This document shows positions 1 through 64,000 of a stretch of DNA of 64,000 bases, one piece after another. Position numbers and translations under genes: made by a program. The stretch is from Candidatus Parcubacteria bacterium (GTDB taxonomy: Bacteria > Patescibacteriota > Minisyncoccia > Minisyncoccales > JAGMDC01): assembly GCA_023131895.1 (NCBI GenBank), contig JAGLYZ010000002.1, forward strand, positions 43,364-107,363. The letters run 5' to 3'. The notes under the pieces are model-generated. The model searched no databases. It was not told the DNA's origin and worked only from the letters and a program-made list of their open reading frames with translations. The number at the start of each line of letters is the position of its first letter. Position 1 is the stretch's first letter.

Positions 1-1627
1 TTTTGTCAGCATTTCGGACAGTACTCAAGCGATGGGCAATAATAAAAGTTGTTCGATTTTTAATCAATTTTTCCAATGCGCCCTGAACTAATCTTTCTGA
101 TTCCATATCTAATGAAGAAGTGGCTTCATCTAAAATCAAAATTTTAGGATCACGAATTATGGCCCGAGCAATAGCCAGTCGCTGTTTTTGGCCAGTAGAA
201 AGCTTAATTCCCCGCTCTCCAACAATTTGGTCGTATTTTTTAGGAAATGTTTCAATGAAACCATGGGCATTGGCAGCTTTTGTTGCTTCTATAATTTCTT
301 TATCCGTGGCATTTGGTTTTCCATAAAGAATATTATTTTTAACAGTATCATTAAATAAAATTATTTCTTGAGGAACATAAGCAATAATACTTCTCAAAAA
401 TGAGAGATTCATTTTTTTTGTATCTACACCATCAAATAAAATTTTTCCCTGTGTAGGAATAAAATAAAGAGAAATTAAATCTACTAAAGTAGTTTTTCCT
501 TCGCCGCTTCCGCCAACAATAGCGATTTTTTTACCGGCTAGCGCAGTAAGATTGATATCTGCTAAAATCAGACGATTTCTTTTATAACCAAAACTAACAT
601 CTTTGAATTTTATTTCTCCTTTAACCTGCTCTAATATTTTACCATCTGGATTATAATTTTCCGGCTTAATTTCTAATAATTTTCTTACTCTTTTAATAGT
701 AGTTATTCCTGTTCTGAAATCTTGCCATAGCCAAGCTAAATTCATTAATGGATGGCGCAAAATAGTTAAATAGCCCAAACACATTACTAATTTTCCCGGG
801 GTAATTAAATTTTCTCTTAAAAGCAAGAGAGCAAATCCAAATACAGAGATAAAACCTAAAGAAAAGAAAAAATTCTGCCAAAGAGACAAAGAACTCCATG
901 CCCTGAAAAAATCCTTAAAGTCTGGTCCTAATGTTTGATTATAATCTTTATTTGTTCTTTGCCTTTGGAAATTTTCCCCAGCGCAGGATTTAATTGTTTG
1001 AATATTAAGAAAAGCATCGTAAAGATTTCCTGAAACCATTTCAGAGGTCTTATTTAATTTTTTCTGGCTTTCAATAATCGGCGTAGTTTTATAAAGAGTA
1101 ATCAAAATAAAACCCAAGCATAAAAAAATTATGCCTATTGCTAATTTCCATTCTATAAAAAACAAAATTAAAATTCCTGTAGAAACAGTTAAAAATTCTG
1201 GAAAAATCCAAAAAATAACATTACTTATAATTGTTTGAAGATACATTGCGGCTCTTTCAATCTTGGAAAAAATTGCTCCAATTTTTTTCTCTGTATGAAA
1301 CTTTAATGGAAGCTCCATAACATGATTAGAGCTCTCACACATTAAATTATTGTAAGCATCAGTCGCTAAAAAATTTCCTCTTAATCTTACAAACCTGTTA
1401 AATAAAGCAGTAACAATACTCATCAAAAGCCAAATTCCTAAAAGCGCGAAAATAAAACTTAATTCTGTTGTCTGTATTGATACTAAATCAACTAGCCTTC
1501 CATAAATATAAGGGATTACTGCAGTAATTGATGAAGTGATAATAGCCAAAACCGCGAGCCTTCTAACCTCTTTTTTATATTTCCTTAAATATTCCCAAAT
1601 GATTTTAAATTCCTGTATAATTTCCAT
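1..1627 (-). CDS. ABC exporter, fused permease/ATP-binding protein (MsbA-like), C-terminus cut by window edge
   Basis: Not in the ORF track because there is no stop inside the window. My translation from the ATG at 1627 gives MEIIQEFKIIWEYLRKYKK... followed by a hydrophobic N-half. Walker A GGSGEGKTT lies at about 489-524, the signature LSTGQKQRLAIARAI at about 170-215, and Walker B ILILDEATS at about 120-145. Confidence 0.85.
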   Translation of the reverse strand, partial: MEIIQEFKIIWEYLRKYKKEVRRLAVLAIITSSITAVIPYIYGRLVDLVSIQTTELSFIFALLGIWLLMSIVTALFNRFVRLRGNFLATDAYNNLMCESSNHVMELPLKFHTEKKIGAIFSKIERAAMYLQTIISNVIFWIFPEFLTVSTGILILFFIEWKLAIGIIFLCLGFILITLYKTTPIIESQKKLNKTSEMVSGNLYDAFLNIQTIKSCAGENFQRQRTNKDYNQTLGPDFKDFFRAWSSLSLWQNFFFSLGFISVFGFALLLLRENLITPGKLVMCLGYLTILRHPLMNLAWLWQDFRTGITTIKRVRKLLEIKPENYNPDGKILEQVKGEIKFKDVSFGYKRNRLILADINLTALAGKKIAIVGGSGEGKTTLVDLISLYFIPTQGKILFDGVDTKKMNLSFLRSIIAYVPQEIILFNDTVKNNILYGKPNATDKEIIEATKAANAHGFIETFPKKYDQIVGERGIKLSTGQKQRLAIARAIIRDPKILILDEATSSLDMESERLVQGALEKLIKNRTTFIIAHRLSTVRNADK

Positions 1628-1737
1628 ATTTTTTAGAATTATTTTTTACTATATCAAATTAGATGCCAAAGATAAAGCCCCTGTTCCTGAATAAGGCATA
1701 CAAGGGCTTTAAAGATTCTTAATCAAAACATTCAAAT

Positions 1738-1872
1738 CTAAACTTCAGGAGTTGGAGGCGCTTGTGATGTTGGTCCTTGAGGCAGATTTTCTCCTTTCTT
1801 TTTTTTCATTAAAACAACTCCAGCGATTACTACTACAACAAGAATTAAAATTATCCAAGTAAGTATTTCCAT
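1738..1872 (-). CDS. possible 44-aa single-pass membrane peptide
   Basis: My translation is MEILTWIILILVVVVIAGVVLMKKKKGENLPQGPTSQAPPTPEV. It is too short for the ORF track and has no clear RBS. Confidence 0.3.
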   Translation of the reverse strand: MEILTWIILILVVVVIAGVVLMKKKKGENLPQGPTSQAPPTPEV

Positions 1873-1943
1873 ATTATTAATAAATTATTAATAAAAGCCG
1901 CGACCTTTATTGAATTATCATATTATATCACTATACAAAGCAA

Positions 1944-3323
1944 CTATACAATAGCTATCTGTGGATAACTTAATTTATATATATCCCCTGCTCCCATTAT
2001 GATTAGAATTTCTTTATTCTTTAGATTTTGTTTCAAATAATTCTCTGCTTTTTTAATAGATGAGACATACTTGACTTTTTCTCCATATGGATATTTTTTC
2101 AAGTTTTTATTAATTTTTTTAACTAATTTCTCCGAATCTACTTTACTTTTAATCGCCTTGTCTTCTCTGCCGGCAACATCATAAATGTCGGTAATAATCA
2201 ATCTATCAATCCAGCCTTTATTCAATGCCTCTTTAAAAACCTTAACAAAATCATCAAACAAATAATAAGTTCGCTGATATTGATGCGGCTGAAAAACACA
2301 CCAAATTTTCTGTTTGGAAAACTTTTCCCTGCATGCTTTTAAAGTTGCTTTTACTTCTGTTGGATGATGAGCGTAATCAGATATAATTGTTATTTTCTGC
2401 GTAATTCCGCGTTTAGTTCTGTGTAACTCCGCGTGCGTGAGCTCAAAACGGCGCCATGTTCCTTTAAATTCTGACAATGCTTGATAGCTAACTTTATCTG
2501 CAATTTTTAAAGCTCTAGCTATGGTCAAAGCAGCTAAAGCATTATAAATATTATACTCCCCTGGAATTTTCAGAATTTTTCTTAATTTCTCCTTTTCTTT
2601 TTTTTGATTTAATGAAAATACACAGGTCTGACCTGTGTATTTTTTGACTTGGGATGTCAAGATTTGAGCAATATTCTTATCATCTTTGTTAATTACTAAT
2701 ACTCCATTTTTTGGCAAATGTGATATAAACTCGTCAAAAGCTTTTAAGATATTCTTTAAGTTTTTATAATAATCCAAATGCTCCTTTTCAATATTGGTAA
2801 TAACAATAATCTTAGGCCAATAATTTAAAAATGATTCTTCATGTTCGCAGGCCTCAATAATTAAGTATTTGCTTTTGCCCATTCGAAAATTTGAATTCCC
2901 AAATTCTTTTAATTTTGTTCCAACAATTACTGTCGGGTCAAACCCGGCTTTTATTAAAACCAAAGCAGCCATTGCTGTGGTTGTGCTTTTGCCATGGGTT
3001 CCAGTTATGGCAATGGTAGAATACTTTTTTGTTAATTCTCCTAATGCCTCTGGATAAGACAAACATTTAATGCCCAGATTTTTCGCTTCTTTTAATTCTG
3101 GATTATCTTCTTTTACTGCCGGACTATAAATAATTAAATCATGATTTTTGGTTATATTTTTTGCGTATTGACCTATGATAATTTTAATCCCTTTTCTTTT
3201 CAGTAATTTAGTAATTTCAGAAGATGCTAAATCAGAGCCAGAAACTTGCTCGCCTTTTGCTAAACAATATTGAGCTAAAGCAGAAACGCCAATTCCGCCA
3301 ATTCCGATAAAATGAATTTTCAT
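1944..3323 (-). CDS. murC: UDP-N-acetylmuramate--L-alanine ligase
   Basis: N-terminal GIGGIGVSALA dinucleotide-fold motif and Mur ligase P-loop GTHGKSTTT. The 459-aa length is typical of MurC. Confidence 0.9.
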   Translation of the reverse strand: MKIHFIGIGGIGVSALAQYCLAKGEQVSGSDLASSEITKLLKRKGIKIIIGQYAKNITKNHDLIIYSPAVKEDNPELKEAKNLGIKCLSYPEALGELTKKYSTIAITGTHGKSTTTAMAALVLIKAGFDPTVIVGTKLKEFGNSNFRMGKSKYLIIEACEHEESFLNYWPKIIVITNIEKEHLDYYKNLKNILKAFDEFISHLPKNGVLVINKDDKNIAQILTSQVKKYTGQTCVFSLNQKKEKEKLRKILKIPGEYNIYNALAALTIARALKIADKVSYQALSEFKGTWRRFELTHAELHRTKRGITQKITIISDYAHHPTEVKATLKACREKFSKQKIWCVFQPHQYQRTYYLFDDFVKVFKEALNKGWIDRLIITDIYDVAGREDKAIKSKVDSEKLVKKINKNLKKYPYGEKVKYVSSIKKAENYLKQNLKNKEILIIMGAGDIYKLSYPQIAIV

Positions 3324-3919
3324 TTTAATGATATTGATTCTAATATAGTATATTTAGGACCTGCGCGTTTTAATTCGCTTTCCATTACTTCAATTGAATT
3401 TACTAGAAAGTTTAAAGAAATTTCCTCATCTATCTCCGGTCTTTCTTCTGGTTCCATTTTTCTCCATTCCCAAGCTTTAATTCTACCTAAAGTAATATGC
3501 GGCTTGAATTCCCTGTTTTCTGAAATAAAATTTATTCCAGTATGAATTAAAGATTTTTCCAAATCCTGTTTTAGATTAGCTAATTCTTCTACTTTTTGTC
3601 CTTCTGCCCAGACCATTCTTGGGGGTATTTTTTTAGGAGGGGCGTAGCAAATTCTATCCAAATTTATTGAAAAAGATGAATTTCCTGAAACTGCTTCTTT
3701 TGTAATTTTACAAATTTCTAACAGTTCTTCATCGCGGATAGAACCAATAAAAACTAAAGTAATATGAAGATTATCCGGCTTTACCGATTTAATAGGTAAA
3801 TCTGGCCATTTTTCTTGATAAACTGAAAGTTTCCTTTTAATATCTTCAGGCAGATTTATAGCAATAAAAATTCTTTTCCTCATTAATTTTAGCATAGCAG
3901 AATATTGACTTTTTCTCAA
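3320..3919 (-). CDS. thpR: RNA 2',3'-cyclic phosphodiesterase / 2'-5' RNA ligase family (2H phosphoesterase)
   Basis: Two HxT motifs, LHITLVF and PHITLGR. The true start is probably an internal Met (MRKRIFIAINLP, about 3883). Confidence 0.8.
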   Translation of the reverse strand: MRKSQYSAMLKLMRKRIFIAINLPEDIKRKLSVYQEKWPDLPIKSVKPDNLHITLVFIGSIRDEELLEICKITKEAVSGNSSFSINLDRICYAPPKKIPPRMVWAEGQKVEELANLKQDLEKSLIHTGINFISENREFKPHITLGRIKAWEWRKMEPEERPEIDEEISLNFLVNSIEVMESELKRAGPKYTILESISLK

Positions 3920-3960
3920 GAAACTGATTAGATTGATTAACAGTTATTTAAAAACTTGAA

Positions 3961-4893
3961 ATGGGAAAAATGAAAGAAAAAGAAGATAAAGAAGAAAATG
4001 ATTGTCCATTAAAAGCTGAACAAATAAAAAAATGTCCTGAGTGCGGTTCTAAGGGTCTGGTACGGAATTATGATAAAGCAGAAATTTTTTGCGAGGATTG
4101 CGGGTTAGTAATAACAGAAAATATCGTTGACCTTGGTCCTGAGTGGCGTGCTTTTGATTTAGAACAGAAGTCCAAACGGGAGAGGACTGGCGCGCCAATG
4201 ACTTACAGAATTTATGATAAAGGATTGAGTACGAGTACATCTGTAAATAAAATACCGGGACTCTATCGCCCGAGAGACTGGCAAATTCACGTTGCGAATA
4301 CAACCGAAAGGAGTTTCATCTTCGCCCTAACTGAGATTGAGCGGATGGCATCTGCGCTTAGACTGCCGGTGAATATCAGGGAGACAACGTCTATGTTATA
4401 CCGCAAAGCGATGAAGAAGCGGCTAATCCGTGGGCGTAGCATAGAAGCAATAACTTCTGCTCTCCTATATATTAGCTGCAGACAGTATAGTGTGCCGCGA
4501 ACATTGGATGAGATTACAGAAATATCAAAAGTCGGGCAGAAAGAGATAAGCCGGGCATATCGCTTCCTTTTACGAGAACTGGACTTGAAAGTTTCGCCTG
4601 CCTCTCCTGCTGATTTTGTGCCGCGTTTCTGTTCCTTGCTTGATTTGGGAGACGATATAAGATCAAAAGCAGTAGAGATAATCAAAAAAGCAGAAGAAGT
4701 GGAACTAACCAATGGAAGAGGACCTATAGGAATAGCAGGAGCTGCTATTTATATCGCTGCGATGATAAGTGGTAAGCATCGTACACAAAAAGAGTTATCG
4801 AATGTTACGGGTGTGACCGAGGTCACAATAAGAAATAGATACAAAGAAATGTCAAAAGAATTAGCGATAGAGGAAATAGATACATTCCTGTGA
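3961..4893 (+). CDS. tfb: transcription initiation factor IIB / archaeal TFB homolog, full length
   Basis: N-terminal Zn ribbon CPEC-x15-CEDC and a B-reader/linker-like DLGPEWRAF. Two cyclin-fold repeats follow ([17 protein letters not shown]...[17 protein letters not shown] and ...[35 protein letters not shown]). The C-terminus is [12 protein letters not shown]. Confidence 0.85.
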
Positions 4894-4918
4894 CAATATT
4901 CTGGACAAAAGTAAGAAT

Positions 4919-4944
4919 AGGGATTAATTTCCCTTATTTTTTTT
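4919..4944 (+). terminator. weak hairpin plus T8 run downstream of tfb
   Basis: aggga-ttaatt-tccct followed by tatttttttt. Confidence 0.45.
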
Positions 4945-5016
4945 GACGAAGCTATTCTTTTGTTGTAATATGTAAATATAGTCCTTTTCTAAAAAGGCGG
5001 AAAAGAGGTAAAAAAA

Positions 5017-5622
5017 ATGGTAGACTTTGAAAAGAGAAAAGAAATAGTAGAAAGATTGAGATTCTACGAGGAAGGTATAGTATATTTAATGGATCGTCCC
5101 CAGTACTATCGATTTATAAGATATAAACTAAGAAACGCATTATCTACAAGAAAAGAAGAATTAGAGAAAACAATAAAGAAATTTAACATAAGCAAACACC
5201 GCGAAGAAACTTTGATTGAATTATTGGAAGAATTGGTAGATTTGGCGATGATAGAAAAAATTGACCTGATTATTGGCAACAACAAAAACATAGAAAGAAA
5301 AGTGAAAAAAATACTGAATACCACTATTTCTTATATAAGAAATATGAAAGGCGTCAGGATAAATCTGAAAAATGAATTCGGAATAAATGTAGATGACTAT
5401 TTTGAAAAGTTTTTCAGGAACTGCCAAAATACTTTTGAGATGATTAGTATAAAACCAAAAATAGAAGTTTTGACAGAGAGAATAGAAAACGAGAAATTAT
5501 TACCAGAAATCGACAAAGACGAGGTTTTAAATCAAATCGCGAAAATAGAGACAAAAAGTCAACTCGAAAAATTCCGGAGAATAATGGAAGAAAGAATGGG
5601 GATAATAGTAAAGGTCTTTTAA
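5017..5622 (+). CDS. hypothetical helical protein, no recognisable motif
   Basis: 201-aa ORF with an AAGAGG RBS-like element upstream and a hairpin terminator downstream. Confidence 0.6.
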   Translation: MVDFEKRKEIVERLRFYEEGIVYLMDRPQYYRFIRYKLRNALSTRKEELEKTIKKFNISKHREETLIELLEELVDLAMIEKIDLIIGNNKNIERKVKKILNTTISYIRNMKGVRINLKNEFGINVDDYFEKFFRNCQNTFEMISIKPKIEVLTERIENEKLLPEIDKDEVLNQIAKIETKSQLEKFRRIMEERMGIIVKVF

Positions 5623-5628
5623 AAATTC

Positions 5629-5655
5629 GGTTCGCTTATGCGAGCCTCTTTTTAT
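5629..5655 (+). terminator. rho-independent terminator
   Basis: ggttcgc-ttat-gcgagcc stem-loop followed by tctttttattt. Confidence 0.65.
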
Positions 5656-5685
5656 TTATCTAAAAAGTGATAAAATTAAAATATA

Positions 5686-6753
5686 ATGAAAGAAGCAATA
5701 TTATACAAAAAACTTGCGGACAAAAGAGTTTACCCTGTTAAATCCCCGACAAGTCGTGGTGCGAAGCAATTTAACAGGGTGAAATGCCAGAATTGCGCTC
5801 ATTATTGTGTTATTGAAGAAGGAAAGCGAGGGATTTGCGGTGTCCGAGAAAATATTAATGGAAAACTTTATGCCCTGAATTATGGCAAAGCAATTGCCTG
5901 TAATATTGACCCTATTGAGAAAAAACCTTTATTTCATTTTTTACCAGGCACTCAATCACTATCTATAGCTACGGTAGGATGTAATTTTAGATGTGCTAAT
6001 TGCCAAAATTGGGATATATCCCAAGGTCCAAAACCAAACAAACCAATTTTAGGAGAAGATTTGTCGCCAAGAGAAATTGTTAAAATCGCCAAAGAGAATA
6101 ACTTGCCCTCTATTGCTTATACATATACCTCCCCCACTATTTTTTCTGAATATGCCTTAAATACAATGAAATTGGCCAAAGAACAAGGAATAAAAAATAT
6201 ATGGATAAGCAATGGATTTTGGTCAAAAGAATTATTCGAAATGATTTCTCCTTTTTTAGATGCTGCCAATATTGATTTGAAGGGTTTTTCTGACGATTTT
6301 TATATTAAATACTGCGGCGGCCGTGTTCAGCCAGTTTTAGATACCTTAGAACGCATAAAAAAGAAAAAAATCTGGCTGGAAGTGACTACTTTAGTAATTC
6401 CTAGTTTAACTGATTCTAAAGAAATGTTTGAAAATATTGCTAATTTTATCAAAAACGAATTAGACGCTGAAACGCCCTGGCATATTTCTCAATTTTCCGG
6501 AGCAATTTCCTGGAAATTGCAGCACTTGCCTGATACACCGGTTAAAACATTAAAAATGGCTTATGAAATTGGTAAAAGGGCTGGGTTGAAGTATGTTTAT
6601 ACTGGCAATGTACCGGGATTAGAAAGCGAAAACACTTATTGCCCAAAATGCGGAACTTTGGCAATTGAGCGGCTCGGCTATGCCATAAAACGTTTTGACA
6701 AAAATGGAAAATGCTCAAAATGTAGAGGAGAATTAGATTTAATTTTAAATTAA
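5686..6753 (+). CDS. AmmeMemoRadiSam system radical SAM enzyme
   Basis: CNFRCANCQNW radical SAM CxxxCxxC cluster, plus N- and C-terminal Cys pairs (CQNCAHYC, CPKCG...CSKC). It sits beside the LigB/Memo-like and AMMECR1 genes. Confidence 0.8.
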   Translation: MKEAILYKKLADKRVYPVKSPTSRGAKQFNRVKCQNCAHYCVIEEGKRGICGVRENINGKLYALNYGKAIACNIDPIEKKPLFHFLPGTQSLSIATVGCNFRCANCQNWDISQGPKPNKPILGEDLSPREIVKIAKENNLPSIAYTYTSPTIFSEYALNTMKLAKEQGIKNIWISNGFWSKELFEMISPFLDAANIDLKGFSDDFYIKYCGGRVQPVLDTLERIKKKKIWLEVTTLVIPSLTDSKEMFENIANFIKNELDAETPWHISQFSGAISWKLQHLPDTPVKTLKMAYEIGKRAGLKYVYTGNVPGLESENTYCPKCGTLAIERLGYAIKRFDKNGKCSKCRGELDLILN

Positions 6754-6768
6754 AATTTAGAAATTTTT

Positions 6769-7380
6769 ATGATTACCTTTGCCTGCTTTTCTCCTCATCC
6801 TCCCCTACTTTTGCCAGAAGTTGGCTCATCAGAGGATAGAGAAAAAGTTAAAAAAACAATTGAAAATTTGAAGTTTTTAGGAAAGAAATTAAAGGAATCT
6901 AATCCTAGTACTATTATTATTTCCTCTCCCCATCCTGATTGGGGTTTTAATGTTCCTCTTCATTTTTTAAACCCTAAACAAAATATTCCAAGCAGGCAAT
7001 TATTTATTCCTGACAAAACTCCTGATTTTTATTATCAACAAGGAAAAGAGTTTTATAATAAACTAGAAAAAGAAAAAAAATATGCCCTGATCGCCTCTGG
7101 TGATATGTCTCATTGCTTAAAAAAGGACGGCCCTTATGGCTTGAATCCTGACGGACCTAAATTTGATAAAGCATTGATTGAATATTTAAAGAATAAAGCT
7201 CTTGAAAACTTTTTAAAGCTAGACGAAATGTATCCAGAGGCCGGCGAATGCGGTCTTCGCTCTTTTTCTTTTATTTTAGGAATTTTAGATGCCTCAGGGC
7301 AAGCTTGGCAGCCGGAAATTCTTTCTTATGAATACCCATTCGGCGTCGGCTATCTTGTTGTAAATTTCAAATTGGGTTAA
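6769..7380 (+). CDS. class III extradiol dioxygenase subunit B-like / Memo-superfamily protein
   Basis: SPHPPLL N-terminus, SSPHP and GDMSHCL motifs typical of the LigB/Memo fold, and synteny with the radical SAM and AMMECR1 genes. Confidence 0.6.
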   Translation: MITFACFSPHPPLLLPEVGSSEDREKVKKTIENLKFLGKKLKESNPSTIIISSPHPDWGFNVPLHFLNPKQNIPSRQLFIPDKTPDFYYQQGKEFYNKLEKEKKYALIASGDMSHCLKKDGPYGLNPDGPKFDKALIEYLKNKALENFLKLDEMYPEAGECGLRSFSFILGILDASGQAWQPEILSYEYPFGVGYLVVNFKLG

Positions 7381-7386
7381 TTTTGT

Positions 7387-7415
7387 TTGACAAAGATAAC
7401 AAAAATTGCTATCCT
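7387..7415 (+). promoter_or_regulatory. sigma70-like promoter (TTGACA-17-TATCCT)
   Basis: TTGACA at 7387-7392, a 17-nt spacer, and TATCCT at 7410-7415. Confidence 0.45.
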
Positions 7416-7420
7416 TATAT

Positions 7421-7541
7421 CGCTCGATGGTGTAAGCGCACGCTGCCCAACCAGGTAGAGGCCGGAGGATTATTCCTCCTTCGGGCATCGTATATCTTTT
7501 TATAGCTGTTTTACAAAATATTTAGGAGGTGAAATAAAAAA
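7421..7541 (+). promoter_or_regulatory. GC-rich structured 5' leader with an SD/anti-SD arrangement
   Basis: Hairpin GGAGGA(7464-69)-ttat-TCCTCC(7474-79). The true SD AGGAGGTGA lies at about 7523-7531. GC is locally much higher than in the flanks. Confidence 0.4.
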
Positions 7542-7745
7542 ATGGACATGGATAGAGAATATTGGACAATGGGTTTGGTAGTTGGAATGATACTTTTAAT
7601 AATAGGAGTAATCGGAACAATCTTTTTAGATGATAAAGCAGGAATTTACCCCTATCTTTGTATAGCAGCTACGGCAGTTATGATTGTTCCTTCTATTATT
7701 CATTTATTTGTGTATCACCAATATCACCAAAACGAAATCTTATGA
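7542..7745 (+). CDS. small two-TM membrane protein (67 aa)
   Basis: Strong SD, two hydrophobic segments, and its own promoter and terminator. Confidence 0.6.
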   Translation: MDMDREYWTMGLVVGMILLIIGVIGTIFLDDKAGIYPYLCIAATAVMIVPSIIHLFVYHQYHQNEIL

Positions 7746-7768
7746 GGAGACATCACTCCTCTTTTTTA
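7744..7768 (+). terminator. rho-independent terminator
   Basis: gaggag-acatca-ctcctc followed by ttttttatt. Confidence 0.7.
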
Positions 7769-7832
7769 TTTACTAAAATCATTGTAGAATAAAACCAGAG
7801 GCAAGAATTTATAGGCATTTAATACACTTTTT

Positions 7833-8399
7833 ATGAACCAATATAGTTTACTTGCCAAAAATGCGGTGGAAATATATATTAAAGAAGCAAGGATTATTTC
7901 TGCTCCTGAAAATCTGATTAAAGAGTTTTTCACAAAAAAAGCTGGAGTTTTTGTTACTATTGAGGAAAAAGATGAATTGCGAGGATGTATTGGCACTTAT
8001 TTGCCAACTAAAAACAATATTGCTAAAGAAGTGATTCACAATGCCATTGCCGCTGCAACTGAGGATTATCGCTTCTCCCCTATCCAGAAAGAAGAACTTT
8101 CAGAGCTTTCTTATACTGTATATGTTTTAAACAAGCCAGAACCAATCAAGAGCATAAATGAATTAGATCCGAAAAAATACGGCATCCTTGTAAAATCGCA
8201 GTCCTTTTCTTCTGGCTCTGATGTTATCTTTGAACCTGCGCCAAGAGCTCATTATAAATCAGGATTACTTTTACCAGGATTAGACGGCGTGGATACTTCA
8301 GAAAAACAAATTTCTATTGCCTGCCAAAAAGGAAACATAAATCCAGAAACAGAAAAAATAATAATTTACAAATTTACAGTAGATAAATTTGAGCAATAG
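7833..8399 (+). CDS. AMMECR1 domain protein (AmmeMemoRadiSam system protein A)
   Basis: GVFVTIEEKDELRGCIGT motif typical of AMMECR1; 188 aa. Confidence 0.8.
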   Translation: MNQYSLLAKNAVEIYIKEARIISAPENLIKEFFTKKAGVFVTIEEKDELRGCIGTYLPTKNNIAKEVIHNAIAAATEDYRFSPIQKEELSELSYTVYVLNKPEPIKSINELDPKKYGILVKSQSFSSGSDVIFEPAPRAHYKSGLLLPGLDGVDTSEKQISIACQKGNINPETEKIIIYKFTVDKFEQ

Positions 8400-9069
8400 C
8401 ATGACTAATAAAAAAATCGCTAAAATATTATACGAAATAGAAGAATTGTTGAAAATAAAAGGAGTGTCTTTTAAGCCAAGAGCTTACCATAAAGCCGCTT
8501 TAACTCTGGACAATTTAGAGAAAGATATTGCTGATGTTTATAAGGAAAGAGGCATTAAGGGCTTGAAGGAAATCCAAGGCGTGGGAAAAAGCATTGCTGA
8601 TAAAATTGAAGAATATCTGAAAAAGGGAAAGATTAAATATTACGAGAAGTTAAAACAAGAAACTGCTGTCCGCCAGATTGTTACTTATTATTTTCAAACA
8701 AAAGGTTTGAGTTTGGAAAACTTAAAAAGAGATGCTAAAAAGAGAAAAATAGTTTATTCCAGGTTTACCAAACCGGCTAAACAGCTTTTGGAACTTGCTG
8801 GCTCAATAGAAAAAGCAAAAAAAGCCATGTCTACGGTTGCTGAATGGGCAAAATCCAGAAACCTGGATTATGCTATTGAAACAGTTTTTAAAAAATGGCT
8901 GGAATTAGACAGGTTAAAACCAAAAGAGATTGTTAAAAAACCGTTTTATAGAAACGATCCAATGGTTTGGTCAAAGGCAAAAAGAAAATGGTATGTTATT
9001 GACAAAAACGGCCAATGGCTGGAATTTGCTGACAAAGAATCAAAAATTGAGTGGAAAATCGTAAAGTAA
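8389..9069 (+). CDS. helix-hairpin-helix protein with a Pol X/Pol beta N-terminal-like domain and an unknown C-terminal domain
   Basis: The N-terminus NKKIAKILYEIEELLKIKGVSFKPRAYHKAALTL...IQGVGKSIADKIEEYL resembles the Pol X 8-kDa/HhH region. No polymerase palm motifs are present. Confidence 0.55.
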   Translation: MSNSMTNKKIAKILYEIEELLKIKGVSFKPRAYHKAALTLDNLEKDIADVYKERGIKGLKEIQGVGKSIADKIEEYLKKGKIKYYEKLKQETAVRQIVTYYFQTKGLSLENLKRDAKKRKIVYSRFTKPAKQLLELAGSIEKAKKAMSTVAEWAKSRNLDYAIETVFKKWLELDRLKPKEIVKKPFYRNDPMVWSKAKRKWYVIDKNGQWLEFADKESKIEWKIVK

Positions 9070-9076
9070 TCTATCT

Positions 9077-9649
9077 ATGCTTGATTTTAAAGAATTAGAC
9101 AAAGGGATAACAATTATTATAGATAAGCAGCCGTATGAAATTTTAGAGGCCTCCCGCCTATTTAAAGGAAGAGGCCATTCTGTTCTGCAGGTAAAAATAA
9201 AAAATCTAATTACTGGAGCTGTTGTTTCAAAAACATTTCATCCTTCCGATAGCTTTGAAGAAGCAGAGATTAAAAAATTTAAAGCAAAATTTTTGTATTT
9301 TCATCGTAGCCAATTTTTCTTTTCAAAAGCAAATGATCCTTCATTTAGGTTTTCTCTGCTGGAAAAAAATATTGGAGCAAGCAGTAAATTTTTAAAACAA
9401 AATTTAATAGTTGATGCCATATTGTTTCAAGATAAAGTTATTAATATCTCTTTGCCGATAAAACTGAATTTAAAAGTAATTGAGGCGCCGCCAGGAGTCC
9501 AAGGCAACCGCTCACAACCAGGATTAAAAAATGTTGTCTTAGAAACCAAAGCAAGAATAAATACTCCTTTATTTATCAAAGAAAACGATATAATAGAAAT
9601 AAACACTGAAACAAGTGAATATGTCCGTAGGATACAGTCCACAGATTGA
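9077..9649 (+). CDS. efp: elongation factor P
   Basis: 190-aa EF-P-like sequence with three OB/KOW-like segments. The tip loop reads FKGRGHS, with Arg at the usual modified-Lys position. Confidence 0.85.
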   Translation: MLDFKELDKGITIIIDKQPYEILEASRLFKGRGHSVLQVKIKNLITGAVVSKTFHPSDSFEEAEIKKFKAKFLYFHRSQFFFSKANDPSFRFSLLEKNIGASSKFLKQNLIVDAILFQDKVINISLPIKLNLKVIEAPPGVQGNRSQPGLKNVVLETKARINTPLFIKENDIIEINTETSEYVRRIQSTD

Positions 9650-9798
9650 CTTTTTATTATAATAGTTTATAATTCAATTTAGATGTAAGTTATCTCAATA
9701 AATTTTTTCTTTCCTTATACGAATATTTAGGAAAAAAAATTAAAATGAGAAAAGGTCGTCTTACATAAATAAATTCATATATTCATATAAGGAAACAG

Positions 9799-10125
9799 AT
9801 GAACAAAAAATTATATATTGGCGGTTTGTCTTACGATACTACCGAAGATGGGTTAAAAGATGCTTTTTCTAAAGCCGGAACTGTTGAGTCAGCAACTATT
9901 ATCATTGATAAGGTTTCTGGCCGTTCAAAAGGATTTGGCTTTGTGGAGATGGCTTCTGAAGAAGATGCTCAAAAAGCAATGGAAATGTTGAATGGAAAAG
10001 AACTTGATGGTCGCACTCTCACTGTAAATGAAGCTCGTCCTATGGAGGCTCGTCCTCAAAGGAGAGATTTCAACCGTGGCGGCGATCGGGATTCTAGAAA
10101 AGACAACCGCAGTGACCGTTGGTAA
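9799..10125 (+). CDS. RNA-binding protein with an RRM domain
   Basis: RNP2 LYIGGL, RNP1 KGFGFVEM, and an R/D-rich tail. Confidence 0.9.
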   Translation: MNKKLYIGGLSYDTTEDGLKDAFSKAGTVESATIIIDKVSGRSKGFGFVEMASEEDAQKAMEMLNGKELDGRTLTVNEARPMEARPQRRDFNRGGDRDSRKDNRSDRW

Positions 10126-10150
10126 AAACAACCGTCATTTAAAGCAAAAA

Positions 10151-10181
10151 AAACAGCTGCTTGGATTCAAGCAGCTGTTTT
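10151..10181. terminator. bidirectional terminator between convergent genes
   Basis: aacagctgcttg-gatt-caagcagctgtt, a 12-bp stem flanked by an A-run and a T-run. Confidence 0.8.
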
Positions 10182-10405
10182 TAATTGTTTTCTTCAATAT
10201 CCGCTTCTTTTTTTATTTCCTCAAATTCATTTTCAATCTCTTTAAGCCGCTCTTTGCTCGCCCTAATAAGCGCTATTGCCTCTTTTACTTTTTTCAACCC
10301 TTGCTCAATGTCAATCTCCTTTTGGCTGTCAAACCAATCAGCAATTTCAGATAAATTTTTTAGATTATTGTTTAAATTTTTAGCATCTAGCTTTTCTTTA
10401 GTCAT
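10181..10405 (-). CDS. xseB: exodeoxyribonuclease VII small subunit
   Basis: 74-aa helical protein immediately downstream of xseA, with a typical LEEALKLxxEG-like pattern (IDIEQGLKKVKEAIALIRASKERLKE). Confidence 0.75.
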   Translation of the reverse strand: MTKEKLDAKNLNNNLKNLSEIADWFDSQKEIDIEQGLKKVKEAIALIRASKERLKEIENEFEEIKKEADIEENN

Positions 10406-10452
10406 TTTTATTTTTGTTATTTTTATTTACCATATTAAATTCGCAAAAGCGA

Positions 10453-11580
10453 TTATTTAACAGGGTGAATATTTTTAACTTCTGAAATAATTTTTCCATC
10501 TATCACTCTTAAATCTATGTTTTCTCCTATTTTAGCGTCATCTACTCGCTTAATTATCTTTCCATAATGGCTGGCGATGCTGTAACCAAGACGAAGCTGG
10601 CGCTCCGGATTATTAAGCTCAATGATTTTAACAGAATGTTCAAGTCGCTGGCTGATTGTTGACAATAATGATTTAAATCCAAATACGGATTTTTCCCACG
10701 AGTTCTTTATGCTAATATTAACATTTTCCAAAACATTTCCATAGAAGCCGATAGTGTCTCTTTCATGCTTTTCTAATAAAAGCATAGCATGCTTCCATGA
10801 TTCATTAAGAAGATTCGCAGCAGCAGTAGGAGTAGAAACTGAAACATCTGCCGCTAAAGCAGCAAGCGGTTCATTTTTATGGTGCCCTATTCCAAGAACT
10901 ACTGGAACCGGGAAATTAACTATTTCCATAACTAACAATTCATTATTAAATGCCATCATTGACTCTAATGATCCTCCGCCGCGAATTATAACAAGAACGT
11001 CAATATCCTGTTTTACGAATGTCCTTATTGACGATAAAAGATCTGCTACTGCCACTTGGCCCTCAACGCGAGAATCAATCATCTTAATTTTAAAGCCAAA
11101 TTTTCCTAAATTATTTAAAAAATCCGCTAAAACAGCACCTTGGCGCGAGGTAATCACACCGATTTTCTGCGGATACTTTAGGATCGGCCGCTTTCTAATT
11201 TCAGCAAAAGCGCCTTGCTCGGTTAGTTTTTTCTTTAATCTCTTATACTCTTTTTCTAAAGTCCCCTCTCCTGCATATTCAATTGTTTCCGCTATAAAAG
11301 AAAATCCATATAACGGATGCATGCTTGGAGAGCCAAAAGCAATAATTTTATCCCCTATCTTTAATTTAATGCCATAAATACTATATATAGATTTCCAAAT
11401 TATGCATTTTATTATACTTCCATCTTTTTCGTCTTTTAAAGAAAAATAGACATGGCCTGTTGGTCCAAAACTAATCTCGCTTACTTCTCCTATAATTTTT
11501 GCTCTATATTTTTTTAATTCTGTATTAAGAATATCAATGTATTCAGAAACAGAAAAAATTTTGTCTTTGCTATACTCCAT
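10453..11580 (-). CDS. xseA: exodeoxyribonuclease VII large subunit
   Basis: N-terminal OB fold (VSEISFGPTGHVYFSLKD) and a catalytic region with IRGGGSLESMMAFNNE. Confidence 0.85.
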   Translation of the reverse strand: MEYSKDKIFSVSEYIDILNTELKKYRAKIIGEVSEISFGPTGHVYFSLKDEKDGSIIKCIIWKSIYSIYGIKLKIGDKIIAFGSPSMHPLYGFSFIAETIEYAGEGTLEKEYKRLKKKLTEQGAFAEIRKRPILKYPQKIGVITSRQGAVLADFLNNLGKFGFKIKMIDSRVEGQVAVADLLSSIRTFVKQDIDVLVIIRGGGSLESMMAFNNELLVMEIVNFPVPVVLGIGHHKNEPLAALAADVSVSTPTAAANLLNESWKHAMLLLEKHERDTIGFYGNVLENVNISIKNSWEKSVFGFKSLLSTISQRLEHSVKIIELNNPERQLRLGYSIASHYGKIIKRVDDAKIGENIDLRVIDGKIISEVKNIHPVK

Positions 11581-11585
11581 AAAAA

Positions 11586-12605
11586 TTATCCGAAATAATG
11601 AAAATATAACCAGATTATTAAAAACAATAAAATTGTGCGAAAAACAAATAACAGTTTTAAGGTTATACGATGTCTATCTGCTTTGAATATAGCATACCAG
11701 TTCATAGCATTTACGAAAAGCAAAGACCGGCAACAAAATTTCAAGGTTTCCCATCTGCTAAATTTTCTGGATTGCTCTACCCAATTATATTTAAGTTTTA
11801 TAGCTTCTTTTGCAAAATTAAAATTCAATAATTTTTGATAATCAAAATTTAATACTAAATCAATTTCCATGGTTCCTAAGAGACTATGCTTATATCTAAC
11901 TTTTCTCTTTATTTCTTTTTTTATTTTTTCTGTAGCTTTTTTTATGCCCCCTCCAATTGGTTTATCTAAAAAGAACAAAACAGATTCTATAGAATAAATA
12001 GCTGCTTTATCAGCCATTTTCAAACAAATTTTTGGAACAAACAAAGCTCCTAAAACAGAAGAAAGAGCGATATAGTATGGTATTAAAATGGCTTTGAATT
12101 TCTCCCACCAGTTTGCTTTAGCCCGAATTGTTTTTCTTATATCCCTTCCCCATAAAATCCTGCCCTCGTATTTCATTTTCTTAAAGAGCATAGATTGGGA
12201 AGCCACTAGTATTGCTCCCAATAATAAATCCTTTCTCTTTATTTTGCCTTCTACCCAATCTATGTCTGTTGGTCCGAAAACTTCATAGGGCACATAAAGT
12301 TTGGTCTTGGCTAAAACCTTTTTAACTTCATCTTTTTTATCACCAACAGAGCAGGATTCTTTGAGTTTTGTATCATATTTCTCATCTAATCTCCAAAATA
12401 TCTTGTCTGTATATTCTTTTACCTCTTTCACTAATTCCGGCCTTTTAACCTGAATTATCAAATCTACATCGCTTATTCCTCTTTTCCATTCCCCTCTTGC
12501 CGCACTGCCAAACAGCAAAATAAAATCCAAATCTTCCTTAAATCTCTCTGCTAATTTTTTAGAAAATTCCTGTAAAAACCTTTGAATTCTTTGTTGCTCT
12601 TCCAT
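11586..12605 (-). CDS. nucleotidyltransferase-domain protein with a hydrophobic C-terminus
   Basis: Minimal NTase signature LFGSAARGEW...SDVDLII. The C-terminal about 40 aa are strongly hydrophobic. Confidence 0.6.
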   Translation of the reverse strand: MEEQQRIQRFLQEFSKKLAERFKEDLDFILLFGSAARGEWKRGISDVDLIIQVKRPELVKEVKEYTDKIFWRLDEKYDTKLKESCSVGDKKDEVKKVLAKTKLYVPYEVFGPTDIDWVEGKIKRKDLLLGAILVASQSMLFKKMKYEGRILWGRDIRKTIRAKANWWEKFKAILIPYYIALSSVLGALFVPKICLKMADKAAIYSIESVLFFLDKPIGGGIKKATEKIKKEIKRKVRYKHSLLGTMEIDLVLNFDYQKLLNFNFAKEAIKLKYNWVEQSRKFSRWETLKFCCRSLLFVNAMNWYAIFKADRHRITLKLLFVFRTILLFLIIWLYFHYFG

Positions 12606-12607
12606 AA

Positions 12608-13459
12608 TTATACTTCAAATAAAATTTTAGCTTCTTTTATTAAAGAATTTAAGTTTTTTTCCGAAATTCCTGTTTGCTTTGAGAATTTCCGAGGATTAAT
12701 TTTTAGAACATCTTTTGCTAAAATCACCTTTCTTTTAATAAAAACCTCAGCCAAGCCTTCCTTTAAAGAAGGCAAAATAGTTATAGGATAAAAACCGTTT
12801 TTATCAATTATATATTCCAGACCTCCTGATTTAGGGCATTTCCAGCCCAGAAGCTCAATCCCTGCGCATCTTGAATATTCAGCCGCTGCTTTGGTAAATT
12901 TAGCATTAGTAACCAAAATAGGCCTTACATTAAAGCCATTAAGCTCTTTTCTTTCAAATACATTTCCTTTTCTTATATCTAAAGTCTTAGCCCGATAAGC
13001 CAAAGCGGTTTCTGAATGAATACGTCCTTCTTCTAATAAAGATCTAAACTTACACTCGCCGACATAAACCAGATTTCCTTTTTTGGCCAAAAAATCGATT
13101 TCATATTTCAAGCAATCGCCCTGAAGATATTGATTTAATCTAACCTTATATCCTTGTCTGAAGAAAATTTCTCCAATAAATTTCTCAAAGGGAAAACCGC
13201 TGGGCCCCAATTTTTTCATTCCTTCTTTCAAAGAAAATTTTATTCCTAATTTAAGAGACTCTCGATTTAAAAGTTCTTTTATTCTTTTAAAAATCTCTGA
13301 TGTTTTGATGCCAGGATAGGCTTCCATTTGAATAACTTGGCTAATCTCTCGGGCCAATTTCTTTGAAGCGCCCGCTTTCCTGGCGCTCCGATAAACTTTC
13401 CTTAAAGAAAACGGCTTTCTTTCCCCTCTGAAATTAATTACATAAATAGATTTTTCCAT
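12608..13459 (-). CDS. ATP-cone domain fused to a Mrr/restriction-endonuclease-like (PD-(D/E)xK) domain
   Basis: N-terminal ATP-cone-like YVINFRGERKPFSLRKVYRSARKAG. The nuclease core is EIDFLAKKGNLVYVGECKF. Confidence 0.6.
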   Translation of the reverse strand: MEKSIYVINFRGERKPFSLRKVYRSARKAGASKKLAREISQVIQMEAYPGIKTSEIFKRIKELLNRESLKLGIKFSLKEGMKKLGPSGFPFEKFIGEIFFRQGYKVRLNQYLQGDCLKYEIDFLAKKGNLVYVGECKFRSLLEEGRIHSETALAYRAKTLDIRKGNVFERKELNGFNVRPILVTNAKFTKAAAEYSRCAGIELLGWKCPKSGGLEYIIDKNGFYPITILPSLKEGLAEVFIKRKVILAKDVLKINPRKFSKQTGISEKNLNSLIKEAKILFEV

Positions 13460-13468
13460 AAAAATAGA

Positions 13469-13690
13469 TTATTGATTAACTTCAAAAATTTTATTTCGTT
13501 GTTCAAACCCTTTAACCAATTTTATCTTTGAGTGTGAAATATTAAAATATGAAGCCAAAGCATCTCTTACTGCTCTATTTGCTAAACCCTTTACTGGCTT
13601 CGCCTTAACCTTAATCTCAAAACTATCTTCTGATTTTTTAATTATCTCTTTCTTTTTTGAATTTGGAAAAACTTTAACCTTAATCAACAT
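13469..13690 (-). CDS. DUF167 (YggU) family protein
   Basis: KVKAKPVKGLANRAV...IKLVKGFEQRNKIFEV pattern. Confidence 0.7.
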   Translation of the reverse strand: MLIKVKVFPNSKKKEIIKKSEDSFEIKVKAKPVKGLANRAVRDALASYFNISHSKIKLVKGFEQRNKIFEVNQ

Positions 13691-13699
13691 TTTTCCGGG

Positions 13700-14245
13700 T
13701 TAATCAAATATTCTTGTTTGGCGATAAAATTTTATCTTTAACTTAGCCAAATCAGAATTTTCTGAAACTTCAAAAATTTTGGCAAACTCTTTTCCCGTAT
13801 CAGGAAGAATGCTTCCGCTAAACTTCTCTTCTTCCGATAGCCAGTAATTGGCTTTATAGGAAGAAGTAAATTTTCTTCCTTCTACATCAATAAAATAAAC
13901 GGTTGAAAGGTTAATTGAATCTTTTCTTTTGTTCAATGCTTTTATTTTTACTTTCACGAACTTTCCCTCTGTTTCCAAATCCTTTATTCTTTTTAATTCC
14001 TCTTCATTAACAGGAGGAGACGCTATTTCTGCTGCTTTTAAGATATTTCCCATTTCCTCAACTTCTAAAATCTCGCAGCTAATGTTTTTTGACTCAACTG
14101 ATTTTTCAGGCAGACAATTAATTTGAATGGTGTGAAATTTTTCCATTGAAACAAAAAACAAAAAAATTCCTCCAAAAACCAAAAGCACTCCCATTATTCC
14201 CCCTAAAATTCCGATTAGAAAAATTCTTTTTTCTTGATTTTCCAT
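13700..14245 (-). CDS. membrane-anchored hypothetical protein (DUF4352-like beta domain suspected)
   Basis: N-terminal TM segment IFLIGILGGIMGVLLVFGGIFLFFV followed by a beta-rich extracytoplasmic region. Confidence 0.5.
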   Translation of the reverse strand: MENQEKRIFLIGILGGIMGVLLVFGGIFLFFVSMEKFHTIQINCLPEKSVESKNISCEILEVEEMGNILKAAEIASPPVNEEELKRIKDLETEGKFVKVKIKALNKRKDSINLSTVYFIDVEGRKFTSSYKANYWLSEEEKFSGSILPDTGKEFAKIFEVSENSDLAKLKIKFYRQTRIFD

Positions 14246-14249
14246 AATT

Positions 14250-15281
14250 TTAATTCTTAATCTGTGCTCGTTTAATCATAAATAGCACATTTTCATTAGC
14301 GTTTTTATACCTAATATCGATCTCTAGATGATGACTTTGCCAAACTCTAAAAACTTCATCAGCAAAGGATTGACCAATGGTATTAATATTCTTAAAATCA
14401 ATAATTATTGTTCTAAATTTGTCCAATCCGCTAAGAACTCTTCGTGCTTGAGAACGCGAAATAAAAACATTATTCATCTGATAAAGGTCAACCGTCACTT
14501 CGGTTTTACTAAATTCAAATGTATTTCCGGCAAATTTCTTAAATATAGCATTTAAATTTTGCATAGCTTTTTTGCCAATTTCAAATCGTACTTTTGTCCC
14601 TTTAATTGCTTTTATGTCTTTAATAAAAATATCATTGAGCTGGTTGTCAATAATTAATTTTTTGGTTGAACTATTAATAATTAATTTATCAGCTACTTTT
14701 GAAGTAAAAAAAATGCCCTCGCCTGTATGTTCTTTAGGGACAGTGGTTTGTTTTCCTTTTAAAAGGTCCTGAATTGCTTCTAATTCGTTTTTTAATCCTC
14801 TTTTTTCCATCAAATTATTAAAAATACCTATTCCAAAATCAATCACTTCAAAATTGACGCTAAATTTATCTTTTTCCATTATAACAACTATTTCTTTTGA
14901 ATTAGAGTGTTCAATAGCATTGTTTAACATCTCAGTAAAAGCGTAATCCAAAATAGAAACGATATTTTTTGGTAAATCCAAAAATATCCCGCAATCTTCC
15001 TTTATTTGATCTAAAATGTCAGATTCAGAAAGATTTTTGTTTTTAAGGATCCGCTTAATACTTAAAATTTCTCTTTTTGTTTTTCGGACAACACTCTTTC
15101 TTGCTTCAATATAGTGAGCCTGATTTGCTTTTCCAATTAAAGCAATTTTTTCCTGATTTACTAATTCCCTAAAGGATCTATTGATATAGGCGCGCGAAAA
15201 CCCAGTTGCTTTAACTACATCAGCAACCTTAACTTTCTTATTCTTTTTTAGGTGTTTTAATATTAATGCTTTTATATCCAT
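14250..15281 (-). CDS. wHTH - GHKL-type ATPase-like - STAS-like (DUF4325-type) regulator
   Basis: N-terminal wHTH (VKVADVVKATGFSRAYINRSFRELV). The middle region carries LNNAIEHS / DFGIGIF / GEGIFF, an anti-sigma-kinase-like ATP-binding fold. The C-terminal region resembles STAS. Confidence 0.55.
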   Translation of the reverse strand: MDIKALILKHLKKNKKVKVADVVKATGFSRAYINRSFRELVNQEKIALIGKANQAHYIEARKSVVRKTKREILSIKRILKNKNLSESDILDQIKEDCGIFLDLPKNIVSILDYAFTEMLNNAIEHSNSKEIVVIMEKDKFSVNFEVIDFGIGIFNNLMEKRGLKNELEAIQDLLKGKQTTVPKEHTGEGIFFTSKVADKLIINSSTKKLIIDNQLNDIFIKDIKAIKGTKVRFEIGKKAMQNLNAIFKKFAGNTFEFSKTEVTVDLYQMNNVFISRSQARRVLSGLDKFRTIIIDFKNINTIGQSFADEVFRVWQSHHLEIDIRYKNANENVLFMIKRAQIKN

Positions 15282-15294
15282 ATTTTTTTAACTT

Positions 15295-15344
15295 TCTTGT
15301 CAGTTGACAACTTTATTGTATCCCCAAAATTCAAAGTTGTCAAC
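15295..15344 (-). promoter_or_regulatory. near-consensus promoter (TTGACA-17-TACAAT, minus strand) embedded in a 12-bp-arm inverted repeat
   Basis: The -35 is the reverse complement of 15338-15343 and the -10 the reverse complement of 15315-15320. The inverted repeat is gttgacaacttt (15303-14) / aaagttgtcaac (15333-44), with an extra ttgtca at 15295-15300. Confidence 0.5.
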
Positions 15345-15453
15345 AAGTTGTATACAATTTTAGTTGCTCCATAATCCATATTTCAATTCTACCAGAAAAC
15401 TGCTTTCTTGGCGATAGGGCCTGTTAGGCACTCAATATCTAACACACACCAAT

Positions 15454-15906
15454 CTATCCGATGTCAATCACCTTGTATTTTTTCTTGCCTTGAGGAGCAT
15501 CAACTTCAATAATATCTCCTTTCTTTTTACCTAAAAGAGCTCCACCTAAAGGAGAATTAAATGAGATTTTACCTTTTAAAATATCTACTTCTTCTGTCTC
15601 GACAATCTGGAATTTTTCTTTTCTTCCTTCTAATTTTAAAGAAACAAAAGAACCTATTTGGCTTCTACCATTTTCTTTCTTTTCTATCACTTTAGCTTGG
15701 GCAATAATTTCTCTTAACTCTTTTATTTTTCCCTCAACAAATCCCTGTTTTTCTTTAGCTATATGATATCCAGCATTTTCTTTCAAATCGCCCTGAGAAG
15801 AAGTATGTTTTAGATCCTCTGAAACCTCTTTTCTTATAACTTTCTCTAGGTACTCCAGCTCTTTTTTTATTTTCTTCAAACCTTCCTGTGTTAAATATTT
15901 TGTCAT
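15454..15906 (-). CDS. greA: transcription elongation factor GreA
   Basis: GDLKENAGYHIAKEKQ motif in the coiled-coil N-domain plus a C-terminal FKBP-like domain. Confidence 0.9.
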   Translation of the reverse strand: MTKYLTQEGLKKIKKELEYLEKVIRKEVSEDLKHTSSQGDLKENAGYHIAKEKQGFVEGKIKELREIIAQAKVIEKKENGRSQIGSFVSLKLEGRKEKFQIVETEEVDILKGKISFNSPLGGALLGKKKGDIIEVDAPQGKKKYKVIDIG

Positions 15907-15925
15907 ATTTTTTCTTTATTATTCT

Positions 15926-15954
15926 AATTTAACTCATTTTTGGGATTTTAGCAA
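15926..15954 (-). promoter_or_regulatory. promoter TTGCTA-17-TAAATT; member of a duplicated leader module
   Basis: Minus strand reads ttgctaaaatcccaaaaatgagttaaattagaataataaagaaaaaatATG. It is near-identical to the module at 18925-18973. Confidence 0.5.
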
Positions 15955-16002
15955 TAAAAAAAATTGTTGAAGTTATGCCTCAACAATTAAATATGTTCTT
16001 TT

Positions 16003-18924
16003 TTATCTTCGCGCAAAGTCGCAGATGTCTTTGAAATCGCAAAAAGAGCATTGCCAGCCGGGTGTTGCTTTAAAATCGCTCTTTTTTATTTCCTCAATTT
16101 CCTTGATTATTTTCTCTTTCAACCGGTTTTTTTCTTTTTCAGAGCCCAGAAAAAATGTTTTCTTGTTGTCGTTTAGATAATAATAAATCAGTTCTTTTGG
16201 ATCTATTTTGAAAATCTCTTCAGCCGCTATTTGATAAATTAATAATTGCTCTTTATCGTCTAATGATAATTTCTCTTTTGAACTTCCTGTTTTGTAATCA
16301 ATAATCGCGGCTCCGCCTTGTTTCTCATCAATCCTGTCTATCCTGCCGCGCAAACTATTATCCCCTATTTTCAAGCTAAACGGAATTTCCAAAGCTAAAA
16401 CATTGTTGATTTTTAAAATCTTTGGCTGTTTTTTTGAAAATTCGCTGTAAAAATCTTTAATTATTTTTTTACCGAGCTTGTAATACTCCTCTTTTTGTTT
16501 TTTATTTTCATACCATTCATCAATCCAGTTTTTCTCGTAAATTTTAACTAAATAGTCAAAATTTACGAGCCCTTCCGAAGTTTTTTCCCCATCAAAGCCA
16601 AATAAATTGCTTTGGTTTTTTATATTATTCTCATTGGCGTATTTTAAAAAGTCATATAAAGTGTTGTGCATTGCCTTTCCGAATGAAAACACTGCCTTGC
16701 CTTTTATTGGAATTTTTAAAATAAAAGCAAATTTGTACTGCAAAGGACATTTGCTGAAAGCCGCTAATTGCGAGAAAGAAAAATGTTCAGGCAGATAATC
16801 AGGACTTATTCTTGTCCTGCCAGCAGAAGCAACAGGTTTTACTTTTAATAACCCATTAACAGTTTCTCCGTCTTTCTCTTCTTTTTTATAGCCCATTTCT
16901 ATTAAAAAACGCGACAATTTCTTTTTTCTCATGCCGCCGTAATCTTCGGCTGAAAAGAAATAAAGCTCTTTTTTAGCCCTGGTCATTGCCACATAGCAGA
17001 TGCGCCTTTCTTCCTGCAAATGGATGTCGCCAGTCGGTTTTATGTCTTTAATCAATTCTTCGGGAAGTTCTATTAAATCTTTTCTTTCAATGGTCGGAAA
17101 TCTTTTATCTACCATATTAACTAAAAAGACATACTTGAATTCCAAGCCCTTGGCTCCGTGAATGGTCATTATTTTTATCATATCAGGACCCTGTTCCGGA
17201 TCAAATTCAAGCTTTCCCTCTTCACCAGATTCTATTTCCAAATTTATTTCCAGCATGAAATTACTCAAGCTTGGCTCAATTGTTGTTTCTTCAAAATTCT
17301 TTACTTTTTTATAAAATTGATTGAGCAAATCAAGCTGTTCTTTGGCTTCTAGCTTTATTAAATATTTCAGATAGCCTGAATCTTCAAGAAAAGCCACCAG
17401 TATTTCTGAAACTGTTTTTTCTTGCGCAAGGACGCTGTGTCTTTTAATCAAACTCAAAACAAAAGCGATTTTCTCCTGCGTTTTTTGGGAAACTCCTTGA
17501 ATCAAAGCAAGCTCTTCCATTGCTTCATAAAGCGATTTTGTCCTTTTATGGCTGTATTGCGTAAGCTTTATTATGTCTTGCAAGGGAATTTCCAAAAACG
17601 GCATATTTAAAATCCTGTAAACAGCCGTGCTTTCATGATAATTGTCCAAAAGCTTAAAATATGAAATAATATCCAAAACCACGGGCTTTGAATAAAGCCC
17701 CTTTGAAGCTAAAAATTGATAAGGCAAACCAGCGCGTTCCAGCGCTTTGGTAAAAAGATTTGCCGCATCATTTGCCCTTACTAAAATCGCAAAATCATTA
17801 TAAACGGCATCCTTATCCCTTTTAAGAATCTCTAAAATTTTCTTTATTGTTTTCCCGACTTCTTCATCTAAACTCTTGGCGAAAATATGTTCAATTATCC
17901 CGCTTCCTTTTTTCTGGGCAAGCAGTTTTTTATTAATTTTATTTACATATTCAAGCCGGTTTGGGTCGTTGGCTTTTATAAATTTGTAGGCTAAATCCAA
18001 AATATTCTGGCTAGACCTGTAATTTTTAACCAAAGAAATTTCTTTTGCCTTGGGAAAATCCTTTTTGAATTGTATGATATTTGAAAAAGACGCGCCCCTC
18101 CACTTATAAATTGATTGATCGTCGTCGGCGCAGACTGTCAGATTATTCTTTGGCTTTGCCAAAATCTTTATAAGTTCATACTGCGCCCAGTTTGTGTCCT
18201 GAAACTCATCAACTAAAATGTACTTGAATTTCCCCCTGTATTTTTTTAAAATCATGGGTCTTTTTTGAAAAAGTTTCAAACAATAATTAATTAAATCGCC
18301 AAAATCCAATGAGCTGTTTTCCAAAAGCAAGCGCTGATAAACATGATATGCGTTAGCGACTTCTTTTATTCTTTCTGATTCATTGCTTTCCGGCAAGTCA
18401 GTAAGATTGGTTTTCAGCTTATCCGCGTATTTTAAATAATCCTCGGGATAAATTGCCTGGTCTTTGCAATGAGAAAAATGCGAAATCAGAGCCTGGATAA
18501 ATTTTGTCGGGTTGCCCAAGGGTTTGTAATAATCAAGTTCAAACTTGTCTAAATTCCGATAAACCAAAAGCCAGCCAGCAGTATTATCTAAAATTTTGAA
18601 ATCAGCAGGCAAACCTATATCTAAGGCATAATCCCTTAAAATTCTTTCGCAGAAAGAATGAAAAGTGGAAATCCATAAATCCACATAACCAAAAGGTAAA
18701 AGCTTGTCAACCCTTTCCTCCATTTCTTCGGCTGCTTTTTCAGTAAAAGTAACAGCCAGGATTTCCTCTGTTTTAGCCTCTCCTCTTTCTATTAGATAAA
18801 CGATTCTCTGAGTGATAACCGTTGTTTTTCCGGTCCCGGCGCCAGCGACAATTAAAAGCGGCCCATTGCCATAAACTACAGCTTTTCTTTGTTCTTCATT
18901 TAGTTTTTTTAAATCCAATGCCAT
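16003..18924 (-). CDS. UvrD/PcrA-type SF1 helicase fused to a C-terminal PD-(D/E)xK nuclease with a Cys cluster (AddA/AddB-like)
   Basis: Walker A AGAGTGKTT, VDEFQDTN, TIHGAKGLEF and YVAMTRAK. The C-terminus has CPLQYKF...DYKTG...CSFCDFKDIC, a Cas4/AddB-type cluster. Confidence 0.85.
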   Translation of the reverse strand: MALDLKKLNEEQRKAVVYGNGPLLIVAGAGTGKTTVITQRIVYLIERGEAKTEEILAVTFTEKAAEEMEERVDKLLPFGYVDLWISTFHSFCERILRDYALDIGLPADFKILDNTAGWLLVYRNLDKFELDYYKPLGNPTKFIQALISHFSHCKDQAIYPEDYLKYADKLKTNLTDLPESNESERIKEVANAYHVYQRLLLENSSLDFGDLINYCLKLFQKRPMILKKYRGKFKYILVDEFQDTNWAQYELIKILAKPKNNLTVCADDDQSIYKWRGASFSNIIQFKKDFPKAKEISLVKNYRSSQNILDLAYKFIKANDPNRLEYVNKINKKLLAQKKGSGIIEHIFAKSLDEEVGKTIKKILEILKRDKDAVYNDFAILVRANDAANLFTKALERAGLPYQFLASKGLYSKPVVLDIISYFKLLDNYHESTAVYRILNMPFLEIPLQDIIKLTQYSHKRTKSLYEAMEELALIQGVSQKTQEKIAFVLSLIKRHSVLAQEKTVSEILVAFLEDSGYLKYLIKLEAKEQLDLLNQFYKKVKNFEETTIEPSLSNFMLEINLEIESGEEGKLEFDPEQGPDMIKIMTIHGAKGLEFKYVFLVNMVDKRFPTIERKDLIELPEELIKDIKPTGDIHLQEERRICYVAMTRAKKELYFFSAEDYGGMRKKKLSRFLIEMGYKKEEKDGETVNGLLKVKPVASAGRTRISPDYLPEHFSFSQLAAFSKCPLQYKFAFILKIPIKGKAVFSFGKAMHNTLYDFLKYANENNIKNQSNLFGFDGEKTSEGLVNFDYLVKIYEKNWIDEWYENKKQKEEYYKLGKKIIKDFYSEFSKKQPKILKINNVLALEIPFSLKIGDNSLRGRIDRIDEKQGGAAIIDYKTGSSKEKLSLDDKEQLLIYQIAAEEIFKIDPKELIYYYLNDNKKTFFLGSEKEKNRLKEKIIKEIEEIKKSDFKATPGWQCSFCDFKDICDFARR

Positions 18925-28722: not shown

Positions 28723-28903
28723 TTTAATTTTTCTTTTTTATGTTTCCTTTGTTTTTTCTGTACCTAGACTCCCAACTCTGATTTAATTTTTTCTCGTATT
28801 TGATATGTAAATACCTCTGTTAAGGGAATAACCTGGAGACAATTTGGACATTTTATTGTTTGTTCTAGAATAGGTTCTTTTTTCAATTAATTTTAACTAT
28901 TAA

Positions 28904-31261
28904 TTATATTTCTAGATCTCCTAATGCAGTTATCATTGGAAGTAAGGTTGGGGAAATCGCTCTTGAAAATTGTGAAATTTTCTCAAAAACCGACATAGCA
29001 CCAACTTTTGCGTCTTTAAAGGTTTTTTCTTTTTCAGCTTTTTTGTCAAAATCAAGGAAAGATATACCCAAAAGAACCATACCATACTTAAATCTTGCTT
29101 CTAAAATTTTAGGGTCAGTTTTTATATTTCCTTTTATCTCCATTTGAAGATAAATATTATCCATATTTATGTAAAAATCGTATCCTGCCTCCTCTCCCGC
29201 ATCTAATACATACAAAGCGCTTTTTTCATCGAACTTATATTTTTCCCACTCGTTTCTTCTCACCTCACAGATGTTAGGAATATCAAGATGAGCCGAGTCT
29301 TGTCTATCTGAACCTTTTTTCTTACCGGGAGACTTTTTCTTTTTATTCTCTCCATTATTATTTCCTTCGTTTTCCTGCGGTTGATCTATAATTATGCAAA
29401 ATTCATTTAAAAATGGTTCAACCCGGGTTATATCAGACACTTCTGATTGAAAGTATAGCTTGTCCCCGATTTTTACATCGGACAGCATTTCGATTGTTAA
29501 CGTGGCAATACCATTCCACAAATTTATAGAATGGTTTTTGGTAGCTATATTGTTAATTTTAATGATTAACTCGCCAGGTTCTTTGTCGCGATTAAAATAA
29601 TCATTTTCAGCATCGGTTTCATATTGGACACGAAATTTTGTATTACTTATGGGACACACTTTTGGCTTTGATTTTGTATATTCTTTATCTAATTTGAAAT
29701 AAGTAGGAAATTCCTTGCCTTTAAATTTCCCTTTCCCTGATACCCCCGTAAGCTTAAACGGATTTTTAATTCTTATACCTTTTGTAAAAAGGCTTGATAA
29801 TGATGGGGATTTTTTTATTATATTCTCTAAGATATCCGCTAACGGTTTTGAATCCTGCAACTTGTTTTCAATATCTTCTCTTCTCCTTTTTTCCCTCAAG
29901 TCTCTAAGTCCTTGGTGATTTTTAATAATATCTTCAAGGGACGCTTCGATTTCATCTTGCATCGGTCCACCGCTCAACCTGTCACGACTATTCATAAACA
30001 AATCTTCTTGCATTCTTCTATTAATTTTTGAACAATCTACCATAACCAAAATACTATCTACGAGGTAACCCATACGAACTGACTGCCGTTCAAAGAATGA
30101 CTTTAACAAAAAACCGTGCGTTTGGCCATTAACTGTAAAAATAATTCCTTCTTGGCCGGCATAAGTTTCTCTTTTTCCGGACTTAAATGCAAAAATTGAA
30201 TAATCCATTTTTTGTCCCCTGATAACAAGTTCACCAGAGCTTGGAAAGTTATCTTCAAGATTTTCTCGTTTATCTTCATCAAGTCTAACACTCAATCCGG
30301 AAAGTATTTTCAAGGGGCTTTTCTCATATCTAACATCGGCCACTTTTATAGGAAGAGCAATATTTGGCATCAAAAGTGAAAGTCTATTATGCAAGTGACG
30401 TGTGGCATCAGATCTTAAGCGACCTGTCCCTATTTGGTATTCATAAACTTTTACAAAAGTTCCGTGAGTTATAGGTTTTTTGTATGGCCGTATATCCTCT
30501 CCGGGCAATAACGGCAGAGACGATGAATTAAAAGAAAGAATTTTACCACCGGGAGCGAGATAAATAAAAACAGAACTTCTCATTTGACCAACTGGACTTT
30601 TCCTTCTAATAATTGTCATACCCCATTTATCATCTATATTTTCTTCTTTTATTCCAGGGTCTCTCTTTGATATGATTAGCTGTAAATTATGTTCCGGACT
30701 ACCAAATCTAAAAACTCCCGTTCCGCCCATTCCAAATTTACCTTGCACAAACTGAATTTTACTTTTATTACCCCTATTAAGAGAAAGAAAAGTATTAAGA
30801 AAAGATTTTGGTGACTGTCCTTCGCCTAAATCAACTATTGAATATGAAGGGTTTGCATTAGTCCCTTTTTCACCAGATGCAATTAAAAAAATATTTTCAG
30901 CAATTTTCGATCTTGTACTAGCGTCAATTAAAGATAACTTACCATTATAAATACCAAAATACTTTTTTTGGGCTTCGGCTATGTTTTTTGGTGCAGCGTC
31001 ACTTTCGGGCTTGATCCCGCTCCTCAAACATTCTCGCATTAATACCGCATCTACAGAATTAATAATTTTTTCAACGAGAGCAGTATCTGGTGCGCTCTGC
31101 TGATTACCGATAGTTGACCAATTTCCCTGACTCTCGTCAATTTCCTTCCACGTATTCTCGTCTTTCCATAAATTAAAACTATTTAATACTCCGATAACTT
31201 CTTTTTCTGTTTCTGCTTTTGCTAATAAAAGCGTTAGATTTTTGATATCTTCATTTACCAT
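28904..31261 (-). CDS. GHKL (Bergerat-fold) ATPase, 785 aa, MORC/HSP90/MutL-like N-domain with a large unknown C-terminal region
   Basis: N-box EKIINSVDA (ExxxNxxDA), G1 box VDLGEGQ (DxGxG), G2 box GKFGMGGTGVF. A lysine-rich low-complexity linker (NKKKKSPGKKKG) precedes the C-terminal domain. Confidence 0.8.
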   Translation of the reverse strand: MVNEDIKNLTLLLAKAETEKEVIGVLNSFNLWKDENTWKEIDESQGNWSTIGNQQSAPDTALVEKIINSVDAVLMRECLRSGIKPESDAAPKNIAEAQKKYFGIYNGKLSLIDASTRSKIAENIFLIASGEKGTNANPSYSIVDLGEGQSPKSFLNTFLSLNRGNKSKIQFVQGKFGMGGTGVFRFGSPEHNLQLIISKRDPGIKEENIDDKWGMTIIRRKSPVGQMRSSVFIYLAPGGKILSFNSSSLPLLPGEDIRPYKKPITHGTFVKVYEYQIGTGRLRSDATRHLHNRLSLLMPNIALPIKVADVRYEKSPLKILSGLSVRLDEDKRENLEDNFPSSGELVIRGQKMDYSIFAFKSGKRETYAGQEGIIFTVNGQTHGFLLKSFFERQSVRMGYLVDSILVMVDCSKINRRMQEDLFMNSRDRLSGGPMQDEIEASLEDIIKNHQGLRDLREKRRREDIENKLQDSKPLADILENIIKKSPSLSSLFTKGIRIKNPFKLTGVSGKGKFKGKEFPTYFKLDKEYTKSKPKVCPISNTKFRVQYETDAENDYFNRDKEPGELIIKINNIATKNHSINLWNGIATLTIEMLSDVKIGDKLYFQSEVSDITRVEPFLNEFCIIIDQPQENEGNNNGENKKKKSPGKKKGSDRQDSAHLDIPNICEVRRNEWEKYKFDEKSALYVLDAGEEAGYDFYINMDNIYLQMEIKGNIKTDPKILEARFKYGMVLLGISFLDFDKKAEKEKTFKDAKVGAMSVFEKISQFSRAISPTLLPMITALGDLEI

Positions 31262-31265
31262 ATTT

Positions 31266-31487
31266 CTATAATTTAAATTTTTTATGTTTAGGGAAGTGAA
31301 ATTTTCCTTTTACTTCTCTCAATTTAAAATCAATTACATTAAAAATCTTTTTAATTTCTTCTTCATTATATTGGTAGGCACTTCTATTGGCACAGTTACC
31401 AAGAACCTTAAGTCTTTTTAGAACCTCATTAGTCCTATATGTGGCTAGTCTTTTAAACCTTTCTCTTTTTTCGTTTTGTTTAGTCAT
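31266..31487 (-). CDS. hypothetical 73-aa basic helical protein, first gene of the operon
   Basis: The ORF ends 4 nt before the GHKL ATPase start. No motif I can name. Confidence 0.6.
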   Translation of the reverse strand: MTKQNEKRERFKRLATYRTNEVLKRLKVLGNCANRSAYQYNEEEIKKIFNVIDFKLREVKGKFHFPKHKKFKL

Positions 31488-31521
31488 AATTTTTATTGTT
31501 TATTTAGCAAATAATAACCTT

Positions 31522-31558
31522 ATACGATAAGGATATGATATCCTTATCGTATTGTCAA
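31522..31558 (-). promoter_or_regulatory. 31-bp perfect palindrome (15-bp arms) overlapping a TTGACA-17-TATCCT promoter
   Basis: atacgataaggatatGatatccttatcgtat at 31522-31552. The -35 TTGACA is the reverse complement of 31553-31558. The palindrome covers the spacer and the -10. Confidence 0.55.
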
Positions 31559-31610
31559 TAGTCTTGCCTGTGGATAACTTTTAGTTGATTTTTTTGGCAA
31601 TTTTTGGCAG

Positions 31611-31643
31611 AAAATAAAAACTGCCCAGCTCATTGCTGGGCGG
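31611..31643 (-). terminator. rho-independent terminator downstream of tRNA-Gln
   Basis: Minus strand reads ccgcccagc-aatga-gctgggcag followed by tttttatttt. Confidence 0.8.
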
Positions 31644-31668
31644 CTCAGTCACCTGACTTAGCATGTGA

Positions 31669-31742
31669 TGGCTGCCGGGTTAGGATTCGAACCTAAATAG
31701 ACAGCTCCAAGGGCTGTTGTCCTACCGTTAGACGACCCGGCA
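31669..31742 (-). tRNA. tRNA, probably Gln (anticodon UUG), CCA encoded
   Basis: Hand-folded cloverleaf: TGCCGGG/TC/GTCT-AACGGTA-GGAC/A/ACAGC-CCTTGGA-GCTGT/CTAT/TTAGG-TTCGAAT-CCTAA/CCCGGCA/G/CCA. U1-A72 and G73 fit bacterial tRNA-Gln. Position 33 reads C, which is unusual. Confidence 0.75.
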
Positions 31743-31753
31743 ATCTTTTATTT

Positions 31754-32866
31754 TTACTTTCCTACAATTATCTCCACAATCGCCAATTCTAAGGGCAATT
31801 GCGGTATTGATGAATATTTGATTCTGTTTTCTGCTTGTAGAAAAAGGTTTATGATTTTTTGAAGTTCCAGTTCTGTAAATTTCTCTGTTTGCTTTTCAAG
31901 ATGCTGGACCTCTTCTTTAGTTAAGCCGGTAATTAGCGGATTATCCTCTCCTGCTCCTCCGCTTATTTTTAAAAGCAATGCCTGCCTTAAATAATTTACT
32001 AATGCCTTGCTCAATTCCTGAACATCCTGGCCTTTATCAATTATATTATTTAAAAAATCAATGGTTTCCGCTGGTTTTTTTTGAATAATCAAATCAGTAA
32101 ATTTGCTTACCTGATTTATTTCTACCAAACCTAATATGTCTTTAATATCCTCTGCTTTTATTTCTTTTTTTCTGTCTAAACTAAAAGCGGAAACTCTGTC
32201 TAATAAACTTTCTGCGTCTCTTACTGCTCCGCCAGCATTCAAAGCAATTAATTCTAAAGCTGGTTTTTCAATCTTAATGCCTTCTTTTCCGCAAATAAAT
32301 TCTAATCTTTTGATAATTTCCTCTAATGTTAACTTGCGGAAATCAAATCTCTGGCAGCGGGAAAGAATAGTAGAAATCATTTTATGGATTTCAGTAGTGG
32401 CTAAAATAAATATGGCATAGGATGGCGGTTCTTCTAATGTTTTTAATAAAGCATTTGACGCTTCTTTGGTTAATTGATGGCATTCGTCAATAATAAATAC
32501 CTTGTATTTTGATTTAGTGGGCCCGAACCTAATGCCGTCCCTTAAATCTCTCATTTCATCAATCCCTCTGTGCGAAGCGGCATCAATCTCAATTAAATCT
32601 ATTGCTCTGCCCTGCTTGATTTCCAAACAGGAAGAGCATTCATTGCAAGGTTCAAAACTATCTTGTTTTCTTTTTTCACAATTTACCGCTTTTGCTAAAA
32701 TCCTGGCAATGGAAGTCTTTCCAGAACCGCGCGGCCCGGAAAATAAATATGCATGGGAAACCATTCCTGAAGCAAGAGCGTTAGTCAGGGTTTTAACGAT
32801 ATACTCCTGGCCAACAATCTCTTTAAATGTCTGGGGCCTGTATTTTCGATATAAAGCTAAGCTCAT
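31754..32866 (-). CDS. dnaX: DNA polymerase III subunit gamma/tau (short form)
   Basis: GPRGSGKTSIARILAK, Zn module CNECSSC, IIDECHQLT, and sensor region TTEIHKMISTILSRCQRF. Confidence 0.9.
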   Translation of the reverse strand: MSLALYRKYRPQTFKEIVGQEYIVKTLTNALASGMVSHAYLFSGPRGSGKTSIARILAKAVNCEKRKQDSFEPCNECSSCLEIKQGRAIDLIEIDAASHRGIDEMRDLRDGIRFGPTKSKYKVFIIDECHQLTKEASNALLKTLEEPPSYAIFILATTEIHKMISTILSRCQRFDFRKLTLEEIIKRLEFICGKEGIKIEKPALELIALNAGGAVRDAESLLDRVSAFSLDRKKEIKAEDIKDILGLVEINQVSKFTDLIIQKKPAETIDFLNNIIDKGQDVQELSKALVNYLRQALLLKISGGAGEDNPLITGLTKEEVQHLEKQTEKFTELELQKIINLFLQAENRIKYSSIPQLPLELAIVEIIVGK

Positions 32867-32867
32867 T

Positions 32868-33464
32868 TTATTTTTTGAAGACGATAAATTTATAGCCGAG
32901 GAAATTCCAAGTTAAGCCGACAAAAGAAGCAGTAATTGCCCCAAAATTTGCCCATTGAGCTAGATTCAAATTAAATTGAGGATCAACTAAATTTACTATT
33001 ATAGAAGCAGTTCCAACATTTATTGCAAAACCAATAGCGCTAATAACAAAAAACTGCAAAAATTCTTTTTTCGGCTTAACTGCTTTTTTCTTTTCAAATG
33101 TCCAGAATTTATTCCAAAAATAACTGTTGGTTGTGGCTGCTACAAAAGAAATTCCCTTAAAGAAAGAGTAATATGGGCCTAAAACAACTCCTGAAAATAA
33201 CATTAATAGATTTAAAATCCCTAAATCAATAATTGTGTTTAATACTCCTACTAAAACAAATTTAGCCAATTGCCAGAATACTTTTATTTTCTGGCTTAAA
33301 ATGTGAGCTATATAAAGACAGGTTAAACAAAAAACAGGCAGGAAAACAGGCCAAATCCAATATAACAGCTTTGCCTCCAAGCCGAGATTCTTTAAAATCC
33401 CAAAGCTTAATAAAGCAATTAGCTCTCCAATAACAAGAGCTACGATAATATCTGTCTTTTTCAT
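32868..33464 (-). CDS. GtrA family membrane protein
   Basis: Four-to-five TM protein with FVLVGVLNTIIDLGILN and NKFWTF motifs. Confidence 0.75.
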   Translation of the reverse strand: MKKTDIIVALVIGELIALLSFGILKNLGLEAKLLYWIWPVFLPVFCLTCLYIAHILSQKIKVFWQLAKFVLVGVLNTIIDLGILNLLMLFSGVVLGPYYSFFKGISFVAATTNSYFWNKFWTFEKKKAVKPKKEFLQFFVISAIGFAINVGTASIIVNLVDPQFNLNLAQWANFGAITASFVGLTWNFLGYKFIVFKK

Positions 33465-33593
33465 ATTGTTTTATTCTATCAAAACTAACAATACTTGACA
33501 AGGTTTGATGGTTTGCTATTCTATATAAATAGCTTATGTTATACTGTGAAAATCATTTAATTCAATTTTGCGCTTGCTGCGCATGTTGTTGCG

Positions 33594-33672
33594 CCTCTTT
33601 CACAAGAGGTTAGTTGATGATTATTCATTGTTAATTGCTTATTCTTAACTGGCCTCTAAAAGAGGTTTTTTT
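33594..33672 (+). promoter_or_regulatory. cysK leader with two hairpins able to sequester or expose the SD
   Basis: cctctt(33594-99)/aagagg(33604-09), then cctct(33653-57)/agagg(33661-65), followed by a T7 run. AGAGG is the only SD-like element before the ATG at 33679. Confidence 0.4.
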
Positions 33673-33678
33673 ATTGAT

Positions 33679-34521
33679 ATGACTATCTTAGATTTTATTG
33701 GCAATACTCCATTAGTAAAAATTGGAAATATCTTTGCTAAGTTAGAAGGGTTTAACCCTACTGGTTCTGTAAAAGACAGAATTGCTTTGGCAATGCTCGT
33801 GAAAGCTGAGAAAGAAGGTATTTTAACAAAAGGCAAAACAATTATTGAACCAACAAGCGGAAATACTGGGATTAGCTTGGCGATGTTCGGAGCGATAAAG
33901 GGATATAAGGTAAAAGTTGTAATGCCGGAATCAATGAAAATTATAAAAAGAGCTATGATAAAGGTTTTTGGCGGAGAGATAATTTTAGTTAAAGACAAGG
34001 ACTGGCGGGATAATGCCATAAAATTTACTAAGGGTTTAGCCGAAAAAGACAAAAACCTAGTGATGCTTAATCAATATGAAAATGAAATAAATGTAAAAGT
34101 CCACTATGAGAATACGGCAAAAGAAATTTTAGAACAGATAAACAACAGATCAATTGATTATTTTATTGCAGGCATTGGCACTGGCGGCACAATTACTGGA
34201 ATTGGAAAGCGGTTAAAAGAGAAATATCCGAATATAAAAATTATTGGAATTGAGCCGAAAAAGGGCTCAAATATTGAGGGATTAAAATCTTTAAAAGAAG
34301 GTTATGTGCCGCCAATTTTAGATTTAAAAGTTATTGACAAAATAATTGAAGTTGAAGAAAAAGATGCTTTATTTTGGCAAAAAAAATTAGCCAAAGAATA
34401 TGGCATTTTTGTTGGTATCTCATCTGGCGCGGCAATGTTTCTTAGCCAAAAATTTGCCCAAAAAAATCCTAACGGAACGATTGTCACAATTTTTCCTGAC
34501 AGAGGTGAAAAATATTTGTAA
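33679..34521 (+). CDS. cysK: cysteine synthase (O-acetylserine sulfhydrylase)
   Basis: PLP lysine motif PTGSVKDRIAL, SGNTGISLA, GIGTGGTITG. Confidence 0.9.
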   Translation: MTILDFIGNTPLVKIGNIFAKLEGFNPTGSVKDRIALAMLVKAEKEGILTKGKTIIEPTSGNTGISLAMFGAIKGYKVKVVMPESMKIIKRAMIKVFGGEIILVKDKDWRDNAIKFTKGLAEKDKNLVMLNQYENEINVKVHYENTAKEILEQINNRSIDYFIAGIGTGGTITGIGKRLKEKYPNIKIIGIEPKKGSNIEGLKSLKEGYVPPILDLKVIDKIIEVEEKDALFWQKKLAKEYGIFVGISSGAAMFLSQKFAQKNPNGTIVTIFPDRGEKYL

Positions 34522-34567
34522 AAAAATAGAGGAGCAAACTAAATTTACTCCCATTTTTGGAAACTTT

Positions 34568-34897
34568 TTATTGTATTTTTGCTCCATTTAGAAATCGCTG
34601 GAACTCTAAGACATCTTTTGCCTTTTTGAGTTCTTTCTCTATGTCTACCAACTCTGTTATCTCTATAGTGTTAGTATTCACTATTGGAGCCTTACTGGCA
34701 TCGCTCGGTTTTTCAACCATCCAACTTCCACTTTTCACTTTCCTAAATCGCAATCCCTGTTTGTGTCCCTTTTTATCAATAAGTTCAAGACCAAGATGGT
34801 CAAAGTTTCTCTCTATCATGTGTAAAAAGCTTCTGATCTTTTTCCTGGCTCTCCTGACTTTTTTCGGCTCTGTTATCTCTTCTAGTTGTACTTTCAT
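34568..34897 (-). CDS. hypothetical 109-aa basic protein
   Basis: Strong SD GGGAGGTG 7 nt upstream of the ATG. Paired with the 50-aa ORF upstream. Confidence 0.55.
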   Translation of the reverse strand: MKVQLEEITEPKKVRRARKKIRSFLHMIERNFDHLGLELIDKKGHKQGLRFRKVKSGSWMVEKPSDASKAPIVNTNTIEITELVDIEKELKKAKDVLEFQRFLNGAKIQ

Positions 34898-34903
34898 TTT
34901 TTT

Positions 34904-35056
34904 TCACCTCCCGATTTTGCAAATCCTGTTTATATGCTTCTCGCTTGTGAAAATTTCACCTTTTCCACCCGGGAAAAATATAGCTCCGATATACATTCCT
35001 TTATCTGCTTTTTTTGCGGTCTTTACTATCCTTCTTACAGTTTCTTCTCTTCCCAT
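34904..35056 (-). CDS. hypothetical 50-aa protein (start re-assigned to MGREET)
   Basis: GGGAGGTA SD precedes the ATG at 35056. The longer ORF in the track (to 35185) would overlap the cysS promoter and start. Confidence 0.45.
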   Translation of the reverse strand: MGREETVRRIVKTAKKADKGMYIGAIFFPGGKGEIFTSEKHINRICKIGR

Positions 35057-35168
35057 TTTTTCTACCTCCCTTTTTTTGCTTTTTGTATAAATACTACATA
35101 TAACATAGCATATCAATAAAATTTTGTCAAGGTTGCTTGATGTAAATATATGGGTTAAGATTAAATAT

Positions 35169-36569
35169 ATGTTAAAGCTATACAATACTTTATCGCGGAA
35201 AAAAGAGGTTTTTAAACCAATAAAGAAAAAGCAAGTTGGACTTTATACCTGCGGACCAACGGTTTATTTTTATGCCCATATAGGTAATTTGAAAACTTAT
35301 ATTTTTGAAGATATTTTAAAAAAAATATTAGAGTATAACAGCTATAAAGTAAACCATGTAATGAATATCACTGATGTAGGCCATTTAACTTCTGACGCTG
35401 ATACTGGCGAAGATAAACTGGAAAAAGGCGCAAAAAGAGAAAAGAAAACTGTTTGGCAAATCGCTGAATTCTATACCAAGGCGTTTAAGAAAGATATAAA
35501 AGATTTAAACATTGAAGAACCAGATATTTGGATAAAAGCAACTGACACTATTAAAGACCAGATAAATTTAATCAAAATTTTGGAGAAAAAAGGATTTACT
35601 TATAAAATTGACGACGGCATTTATTTTAATACAGCAAAACTTAAAACTTATGGCCGATTATGGGGCAGAAAAAAGATATCAATGAAACCAGAAGCAAGAA
35701 TAAAAATGGCTGCTGGCAAAAAAAATCCTACTGACTTTGCTTTGTGGAAATTCAGCCCAAAAGGAGCTAAAAGGCAAATGGAATGGAAATCGCCTTGGGG
35801 GATTGGATTTCCTGGCTGGCATACAGAATGCGTGGTAATGGGAATTAAAAATTTAGGTGTTCCATTTGATATTCACTGCGGCGGAATTGATCATATTCTT
35901 ATTCACCATACTAATGAAATCGCCCAGGCAGAAGCTGCTTATGGAAAAATTTTAGCAAATTTCTGGCTGCATAGTGAATTTCTCGTTTTAGGCAAGGAAA
36001 AAATGGCAAAATCTAAGGGCAATATTGCTATTTTGGATGAGGTTATCAAAAAAGCATTTAATCCTCTTGCCTATCGCTATTTATGCCTTGGCGCGCATTA
36101 CCGCTCAAAACTAAACTTTTCATGGAAGGCATTAGAAGGAGCCCAAAATTCTTTAAATAATCTTTATCAAAAAGTAGCCGAATACTCCGAGAACCGTTCT
36201 CGCTCTGGAAGAATCAAGAACGATTCTTCCAAAATCAAAAATTATCAAAACAAATTTCTGGAATTTGTTAATGACGATTTGAATACGCCAAAAGCTTTAG
36301 CTTTACTCTGGCAAATAGTCAAAGCTCAAGAAATATCAAACAGAGAAAAGTATAAACTTTTATTAGATTTTGACAAAGTTTTTAGCTTGGACTTAGACAA
36401 AGTTAAAAAACTGCGAATACCTCAACAAGTTAAAAAACTTGTAGAAGAAAGAGAAAAATTTCGTGAGCAGAAAAACTGGAAAAAAGCAGATGAAGCTCGC
36501 AAAAAAGTTGAAAAAATTGGATATCAAATTGAAGATACTGAAAAAGGATATAAAATCTTGAAAAAATAA
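35169..36569 (+). CDS. cysS: cysteine--tRNA ligase
   Basis: HIGH motif AHIGNLKTY and KMSKS motif KMAKSKGN. Start set at [13 protein letters not shown], which is the typical CysRS N-terminus. Confidence 0.9.
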
Positions 36570-36599
36570 TAAAAATTATATAATTTAAAGTATAACAAT

Positions 36600-37994
36600 A
36601 TGCCGGAAAACAATTCATTAAATAAAGAACTGCCTGAAAAACTTCCGCCTCAAAATATAGAAGCAGAAAAATCCCTGCTCGGCTCTTTGATGATTGATAA
36701 AAACGCTATCGTTAAAGTCGTTGACTTTTTACAGTCAAAAGATTTCTATCAAGGCATACACCAGCAGATTTACGAGACAATGGCAGAACTATTTGAAAAA
36801 AAAGAGCCAGTTGATTTGCTTTCTGTCTCCAACCGGCTTAAAGAAAAAGAGCAATTGGAAGCAATCGGAGGAAACAGTTATCTAACTGAATTAATAAACT
36901 CTGTGCCTAATGCGCTTCATGTTCTTAACTATGCTAAAATCGCCCAAAGAAAAAGAATTTTAAGGGATTTAATAAGCGCTTCTTATGAAATCGGTTTAAT
37001 GGGCTATAATGAAACAGACGATGTAGATGTTTTATTGGATAACGCGGAAAAAAGAATTTTTAGCATTGCCCAAAAATCACTTTCTCAAAAATTTGTTCCG
37101 GTAAAAGACACATTGGAAGAGGCATTTGAGCGCCTTGACGCTTTATCAAAGCAGAAAGAAGGCATAAGAGGAGTGCCAACTGGTTTTATTGATTTAGACA
37201 ATAAGTTATCCGGCCTTCAAAAATCTGATCTTATTATTTTAGCTTCCCGGCCATCTTTGGGGAAAAGCAGTTTAGCGCTTGACATCGCGCGTAATGCAGC
37301 TATTCACCATAAAATTGCAGTTGGAATATTCAGTTTAGAAATGTCAAAAGACCAGGTAGTAGACAGGATTATTGCCAGTACGGCTAATGTTGATTTATGG
37401 CGTTTTAGAACAGGCCGTTTGTCAAGCGAAGGAGAAAACAATGATTTTTCCAAAATCCAGCAGTCATTGGGCATATTGTCTGAAGCGCCAATTTATATTG
37501 ATGATGCCGCCACTTCTAATATTCTTCAAATGAGAGCAATGGCGCGCCGTTTGCAAGCAGATAAAGGATTGGGTTTGGTTATTGTTGATTATCTCCAGCT
37601 CATGGAGCCAAGAACTGCCAGCGCCAATATTGTTCAGCAAATGACTGAAATTTCCCGTTCCTTAAAAGGACTTGCTCGAGAGCTTAATGTTCCAGTTTTA
37701 GCTCTTTCGCAATTATCAAGAGCAGTAGAACAGCGCTCTCCGCAGATTCCGCGTTTATCAGACTTGCGTGACACAGGAGCTCTTGAACAGGATGCTGATG
37801 TGGTTTTGTTTATCCATCGGGAAGATAAATACAGGCCTGATACAGCGCGCAAAAATATCGCTGATATTATTATAGCCAAGCACCGTAATGGCCCGCCTGG
37901 AAAAGTGGAATTATATTTTAACGAACAAAAAGTCAGTTTTAGGAGTTTAGAAAAAACTGAAAAAGAAGAATTCGGCGAATCAGAGTATGAATAA
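36600..37994 (+). CDS. dnaB: replicative DNA helicase DnaB
   Basis: PQNIEAEKSLLGSLM N-terminus, Walker A SRPSLGKSSLALDIA, IVDYLQLM, and SQLSRAVEQR. Confidence 0.92.
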   Translation: MPENNSLNKELPEKLPPQNIEAEKSLLGSLMIDKNAIVKVVDFLQSKDFYQGIHQQIYETMAELFEKKEPVDLLSVSNRLKEKEQLEAIGGNSYLTELINSVPNALHVLNYAKIAQRKRILRDLISASYEIGLMGYNETDDVDVLLDNAEKRIFSIAQKSLSQKFVPVKDTLEEAFERLDALSKQKEGIRGVPTGFIDLDNKLSGLQKSDLIILASRPSLGKSSLALDIARNAAIHHKIAVGIFSLEMSKDQVVDRIIASTANVDLWRFRTGRLSSEGENNDFSKIQQSLGILSEAPIYIDDAATSNILQMRAMARRLQADKGLGLVIVDYLQLMEPRTASANIVQQMTEISRSLKGLARELNVPVLALSQLSRAVEQRSPQIPRLSDLRDTGALEQDADVVLFIHREDKYRPDTARKNIADIIIAKHRNGPPGKVELYFNEQKVSFRSLEKTEKEEFGESEYE

Positions 37995-38619
37995 TTATCC
38001 TCCTTCAATCCAAAAACTTATTGATATATTTTCCAGTTTTCCTACTGTTGGCCCGCGAACTGCGGCTCGTTTTGTTTTTTATCTAATGCGGCTACCGGAA
38101 GAAAAGATAAAAGAAATCTTAGATTCTGTTTCCAATTTAAAAAAGACCATAAAAATTTGCTCTTTTTGTTTTAGTCCTTTTCAAGCAGCAGACACTGAAG
38201 AAACTCTTTGCCCGATTTGCCAAAATAAGACCCGGAATAGAAATCTGCTTTGCATTATTGAAAAAGAAACTGATTTAGTTGCTCTTGAAAAAACTAAAAA
38301 ATACAATGGGCTTTATTTTATATTAGGCGGAACTGTTTCTAAACTAAAAGAAGATGAGATTAGAAAGCTAAGAGCTGAAGCATTAATAGAAAGAATAAAA
38401 AATCCAGAAAAATTTGGAATTTCTGGAGCTGATTTTCAAGAAATCATTATTGCTTTTAATCCTACTGCTGAAAGCGAAGCTACTGCTTTATATTTAAAAC
38501 GGCTCTTAAAGCCGCTTGGCAAGAAGATAACGCAGCTGGGCCGTGGCTTACCCATAGGCGGTGAATTAGAATACGCTGACCAAGAAACCCTGTCATCTGC
38601 ACTTGAAAGCAGAAGATAA
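37987..38619 (+). CDS. recR: recombination protein RecR
   Basis: HhH N-terminus (PTVGPRTAARF), a C4 zinc finger (CSFC...CPIC), and a Toprim region (CIIEKETDLVALE). Confidence 0.9.
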   Translation: MNNYPPSIQKLIDIFSSFPTVGPRTAARFVFYLMRLPEEKIKEILDSVSNLKKTIKICSFCFSPFQAADTEETLCPICQNKTRNRNLLCIIEKETDLVALEKTKKYNGLYFILGGTVSKLKEDEIRKLRAEALIERIKNPEKFGISGADFQEIIIAFNPTAESEATALYLKRLLKPLGKKITQLGRGLPIGGELEYADQETLSSALESRR

Positions 38620-38640
38620 AATAATTTTTTGCCAAATATT

Positions 38641-38666
38641 AAAAACACCATTTAAGGTGTTTTTTA
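38641..38666 (+). terminator. rho-independent terminator after recR
   Basis: aaaaacacc-attta-aggtgttttt followed by a T run. Confidence 0.7.
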
Positions 38667-38746
38667 GATTCTCTTTCTAAAACAAAATTAGTAATAATAT
38701 TGCGACCGTAAGATTATTACTAATAGAAAAAATTGATATTTTTAAA

Positions 38747-39064
38747 TTATTCTGTTTCAATTTTTAGGATTTCAACCTCTGTAAATAGCTGGCGATGGCC
38801 GGTTTTTTTTCTATATCTTTTCTTTGCCTTGTATTTAAAAATAATTACTTTTTTTTCTTTGCCCTGCTTTAAAACTTTTCCAATAACTTTAGCTCCCTTC
38901 ACTAAAGGAGTTCCAATTTCCAGTTTTTTATTCTTTTCTAAAAGCAAAACTTCGGAAAATTTTATCTCTTTTTCCTCTTTTGCGTCAAGTTTCTCTATTT
39001 TTAATTTAGTTCCTGGCTCAACAATATACTGTTTTCCGCCAGTTTTAATTACGGCCAGTGTCAT
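38747..39064 (-). CDS. rplU: 50S ribosomal protein L21
   Basis: MTLAVIKTGGKQYIV is the canonical L21 N-terminus. The longer track ORF (to 39109) is an upstream extension. Confidence 0.9.
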   Translation of the reverse strand: MTLAVIKTGGKQYIVEPGTKLKIEKLDAKEEKEIKFSEVLLLEKNKKLEIGTPLVKGAKVIGKVLKQGKEKKVIIFKYKAKKRYRKKTGHRQLFTEVEILKIETE

Positions 39065-39116
39065 ATTAGCATATAAACATTTAAACATATTAACATAACT
39101 CAAAATCAAAAAATTT

Positions 39117-39160
39117 TGCTGGAATGCTGGAATGCTAAAATGTTAGAATGTTAGAATGAT
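39117..39160. repeat. 8-bp tandem array (GGAATGCT x2, AAAATGTT, AGAATGTT, AGAATGAT)
   Basis: Read directly at 39121-39160. Its reverse complement belongs to the same family as the array at 55745-55784 (CATTYTAR). Confidence 0.85.
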
Positions 39161-40209
39161 TATTGCTCTGGTTTTTCTATTTGTAATGGTTCAACTTTTT
39201 TCTCTCCTTTAGTTATCTTAGCCACATCTTTATCTATTTTGCCAAATTCCTTATATGCCTGATTATAAGTATTTACTGTTGTGCTAATATTATTTCCTAA
39301 CCTCTGCAGAAAACTATCGTAATTCAGCAAATGTTTTTGAAGATTTTCTACTTGCTTTCCAATTTGCTTGGCTGATTCTTCTATCTGCAGAGCGCGCAAG
39401 CCCTGAAGCACGGTTTGCAAATAGGCATAAAAAGAAGTCGGAGAAACAATAATAACATGCTTTTCTTTAAAGGCATATTCAATTAAGTCGTAAGTAGTTA
39501 TCTTTATAGCACCAATTTGATTAATTAGCAAGTCATAATAAATGCCTTCAGAAGGAATGAACATAAAAGCAAAATCCATTGTTCCTTCGTCTGGCCTGAT
39601 ATATTTGGCTGTTTCCTCAATTCTCGTTTTTATATCCTGTTTAAATATTTTTTCTAATTTCTCCCTTTTCTCCGGCTCTTTTTCCTCTAAAATTTTATTG
39701 TAGTTTTCTAAAGAAAACTTGGAATCAATTGGAACAATTTTATCTTTTATAAAAATTACTGCGTCAACAATCTCGCCATCCTTGAATTGATACTGAAGCT
39801 TGTATTGATTTGGCTGAAAAACATTTTTTAGCAGGGTTTCTAAAAAATACTCGCCTAAAATCCCTCTTTGTTTTGGATTAGCCAAAACATCAGTCAATTT
39901 ACCCAGTTGCGATTTAACATCTAAAACATGCTGGTGGTCGCTGTGGATTTTCTCCAACTGGCTGGTTACGTCTCTTACAATCTTACCGCTTTCATTAAGT
40001 TGTTTTTGTAATGACTCTATATTCTTTTCGCTTGTTTTTTCTATTTTTTCCCGGATTTCTTTTAATTCCTGCTGGAACAAATTAAAAACCGGCTCATCTT
40101 CTTTTCTTTCTTTTAATAATCTTAGCTCTTTTCTAATTAAAAAAACTGAGAGCACCACTCCCCCGCTAACAACTAAAACTATTATTAAAACAAAAAACAA
40201 CTCAGCCAT
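39160..40209 (-). CDS. rmuC: DNA recombination protein RmuC
   Basis: N-terminal TM, a coiled-coil, and the RmuC nuclease-like core (DAVIFIKDKIVPIDSKF...FMFIPSEGIY). Confidence 0.85.
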   Translation of the reverse strand: MAELFFVLIIVLVVSGGVVLSVFLIRKELRLLKERKEDEPVFNLFQQELKEIREKIEKTSEKNIESLQKQLNESGKIVRDVTSQLEKIHSDHQHVLDVKSQLGKLTDVLANPKQRGILGEYFLETLLKNVFQPNQYKLQYQFKDGEIVDAVIFIKDKIVPIDSKFSLENYNKILEEKEPEKREKLEKIFKQDIKTRIEETAKYIRPDEGTMDFAFMFIPSEGIYYDLLINQIGAIKITTYDLIEYAFKEKHVIIVSPTSFYAYLQTVLQGLRALQIEESAKQIGKQVENLQKHLLNYDSFLQRLGNNISTTVNTYNQAYKEFGKIDKDVAKITKGEKKVEPLQIEKPEQ

Positions 40210-40240
40210 AATAAAAATGCCTCATTCTAAAATGAAAAAT

Positions 40241-40462
40241 CTATTCTTTTATTCCTTTAACTGCTTCTTCTTTTTCTGTGTCAAGCAAAATGATATCCTT
40301 TAAAGTTTTCAAAAGACCAATCCTTTCTTTTTCATCTAAATAAGGCAATCTATCTAAAAATTCCTTTCTTTGTTCTTCTGTTATTAATGGAGTTTCTTTA
40401 ATAAGGCCTTTCAAAGATTTATTTGTGAGAAGAATATTAGTCATAAGTTTATATTTCTCCAA
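40241..40462 (-). CDS. hypothetical 73-aa protein, last gene of the T4CP-like operon
   Basis: Overlaps the upstream ORF by 14 nt. No motif recognised. Confidence 0.5.
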   Translation of the reverse strand: MEKYKLMTNILLTNKSLKGLIKETPLITEEQRKEFLDRLPYLDEKERIGLLKTLKDIILLDTEKEEAVKGIKE

Positions 40463-42158
40463 AAATAATTGCTAAAATCCAATCTATTAGACCATACTTT
40501 TTTTCTGAGAATTCTTTATAAACTTCTTTCTGCTCGTCTGTAAGTTTTTCTGGCTCAATCCCCCAACTTTCAAGAGTTTCTCTCAAACCTTCCTCATCTT
40601 CTTCCCATTCTCCTTCTAATTCTTCATCTTTTTTTATTAATTTAGTAAATTCTTTTTTTATATTTTCTTTCCCTTCTTTGCCTTTTCCAAATTCTTTTTC
40701 TATTTTCGCTTTTCTTTTAGAATCTTTGTCAATTTCTTTTGATAATTCTCGTGCCGCTACATCTCTTCCCATTTTTTCATAACATTTCTCTATTATTTCA
40801 TCTGTGGTTTTTTCCACTTCCTCTTTAAGAATATCATTCTTTTTTTCTTCAAATTTTATATTCCATTCCTCTCCCAATTCCTCTTTTTTGGTATTAATTT
40901 CTCCATTTTTTATTTCATTACCTATTTCAATAATTTTTTCAAATCTTGTCATTTTTATCTTCCCACCTATTTGCTTCCCTGTTATATTAACTTTATCCTC
41001 ACCAAAAGGATTAATTTTTCTTGCTTTTTTTATTTTTCCAATCTCCTCTGGAGAAATTTCCTGTTTTAGAAAAGCAAGAACATCACTTTCTTCTATTTCC
41101 TTCAATCCTTTCAAATTCTTATTTAAAGTTTCCTGCAGATAATCTACTCTTGACTTAGCATAATCATCAATACTTCCCGCTGCTTTTTGCTTCACAGGCG
41201 ATAATCTGTCCCATTCCTCCTGAAAAAATTTATTTATTTCTTCAATTTTAAAAGTTTCTATTCCTTTTTCTACATAATCATTTTTTTCTCCTATACCTGC
41301 TTCAGTTTTTGTTTTCTTATCTAAATTTTCTCCAACAAGCTTTTCCCAAACTTTTTCTTTAATTGGACCCTCGGGAAGACGTTTGAAAATTGCTGTTTTT
41401 ATATCCGGAGGGAGATCTTCTCCAAAATATTCTATTTCTTCTCTTAAATTTTCAGCGTATTTCCATTCTTTATTCTCTTTATCAAGTAAACCCCAAAATT
41501 CATTCTTATCCCTGACACAATCCATTACTCTGCTTTCATCAAACTCATCTATGTCTTGCCCTGCCAATTCCGAATAATCATCTGGGTAATTTTCTATTTG
41601 CTCTTTTAACCATTCTTTACCTTGACTAACTAAAATATCTTTCATTTGCTCCTCAAGAATGCCTTGAATACTTTTAATAGTATCTTTATCTACGCTAAAT
41701 CTTTCTTTGTCGTAAAATCTTCTATAAATTTCACTTTTTCTATCCTCTGTTTTCTTTCTTTTTTCCTCTTCCAATTTTTCTCCCAATTCAGGAGATTTTT
41801 TCTTCTTTTTTCTCTCTACTTTTTCTTCCTTTTCCTTTTTTTCTTTTTCTTCTTCTCCTTTTCCCGCTTCTTTTTTTCTCGCTTCCAGTATTTTTTCAAT
41901 CTCTTCCTTTGACATACTATCTTTATCTATTTCTTTATCCGCTATTTTTTCTCCTTTTTCTTGTTTTCCCACATTTTTTTTGTTATTATTTTCATCTTTT
42001 AGTTCCGACCTTTTTATTTTTTCTTTTGTTTCGTTTGTAAAATCATCCTCTTTCACTTCCTCCTCTTCTTCAACTGAAAAATTCCAGCCCGTCTCTTTGC
42101 CCGTTTCTTTCATCTCTTTGAGAATTTTTTTTCCTAATCCTCTTTCTCTTTTTCTCAT
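40449..42158 (-). CDS. E/K-rich low-complexity protein (569 aa) with a C-terminal hydrophobic tail
   Basis: The translation is dominated by Glu/Lys repeats and ends with LIDWILAIIFGEI. Confidence 0.6.
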   Translation of the reverse strand: MRKRERGLGKKILKEMKETGKETGWNFSVEEEEEVKEDDFTNETKEKIKRSELKDENNNKKNVGKQEKGEKIADKEIDKDSMSKEEIEKILEARKKEAGKGEEEKEKKEKEEKVERKKKKKSPELGEKLEEEKRKKTEDRKSEIYRRFYDKERFSVDKDTIKSIQGILEEQMKDILVSQGKEWLKEQIENYPDDYSELAGQDIDEFDESRVMDCVRDKNEFWGLLDKENKEWKYAENLREEIEYFGEDLPPDIKTAIFKRLPEGPIKEKVWEKLVGENLDKKTKTEAGIGEKNDYVEKGIETFKIEEINKFFQEEWDRLSPVKQKAAGSIDDYAKSRVDYLQETLNKNLKGLKEIEESDVLAFLKQEISPEEIGKIKKARKINPFGEDKVNITGKQIGGKIKMTRFEKIIEIGNEIKNGEINTKKEELGEEWNIKFEEKKNDILKEEVEKTTDEIIEKCYEKMGRDVAARELSKEIDKDSKRKAKIEKEFGKGKEGKENIKKEFTKLIKKDEELEGEWEEDEEGLRETLESWGIEPEKLTDEQKEVYKEFSEKKYGLIDWILAIIFGEI

Positions 42159-42181
42159 GTTTTTTACCCTGTTAAATAATT

Positions 42182-44626
42182 TTATCCAAGTCTTGACCTT
42201 TCCATTATTTCTCTTTCAACAAGTGCTCTTGGTCTGCCATATTTTAGCTTGGAGATTTTCTTGACTGGTTCTACAATTTTTGGATTACCTCCAACTGGTT
42301 TAATGGTTTTTACCTTAAATGGAGAAGAAACCTTGTTGTCTATTATCATCTTAACAATAAACTGAAAATTATCAAGATTAACTAAGTCATAACGGGAGAA
42401 TTCCGGCTCAAGGACATTTTCCAAAAATTCAGCATCAGTGGCGCCAATTCTGAAGGCAGCAATTGTTCCCACGTTTCCAATCACAGCGTTTCTAATCTCA
42501 TCGGTTAATTGAGGAATAAACTGGTGTGCTAAAATTAAATCCAAACGGTATTTTCTCGCCTCTGATAAAATAGTAGCAATGGTATCAGTGGTGAAGTTTT
42601 GAAATTCATCAATATATAAGTAAAAATCTTTTCTCTGTTCTTCAGGCAGTTTCCCTCTTTTCATTGCAGCTAACTGCATTTTTGAGACCAAAATCAAACC
42701 CAATAAAGAACTATTCATTTCGCCTGTTTGTCCTTTTGACAAATTGGCTAAAAATATTTTTCCTTCATCCATAATCTTTGCCAAATCAAACCCAGAAAAG
42801 GACTGGCCAATAATATTCCTCATCATTTCATTCTCAACAAATCTGCCAACTTTGGAAACAACATAACCAAGCATATCTGACTTTGTTTCGCCAGTTGTTT
42901 GAGCCCATTCTTTCAGCCAGAACTGCTTTACTAAAGGATCTTTGACTTTTTCTAACCGTTCCTTCATAAAATCATCATCTGTAAAAATTCTTGGAATTTC
43001 CACTAATGTTCCTGGGTTTTCTTTATCTGCCATTAAAGCAAGCATTGCGTTTCTCATATAATGCTCAAACATAGGACCAATGATTTCTGGAGGAAAAAGC
43101 TTGGAGAAAATAGCAATCATTTCAGAAACAGCAAAATCTTTTTGTTCAGGCGTATCCCATTCCAGCATATTTAATCCGCATGGTCTTTCTAAATCAAATG
43201 GTTCAAACAAAACCACATCTTCAGCCCTTTCTTTTGGAATATTTGCTAAAGTGTCTTCAATCAAATCACCGTGAGGGTCAATTACAGCTACCCCTCTTCC
43301 TTGTTCTATATCCTGACGGATCATTTCTCTTAACAAGGATGACTTACCAGTTCCGGTTTGACCAATAATATAACAATGGCGGCGCCTGTCGTTTTCTGAA
43401 GCAAAATAAACATCTTTTTCTTCATTGCGAAAAACTGCCTTACCTATTAAATTAAGTCCAGTAGAGGGCAATTCAGTAGGCGGCGCTGTTTCTTTTGTTT
43501 TGACCCACTTGATTTGAGGGCTTTCAATATTAGATAAAGGGAAATGATAAATACTTGTAAGTTCTTCTAAATTTAGAATACTCCTCTGGTTTTTATTGAA
43601 AACACGAAAACTGAAATTATAAATAAACTGCTTGAGTTTGTTCGCTTTTATTCTTACTGCCTTAAATTCATTGAAATTATTATAAAACTGGGAAAAACCG
43701 CTTTCTAAGTGGTCTAAAATTTCCTCTGCCCTTGATTGTTCCGGTGCTACACTTACTAAACGGATATTTATATCAAAAACCGGCTTTTGGATTTTTGTTT
43801 TAATTGCTTCAAAGCTCGGTTCTTCAAATGGTTTGTCTTTTTCTTTATCTAATAGTCCTTTCTTCTCTTCTTCTTTTTTTGGAGATACTGCTTCAAAAAA
43901 TGATTCAAAAAACTTCATTATTCCGCTTTTCTCTGCTTCAGTAATAGCTGATGAGGCAGATTTTCCTTCTCTGATTTTATAAAGAACCTTTTCTCCCTTA
44001 TACTTCAAATCTATTGGACAAGGCCTAAGAATTATTTGAACTGCCGCTCCTTCGTCAGGATTAATCTTGCTTAAAGTATTAGTAATGCTTGCCAAAGGAT
44101 CTCTATCCAAATTTTTATAAGTATTAATCGGATAATAAATTGCTTTTTTTAATTTTAGATAACAACCAGATACTTTTCCTTCTGGTTCAAATACAGTATA
44201 ATCTTCAGGAACTTTTTCTACTTGAGCGCCTGGATATAATCCCTGAATATTTTTTTCTAATCTGGTTGCCAAATCAGTTGGAACAGCAACATAAAAAGAA
44301 ATATCACTGCCGCCTGTTTGTGAAGCAATTTCTAAAGCAATTCTTGGCGAGCCTTGCAAAAATCTTTTAATAAAATTCGGCTTTTCTAAATACAAAAAAT
44401 TAGAATATATCTGCTCCATTATTCCAATCACTGATTTTATGTCCTGTTTCTCTTTTTCTTCTTTCTTTTCGTATTTCGGTAATCTCACCAAAAACAAAAC
44501 CATATCCAATGATTTTGTTAATTGCTTAATTTTTCTTTTCTTAATAACTAAAAACCAACCTGTTCCAGCAAGAATAAAAGCTATAAAAATTAAAATCGTA
44601 AATAAAAAATACATAAATAGTATCAA
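42182..44626 (-). CDS. VirD4/TraD/TrwB-like type IV coupling protein-family ATPase (814 aa) with an N-terminal TM anchor
   Basis: TM segment FLFTILIFIAFILAGTGWFLVI, Walker A IIGQTGTGKSS, Walker B FYLYIDEFQNF, and ILAHQFIPQL, a TraD/TraG C-terminal-like region. Confidence 0.75.
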   Translation of the reverse strand: MILFMYFLFTILIFIAFILAGTGWFLVIKKRKIKQLTKSLDMVLFLVRLPKYEKKEEKEKQDIKSVIGIMEQIYSNFLYLEKPNFIKRFLQGSPRIALEIASQTGGSDISFYVAVPTDLATRLEKNIQGLYPGAQVEKVPEDYTVFEPEGKVSGCYLKLKKAIYYPINTYKNLDRDPLASITNTLSKINPDEGAAVQIILRPCPIDLKYKGEKVLYKIREGKSASSAITEAEKSGIMKFFESFFEAVSPKKEEEKKGLLDKEKDKPFEEPSFEAIKTKIQKPVFDINIRLVSVAPEQSRAEEILDHLESGFSQFYNNFNEFKAVRIKANKLKQFIYNFSFRVFNKNQRSILNLEELTSIYHFPLSNIESPQIKWVKTKETAPPTELPSTGLNLIGKAVFRNEEKDVYFASENDRRRHCYIIGQTGTGKSSLLREMIRQDIEQGRGVAVIDPHGDLIEDTLANIPKERAEDVVLFEPFDLERPCGLNMLEWDTPEQKDFAVSEMIAIFSKLFPPEIIGPMFEHYMRNAMLALMADKENPGTLVEIPRIFTDDDFMKERLEKVKDPLVKQFWLKEWAQTTGETKSDMLGYVVSKVGRFVENEMMRNIIGQSFSGFDLAKIMDEGKIFLANLSKGQTGEMNSSLLGLILVSKMQLAAMKRGKLPEEQRKDFYLYIDEFQNFTTDTIATILSEARKYRLDLILAHQFIPQLTDEIRNAVIGNVGTIAAFRIGATDAEFLENVLEPEFSRYDLVNLDNFQFIVKMIIDNKVSSPFKVKTIKPVGGNPKIVEPVKKISKLKYGRPRALVEREIMERSRLG

Positions 44627-44641
44627 TAGTATTTCACTGTT

Positions 44642-45364
44642 TTATTTTCTTCCAAACAATCTTTTTATTATTCCCAGCCTACCTTTCTCTTCCTCTTCTT
44701 TCTCTTTCCCTTCTGGTATTCCTGTTTCTTCTCCACTAATTTTTTCTTCATCTTTTTCTGACTCTGTCTTTTTCACAAGCTCTCCTCTTCGTTCTAATTC
44801 TTGTAATTCTTCCTTTAATTGATTATAATTTTCTTCCAATTTCTTCATTTCTTTTTCTCTTTCTTCTAAATCTATCAGAGGATTTTGCCATTTTTCTTCT
44901 GGTATTCTACGAATTCCACCTTTGTCAAATTCACCTTTTTCTATTCTTATTTTAAATCTTTCCGCATTCTCCTTCGCCATAGTTAACATCTTATATTTCT
45001 GGTCTATTTCTAAAATTACTCCTTCTAAGTTATTAAAAATCTCCTCGGCTTTTTCTGTTAACAATCCATTTCTTTGCAACTCTTTCCAATTTTCCATTTC
45101 TCGCATTTTTTCCATAGCTTCTTCTATTTTTTCTTTCTCTTCTTCTATTATTTCCCTTTCTTCTGGTGTTAATTCGTCTTTTAACTCTTTCCTTGTTTCT
45201 TTAATCTTTCTTTTGTCTTCGGCTTCAATCTCGGCTTCTTGTTCCTCAATTTCCTCTTCTGACACTTCTTCAATTTTTTCTTCTTTAACTGCCCCTTCTT
45301 CTTTCCTTTTTTCTGCTCTTGTTCTGCCCTCATATTCAATTTTAGGTTTTTCTTGTTTTGGCAT
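44642..45364 (-). CDS. E/K-rich coiled-coil protein (240 aa)
   Basis: Low-complexity charged translation, 15 nt upstream of the coupling ATPase. Confidence 0.55.
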   Translation of the reverse strand: MPKQEKPKIEYEGRTRAEKRKEEGAVKEEKIEEVSEEEIEEQEAEIEAEDKRKIKETRKELKDELTPEEREIIEEEKEKIEEAMEKMREMENWKELQRNGLLTEKAEEIFNNLEGVILEIDQKYKMLTMAKENAERFKIRIEKGEFDKGGIRRIPEEKWQNPLIDLEEREKEMKKLEENYNQLKEELQELERRGELVKKTESEKDEEKISGEETGIPEGKEKEEEEKGRLGIIKRLFGRK

Positions 45365-45417
45365 AAATTTAAATTTTGAATTTTTTTTATTAAACTCGAC
45401 CTTTTTATTTTTCTAAT

Positions 45418-45807
45418 TTATTTTTCTAAAAATTTCTTGAAACGGCCTTCTTCTGCTAAAGTGTCGTGGAATAAATCTAAAAGATATGGGTCGTTCATTT
45501 TCCGAACCACTTCTACCGCATAAGCCAAACCCTGGGTTTGAGCCAAATCTAAAAGATGCTGGATCTTCCCTTGAACCGTTCCTTTTTTTATATCATCGGC
45601 TTGCTTTTGGGCTTGGACTTTTGTTTGAGGAGATAACTTAACCTTTTCAATCTCTTTTTCTATTTCTTTCCTTGCTTCTTTTTCCTGCTCGGTTAATTCT
45701 TTCTTTTCTAAAATCTCCTCCCTTTCTTCTAGGGTTTCTTTGGGAAAAACCTCTTCTCTGTATTCCTTTCCCGGTGCCTTTTCAATTTTTTTATTTGTTT
45801 CTTCCAT
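45418..45807 (-). CDS. hypothetical 129-aa charged protein
   Basis: Starts 2 nt after the Fic stop. No motif recognised. Confidence 0.55.
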   Translation of the reverse strand: MEETNKKIEKAPGKEYREEVFPKETLEEREEILEKKELTEQEKEARKEIEKEIEKVKLSPQTKVQAQKQADDIKKGTVQGKIQHLLDLAQTQGLAYAVEVVRKMNDPYLLDLFHDTLAEEGRFKKFLEK

Positions 45808-45808
45808 A

Positions 45809-46648
45809 TTATTTTTGATTTACGATACTAAAATAAAAGTTTAAAACATCATTCATACATTCAACAATAAAACTCAAAAAATCGCTTCCATCGTGCTGGA
45901 CAGATGCTTTTTCTAAAGCATTAATATATATACCTCTTTTTTCTAAAGGAATAATAGTAATCGGATAACTGTCTCGCAAAAGCATTAAATTCATTAAAAG
46001 CCGGGCTGCTCTGCCATTGCCATCAGTAAAAGGATGAATATGAGTAAAGCAGAAATGAAATAAAACAGCTCTTTTTATAGGATGAATATCAATATCGTTC
46101 ATAATCTTTACAAATTCTTCCATTAATTCAGGAACTTTTTCTGGTCGAGGCAGAACATGACGAGAACCTTTAATAAATCGCTGGTTTTTTCTATAAAATC
46201 CAATGCCATATTCATATTCTTTTTCTAAATTTTCCATTGGTTTAAACAAAATTTTATGAACTTCTTTCATTAAATCTTCGTTTAAAGGATATTTTTCTTT
46301 TTCTTTAACAATTTCTTTGATAAACTTCAACGCCTTATTATATCCTAAAACCTCTAAATGATCTTTTAAGGGCTTGCCAGAGATAGTAATTCCTTTTTCT
46401 ATTACTAATGCGGTCTCACCCAAAGTTAAAGTGTTCCCTTCTATCGCCGTGGAATTATGAATTTCATCAATAGCAAGTTTTTCTTCAAGCGATTTTAACG
46501 ACCCTGCTGGCAAAGGCCTTAAAGAATTTAATTCCTTGTTTCGCTTTTCAATCTCTCTCAAATCCACCTTTTCAAAACTCGTCAGTACTTTATCCATTAT
46601 TTCCTTAAAATCCGCGACATAACTTTGTAATTGATTTTGATTAGACAT
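45809..46648 (-). CDS. Fic family protein (AMPylase-type) with an intramolecular inhibitory helix
   Basis: Fic motif HPFTDGNGRAARLL and an N-terminal inhibitory motif STAIEGN, i.e. (S/T)xxxE(G/N). Confidence 0.9.
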   Translation of the reverse strand: MSNQNQLQSYVADFKEIMDKVLTSFEKVDLREIEKRNKELNSLRPLPAGSLKSLEEKLAIDEIHNSTAIEGNTLTLGETALVIEKGITISGKPLKDHLEVLGYNKALKFIKEIVKEKEKYPLNEDLMKEVHKILFKPMENLEKEYEYGIGFYRKNQRFIKGSRHVLPRPEKVPELMEEFVKIMNDIDIHPIKRAVLFHFCFTHIHPFTDGNGRAARLLMNLMLLRDSYPITIIPLEKRGIYINALEKASVQHDGSDFLSFIVECMNDVLNFYFSIVNQK

Positions 46649-46651
46649 AGT

Positions 46652-47248
46652 CTATTTCTTTTCGCCTTGAAAATATTTTTCTTTCAAAAATTTACTAAAT
46701 TCTTGCATCTCTTTTTGGTAAACCAATATTCCCTCTTCTTGCTTGGCTTGAGGCAAATCCTCAACCACATCCGCTCCTTGATTAGTGATGGCAAAAGCCC
46801 CATAAATTCCCCGTGATTCTATATGAAGCCGAATATCAAAAGCAACTTCTCTATCTTTGTAAAACTCATCTAATAATTCAATCATTCTTGATTGGTGTTT
46901 TAGATTTTCTTTTTTCCATTCTTTTTGAACTGATTCACTCTCTTTTAAATTTTTTGGTTCAGGAGATTTAATCCAAACCCAAGGAGCCCTTGATTGATGT
47001 CCTTTTACCTCTATTTCTTCGGGGCGCTTGGCGGGATGTCCTTCACAAGATTGATATGTTGGAAATTCTAAAGCTTTTAGGGTAATTACAGTTTCTTTAA
47101 TCCCAGGATCAATAGGCCTTCCTTCGGCATCTGCTATTTTTTTAACTTCTTTCTCTATTTCTTTTAAGCGCTTTTCTTTTAAGGGTAACTTTAATTCTTG
47201 CGATTTCTCTTCGGCATTTTCAATTTTTGACTTGAATCTCTCTCGCAT
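46652..47248 (-). CDS. hypothetical 198-aa protein, first gene of the operon
   Basis: Ends 4 nt before the Fic start. No motif recognised. Confidence 0.55.
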   Translation of the reverse strand: MRERFKSKIENAEEKSQELKLPLKEKRLKEIEKEVKKIADAEGRPIDPGIKETVITLKALEFPTYQSCEGHPAKRPEEIEVKGHQSRAPWVWIKSPEPKNLKESESVQKEWKKENLKHQSRMIELLDEFYKDREVAFDIRLHIESRGIYGAFAITNQGADVVEDLPQAKQEEGILVYQKEMQEFSKFLKEKYFQGEKK

Positions 47249-47320
47249 AATTCTACTATATTTTTATTTCACTATTTGTTCTATTCTATCATAATTGAAC
47301 TAAAAATAAAGAGTTATAAC

Positions 47321-47343
47321 ACATCGAGGACAGTTCTCGATGT
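47321..47343. repeat. REP-like hairpin H1
   Basis: acatcgaggac-a-gttctcgatgt, 11-bp arms with one G-T pair. Confidence 0.75.
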
Positions 47344-47345
47344 AT

Positions 47346-48254
47346 TTATTTCTCTATATCTAAATATTCTTTAGCTTTTAACATATCTTTTTCAAAACTA
47401 TCTTGTAAAACATCAATCTCTTTATTATAAACATTTCTAACAGCTTCGGTTATAGTCTTTTTATTTTTAAACATTTCTTGCCAAAGTTCTTGTAATTTCC
47501 TTAATCCGTATTTTTTCTCAAGCCAAGGATAAACAAATCCCTCCCAACTTTTGATTTCATCTTCCCAATCTTTCCCGGTTCCTTCCCACGAAAAACTTTC
47601 GCTCTTTTTTTCTAATTCCTTTAATTCTTTTTGAGCTTGTTTAAATTGATATTTTCTAAAACGCTTATTGCCAAAATTTGTTCTAATTTTTTCTCCAATG
47701 AAAATAGAGACCATTTCTTGCTCCCATTTACTCTCTGATTCCTCATTACCAACTCCGCCAAAAAAAGGATGCAGATGCCCAAGTTCATGACCCACTCCGG
47801 AAAATATACCGCTACGAGCAGTGTTTTCAATCTCTTTTAAAAAAATTCCCTTTTTTTGTAATAAATCCTTATATTCTTCTATTTCCTCTTTAGTTAGAAC
47901 AGATACATACTTAAAAACACTTTTTGTCTCTTTATCAAAAGTTGCCGATTCCGGGGATATATTTGGAAAATTTTCCTTTAAGAATTTGGAATATTTTTCT
48001 TTATCTGAAAATAAATAGATTTTTGATTTCTCGCTTGCCATATCTCTTTTTGAACCCAATATCTTATCAACAAATTCTTTCACTTCATCAAATTTTTTCT
48101 CATCACCATCTTCTAAAATGTTTTTTATTTCATTATTATAATAAATCTCAAAATTTTCAGATGTTAACGGCCCTTCTTCAAAAATATCTTCTTTTTTTTC
48201 TGTCATTTCTTTTTCTTTTCCATATTCAATTTTTGGCGTAAATTTTTCCCTCAT
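47346..48254 (-). CDS. putative zinc metallopeptidase (HExxH)
   Basis: GVGHELGHLH motif in a 302-aa protein with no other recognisable motif. Confidence 0.5.
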   Translation of the reverse strand: MREKFTPKIEYGKEKEMTEKKEDIFEEGPLTSENFEIYYNNEIKNILEDGDEKKFDEVKEFVDKILGSKRDMASEKSKIYLFSDKEKYSKFLKENFPNISPESATFDKETKSVFKYVSVLTKEEIEEYKDLLQKKGIFLKEIENTARSGIFSGVGHELGHLHPFFGGVGNEESESKWEQEMVSIFIGEKIRTNFGNKRFRKYQFKQAQKELKELEKKSESFSWEGTGKDWEDEIKSWEGFVYPWLEKKYGLRKLQELWQEMFKNKKTITEAVRNVYNKEIDVLQDSFEKDMLKAKEYLDIEK

Positions 48255-48260
48255 AAATCT

Positions 48261-48289
48261 AACACATCGAGGTCTGTCCTCGATGTGTT
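48261..48289. repeat. REP-like hairpin H2
   Basis: aacacatcgagg-tctgt-cctcgatgtgtt, 12-bp arms. Confidence 0.8.
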
Positions 48290-48291
48290 TA

Positions 48292-49014
48292 TTAATTTAT
48301 TAATATTTCTTTAAAATTGGAATCGGCCATTTGTTTTTTGAGCAAAAGCCATTGTTTAATAAAATGACGGCTATTATCTACACTGCCCATTAAGTTAGCT
48401 AATAACTCTCTGTTTGTTAATGAAGGATAATTTTTCCTGCCTAAATAATCAGGATAACTTGACCATTTATAACTTTCTAAAAACTCAATAATTTCTTCCA
48501 AATTTTTAATTTTAATTCCTTGTTCTTTCCATTTAGGAGCTATAATGGCCACTGGATTCGTATGGATATAAACAAATAATGTTTTTAATTGCTCATCATT
48601 TTTCACAAGAACTGCTCTAAATTTTCCCCCGAAAACATGACCCTTTCTTTCGTATTTCTTATTATAATAGATTCCATAACCTGCTCCAATTTTTCTCATA
48701 AACTTACTAATTCCGCTGTCGCTAATTTGTTTGACTAATAAATGAACATGATTTGGCATCAAACAAAACGCCAAAATCTGTATCAATATCTCTCTTTTCT
48801 TTCTTATAACTTTGCCGAGAACTGTTCTCGGCAAAGTTTTAGCAGTCTTGTGACGATAACCTGAATCAATTGGATTTTCGTCGTTGAATTCAAATAAATT
48901 ATGAAGAAAACGAAAATAATCCTTTTCATTCCTAAAAAGATTCATTCCTTCAACTGCTCGAATAACAATATGGTATATTTCTTCATTTACTAACGGTGGC
49001 CTTTTAATTGGCAT
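48292..49014 (-). mobile_element. REP-associated tyrosine transposase (RAYT) / IS200-IS605 TnpA-like Y1 HUH enzyme
   Basis: HUH motif LMPNHVHLLV and catalytic Tyr region FVYIHTNPV. Flanked on both sides by palindromic hairpins. Confidence 0.8.
48808..48838. repeat. REP-like hairpin H3, inside the RAYT coding sequence
   Basis: aactttgccgagaac-t-gttctcggcaaagtt, 15-bp arms. It is in frame and encodes KTLPRTVLGKV. Confidence 0.85.
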
Positions 49015-49024
49015 ATTATTTTTA

Positions 49025-49051
49025 ACTGTCCGAGAACGGTTCTCGGACAGT
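49025..49051. repeat. REP-like hairpin H4
   Basis: actgtccgagaac-g-gttctcggacagt, 13-bp arms. Confidence 0.85.
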
Positions 49052-49052
49052 G

Positions 49053-50006
49053 TTATTTTACGAGGATCTCGGTGATGATGAAAAGGATGTAAACTCCTAA
49101 TAGAAATAGTCCTTCTTTTTTGGTAATTTTTCTGTCAGAACGGACAAATATTAAAAAGAATAAAGCAGCCATAATTAAGAAAAACCGAGCAACAGCGTAA
49201 GGAGAAAAACTAACGATTTCAATCGGACAAATAATAGCTACAATGCCTAAAACTAAGGTAGAGGCGACTATAACAACACCCATTAAATCGCCTAAAAGCA
49301 TCCAATTCTGGCCTTGCCGGGCTGAAAGCATGGTAAAATACGCTTCTGGAAAAGCATTGCCAATGGCAATAATAAACATTCCAATAAAAACCAAAGAGAA
49401 ATGAAAGGTCTCTGCAAAATAATAAGCTGATTCTACCATTCCTTTAGAGGCTGCGAGTAAAATAATTATTCCAAAGGCTACTTTCCCCAAGCCCTTAAAA
49501 AAATCTTTAAAACTTTTTGCGCTAATTTTATTCCCATTATATGTCTTGCTGAATCTTTCTTTTTTAGAGAAAAGCCAAAGAGCATAAAATATAAAAGCAG
49601 AAATCAAAACCATTCCATCGCCTCTTGATAAAACGCCGTCAAAAATTAGAAAAAGAGGCAAAAGAGCAATAATGAAAGTAAAGACCGCTGATGACTGAAC
49701 CATCTTGCTCCTAGCTGGTATTCCCTTGCTAATAAAAGCAGACAAGGCAACAATAACTGTTAAGTCAAGAAGATTGCCGCCAAGCGTATCTCCAAAAGAA
49801 AGCTGAGGAACTCCTTTAAAAGCAGATAGAATGCCAAAGAAAAAATTAGGCGCAGAGCCGGCAACAGCCACTATAAAAAAAGCAATGACAAATTCCCTTA
49901 ATTTTAAAAAACAAGCCATTTTTACTAATCCATCAACAAGCCACTTTCCAGACAAGAAAAGCAAGAAACAAGAAACAAGAAAAAGTAAAATATAAAAATA
50001 AAACAT
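49053..50006 (-). CDS. Ca2+/cation antiporter (CaCA, YrbG-like), paralog 1
   Basis: About 10 TM segments. Alpha-repeat motifs GDTLGGNLLDLT and GNAFPE. Clearly similar to the adjacent ORF. Confidence 0.8.
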   Translation of the reverse strand: MFYFYILLFLVSCFLLFLSGKWLVDGLVKMACFLKLREFVIAFFIVAVAGSAPNFFFGILSAFKGVPQLSFGDTLGGNLLDLTVIVALSAFISKGIPARSKMVQSSAVFTFIIALLPLFLIFDGVLSRGDGMVLISAFIFYALWLFSKKERFSKTYNGNKISAKSFKDFFKGLGKVAFGIIILLAASKGMVESAYYFAETFHFSLVFIGMFIIAIGNAFPEAYFTMLSARQGQNWMLLGDLMGVVIVASTLVLGIVAIICPIEIVSFSPYAVARFFLIMAALFFLIFVRSDRKITKKEGLFLLGVYILFIITEILVK

Positions 50007-50009
50007 AGA

Positions 50010-50981
50010 TTATTGAGTTAATAATTCACAAAATACAAAAGTAATATAAATGCCTAATAGAAACAGAGCTTCTTTTTTAGTAATTTTGCTATCAGTCCGA
50101 ACGCAGAAGAAAAAGAACAAGGCTGAAAGAATTAAGAAAAATCGAGCAACAGCAAAAGAAGAAAAATTAATTATTTCAATCGGACAGATAAAAGCAACAA
50201 TTCCTAAGACCAAAGTAGCAGGCACCATGATTGAGCCCATTAAATTGCCTAAAATCATTCCAGTCTCCCCCCTTTTAGCAGAGATAATAGCAAAATGTAT
50301 TTCAGGCAAAGCGTTTCCAAGGCCGACAATTAAAATACCGATTAAAGGCAAAGATAAATTCCAGTTCTGCGCGAAAAAAGAAGCTGACCTCACTATTCCT
50401 TCTGCTGCTACTAACAGTAAAACCAGGGATAAAATGACTGTAGTCAAGCTCTTTATAAAAAGCTTAAATCCTATAATAGTATCTTTTTTTTCTTCTTTTT
50501 CTTCTTCTTTATAAACTTTTTTAAATCTTTCTTTTTTAGAAAAGAGCCAGAAAACATAAAACATAAAAGCAAAAATTAACAAAATTCCGTCTCCCCTGCC
50601 TAATGTCCCGTCTAAAATTAAAACTATTGGCAAAATAGCTACAGCAATTGTAAAAATTGAAGAAGTTTGAATAAGCTGGCCTTTTGCAGGGATAAACGTT
50701 TTTGAAATTAAGACAACCAAAGCCACTGCTAATGTTAAATCAATAACATTGCCTCCCACTACATCTCCAAAAGAAAGCTCAGGAATTTTGTAAAGAGCTG
50801 AATTAATTCCGACAAAAAGATTTGGAACAGAGCCGGCAAAAGCCATAACAAAAAAAGCAACCACAAATTCCTTCCATTTTAAAAACCTGGCTATTCTAAT
50901 CAATCCTTCAACTAATAGCCTTCCTGACCAAAGAAGAATTATACAAGAAAAAACAAAAATAAAAGTATAAAAACCAATCAT
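50010..50981 (-). CDS. Ca2+/cation antiporter (CaCA, YrbG-like), paralog 2
   Basis: GDVVGGNVIDLT and GNALPE motifs. Tandem duplicate of 49053-50006. Confidence 0.8.
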   Translation of the reverse strand: MIGFYTFIFVFSCIILLWSGRLLVEGLIRIARFLKWKEFVVAFFVMAFAGSVPNLFVGINSALYKIPELSFGDVVGGNVIDLTLAVALVVLISKTFIPAKGQLIQTSSIFTIAVAILPIVLILDGTLGRGDGILLIFAFMFYVFWLFSKKERFKKVYKEEEKEEKKDTIIGFKLFIKSLTTVILSLVLLLVAAEGIVRSASFFAQNWNLSLPLIGILIVGLGNALPEIHFAIISAKRGETGMILGNLMGSIMVPATLVLGIVAFICPIEIINFSSFAVARFFLILSALFFFFCVRTDSKITKKEALFLLGIYITFVFCELLTQ

Positions 50982-53635
50982 GCTTTTTTAGTTATAAAAT
51001 ACCATTTCGTTGCCTCAATCAAGATTAAATTAGAAATTCCTATTCCTAAAATCAATTTCCAGTCATACCAATTTAACGGCACAGTCTTTAAAAGCGTTTG
51101 TAAAGCCGGAACATATAAAGCAGCCACCAAAGCTGTTAACCCAACAATCCAGCTCAAAATTAAAAGCTTATTAGAAAAAAGATTTATATGCCAAATATTT
51201 CTTCTTAAACTCTTGCAGGAAAAAATATAAAAAAGAGAATCAATAGCTAAAGCTGCAAAAATTATTGATTGAATATGCGTATGGCTATAACCAGAATATC
51301 TTAAAAGCCAAAAAAACAGCGTTAAAAGCAAAATATCTGTAATAATTCCAATAATAAAAATCAAGGCCTTCATCTCATTTGTTAAAAGAGAACTGCCTTT
51401 TTCCTGCGGTTTTCGCTTCATTAAGTCCTTTTCTTTCGGCTCAAAAGTTAAAGCTATGCTGGGCAAACCATCTTCAATTAAATTTATCCATAATATTTGA
51501 ACAGCAATAACAGGCAATGGCAGGCCTAAAACAATACTTACTCCAATTAAAATGGTCTCTGTGAAAGAACCTGAAAGCAGATAAGTAATGACTTTTCTAA
51601 TATTATCCATTATCGCCCTTCCTTCTTCTATTGTAGCTACAATAATATTAAAATTATCTGTTAATAAAATTAGATCTGAAACTTCTTTTGCTACATCAGT
51701 GCCTGAACCTAAGGCTATGCCAATATCAGCTTTTTTAAGAGCTGGAGCATCATTAATTCCGTCTCCTGTCATTGCCACCACTTCCCCTTTTCTCTGCCAT
51801 GCCTGAATTATTCTCAATTTATGTTTTGGTTCAACTCGGGCATAAACTTGAATGTCTTTGATTCTTCTTTCAAATTCTTCATCTGAAAGCTCATCTAATT
51901 CTTTGCCTTCTATAATATTTTTTTCTTTTATTCTAAAGCCTATCTCCTTAGCTACTGCTTTAGCAGTTAGTTTATGGTCTCCAGTGACAATCATTGGCCT
52001 CATACCCGCCTTTTTACAAATCCTTATTGCTTCTTTTGCCTCTTTTCTAACAGGATCTTTAAGAGCAATAAACCCTAAAAAAGTTAAATCCTTGACTTCC
52101 TCTTCCAAACTTTTTCCTTTTTCATTTTTACTTTTTACTTTTTTCTGTGCTGTTGCTACCACTCTTAGCCCTTTTTCAGTTAATTCTTCTAATTGTTTAT
52201 TTAATTTCTGTTTTAATCTATCATTTAACAGTCTATTTCTGTTTTTAATTAATAAATGAGAAGAAAGAGAAATTATTTTTTCAGGCGCGCCTGAAACATA
52301 CAAAATATTCCCTTTTTTGTTTTCCTGGCGCAAACTGGCAATAAATTTGTTTTCAGGATTAAAAGTAATCTCGTCAATTTCTAAATACTCTTTCTCCAAG
52401 CTTGGCTTTTCAAGACCAAGTTTTGCGCCAGCTGAAATAAACGCTTTATCAGTGGGCTCGCCCTGAATCTGCCAAACAGGATAAAGATCTTCAGGATTTT
52501 CTATAAATGCCTCACTGCATAAAACAGCGGCTTTTAAAGACAATGCCTTTGTTTTTTTATCAGAACTAATAATTTCTGCCACTTCCATCCTCCCCTCAGT
52601 CAGAGTCAATGTTTTGTCAGTGGCAATAATAGAAGTGCTCCCTAATGTTTCTGCCGCTACTAACTTCCTTACAAGGCCTTTTCTTTTCAGAATTCTCATC
52701 ATTCCAAGGGCTAAAATCACAGTTACAGCAATCGGAAGCCCTTCTGGAATAGCAGCCACAGCCACAGCCACAGCCACTTCAAACATCTCTAAAGCGCCTT
52801 GACCCTTAAGCAAACCTGCTAAAAAAATATAGACAGCAAAAATAGTAACAATCAGCCCGATTTTCTTACTCAAAACAGCTATCCTTTTCTGGAGAGGCGT
52901 TTTTTCTTCTTTAGTTTCTTTTATTAAATCAGCTACCCTGCCTATTTCTGTATCTTTGCCAATTTCAGTAATTACTGCTTTGCCTTTCCCGCCTTCTATC
53001 ACGCAACCCATATATACCATATTATCCCTGTCAGCTACTGAAGTTTTTTTAGGCAAAATATCTGTTGTTTTTTTAGCTCGCAGCCACTCGCCAGTTAAGG
53101 GCGATTCATTTATTTTGAGTCCGTAATTCTGGATTAAACGGCCGTCAGCCGGCACCTTGTCTCCAGCAGACAAAACAATAATATCTCCTGGCACAAGATA
53201 TTCAGCGTCAAGCCTTCTTTCTCTGCCTTCTCTGATTACTTTGGCTTTTATCTTAACTATTTTTTTCAATTCTCTTAACGCTTTAGACGCCTTGTTTTCC
53301 TGAAAATAGCCGATAACAGTATTAAAAATAATAGCAGCCATAATAACAATACTGTCAGTATAAAGTTTGAAAACAGCAGTGCCAATTCCAGCAAACACTA
53401 AAATATAAATTAAAGGGCTTTTAAACTGCTCAAAAAATATCCCTGCCTTAGATAGATGTTTTTCTTCAGGAAGCCTGTTTAGTCCAATTTTTTTTCGCCT
53501 CTCAACTACTTCTTCATTAGACAGACCTGTCTCTTCATCAGTTTCTAAAATTTTAACAACTTCCTGGATAGAAAAATTATGCCAGCTTTTTTTAGACATT
53601 ACTCTATTATAACAAACTTTAGTTTGATATACCAA
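50978..53635 (-). CDS. P-type ATPase, P2 (Ca2+-transporting) type
   Basis: TGE (PLTGEW), TM4 AIPEGLPIAV, phosphorylation site reading DKTLTLT, SGAPE, DPVRKEA, VTGDHKLTA and TGDGINDAPALKKADIGIA. The start is probably MSKKSWHNF at 53599. Confidence 0.85.
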   Translation of the reverse strand: MVYQTKVCYNRVMSKKSWHNFSIQEVVKILETDEETGLSNEEVVERRKKIGLNRLPEEKHLSKAGIFFEQFKSPLIYILVFAGIGTAVFKLYTDSIVIMAAIIFNTVIGYFQENKASKALRELKKIVKIKAKVIREGRERRLDAEYLVPGDIIVLSAGDKVPADGRLIQNYGLKINESPLTGEWLRAKKTTDILPKKTSVADRDNMVYMGCVIEGGKGKAVITEIGKDTEIGRVADLIKETKEEKTPLQKRIAVLSKKIGLIVTIFAVYIFLAGLLKGQGALEMFEVAVAVAVAAIPEGLPIAVTVILALGMMRILKRKGLVRKLVAAETLGSTSIIATDKTLTLTEGRMEVAEIISSDKKTKALSLKAAVLCSEAFIENPEDLYPVWQIQGEPTDKAFISAGAKLGLEKPSLEKEYLEIDEITFNPENKFIASLRQENKKGNILYVSGAPEKIISLSSHLLIKNRNRLLNDRLKQKLNKQLEELTEKGLRVVATAQKKVKSKNEKGKSLEEEVKDLTFLGFIALKDPVRKEAKEAIRICKKAGMRPMIVTGDHKLTAKAVAKEIGFRIKEKNIIEGKELDELSDEEFERRIKDIQVYARVEPKHKLRIIQAWQRKGEVVAMTGDGINDAPALKKADIGIALGSGTDVAKEVSDLILLTDNFNIIVATIEEGRAIMDNIRKVITYLLSGSFTETILIGVSIVLGLPLPVIAVQILWINLIEDGLPSIALTFEPKEKDLMKRKPQEKGSSLLTNEMKALIFIIGIITDILLLTLFFWLLRYSGYSHTHIQSIIFAALAIDSLFYIFSCKSLRRNIWHINLFSNKLLILSWIVGLTALVAALYVPALQTLLKTVPLNWYDWKLILGIGISNLILIEATKWYFITKKA

Positions 53636-53680
53636 ATTTCTGATTTGCTATAGCAATTTATATTTAGAAATAAAGTAAAG

Positions 53681-53710
53681 AAAAAGAGGGATTGATTAAT
53701 CCCTCTTTTT
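53681..53710. terminator. bidirectional hairpin terminator
   Basis: aaaaagaggga-ttgattaa-tccctcttttt. Confidence 0.7.
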
Positions 53711-53946
53711 CTTTAATTATTTTACTCTTCAGATTCTTCTTTTTTTTCTTCTGTTCCTCCTTCTTTAGCTTCTCCTTCTTCTGTTTCTGTCTCTTCCTGC
53801 ATTAAAAATTCTGTTGTCATTTTTTTAATTAGTTTATTATTTTATCAGAGAGAAAACAAGCCGACTACCTTTGTAAAATCTCTCATAATCAAATGATAGA
53901 TTAAACAAAAAACTTGTCAATACCAGTTATCCACAGGACGAAATAA

Positions 53947-53969
53947 CTACCGAGAACAGTTCTCGGTGG
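53947..53969. repeat. REP-like hairpin H5 next to tRNA-Glu
   Basis: ctaccgagaac-a-gttctcggtgg. Confidence 0.8.
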
Positions 53970-53975
53970 CTCTTG

Positions 53976-54050
53976 TGGCCCTGACGGGATTTGAACCCGT
54001 GTTACCAGATTGAGAATCTGACGTCCTAGACCAAGCTAGACGACAGGGCC
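53976..54050 (-). tRNA. tRNA-Glu (anticodon CUC), CCA not encoded
   Basis: Hand-folded: GGCCCTG/TC/GTCT-AGCTTGGTCTA-GGAC/G/TCAGA-TTCTCAA-TCTGG/TAAC/ACGGG-TTCAAAT-CCCGT/CAGGGCC/A. Confidence 0.85.
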
Positions 54051-54094
54051 GTTTATATTTTCTTTTTATCACAAAATCTATTGAGGTTCAACTG

Positions 54095-55747
54095 CTATTC
54101 GTAATCAGGCGGGATTTCGTAATAATCAATAATATATTTTGCCAATTCTTGGAAAACAGGCACAGCAGAATACTCTGCTGTTTTTGTTTTAGGATTATCA
54201 AGCTTTACTAAAATAAGGAATCTGGGGTCAAAAGCAGGTCCAAATCCTACAAATGTCTGCCATGTCTTATCTGAATAACCCTTTTTATCAAAACCAAGAG
54301 ACGCCCAAGAGACCTGGGCAGTGCCTGTTTTTCCGCCAATATAATATCCTGGAACTCTGGCAGTTTTAGCATAACCATGCTCTACCACGCTCACTAACAT
54401 AGCTGTAGCCTTAGAAGAAGCATTAGAAGATATAATTTGCTTTCCATCACTTATTCTTTCTATAACGTAAGGATTTACTAGGTTCCCGCCATTAATAATA
54501 GCGCAGTAAGCCCTGACTATCTGAATAGGGGTCATTTCTATACCCTGGCCAAAAGAAGCAGTGGCAAAACCTATTTCATAACCTTTTTTCAACTCTTTGT
54601 TTTGGGAAAAAGTTTCTTCCTGCAAATCAATGCCTGTAAGTTCAAAAATGCCGAATTTTTCAATATACTTTAAAAAATCTTTATGCCCTATCTGCTCTTC
54701 AACAAATACAGCTCCAGTATTTATTGATTTCTCTAATACTTCTGTCATTGTTTTCTCGCCCCATACCCCTTTATCATAGTTATAAATAGTATAATCACTA
54801 ATTTCAAGCTGGCCCTTATCAATATAAGTGGTCTGTGGAGTTATTTTCCCTGCATCAAGAGCGGCTGACATAGTAATGGCTTTAAAAATTGAGCCCGGTT
54901 CAAAAAGCCAATAAATAGCGCTGTTTTGAAAACTTTCCTGCTCTTCCTGAAAATAGTAATTAGGATTAAATCCAGGCAAATTAGCCATAGCTAAAATCTC
55001 TCCTGAAAATGGCTCTATAACTATAATCTGACCTGATTCAATATCCAGTCCTTGTTTTGCGTCTCTCAACAATTTCTCTGCCATTGACTGGATATGATAA
55101 TCAATAGTTAAAACAATATCAGAACCCTTTTGCGGTTCGTCTCTTGAAGGTAAAAACAAATCAATCCACGCGTTTCTTCCTCCTTCTTGAAACTTCTCTT
55201 CTCCCCTTAAAGTGCTGTCATAATAACCTTCTAAACCGTATTGGCCTGTGCCCTGTCCGCCTAAAAAACCAACAACTTGAGAGGCTAATGATTCTTGGGG
55301 ATAATATCTTCCTAAAAATTCTTTAAGATAAATGCCTTTGATTTCTAATTCTTTTAACATAGACACTTCTTCTTCAGATAATTTATTTTTTATGAGCTGA
55401 AAAAAACTGTCTTCTTGATTTAGCTTTTCTAAAACTAATTCTGCCTCTAATCCAAGAATTTCCGCCAGTTTTTGAGATGTTTCTTGCTTTTCTTTTACTT
55501 CTGGAGGGCAGACATAAACCATTTGCCAGCTCTTATTAACAGCTAAAGGATATAAGGATCCTTTTCTGTCTTGGAGATAAATCTCTCCCCTTTCTCCTTC
55601 AATCTCGGCAAAAAACTTCTGCTGTCCCTGGGCCAATGCTTTATAAAAATCATGGTTTGAAATTTGGATATAAAACAAGCGGCCTATTACAACCGCTCCA
55701 AATAATAAAAAAAGAAAAAAAATTATATTTATACGCCAGTGTTTCAT
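54095..55747 (-). CDS. ftsI: penicillin-binding protein 2 / FtsI-type transpeptidase
   Basis: N-terminal TM, SxxK (SIFK), SxN (SIN), KTG (GKTGTA), and position in the dcw block. Confidence 0.85.
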   Translation of the reverse strand: MKHWRINIIFFLFLLFGAVVIGRLFYIQISNHDFYKALAQGQQKFFAEIEGERGEIYLQDRKGSLYPLAVNKSWQMVYVCPPEVKEKQETSQKLAEILGLEAELVLEKLNQEDSFFQLIKNKLSEEEVSMLKELEIKGIYLKEFLGRYYPQESLASQVVGFLGGQGTGQYGLEGYYDSTLRGEEKFQEGGRNAWIDLFLPSRDEPQKGSDIVLTIDYHIQSMAEKLLRDAKQGLDIESGQIIVIEPFSGEILAMANLPGFNPNYYFQEEQESFQNSAIYWLFEPGSIFKAITMSAALDAGKITPQTTYIDKGQLEISDYTIYNYDKGVWGEKTMTEVLEKSINTGAVFVEEQIGHKDFLKYIEKFGIFELTGIDLQEETFSQNKELKKGYEIGFATASFGQGIEMTPIQIVRAYCAIINGGNLVNPYVIERISDGKQIISSNASSKATAMLVSVVEHGYAKTARVPGYYIGGKTGTAQVSWASLGFDKKGYSDKTWQTFVGFGPAFDPRFLILVKLDNPKTKTAEYSAVPVFQELAKYIIDYYEIPPDYE

Positions 55748-55784
55748 TTTAACATTTTAACATTTAAGCATTTTAACATTTTGT
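55745..55784. repeat. 8-bp tandem array (CATTTTAA x2, CATTTAAG, CATTTTAA, CATTTTGT) starting at the ftsI start codon
   Basis: Read directly. On the gene strand it gives five ATGs at 8-nt spacing, the last being the annotated ftsI start. Confidence 0.85.
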
Positions 55785-55801
55785 TTATATGTTAGTATGT
55801 T

Positions 55802-64000: not shown

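Follow-up and report, generated by a model that had tools for sequence, protein, structure and literature searches.

Our analysis of a 64-kb stretch of a Candidatus Parcubacteria genome (hereafter, the window) revealed that positions 3961-4893 of the forward strand encode a complete archaeal transcription factor B (TFB), with Zn ribbon, B-reader, B-linker and two cyclin repeats, on a contig that is plainly bacterial. In archaea, TFB works with TBP and the archaeal RNA polymerase (RNAP), sigma factors serving bacteria instead, and we know of no use for TFB in bacteria. The comparisons presented below show the donor to be ANME-1 (Methanophagales), whose main tfb gene was captured. The best reading, to which we give a probability of about 45%, is that the protein may be a host-mimicking initiation factor acting on ANME-1 transcription.

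Identity and Domain Architecture of TFB

The gene and the domains of its product are located as follows:
3961..4893, forward strand, tfb, complete archaeal-type transcription factor B of 310 aa (PRK00423, Pfam and PDB matches)
4024..4116, forward strand, Zn ribbon, residues 22-52, with C25, C28, C44 and C47 (C25-P-E-C28-x15-C44-E-D-C47)
4117..4236, forward strand, B-reader (residues 53-70) and B-linker (residues 71-92), with DLGPEWRAF at 57-65
4237..4296, forward strand, short connector, residues 93-112, with the ANME-1-type deletion (connector-length comparison)
4297..4854, forward strand, two cyclin-fold repeats, residues 113-208 and 209-298 (two Pfam TFIIB matches)

A second ATG at 3970, the start chosen by gene callers, gives a protein of 307 aa. 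The NCBIfam model NF001658/PRK00423 (transcription initiation factor IIB) matches residues 17-304 with 392.1 bits against a cut-off of 384, and Pfam detects Zn_Ribbon_TF (2.6e-17) and two copies of TFIIB (1.2e-46). The top PDB sequence match is human TFIIB (3.8e-54, residues 24-295); the Pyrococcus TFB core (1D3U/1AIS) matches at 5e-53 over residues 111-303. The four cysteines of the Zn ribbon are invariant across all aligned CPR and archaeal TFBs, and the B-reader and B-linker align without gaps to residues 47-80 of human TFIIB and to all archaeal TFBs, E-W-R being present. The C-terminal BRE-recognition helix-turn-helix (residues 285-296) is intact, and the window protein retains all of the residues that we take, from the alignment to human TFIIB, to be DNA/BRE-contact positions (G158/R159, K194, R205, V288 and R291). 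Similarity to the sigma-70 family is limited to a sub-threshold match of Sigma70_r4 to the helix-turn-helix (E 0.0055; 16.6 bits vs 24.1), and Pfam finds neither region 2 nor region 3 of sigma-70 in the window TFB; in one other CPR copy, P0054, Sigma70_r4 scores 28.9 bits, above the 24.1 cut-off. All of the motifs that the first-pass annotation had listed as TFB hallmarks are as it described them, in agreement with the profile, Pfam and PDB matches, and the alternative that it had named, a different cyclin-fold family, is at odds with the presence of ribbon and B-reader and with a PRK00423 score above the cut-off.

Bacterial Setting of the Locus

The slot occupied by tfb and its surroundings on the contig comprise:
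1944-3323, murC
3320..3919, reverse strand, thpR, LigT-type 2',5' RNA ligase/phosphoesterase (Pfam LigT_PEase, 7.8e-24), left border of the slot
5686..8399, forward strand, AmmeMemoRadiSam-type operon (Pfam), right border of the slot
5686-6753, radical SAM gene
6769-7380, LigB/Memo-like gene
7833-8399, AMMECR1 gene
9077-9649, efp
15454-15906, greA
36600-37994, dnaB
37987-38619, recR
~38747-39089, rplU
42182-44626, VirD4/TraG-like type-IV coupling ATPase gene, on the same contig, 37 kb from tfb
56986-57417, mraZ

Further bacterial genes on the contig are xseA, bipA, dnaX, cysS, PBP2 and mraW; together with the family profiles, this gene content bears out the initial description of a complete archaeal TFB in a bacterial neighbourhood. 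A Fic protein is also encoded on the contig, likewise 37 kb from tfb. As for the archaeal partners of TFB, Pfam detects no TBP, TFE or archaeal RNAP genes in the 64-kb window, Pfam and tblastn detect neither TBP nor archaeal-type RNAP in the window or in the flanks of seven related loci, and tblastn with a Pyrococcus TBP probe gave no match in ~1 Mb of loci. Bacterial greA is encoded on the window contig, and relatives have sigma70 factors.

Synteny and Distribution

The gene lies between thpR and the AmmeMemoRadiSam operon in the window and in at least six other independently assembled CPR contigs. The syntenic set consists of seven loci assigned to Parcubacteria, Minisyncoccales or 'Nealsonbacteria' and obtained from separate samples and studies; thpR adjoins tfb in all seven. 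Another 80 more distant relatives are devoid of tfb, at least eight of them with an empty site, and in tfb-less relatives thpR adjoins the radical-SAM gene, 50-130 bp apart. The operon, 59-72% identical in these relatives, is ancestral in the CPR lineage. Co-transfer of tfb with the operon was rejected, as tfb-less relatives carry the operon directly beside thpR, and in ANME-1 tfb is flanked instead by RNase HII and NucS. In the murC tree the tfb-bearing loci form one clade. Four related lineages have an RpoD-like sigma70 factor in the same slot and the same orientation; however, replacement of a sigma factor by tfb in situ is unsupported by the murC tree, because the tfb clade is not nested in the sigma-bearing lineages and its nearest relatives have an empty slot. 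A profile search with CPR-type TFBs returned no further bacterial copies. In the literature, TFB has not been described from CPR bacteria as far as we could find, and there was no paper joining Patescibacteria with TFIIB, or Nealsonbacteria with ANME-1.

Donor Lineage and Age of the Transfer

Over its full length the window TFB is 71-80% identical to TFBs of ANME-1/Methanophagales and 55-59% identical to other archaeal TFBs. The connector is 23-29 aa long in the CPR and ANME-1 copies, as compared to 37 aa in 51 of the 54 TFBs examined from other archaea, a deletion of ~11 residues being common to the two groups. The archaea-to-CPR transfer postulated in the first-pass annotation is borne out by the ANME-1 identity, the common connector deletion and the bacterial setting. 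Genuine ANME-1 tfb has the context L21e-RNaseHII-TFB-NucS, and the source was therefore the principal (housekeeping) tfb rather than a stray paralog. In 100 neighbor-joining (NJ) bootstraps, an ANME-1-only TFB set was never monophyletic with the CPR copies excluded, and the CPR TFBs were monophyletic in 0 of 100 replicates (10 of 100 without P0054). Since the bootstraps lack CPR monophyly, the case for a single acquisition is built on synteny, the murC tree and a small number of common derived characters (V76T, R186T and a C-terminal +FL, present in 8-9 of 12 CPR copies and in 0 of 43 ANME-1 copies); taken together, these agree with one capture event in the ancestor of a single cold-seep clade. 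A viral route was considered and found no support. IMG/VR contains no close relative of the window TFB, just a 36-residue ribbon match, and TFBs of archaeal viruses in GenBank are only 25-30% identical to it; the plasmids with a match are archaeal without exception, and their identity does not exceed 48%.

The GC content of tfb is 0.417 against a mean of 0.334, and its GC3 is 0.363 against 0.277 (z 1.8; third among 53 genes). GC3 is higher still in bipA and in a DEAD-box helicase gene, which puts tfb inside the range of the genome, and much of the GC excess resides in codon position 2, i.e., in amino-acid composition. The richness in G/C-ending codons reported earlier by eye is thus partly upheld: GC3 is raised and the strings cited, ggcgcgcc (~4189) and gtgccgcga (~4492), are found in tfb, but the value is within the genome's range and much of the excess is due to position 2. 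In CPR copies of tfb GC3 is 0.29-0.36 vs 0.50-0.55 in ANME-1 tfb, and dS between CPR copies is 0.7 to >2, synonymous sites being near or beyond saturation for most pairs. Because GC3 is largely ameliorated and dS is near saturation, the transfer is, by these estimates, old; along with the presence of tfb in lineages whose murC genes are only 71% identical, these values contradict the 'recent' transfer proposed at first.

Selection and Conservation

Substitution ratios show tfb to be under purifying selection over its whole length (dN/dS 0.12-0.27, similar to the 0.08-0.17 of murC and the 0.20-0.39 of thpR), and every CPR copy is a full-length intact ORF. Of the positions at least 95% conserved in ANME-1, the CPR copies retain 91% in the B-reader, 89% in the B-linker, 82% in the Zn ribbon, and 87% and 84% in the two cyclin repeats; retention in the B-reader and B-linker thus equals or exceeds that in the cyclin core, while the connector is the most diverged internal segment among CPR copies. 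The majority residue is identical in bacterial and ANME-1 copies at 244 of 277 positions. Identities are 0.72 between bacterial and ANME-1 copies, 0.64 among bacterial copies and 0.88 among ANME-1 copies; the bacterial copies being nearer to ANME-1 than to each other, lineage-specific drift round the same optimum is indicated rather than a common shift to a new partner. Clade-wide substitutions in CPR TFBs affect ~4 of 277 positions, none of them in the Zn ribbon or B-reader. Residues equivalent to the BRE-contact positions V288 and R291 are altered in 4 of 12 CPR copies, some copies have an added third cyclin-like repeat, and tfb evolves at ~0.7-2 times the rate of murC within the same genomes, also faster than in ANME-1.

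Expression Signals and the 201-aa Neighbor

Around and downstream of tfb, the following elements were identified:
3905..3934, forward strand, sigma70-type promoter-like site TTGACT-18-TAGATT upstream of tfb (consensus scan)
4919..4944, forward strand, weak intrinsic-terminator-like hairpin (5-bp stem and T-run) after tfb
4943..4971, forward strand, further sigma70-like promoter match (TTGACG-17-TAATAT), preceding the 201-aa ORF
5017..5622, forward strand, gene of a 201-aa all-helical protein from a small lineage-restricted family
5629..5656, forward strand, terminator-like hairpin (7-bp stem with five GC pairs, and T-run) that ends the inserted cassette

All seven CPR loci share, upstream of tfb, a TTGACT -35 element and a TAGAxT-like -10 element spaced by 17-18 nt. 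An archaeal promoter carried over with the gene was considered but is not claimed: the conserved CAGTTATTTAAAAAC element upstream of the CPR start has no clear counterpart at ANME-1 tfb, the upstream regions of which contain TTTATATA boxes. The 201-aa ORF is preceded, 8 nt before its ATG, by the Shine-Dalgarno sequence AGAGGT; with this site and the two hairpins located, the weak terminator after tfb and the separate RBS and terminator of the next gene are confirmed.

The 201-aa protein belongs to no Pfam or NCBIfam family, and its AF2 model, of low confidence (pLDDT 53), consists of helices only. Homologs with 24-30% identity adjoin tfb in loci L066, L068 and L072, and the family has only seven clusters among 5.8 billion proteins; consequently, the gene is not the 'orphan' it had been called but a member of a tiny, fast-evolving family adjoining tfb in several genomes. 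Its association with tfb holds in several loci but not in three others, from which it is missing, so it is not obligatory. A role as a TBP/TFE-like partner was rejected on the same ground and for want of a family match. The C-terminal extension of the TFB of L002 is not a fused copy of the 201-aa ORF (hhalign probability 0.1%).

Possible Function of the Bacterial TFB

The Zn ribbon, B-reader and B-linker of archaea and eukaryotes have no function except on, and within, the RNA polymerase. As TBP and archaeal RNAP are not seen in the available DNA and these polymerase-facing segments are among the best kept, the most economical account is that the protein still engages its original partners, those of an archaeal host. 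Virus-encoded archaeal TFBs and phage sigma factors are thought to redirect or damp host transcription by competing with or replacing host factors. The data fit a capture of the main tfb of ANME-1 by the ancestor of one cold-seep clade of Parcubacteria/Minisyncoccales. The gene entered the short stretch that separates the divergent thpR and AmmeMemoRadiSam operon, gained, or landed behind, a bacterial sigma70-type promoter, and has since been inherited and kept by purifying selection. We propose that the bacteria probably live on ANME-1 as episymbionts or parasites. They would produce a near-perfect copy of the host initiation factor and deliver it into the ANME-1 cell, where it could take the place of host TFB at TBP-promoter complexes or compete with it for them, so that transcription would be redirected or damped. 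Retention of an ANME-1 TFB thus suggests a life on ANME-1, with possible interference in the gene expression of this host. The fuller scenario, in which the clade parasitizes ANME-1 and the stolen, host-compatible TFB is a cross-domain effector, injected or leaked, that hijacks or throttles the RNA polymerase, is put forward tentatively, at odds of about one in three by our reckoning. An effector aimed at an archaeal host had been among the initial suggestions; it fits the conservation pattern best, and here too we infer it from that pattern.

The habitat is compatible with such contacts. [quoted passage not shown] Occurrence in one core is, however, weak evidence for a physical association. 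Parcubacteria, including Nealsonbacteria, attach to methanogenic archaea, and low ribosomal activity has been described in bacteria-bearing host cells (PMC10936435). No secretion signal is recognizable in the sequence of the window TFB, its N-terminus being highly charged and not Sec-like, and the protein is linked to no translocation system; these points, like the altered BRE-contact residues of four CPR copies, count against a role in the host. Both the N- and C-terminal tails of the protein are CPR-specific.

Other explanations have to be weighed against a role in the host. If the assembly were chimeric, or if archaeal DNA had been binned wrongly with a bacterial MAG, this would agree with the GC content of tfb, higher than that of its neighbors, and with the fact that one related short contig (L160) belongs to a MAG labelled Methanophagales. 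Such an artefact, which the first-pass annotation had allowed for, is in practice refuted: the thpR-TFB junctions are identical in seven independent assemblies, on contigs of 14-165 kb from various samples, assemblers and studies, bacterial promoter signals are present at tfb, its codon composition is ameliorated toward the bacterial genome, and the gene tree of the flanking murC, with a single tfb-bearing clade, agrees with TFB presence. The TFB may also have been repurposed within the bacterium itself, either to regulate genes by binding DNA (perhaps those of the AmmeMemoRadiSam operon, upstream of which tfb lies head-to-tail) or even to act as a sigma-like factor on the bacterial RNAP. The dock, clamp coiled-coil and flap/wall of the bacterial enzyme are structurally equivalent to the elements that TFB binds in archaea, and since the parts of RNAP that the B-reader and B-linker touch keep their structure from one domain of life to another, conservation of these segments is no strict proof of an archaeal partner. 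The conserved bacterial promoter, the RpoD-like factors in the same slot and orientation, the resemblance of the helix-turn-helix to sigma region 4 (strongest in P0054) and the lack of an evident secretion signal all speak for this role, and purifying selection is compatible with any function. However, a new partner should have left clade-wide substitutions on contact surfaces, and few such substitutions exist; the Zn ribbon, B-reader and B-linker, unneeded by a plain DNA-binding regulator, are the best-kept parts; TFB binds promoters poorly without TBP, and no TBP was seen; and sigma replacement lacks support on the murC tree. We regard a role inside the CPR cell as the main rival, albeit a rather unlikely one.

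Less likely again is a role other than initiation: the protein could titrate an archaeal or viral factor as a decoy or sponge, or bind imported host DNA/RNA, or its gene could be a slowly decaying passenger. The evolutionary rate of tfb, above that of its ANME-1 counterpart (identity 0.64 vs 0.88), the altered BRE-contact residues or extra cyclin-like repeat of some copies, and the dispensability of the neighboring 201-aa ORF would be in keeping with it. Against it, all copies are full-length and intact despite the near-saturated synonymous divergence, the dN/dS values are low, no copy deviates in its Zn ligands or B-reader motif, and a passenger gene would be expected to decay in genomes so reduced; a decoy, moreover, would still mean contact with archaeal components.

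Comparison with Known Systems and Implications

The CPR protein resembles the housekeeping TFB of ANME-1 (Methanophagales/Syntropharchaeia) in domain order, shortened connector, Zn ligands, B-reader, B-linker and BRE-helix residues. It differs in that the gene resides in a bacterial chromosome, with a sigma70-type promoter and bacterial codon composition, in its N-terminal tail with an NCPLK motif and C-terminal tail with +FL, and in its faster evolution with no TBP or archaeal RNAP seen alongside. Viral TFBs, such as those of the Sulfolobales viruses YNP1/YNP2, Halorubrum tailed viruses and Acidianus rod-shaped virus 3, are presumed to steer the host polymerase, and their carriers depend on an archaeal host, as the CPR cells presumably do. 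The viral proteins, however, are distant from the window TFB (25-30% identity) and are made inside the host from viral DNA, whereas the CPR protein is a near-exact mimic of the host factor and its carrier is a cellular bacterium, so that the protein, not the gene, would need to enter the host. The concept of a parasite-supplied factor that reprogrammes its host is established for phage sigma factors and for bacterial effectors acting on host transcription; unlike the proposed CPR effector, theirs stay within one domain or pass from bacterium to eukaryote. We found no reported case of a transcription effector passing from bacterium to archaeon, or of one derived from a captured host general transcription factor. 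Known Parcubacteria-methanogen episymbioses involve Ca. Nealsonbacteria and Ca. Yanofskybacteria on Methanothrix and Minisyncoccaceae on Methanospirillum (PMC10936435; bioRxiv 10.1101/2022.04.20.488981). The bacterial class is the same and the archaeal host is from Halobacteriota (putatively so in our case), but neither TFB nor an ANME host appears in those papers, and the TFB clade is from marine cold seeps.

A defining piece of archaeal and eukaryotic transcription is kept under selection by one bacterial clade with its polymerase-facing parts intact, and either outcome, TFB acting on the polymerase of another domain or TFB working with a bacterial polymerase, would be new. The gene is also the first tangible clue in a genome as to which host a cold-seep CPR lineage lives on. 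ANME-1 is a key component of the marine methane sink; to our knowledge, it has never been grown axenically, nor has a bacterial parasite of it been described. A parasite disturbing its transcription could alter methane oxidation rates. If the proposed role is true, this would be the first bacterium-to-archaeon transcription-hijacking effector and a sequence-based read-out of the host of an uncultured CPR lineage, and a search of episymbiont genomes for host-derived information-processing genes could assign hosts to other CPR/DPANN lineages. As a counterpoint, bacterial sigma factors fill the same slot in sister lineages, and the slot could house the bacterium's own initiation factors. By symmetry, these hypervariable sigma factors might serve the sister CPR lineages as the corresponding weapon, aimed at bacterial hosts.

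The tfb Gene and Its Genomic Context

The tfb gene is an intact ORF of 310 aa; gene callers place its start at the second ATG (3970), which yields 307 aa.

3961-4893, + strand, tfb

Every TFB motif named in the first-pass annotation was found in this ORF, and the NCBIfam, Pfam and structure-sequence matches agree. The protein scores 392 bits (cut-off 384) with the curated full-length NCBIfam model of transcription initiation factor IIB/TFB, contains the zinc ribbon of TFIIB and two cyclin repeats of the TFIIB type according to Pfam, and aligns over its whole length with human TFIIB and with the TFB core of Pyrococcus (1D3U/1AIS). The protein itself is an unexceptional TFB. The neighborhood is bacterial, as had been proposed from murC, thpR, efp, greA, dnaB, recR, rplU and mraZ; the remaining 64-kb content, which also includes xseAB, an AddA-like helicase gene, bipA, dnaX, cysS, PBP2, mraW and a clpB-like gene, is unmistakably so. 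The window contains two tRNA genes and no rRNA genes, and Pfam and tblastn searches of it revealed no TBP, TFE or archaeal polymerase subunits.

Contigs of two samples and an NCBI MAG have a TFB and junctions identical to those of the window, and the 201-aa ORF following tfb also appears on a Parcubacteria contig of 330 kb. TFB occupies precisely this position on six more CPR contigs, which come from other studies, samples and assemblers, with thpR and murC (both on the - strand) on one side and radical-SAM, Memo-like and AMMECR1 genes on the other. An assembly chimera, considered initially, is excluded by this repeated occupancy of the slot in independent contigs.

Further CPR contigs with TFB in the thpR/radical-SAM slot
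L001, Nealsonbacteria CSMAG_2411, 135 kb
L002, labeled 'Saccharibacteria', 38.6 kb
L065, Minisyncoccales, 135 kb
L066, 165 kb
L068, 19.5 kb
L072, 7.9 kb

An eighth copy (P0075, locus L161), on a contig of low GC, is flanked by a peptidyl-tRNA hydrolase (pth) gene and a LytR-CpsA-Psr gene. This is a second bacterial context for TFB, and tfb has therefore moved or spread within bacteria. A 1424-bp contig (L160, JAGLVH010000349.1, GC 0.38) from a MAG labeled Methanophagales encodes a TFB of the bacterial type (P0033), with C-terminal PFL and grouping with the window copy; this contig may be a piece of a CPR genome that was binned together with ANME-1, as would be consistent with co-abundance.

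Two other regions of the window deserve mention. Three genes between xseA and greA (11586-13459, - strand; 18453-18674 in locus L073) encode a nucleotidyltransferase (NTP_transf_2), an Mrr-like nuclease with an AF1548-like C-terminal domain and a small PF1765-like protein, families common in archaea and defense islands. A cluster at 40449-49014 (- strand), which also contains several family-less ORFs, may represent an integrated element or a translocation module:

40449-42158, - strand, 569-aa ORF without family match, in a stretch of extreme GC skew (about -0.5)
42182-44626, - strand, VirD4/TraG/TraD-like type-IV coupling ATPase
45809-46648, - strand, Fic/DOC protein
48292-49014, - strand, IS200-like Y1 transposase

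Origin and Age of the Transfer

The proposed archaea-to-CPR transfer was borne out. The closest proteins to the window TFB are those of ANME-1/Methanophagales (71-80% identity), compared to 55-59% for Archaeoglobi, Methanosarcinales and Thermoplasmata, and the connector after the B-linker is 23-29 residues long in ANME-1 and bacterial copies vs. 37 in 51 of 54 other archaeal TFBs. As genuine ANME-1 copies sit in a conserved neighborhood (L21e-TrxR-like-RNase HII-TFB-NucS), the donor gene was the principal ANME-1 tfb.

A scan of JGI metagenomes with the window MurC yielded 80 related CPR loci (MurC identity 42-69%), all of them lacking TFB; in at least eight the site is empty, with only 50-130 bp between thpR and the radical-SAM gene. 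Six TFB-bearing loci were included in a MurC tree, where they group as a single clade. Bacterial copies share derived characters absent from ANME-1 (V76T, R186T and C-terminal FL; 8-9 of 12 vs. 0 of 43). Monophyly of the bacterial TFBs was recovered in 0 of 100 NJ bootstraps of an alignment with only 297 sites, long branches and short internodes; a single capture of tfb by the bacterial clade is therefore indicated by synteny and the flanking-gene tree, not by the TFB tree.

The transfer was not recent, contrary to one initial suggestion: GC3 of the bacterial copies (0.29-0.36) is close to that of the host genomes (~0.28) and not to that of real ANME-1 tfb genes (0.50-0.55), and dS between bacterial copies ranges from 0.7 to >2. 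The excess of G/C-ending codons noted earlier in the window tfb was confirmed, but it is small (z 1.8, rank 3 of 53 genes), being exceeded in bipA and a DEAD-box helicase gene. The gene is an old acquisition from ANME-1 that selection has preserved in a CPR clade of cold seeps.

Gene trees of the region 1944-4893 are incongruent. For thpR and TFB the window is nearest to L066, from the same sediment sample (TFB dN 0.13, dS 0.67), whereas its nearest murC relatives are L001 and L065, L066 being distant (dS 1.84). This points to recombination between CPR lineages sharing a habitat, with a breakpoint close to where murC meets thpR.

Expression Signals and Conservation

The ORF is intact, and a sigma70-type promoter (TTGACT-17/18-TAGAxT) is conserved upstream of it, in all seven syntenic copies; the weak terminator predicted after the window tfb corresponds to a weak hairpin and T-run 3' of the gene. 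Annotated N-terminal extensions of P0061 (L065, 8001-9110) and P0065 (L072, 1910-2962) start within this promoter and are probably start-codon miscalls. Between the -10 hexamer and the start codon lies a CAGTTATTTAAAAAC element (3941-3955), conserved in L001, L066 and L068, which is TATA-box-like, yet unremarkable at 33% genome GC; nothing clearly equivalent precedes the tfb genes of ANME-1.

The dN/dS of bacterial tfb (0.12-0.27) is intermediate between those of murC (0.08-0.17) and thpR (0.20-0.39) in the same genomes, and every functional module is under purifying selection.

Retention, by seven bacterial copies, of positions with ≥95% conservation among 43 ANME-1 TFBs
Zn ribbon, 82%
B-reader, 91%
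B-linker, 89%
Cyclin repeat 1, 87%
Cyclin repeat 2, 84%
Connector, 62%
C-tail, 37%

There is almost no clade-wide shift among the bacterial TFBs. Their majority residue is that of ANME-1 at 244 of 277 positions, their mean identity is 0.72 to ANME-1 vs. 0.64 to each other, and genuine ANME-1 TFBs score as high as the members themselves with a profile of bacterial TFBs; the copies have therefore drifted independently around an ancestral optimum. The window TFB keeps the B-reader E-W-R motif and, as placed via the human TFIIB alignment, G158/R159, K194, R205, V288 and R291, which are known contacts of BRE and flanking DNA. The equivalents of V288 and R291, the two residues known to read BRE, are changed in a subgroup (P0021 of L066, P0046, P0009 and P0053), and this change in the recognition helix may alter promoter specificity. 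In the same subgroup the helix (window residues 285-293) reads SV(A/S)TIG(A/V)R instead of TEVTIRNR. P0075 (L161, 263-1498) and P0054 (L002, 9992-11347) have C-terminal extensions of ~100-140 residues; a third TFIIB/cyclin-like repeat was detected by Pfam in P0075.

Habitat

Reductive sediments of the Site-F cold seep (South China Sea) are the source of the window organism and of two more CPR genomes with TFB, RS_11/RS_12 representing 0-55 cm and RS_19 265-300 cm (PMC9357000). The same core, in RS_17-19, also yielded a contig with a genuine ANME-1 tfb (P0004), and these samples include the very one behind CPR contig L069. L001 originates from a global cold-seep MAG catalog with 38 ANME-1 genomes (PMC10491686). 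The TFB-bearing clade shares its habitat with ANME-1. Methanogenic archaea are documented hosts of episymbiotic or parasitic Parcubacteria, Nealsonbacteria among them, and host cells with attached bacteria have markedly low ribosomal activity (PMC10936435). Neither TFB nor an ANME host is mentioned in these papers or in a 2026 review of the phylum.

Possible Function

The ribbon, B-reader and B-linker of TFIIB/TFB work only in contact with the polymerase dock, clamp and cleft, and the cyclin core acts on TBP-DNA. Since these ancestral surfaces are under selection and neither partner was seen in the bacterial DNA available, the simplest account is that the bacterial TFB would still meet ANME-1 RNA polymerase and TBP, i.e., act on transcription in the host (probability about 0.45). 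It could substitute for the host TFB and redirect initiation, or lower host transcription as a competitor; copies with altered BRE-contact residues hint at a changed promoter preference. Archaeal viruses with TFB homologs and phage sigma factors are the closest functional analogs. Delivery is the weak link: no export signal was found in the window TFB, and the VirD4/TraG-like coupling ATPase adjoining the Fic-domain protein at 42-47 kb is tied to TFB by nothing.

The slot could instead house the bacterium's own initiation factors, TFB serving as a sigma-like or operon-specific factor with the bacterial polymerase. Four related lineages have a divergent RpoD-like sigma70 factor there, in the same orientation as tfb:

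L083, 216-1064, regions 2, 3 and 4
L086/L087, 5287-6243, regions 2, 3 and 4
L104, 5464-6321, regions 2, 3 and 4
L112, 5240-6229, regions 2, 3 and 4

The TFB helix-turn-helix also resembles sigma region 4. However, TFB needs TBP, the polymerase-facing parts of the bacterial copies lack clade-wide adaptive substitutions, and in the MurC tree the nearest relatives of the TFB clade have empty slots, the sigma-bearing lineages being scattered; we consider a role inside the bacterium the main rival, but less likely than action in the host. The slot sigmas are hypervariable (those of L083 and L104 are only 46% identical, compared to 90% for MurC), and the slot is empty in the closely related loci L085 and L117. 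More speculatively, these sigmas and TFB could both be host-directed, at bacterial and archaeal hosts, respectively. Retention of a general transcription factor of archaea by a bacterial lineage, its polymerase-facing modules intact, seems not to have been reported before and is hard to explain without cross-domain interaction.

The 201-aa ORF

5017-5622, + strand, 201-aa ORF

A promoter-like site and a Shine-Dalgarno sequence precede this gene, and a good terminator follows it; the RBS and terminator assigned to it in the first-pass annotation were both found. Its description as an orphan holds insofar as the family is tiny (seven clusters in 5.8 billion proteins), but relatives adjoin TFB in L066, L068 and L072; at 24-30% identity to the window protein, they have diverged far beyond the flanking genes. 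Homologs are missing from the TFB loci L001, L002 and L065, and the ORF is dispensable for TFB retention. The predicted structure of the protein is all-helical, with low confidence.

Follow-up and report, generated by a model that had tools for sequence, protein, structure and literature searches.

How should a transposase-like gene in a Patescibacteria genome be understood when it is bracketed by two hairpins and contains a third copy of their core within its own reading frame? The textbook example of a domesticated transposase evolving together with short palindromes is the REP/RAYT system, research on which has, to our knowledge, been confined almost entirely to Proteobacteria and Cyanobacteria. 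The original prediction for the window (the whole 64-kb stretch of DNA that was analysed) was of a hairpin-associated, RAYT-like Y1 HUH module in a CPR genome, a description borne out by the following features (hairpin energies from ssDNA folding, z values relative to shuffles).

48292..49014, minus strand: class-2 TnpA-Y1 / RAYT-TIRYT-like gene, 240 aa, Pfam Y1_Tnp
48742..48750, minus strand: HUH motif H89-V90-H91 in PNHVHLL, read from sequence
48568..48570, minus strand: putative catalytic tyrosine Y149 in YIHTNP, class-2 Y---NP signature
49025..49051: upstream hairpin (UP), ACTGTCCGAGAAC-N-GTTCTCGGACAGT, 13-bp perfect arms, -12.7 kcal/mol, z -7.0
48808..48838: internal in-frame hairpin (IN), AACTTTGCCGAGAAC-N-GTTCTCGGCAAAGTT, 15-bp perfect arms, -15.5 kcal/mol, z -7.6
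48261..48289: downstream hairpin (DN), AACACATCGAGG-TCTGT-CCTCGATGTGTT, 12-bp stem, -13.7 kcal/mol, z -8.5
47321..47343: satellite hairpin, ACATCGAGGAC-A-GTTCTCGATGT, adjoining the 3′ end of the HExxH gene (47346..48254, minus strand)
53949..53967: satellite hairpin, ACCGAGAAC-N-GTTCTCGGT, 9-bp arms, 8 nt 3′ of tRNA-Glu(CTC) (53975-54050, minus strand)
36187..36202: satellite core copy, CCGAGAACCGTTCTCG, in frame within cysS (35169..36569, plus strand)

The core CGAGRWC-N-GWYCTCG occurs at six sites in the 64 kb versus ~0.3 expected. The search pattern CGAGRWCNGWYCTCG, with up to two mismatches allowed, returned exactly those six sites, while shuffled windows yielded 0.30 ± 0.52 and 0 of 100 shuffles reached six. 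Five of the six copies lie within 6.7 kb around the Y1 gene, and folding energies across the window copies ranged from -7.3 to -15.5 kcal/mol (z -3.8 to -8.5). All five palindromes originally predicted are present as placed, including the pair flanking the gene and the one next to tRNA-Glu, except that the latter begins at 53949 rather than 53947; the cysS copy had been missed. The common core then proposed, CGAG(A/G)AC-N-GTTCTCG, is not an exact fit for the DN hairpin, a core variant reading CGAGGTC-T-GTCCTCG. The UP hairpin lies 10 nt 5′ of the ATG (49014) and 1 nt past the stop codon of a Na/Ca-exchanger gene, and the DN hairpin lies 2 nt past the Y1 stop codon (nearest codon base 48292). 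The IN hairpin encodes, as predicted, KTLPRTVLGKV, corresponding to residues 59-69 in the linker that joins helix aA to strand b2, N-terminal to the HUH motif. The prediction that outer arms differ between copies yet stay complementary also stood, with two qualifications: the 47321 satellite and the DN hairpin have the arm ACATCGAGG in common, and the stem of that satellite contains one G.T/A.C mismatch. Of the window copies, the tRNA-Glu satellite alone has a T-rich tail on the sense strand. The cysS copy is translated YSENRSRS and sits in a linker of CysRS; we rejected it as a length insertion, since this linker is hypervariable but of similar length in 40 orthologs.

The enzyme itself is readily recognized as a Y1 protein (Pfam Y1_Tnp, PF01797: E 2.7e-11, 44.1 bits versus a cutoff of 23), and a Pfam search at E ≤ 0.01 returned this domain alone, with no HTH domain. 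H89 and H91 are invariant among 22 aligned homologs, as are Y149, H151, N153, and P154 in the homolog alignment, and YIHTNP contains the Y---NP signature of class-2 TnpA-Y1 proteins (PMC6006769). Patescibacteria encode 922 homologs of ~235-245 aa, and NCBI lists the exact window protein under Candidatus Parcubacteria bacterium. The gene is under purifying selection, with a dN/dS of 0.12 relative to its ortholog in the syntenic sister locus L001 when the linker is excluded, compared with 0.09 for a neighbouring gene and ~1.2 for the linker. A low-confidence structural model (mean pLDDT 57) predicted the topology b1-aA-loop-b2-b3(HUH)-aC and, also at low confidence, a helical C-terminal 90 residues; pLDDT fell below 50 over residues 51-68, spanning part of the IN-encoded linker. 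The best Foldseek matches of this low-confidence model were IS608 TnpA, ISDra2 TnpA, and RAYT 4er8 (E 3e-5 to 1e-4, target TM-score 0.53-0.66). A PDB search with the family profile gave weak ISDra2 TnpA matches only (E ~0.01), with the linker mis-registered, and the fold search was the more informative of the two.

The same anatomy recurs across 80 homologous loci, 49 of which are close. The UP hairpin is located 0-35 nt before the ATG, an in-frame palindrome at ~nt 165-230 of the ORF, and, in most loci, the DN hairpin -8 to +13 nt from the stop codon. The palindrome is usually perfect, and arms of up to 17-21 bp stay perfectly complementary as their sequence drifts. Copies within a locus share their hairpin sequence, which changes from lineage to lineage and also from paralog to paralog in one genome, with core types that include CGAGAAC, CGGGGTC, CAGAGACC, CGGGAAG, ACGCCGCC, and GCTAGGTT. 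Among close loci, the internal core (≥13/15 nt) is repeated in both flanks in 32 of 49 and in one flank in a further 7, so cognate palindromes flanking the gene, a canonical mark of RAYTs, are found at the window and in at least 39 of 49 close loci, with the locus-specific hairpin at the same in-frame position; mismatched locus pairings share mostly 7-11 of the 15 core nt. Five paralogs in one Nealsonbacteria genome (62%-76% protein identity) each have their own arms, which recur in their own copies. Throughout, a conserved apical stem, C-G-R-G-R-W-C / N / G-W-Y-C-Y-C-G, forms a perfect 7-1-7 dyad, while the basal arms vary. In most loci, the three copies have the same outer arms, and the copies of L009 even have a mismatch at one and the same stem position; the arms have therefore been copied, not created at insertion, and the palindrome-generating insertion mechanism first suggested finds no support. 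The outer arms of the window's own UP, IN, and DN copies differ, and homogenisation is thus not universal.

Based on this anatomy and co-variation, the locus is probably a REPtron/TIRtron-like module of a Patescibacteria class-2 Y1 clade, the enzyme of which would recognise these hairpins. Several other explanations account for parts of the pattern. One places the hairpins at the RNA level, where they would restrain production of a nuclease that could do harm, with the start codon or RBS masked by the 5′ copy, the transcript stabilised or terminated by the 3′ copy, and the internal copy acting as an RNase or translation checkpoint. Leader hairpins of IS200 likewise keep expression low. The UP hairpin adjoins or overlaps the start codon in several loci (in L020, ...GTCAGTTTTATG, the A and T of the ATG lie in the stem), the DN hairpin adjoins the stop codon, and REPs elsewhere function as 3′-UTR elements (PMC3733652). 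Nonetheless, stem mismatches on the sense strand comprise 12 G.T, compatible with G.U pairing, versus 14 A.C, and this lack of a sense-strand G.U bias fits a DNA-level element. Both hairpin orientations are found, and that of UP relative to DN, analysed to separate a REPtron-like inverted from an IS-like direct layout, is not fixed (15 opposite, 7 same, p = 0.13). The UP, IN, and DN hairpins are without a sense T-tract, and a terminator scan flagged them on the antisense strand only. No Rfam family matched them: gathering scores returned two tRNAs only, and E ≤ 1 added sub-threshold microRNA-like noise on the palindromes. An RNA function, which would also leave the lineage-specific arms common to the three copies unexplained, is in our view unlikely.

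Autoregulatory operators are unlikely to much the same degree. A dimeric regulator, either the C-terminal part of the Y1 protein or a host factor, would here bind the 7-1-7 core as dsDNA at both ends of the gene and within it, repressing Y1 transcription. The apical core is a perfect dyad conserved while the arms vary, the UP copy is positioned like a promoter or operator and in several loci overlaps the start codon, and HTH-like C-terminal domains (Bac_DnaA_C / HTH_23 / HTH_28) have been reported for subclass 2.1 proteins (PMC6006769). An operator, however, needs sequence rather than self-complementarity, and arms of up to 17-21 bp stay perfectly complementary despite drift; satellites, moreover, adjoin the 3′ ends of unrelated genes and a tRNA and are also found within cysS, and Pfam found no HTH in this Y1 protein. 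As a counterpoint to recognition by the Y1 enzyme, we note that a 7-1-7 palindromic core would suit a dimeric dsDNA binder too.

Recognition of the hairpins by a resident enzyme also has to be distinguished from an active IS200/IS605-type insertion sequence, in which UP and DN would be subterminal ends and a ~0.8-kb unit would transpose. Such an element would account for the Y1 transposase fold, for hairpins closely bracketing the gene, and for the several copies per genome seen in some MAGs. It is nevertheless very unlikely: paralogs within one genome are only 43%-76% identical in protein, with no near-identical Y1 copies seen within a genome, the tyrosine motif is Y---NP rather than the Y---Q of TnpA-IS200, NCBIfam transpos_IS200 scored 19.6 bits (below its cutoff of 55), no tnpB gene adjoins the Y1 gene, and dN/dS is typical of a host gene. 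L001, which is syntenic with the window and 85% identical in DNA, has the Y1 unit at the same place, with UP, IN, DN, and tRNA-Glu hairpins at orthologous positions (the last at 5048-5072, with longer, 12-bp arms). The suggestion that the system is active or recently active accordingly found no support. The 47321 satellite has no counterpart in L001, which has lost most of the HExxH gene. Excision of a hairpin-bounded cassette was considered for this deletion and rejected, the loss being imprecise, with the first codons remaining, and not at the hairpins; structural variants within one population were likewise rejected, as four contigs with an identical protein had one layout throughout.

Dispersal of the hairpins is low in the stretches scanned. 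Scanning 600 kb of homolog flanks yielded 18 extra copies, and, with one AT-rich chance match set aside, 13 of 17 lie ≤2.5 kb from the gene; this amounts to ~0.3 copies per 10 kb of flank, and the window has three satellites in 64 kb. Some satellites have the arms of a paralog located on another contig, and no REPIN doublets were seen in the window or the homolog flanks. Ordinary intrinsic terminators, alike by coincidence, would explain why a stop codon or tRNA immediately precedes four copies and why the scan labels four copies terminator-like, but the core is found at only ~4 of 59 gene ends (other ends use unrelated hairpins, as at 10149, 38641, and 53676), two copies are intragenic, the scan placed three of its four terminator calls on the antisense strand, and hairpin sequence co-varies with the Y1 gene over 80 loci, which makes this explanation highly improbable. 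The hairpins belong to the gene, as had been proposed.

The internal copy is informative as to what is being conserved. Selection on a PRTVLG-like peptide, with the palindrome as a by-product, deserves almost no credence even though R-T-V-L is common in the homolog alignment, as close relatives translate the same DNA core in another frame (the identical 15-mer CGAGAACAGTTCTCG reads PRTVLG in the window and YENSSRS in L001), linker dN/dS is ~1.2, and in 48 of 60 proteins with xR[TSN][VF]Lx the side residues follow a reverse-complement rule (T..V, S..D, P..G, A..A). The internal core is thus kept as DNA, not as peptide. Metagenomic homologs have the translated signature of an internal hairpin in at least 84 of 114 proteins (xR[TSN][VF]Lx in 60, E[NK]xSR in 24), and together with the shared in-frame position in at least 39 of 49 loci this indicates that the internal copy is ancestral to a Patescibacteria clade. 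Since the layout is repeated in dozens of relatives, it represents an old, conserved variant of REP/RAYT-type systems and not the recent self-insertion envisaged at first; nor is the segment a length insertion, for hairpin-free relatives have a linker of comparable length and unrelated sequence. Conservation of a palindrome through frame changes in a constrained gene argues that selection or conversion acts on DNA structure within a coding region, and a self-regulatory role for the internal copy is possible. A further candidate role, as a recombination point shuffling N-terminal modules, was rejected: identity in the N-terminal part tracks that in the C-terminal part (r = 0.71), with no discordant pair beyond ~3 sd.

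Among known systems, the TIRtron/TIRYT (Di Nocera et al. 2013, PMC3733652) is equivalent to TnpA-Y1 subclass 2.1 (Quentin et al. 2018, PMC6006769) and RAYT Group 1 (Bertels et al. 2017, PMC5581495). Subclass 2.1 is characterized by ~238 aa, NH[VYF]H, FQ or W[EQ], and a Y[IV]HLNP-like motif (Table 1, PMC6006769); the window protein has 240 aa, NHVH, GHVFGG (family consensus GHLFQG), and YIHTNP, an assignment made by motifs only. The resemblance extends to F-Q/G replacing W-Q, Y-I-H-x-N-P, and a WSSY tail and, with respect to TIRYTs, to low intragenomic copy identity and flanking repeats at a fixed short distance from the ORF. The motif of TIRs flanking TIRYT genes, GGGGWSAS (PMC3733652), matches the hairpin apex in relatives (CGGGGTCAGACCCCG; L029, L010 CGGGGTC.GACCCCG; L036), whereas the window core GAGAACNG differs from it at 2 of 8 positions and the family consensus GRGRWCNG matches only if the motif is relaxed to GRGRWSNS. 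Where a TIRtron has a single TIR arm in each flank, this locus has a whole palindrome, usually a perfect one, and a third copy lies in frame within the ORF. Quentin et al. reported no REP-like structures near subclass 2.1 genes (PMC6006769), the C-terminal HTH domain of that subclass is not found here by Pfam, and the TIRYT/Y1 surveys did not sample CPR/Patescibacteria, the host group of this locus.

REPtrons (E. coli YafM, 4ER8; Pseudomonas, Stenotrophomonas) share with the locus a class-2 Y1 HUH enzyme with Y---NP, cognate palindromes flanking the gene, satellites mainly at gene 3′ ends, and a palindrome family specific to each paralog, just as each tnpA-REP has its own REP family (PMC6006769). 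Perfect-palindrome REPs are also a known group, processed by cognate enzymes (PMC8266576). The locus differs from REPtrons in that the 5′ GT[AG]G guide tetranucleotide is missing (no conserved GT[AG]G foot 5′ of the stems among 101 hairpins; TAC/GTA lies inside the stem in 30 of 101, in some lineages), dispersed copies are far fewer in the window and flanks scanned, with no REPIN doublets seen there, NCBIfam REP_Tyr_transpos scored 45.8 bits (under its cutoff of 80), and the protein is ~80 aa longer. Subclass 2.4 (Cyanobacteria/Bacteroidetes; RAYT Group 4) likewise has a cognate palindrome in its own ORF, in a peripheral variable region and with the frame unbroken, and these in-frame REPs were called a 'remarkable and unique feature' (PMC6006769). 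The site differs, however, being here the aA-b2 linker (residues 59-69) before HUH (89-91), at one fixed clade-wide position and matching both flanking copies, whereas subclass 2.4 REPs have a GTAG 'double-foot' and its proteins WQ, YIxNNP, and ~194 aa. IS200/IS605 elements (IS608, ISDra2) have the same Y1 HUH fold and hairpins beside both gene ends and supply a mechanistic model for hairpin recognition on ssDNA, but the locus has Y---NP in place of Y---Q, no tnpB, no near-identical copies, syntenic inheritance, and perfect palindromes where those of IS608/ISDra2 are imperfect. The cysS copy recalls Rickettsia palindromic elements (RPEs), which are found in frame in functional genes including aminoacyl-tRNA synthetases (PMC3733652); RPEs, though, are longer and add 20-50 residues, while the cysS copy brings no net length gain in an already variable linker.

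If the locus is such a REPtron/TIRtron-like module, the palindromes would fold when DNA becomes single-stranded during replication or transcription, exposing the conserved apical stem and the lineage-specific basal stem. Judging from the homologous IS608/ISDra2 TnpA and E. coli TnpA-REP enzymes, a Y1 dimer may then bind the hairpins and cut and rejoin adjacent ssDNA. Activity in cis or templated repair would keep the copies of a locus alike, as in concerted evolution by conversion between them, and could now and then seed nearby satellites at gene 3′ ends or next to a tRNA and, on rare occasions, within housekeeping genes where a linker is variable. We propose that the gene tolerates its internal copy because the peptide of this surface linker is under no constraint; retention of that copy at the DNA level would physically link the gene to a cognate site. 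A bolder reading, which we hold to be doubtful, is that the in-frame hairpin, far from being merely tolerated, is an obligatory third cis-site and that the locus represents a new, three-hairpin class of domesticated CPR HUH modules. Were this true, binding or nicking by the enzyme of its own coding strand would couple expression or gene integrity to the single-stranded state, giving self-limiting autoregulation or programmed on/off rearrangement between the UP, IN, and DN palindromes, and this templated process would account both for perfectly palindromic arms and for identity among the three copies. By extension, the hairpins would mark exchange points for single accessory genes next to the module; HExxH, GNAT-like, MBL-fold, and metallophosphoesterase-like genes are candidate accessory genes at such positions.

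The largest Y1 subclass (2.1 / Group 1) had been reported without associated hairpins, and this locus and its 80 relatives demonstrate that a large Patescibacteria branch with subclass-2.1-like motifs has cognate hairpins, placed with great regularity ahead of the start codon, in frame within the ORF, and behind the stop codon. As a natural experiment, the internal copy shows a DNA palindrome outlasting reading-frame changes within a gene under purifying selection. HUH enzymes serve as ssDNA tagging tools, and the module offers a compact, testable set of HUH substrates, with one enzyme and three like sites in 0.8 kb. It could likewise serve to study the persistence of perfect palindromes in reduced CPR genomes.

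Around the Y1 gene, a family of related hairpins punctuates the window as follows.

48292..49014, minus strand: Y1 gene, 240 aa (Pfam Y1_Tnp, E 2.7e-11)
36187-36202: sixth hairpin copy, CCGAGAACCGTTCTCG, in frame within cysS
47321-47343: hairpin with one G.T mismatch in the stem
48261-48289: downstream hairpin, 12-bp stem, core variant CGAGGTC-T-GTCCTCG
48808-48838: internal hairpin, perfect 15-bp arms, in frame within the Y1 gene
49025-49051: upstream hairpin, 13-bp arms
53949-53967: hairpin with 9-bp arms, 8 nt 3' of tRNA-Glu

All five palindromes of the original prediction were found in place, although its inventory had overlooked the cysS copy and its core consensus fits the downstream copy inexactly. 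Exactly six sites in the window match the degenerate core CGAGRWCNGWYCTCG with at most two mismatches, against 0.30 expected, and the window copies fold as ssDNA at -7.3 to -15.5 kcal/mol (z-scores -3.8 to -8.5). Centre-aligned hairpins share the apex consensus C-G-R-G-R-W-C / N / G... and A/T-rich outer ends, with no GT[AG]G foot, and no Rfam family matched the hairpins.

The Y1 protein carries the motifs NHVH and YIHTNP, with H89, H91, Y149, N153 and P154 invariant among 22 homologs. In an AlphaFold model of low confidence (pLDDT 57), the elements follow the order expected, b1-aA-loop-b2-b3(HUH)-aC, and the model's top Foldseek matches are IS608, ISDra2, IS200 TnpA and the E. coli RAYT 4er8. 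Scores fell under the cutoffs of the NCBIfam models REP_Tyr_transpos (45.8, cutoff 80) and transpos_IS200 (19.6, cutoff 55). Homologs number 922, at ~235-245 aa, and those with a named source are from Parcubacteria, Nealsonbacteria, Minisyncoccales or Paceibacteria. TnpA-Y1 proteins have been sorted into classes, class 2 being marked by a Y---NP motif (Quentin, Siguier, Chandler and Fichant 2018, PMC6006769); members of subclass 2.1 have a median length of 238 aa and the motifs NHVH, FQ and Y[IV]HLNP, and nearby REP-like structures were reported absent (PMC6006769). By its motifs the Y1 protein agrees with subclass 2.1, whereas hairpins are present here and none were reported there (PMC6006769).

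Eighty homolog loci were fetched with 10-kb flanks and scanned for hairpins, revealing a recurrent three-hairpin architecture in which one palindrome occurs thrice per locus: a first copy ends 0-35 nt ahead of the ATG, an internal copy lies at ~165-230 nt of the ORF, and a third is placed -8 to about +13 nt relative to the stop codon. The palindrome sequence itself is locus-specific, and the relative orientation of the flanking copies is not fixed (15 opposite vs 7 same, p = 0.13).

Palindromes at homolog loci (L numbers)
L001, the syntenic sister genome: CACTACGAGAAC.GTTCTCGTAGTG, three copies
L010: CGGGGTC.GACCCCG, three copies
L017: AATGTAACGCCGCC.GGCGGCGTTACATT
L029: ACTACGGGGTC.GACCCCGTAGT, three copies
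L032 and L042: CAGAGACC..GGTCTCTG
L039: TGATYGGGAAG.CTTCCCRATCA
L045: GGGCGAGGTCTGCCCTCGCCC, five copies

Among the 49 close loci (the window and L001-L048, identity at least 40%), the internal 15-nt core recurs at 13 or more of its 15 positions on both flanks in 32 and on one flank in 7, some of the latter being truncated by contig ends; cross-locus pairings of the internal core mostly matched at 7-11 of 15. Distant loci L051-L066 (Daviesbacteria/Levybacteria-type, ~222 aa) have flanking hairpins only, CACACC.GGTGTG or CCGATCCCGGATCGG, and a linker before the HUH motif that is similar in length and unrelated in sequence. Internal copies are also present at three Microgenomates-type loci, two in a Woesebacteria MAG (L069 and L070) and one in Microgenomatus (L078).

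A 2957-bp contig labelled Thermodesulfovibrionales (L067) encodes a homolog 38% identical, with one hairpin upstream (AAGGGGGTCGGACCCCCCT) and one inside the gene (GTGGGGGTCAGACCCCCAC); either the architecture reaches beyond Patescibacteria or this short contig is mis-binned. At L005, L006, L009, L020 and L048, the upstream hairpin has a 3' arm that either stops 0-3 nt short of the start codon or takes it in; at L020 (...GTCAGTTTTATG) two bases of the ATG, A and T, are part of the stem. A hairpin abutting or covering the start leaves no room for a Shine-Dalgarno sequence, and the arrangement suggests that the start at these loci is leaderless or hairpin-occluded.

On the most likely reading, which is on balance a probable one, we see the locus as a REPtron/TIRtron-like module whose hairpins would serve as cognate ssDNA sites, bound and cleaved by the Y1 enzyme; cleavage and rejoining in cis, or templated repair, would keep the copies at a locus alike by conversion, and the same activity would now and then seed satellite copies elsewhere. 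On this reading, the internal copy occupies a loop free of constraint and is kept as DNA; it may also have a regulatory role. That the hairpins form an mRNA-level control element seems unlikely to us; G.U-type mismatches are not in excess on the sense strand of their stems (12 G.T vs 14 A.C). A dsDNA operator is likewise quite unlikely.

For the proposed REPtron/TIRtron-like module, age and dispersal can be followed across genomes. The upstream, internal, downstream and tRNA-adjacent hairpins occupy orthologous positions in the window and L001, where the outer arms differ and the stems are paired in both, whether by compensating changes or by replacement. The Nealsonbacteria MAG JACPGX01 has five or more divergent paralogs (L005, L006, L009, L014 and L020; protein identity 62-76%), and paralogs elsewhere are 43% to 73% identical within one genome; by their sequences, within-genome paralogs are old. 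Every paralog has its own arms, common to that paralog's copies, and the copies of L009 are mismatched at the same stem position. Beyond the canonical three positions, 18 copies were found in 600 kb of flanks (~0.3 per 10 kb), of which 13 of 17 (one AT-rich chance match set aside) lie within 2.5 kb of the gene, and nearly all extra copies are intergenic, at gene 3' ends. A few satellites bear the arms of a paralog from another contig, as in the L009 flank with CTGACGAGAAC..., of L020 type. Such dispersal amounts to REP-like seeding at a low level rather than to a REP population of high copy number, and the module is not an active insertion sequence, an alternative to which we assign very little probability. 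The RAYT-like hairpin system of the original prediction is upheld, and its recent self-targeting insertion is not. Module exchange at the internal hairpin was also considered and left no sign, the N-terminal and C-terminal identities co-varying.

The hairpins could also be generic terminators. Since the core stands at only ~4 gene ends of the ~59 genes in the window, unrelated hairpins serve other ends, and a terminator scan flagged the three gene-linked copies on the antisense strand only, ordinary intrinsic terminators are a highly improbable explanation.

Comparison with L001, a Minisyncoccales MAG syntenic with the window and 85% identical in DNA over 9.5 kb, bears on what is conserved within the gene. 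The internal 15-mer CGAGAACAGTTCTCG is identical in both, and its frame is TAC GAG AAC AGT TCT CGT (YENSSR) in L001 and CCG AGA ACA GTT CTC GGC (PRTVLG) in the window. Two translations of one palindrome turn up in the 114 best metagenomic homolog proteins that have a recognisable anchor: xR[TSN][VF]Lx in 60 and E[NK]xSR in 24. For 48 of those 60, R is preceded and L followed by residues that form reverse-complement pairs (T..V, S..D, P..G, A..A). The linker (residues 46-76) has a window-to-L001 dN/dS of ~1.2, the rest of the gene 0.12 and the adjacent Na/Ca-exchanger gene 0.09, and the low-confidence model has pLDDT <50 at residues 51-68. Hairpin-free homologs, in which the intragenic segment might have been conserved, keep the linker and not its sequence. 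What hairpin-bearing homologs retain is the DNA, not the peptide, and we give almost no credence to the internal palindrome being a by-product of peptide selection.

Other palindromes were observed in the window. A murC-like Mur ligase gene (1944..3323, minus strand) contains an in-frame palindrome with perfect 14-bp arms around a 1-nt loop (2615-2643, AAAATACACAGGTC.GACCTGTGTATTTT), translated as KKYTGQTCVF. In its apex (GGTC.GACC) and foot (TACAC) this palindrome is similar to hairpins from other Y1 lineages (L040, L037), and its cognate gene may be a second Y1 paralog located elsewhere in the genome. No clear insertion was apparent at this point when the protein was aligned with solved MurC structures. 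In cysS, an unrelated in-frame hairpin with a 10-bp stem (36206-36231, TGGAAGAATC-AAGAAC-GATTCTTCCA) starts three nt past the family-core copy, and in a comparison of 40 CysRS orthologs the entire linker proved hypervariable. The palindrome at 31522-31552, ATACGATAAGGATAT.ATATCCTTATCGTAT, is family-like in build (perfect 15-bp arms, 1-nt loop) and unrelated in core; it follows tRNA-Gln (31669-31742, minus strand) by ~115 nt and precedes a 73-aa ORF by ~35 nt.

Upstream of the module are a tandem pair of Na/Ca-exchanger paralogs and a gene for a P-type cation ATPase (49053-53635), then a strong bidirectional terminator with an 18-bp stem (53676-53715); the region 53676-53818 holds a very small acidic ORF, which reads MTTEFLMQEETETEEGEAKEGGTEEKKEESEE by eye and is reported by gene calling as a 32-aa gene. 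On the other side, L001 (10712-10842) lacks three genes of window 45809-48254, which encode the 302-aa HExxH protein, a protein of 198 aa and a Fic protein matching PADLOC SoFic (1.6e-37). Only MREKF..PKIEN remains in L001, with a small foreign hairpin inserted, and the N-terminus MRE[KR]F.[PS]KIE is common to the HExxH and 198-aa proteins. In four cases, an accessory-type gene lies between the post-stop hairpin and a further copy of that hairpin.

Bracketed genes (putative assignments from sequence reading)
L004 7135-7689: putative GNAT-like, 177 aa
L032 4503-5147: putative MBL-fold, 196 aa
L036 2246-2882: putative metallophosphoesterase-like, 188 aa
Window 47321-48289: HExxH, 302 aa

With four cases only, these bracketed genes look cassette-like.

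Known systems offer parallels. The inverted repeats that flank TIRYT genes share a motif, GGGGWSAS (Di Nocera et al. 2013, PMC3733652), which is compatible with cores such as CGGGGTCAGACCCCG in relatives of the Y1 gene, and REPs within genes, tRNA synthetase genes included, are known (PMC3733652). Perfect-palindrome REPs are processed by cognate enzymes (Corneloup et al. 2021, PMC8266576), and Group 1 RAYTs have flanking 16-mers that are only weakly repeated (Bertels et al. 2017, PMC5581495). A full-text search of a limited literature set found no description of Y1 or hairpin modules in CPR bacteria. The results here extend the hairpin association to the subclass-2.1-like Y1 lineage of CPR bacteria, and provide a second case of a RAYT-type gene with its own palindrome in frame, at a different position and clade-wide.
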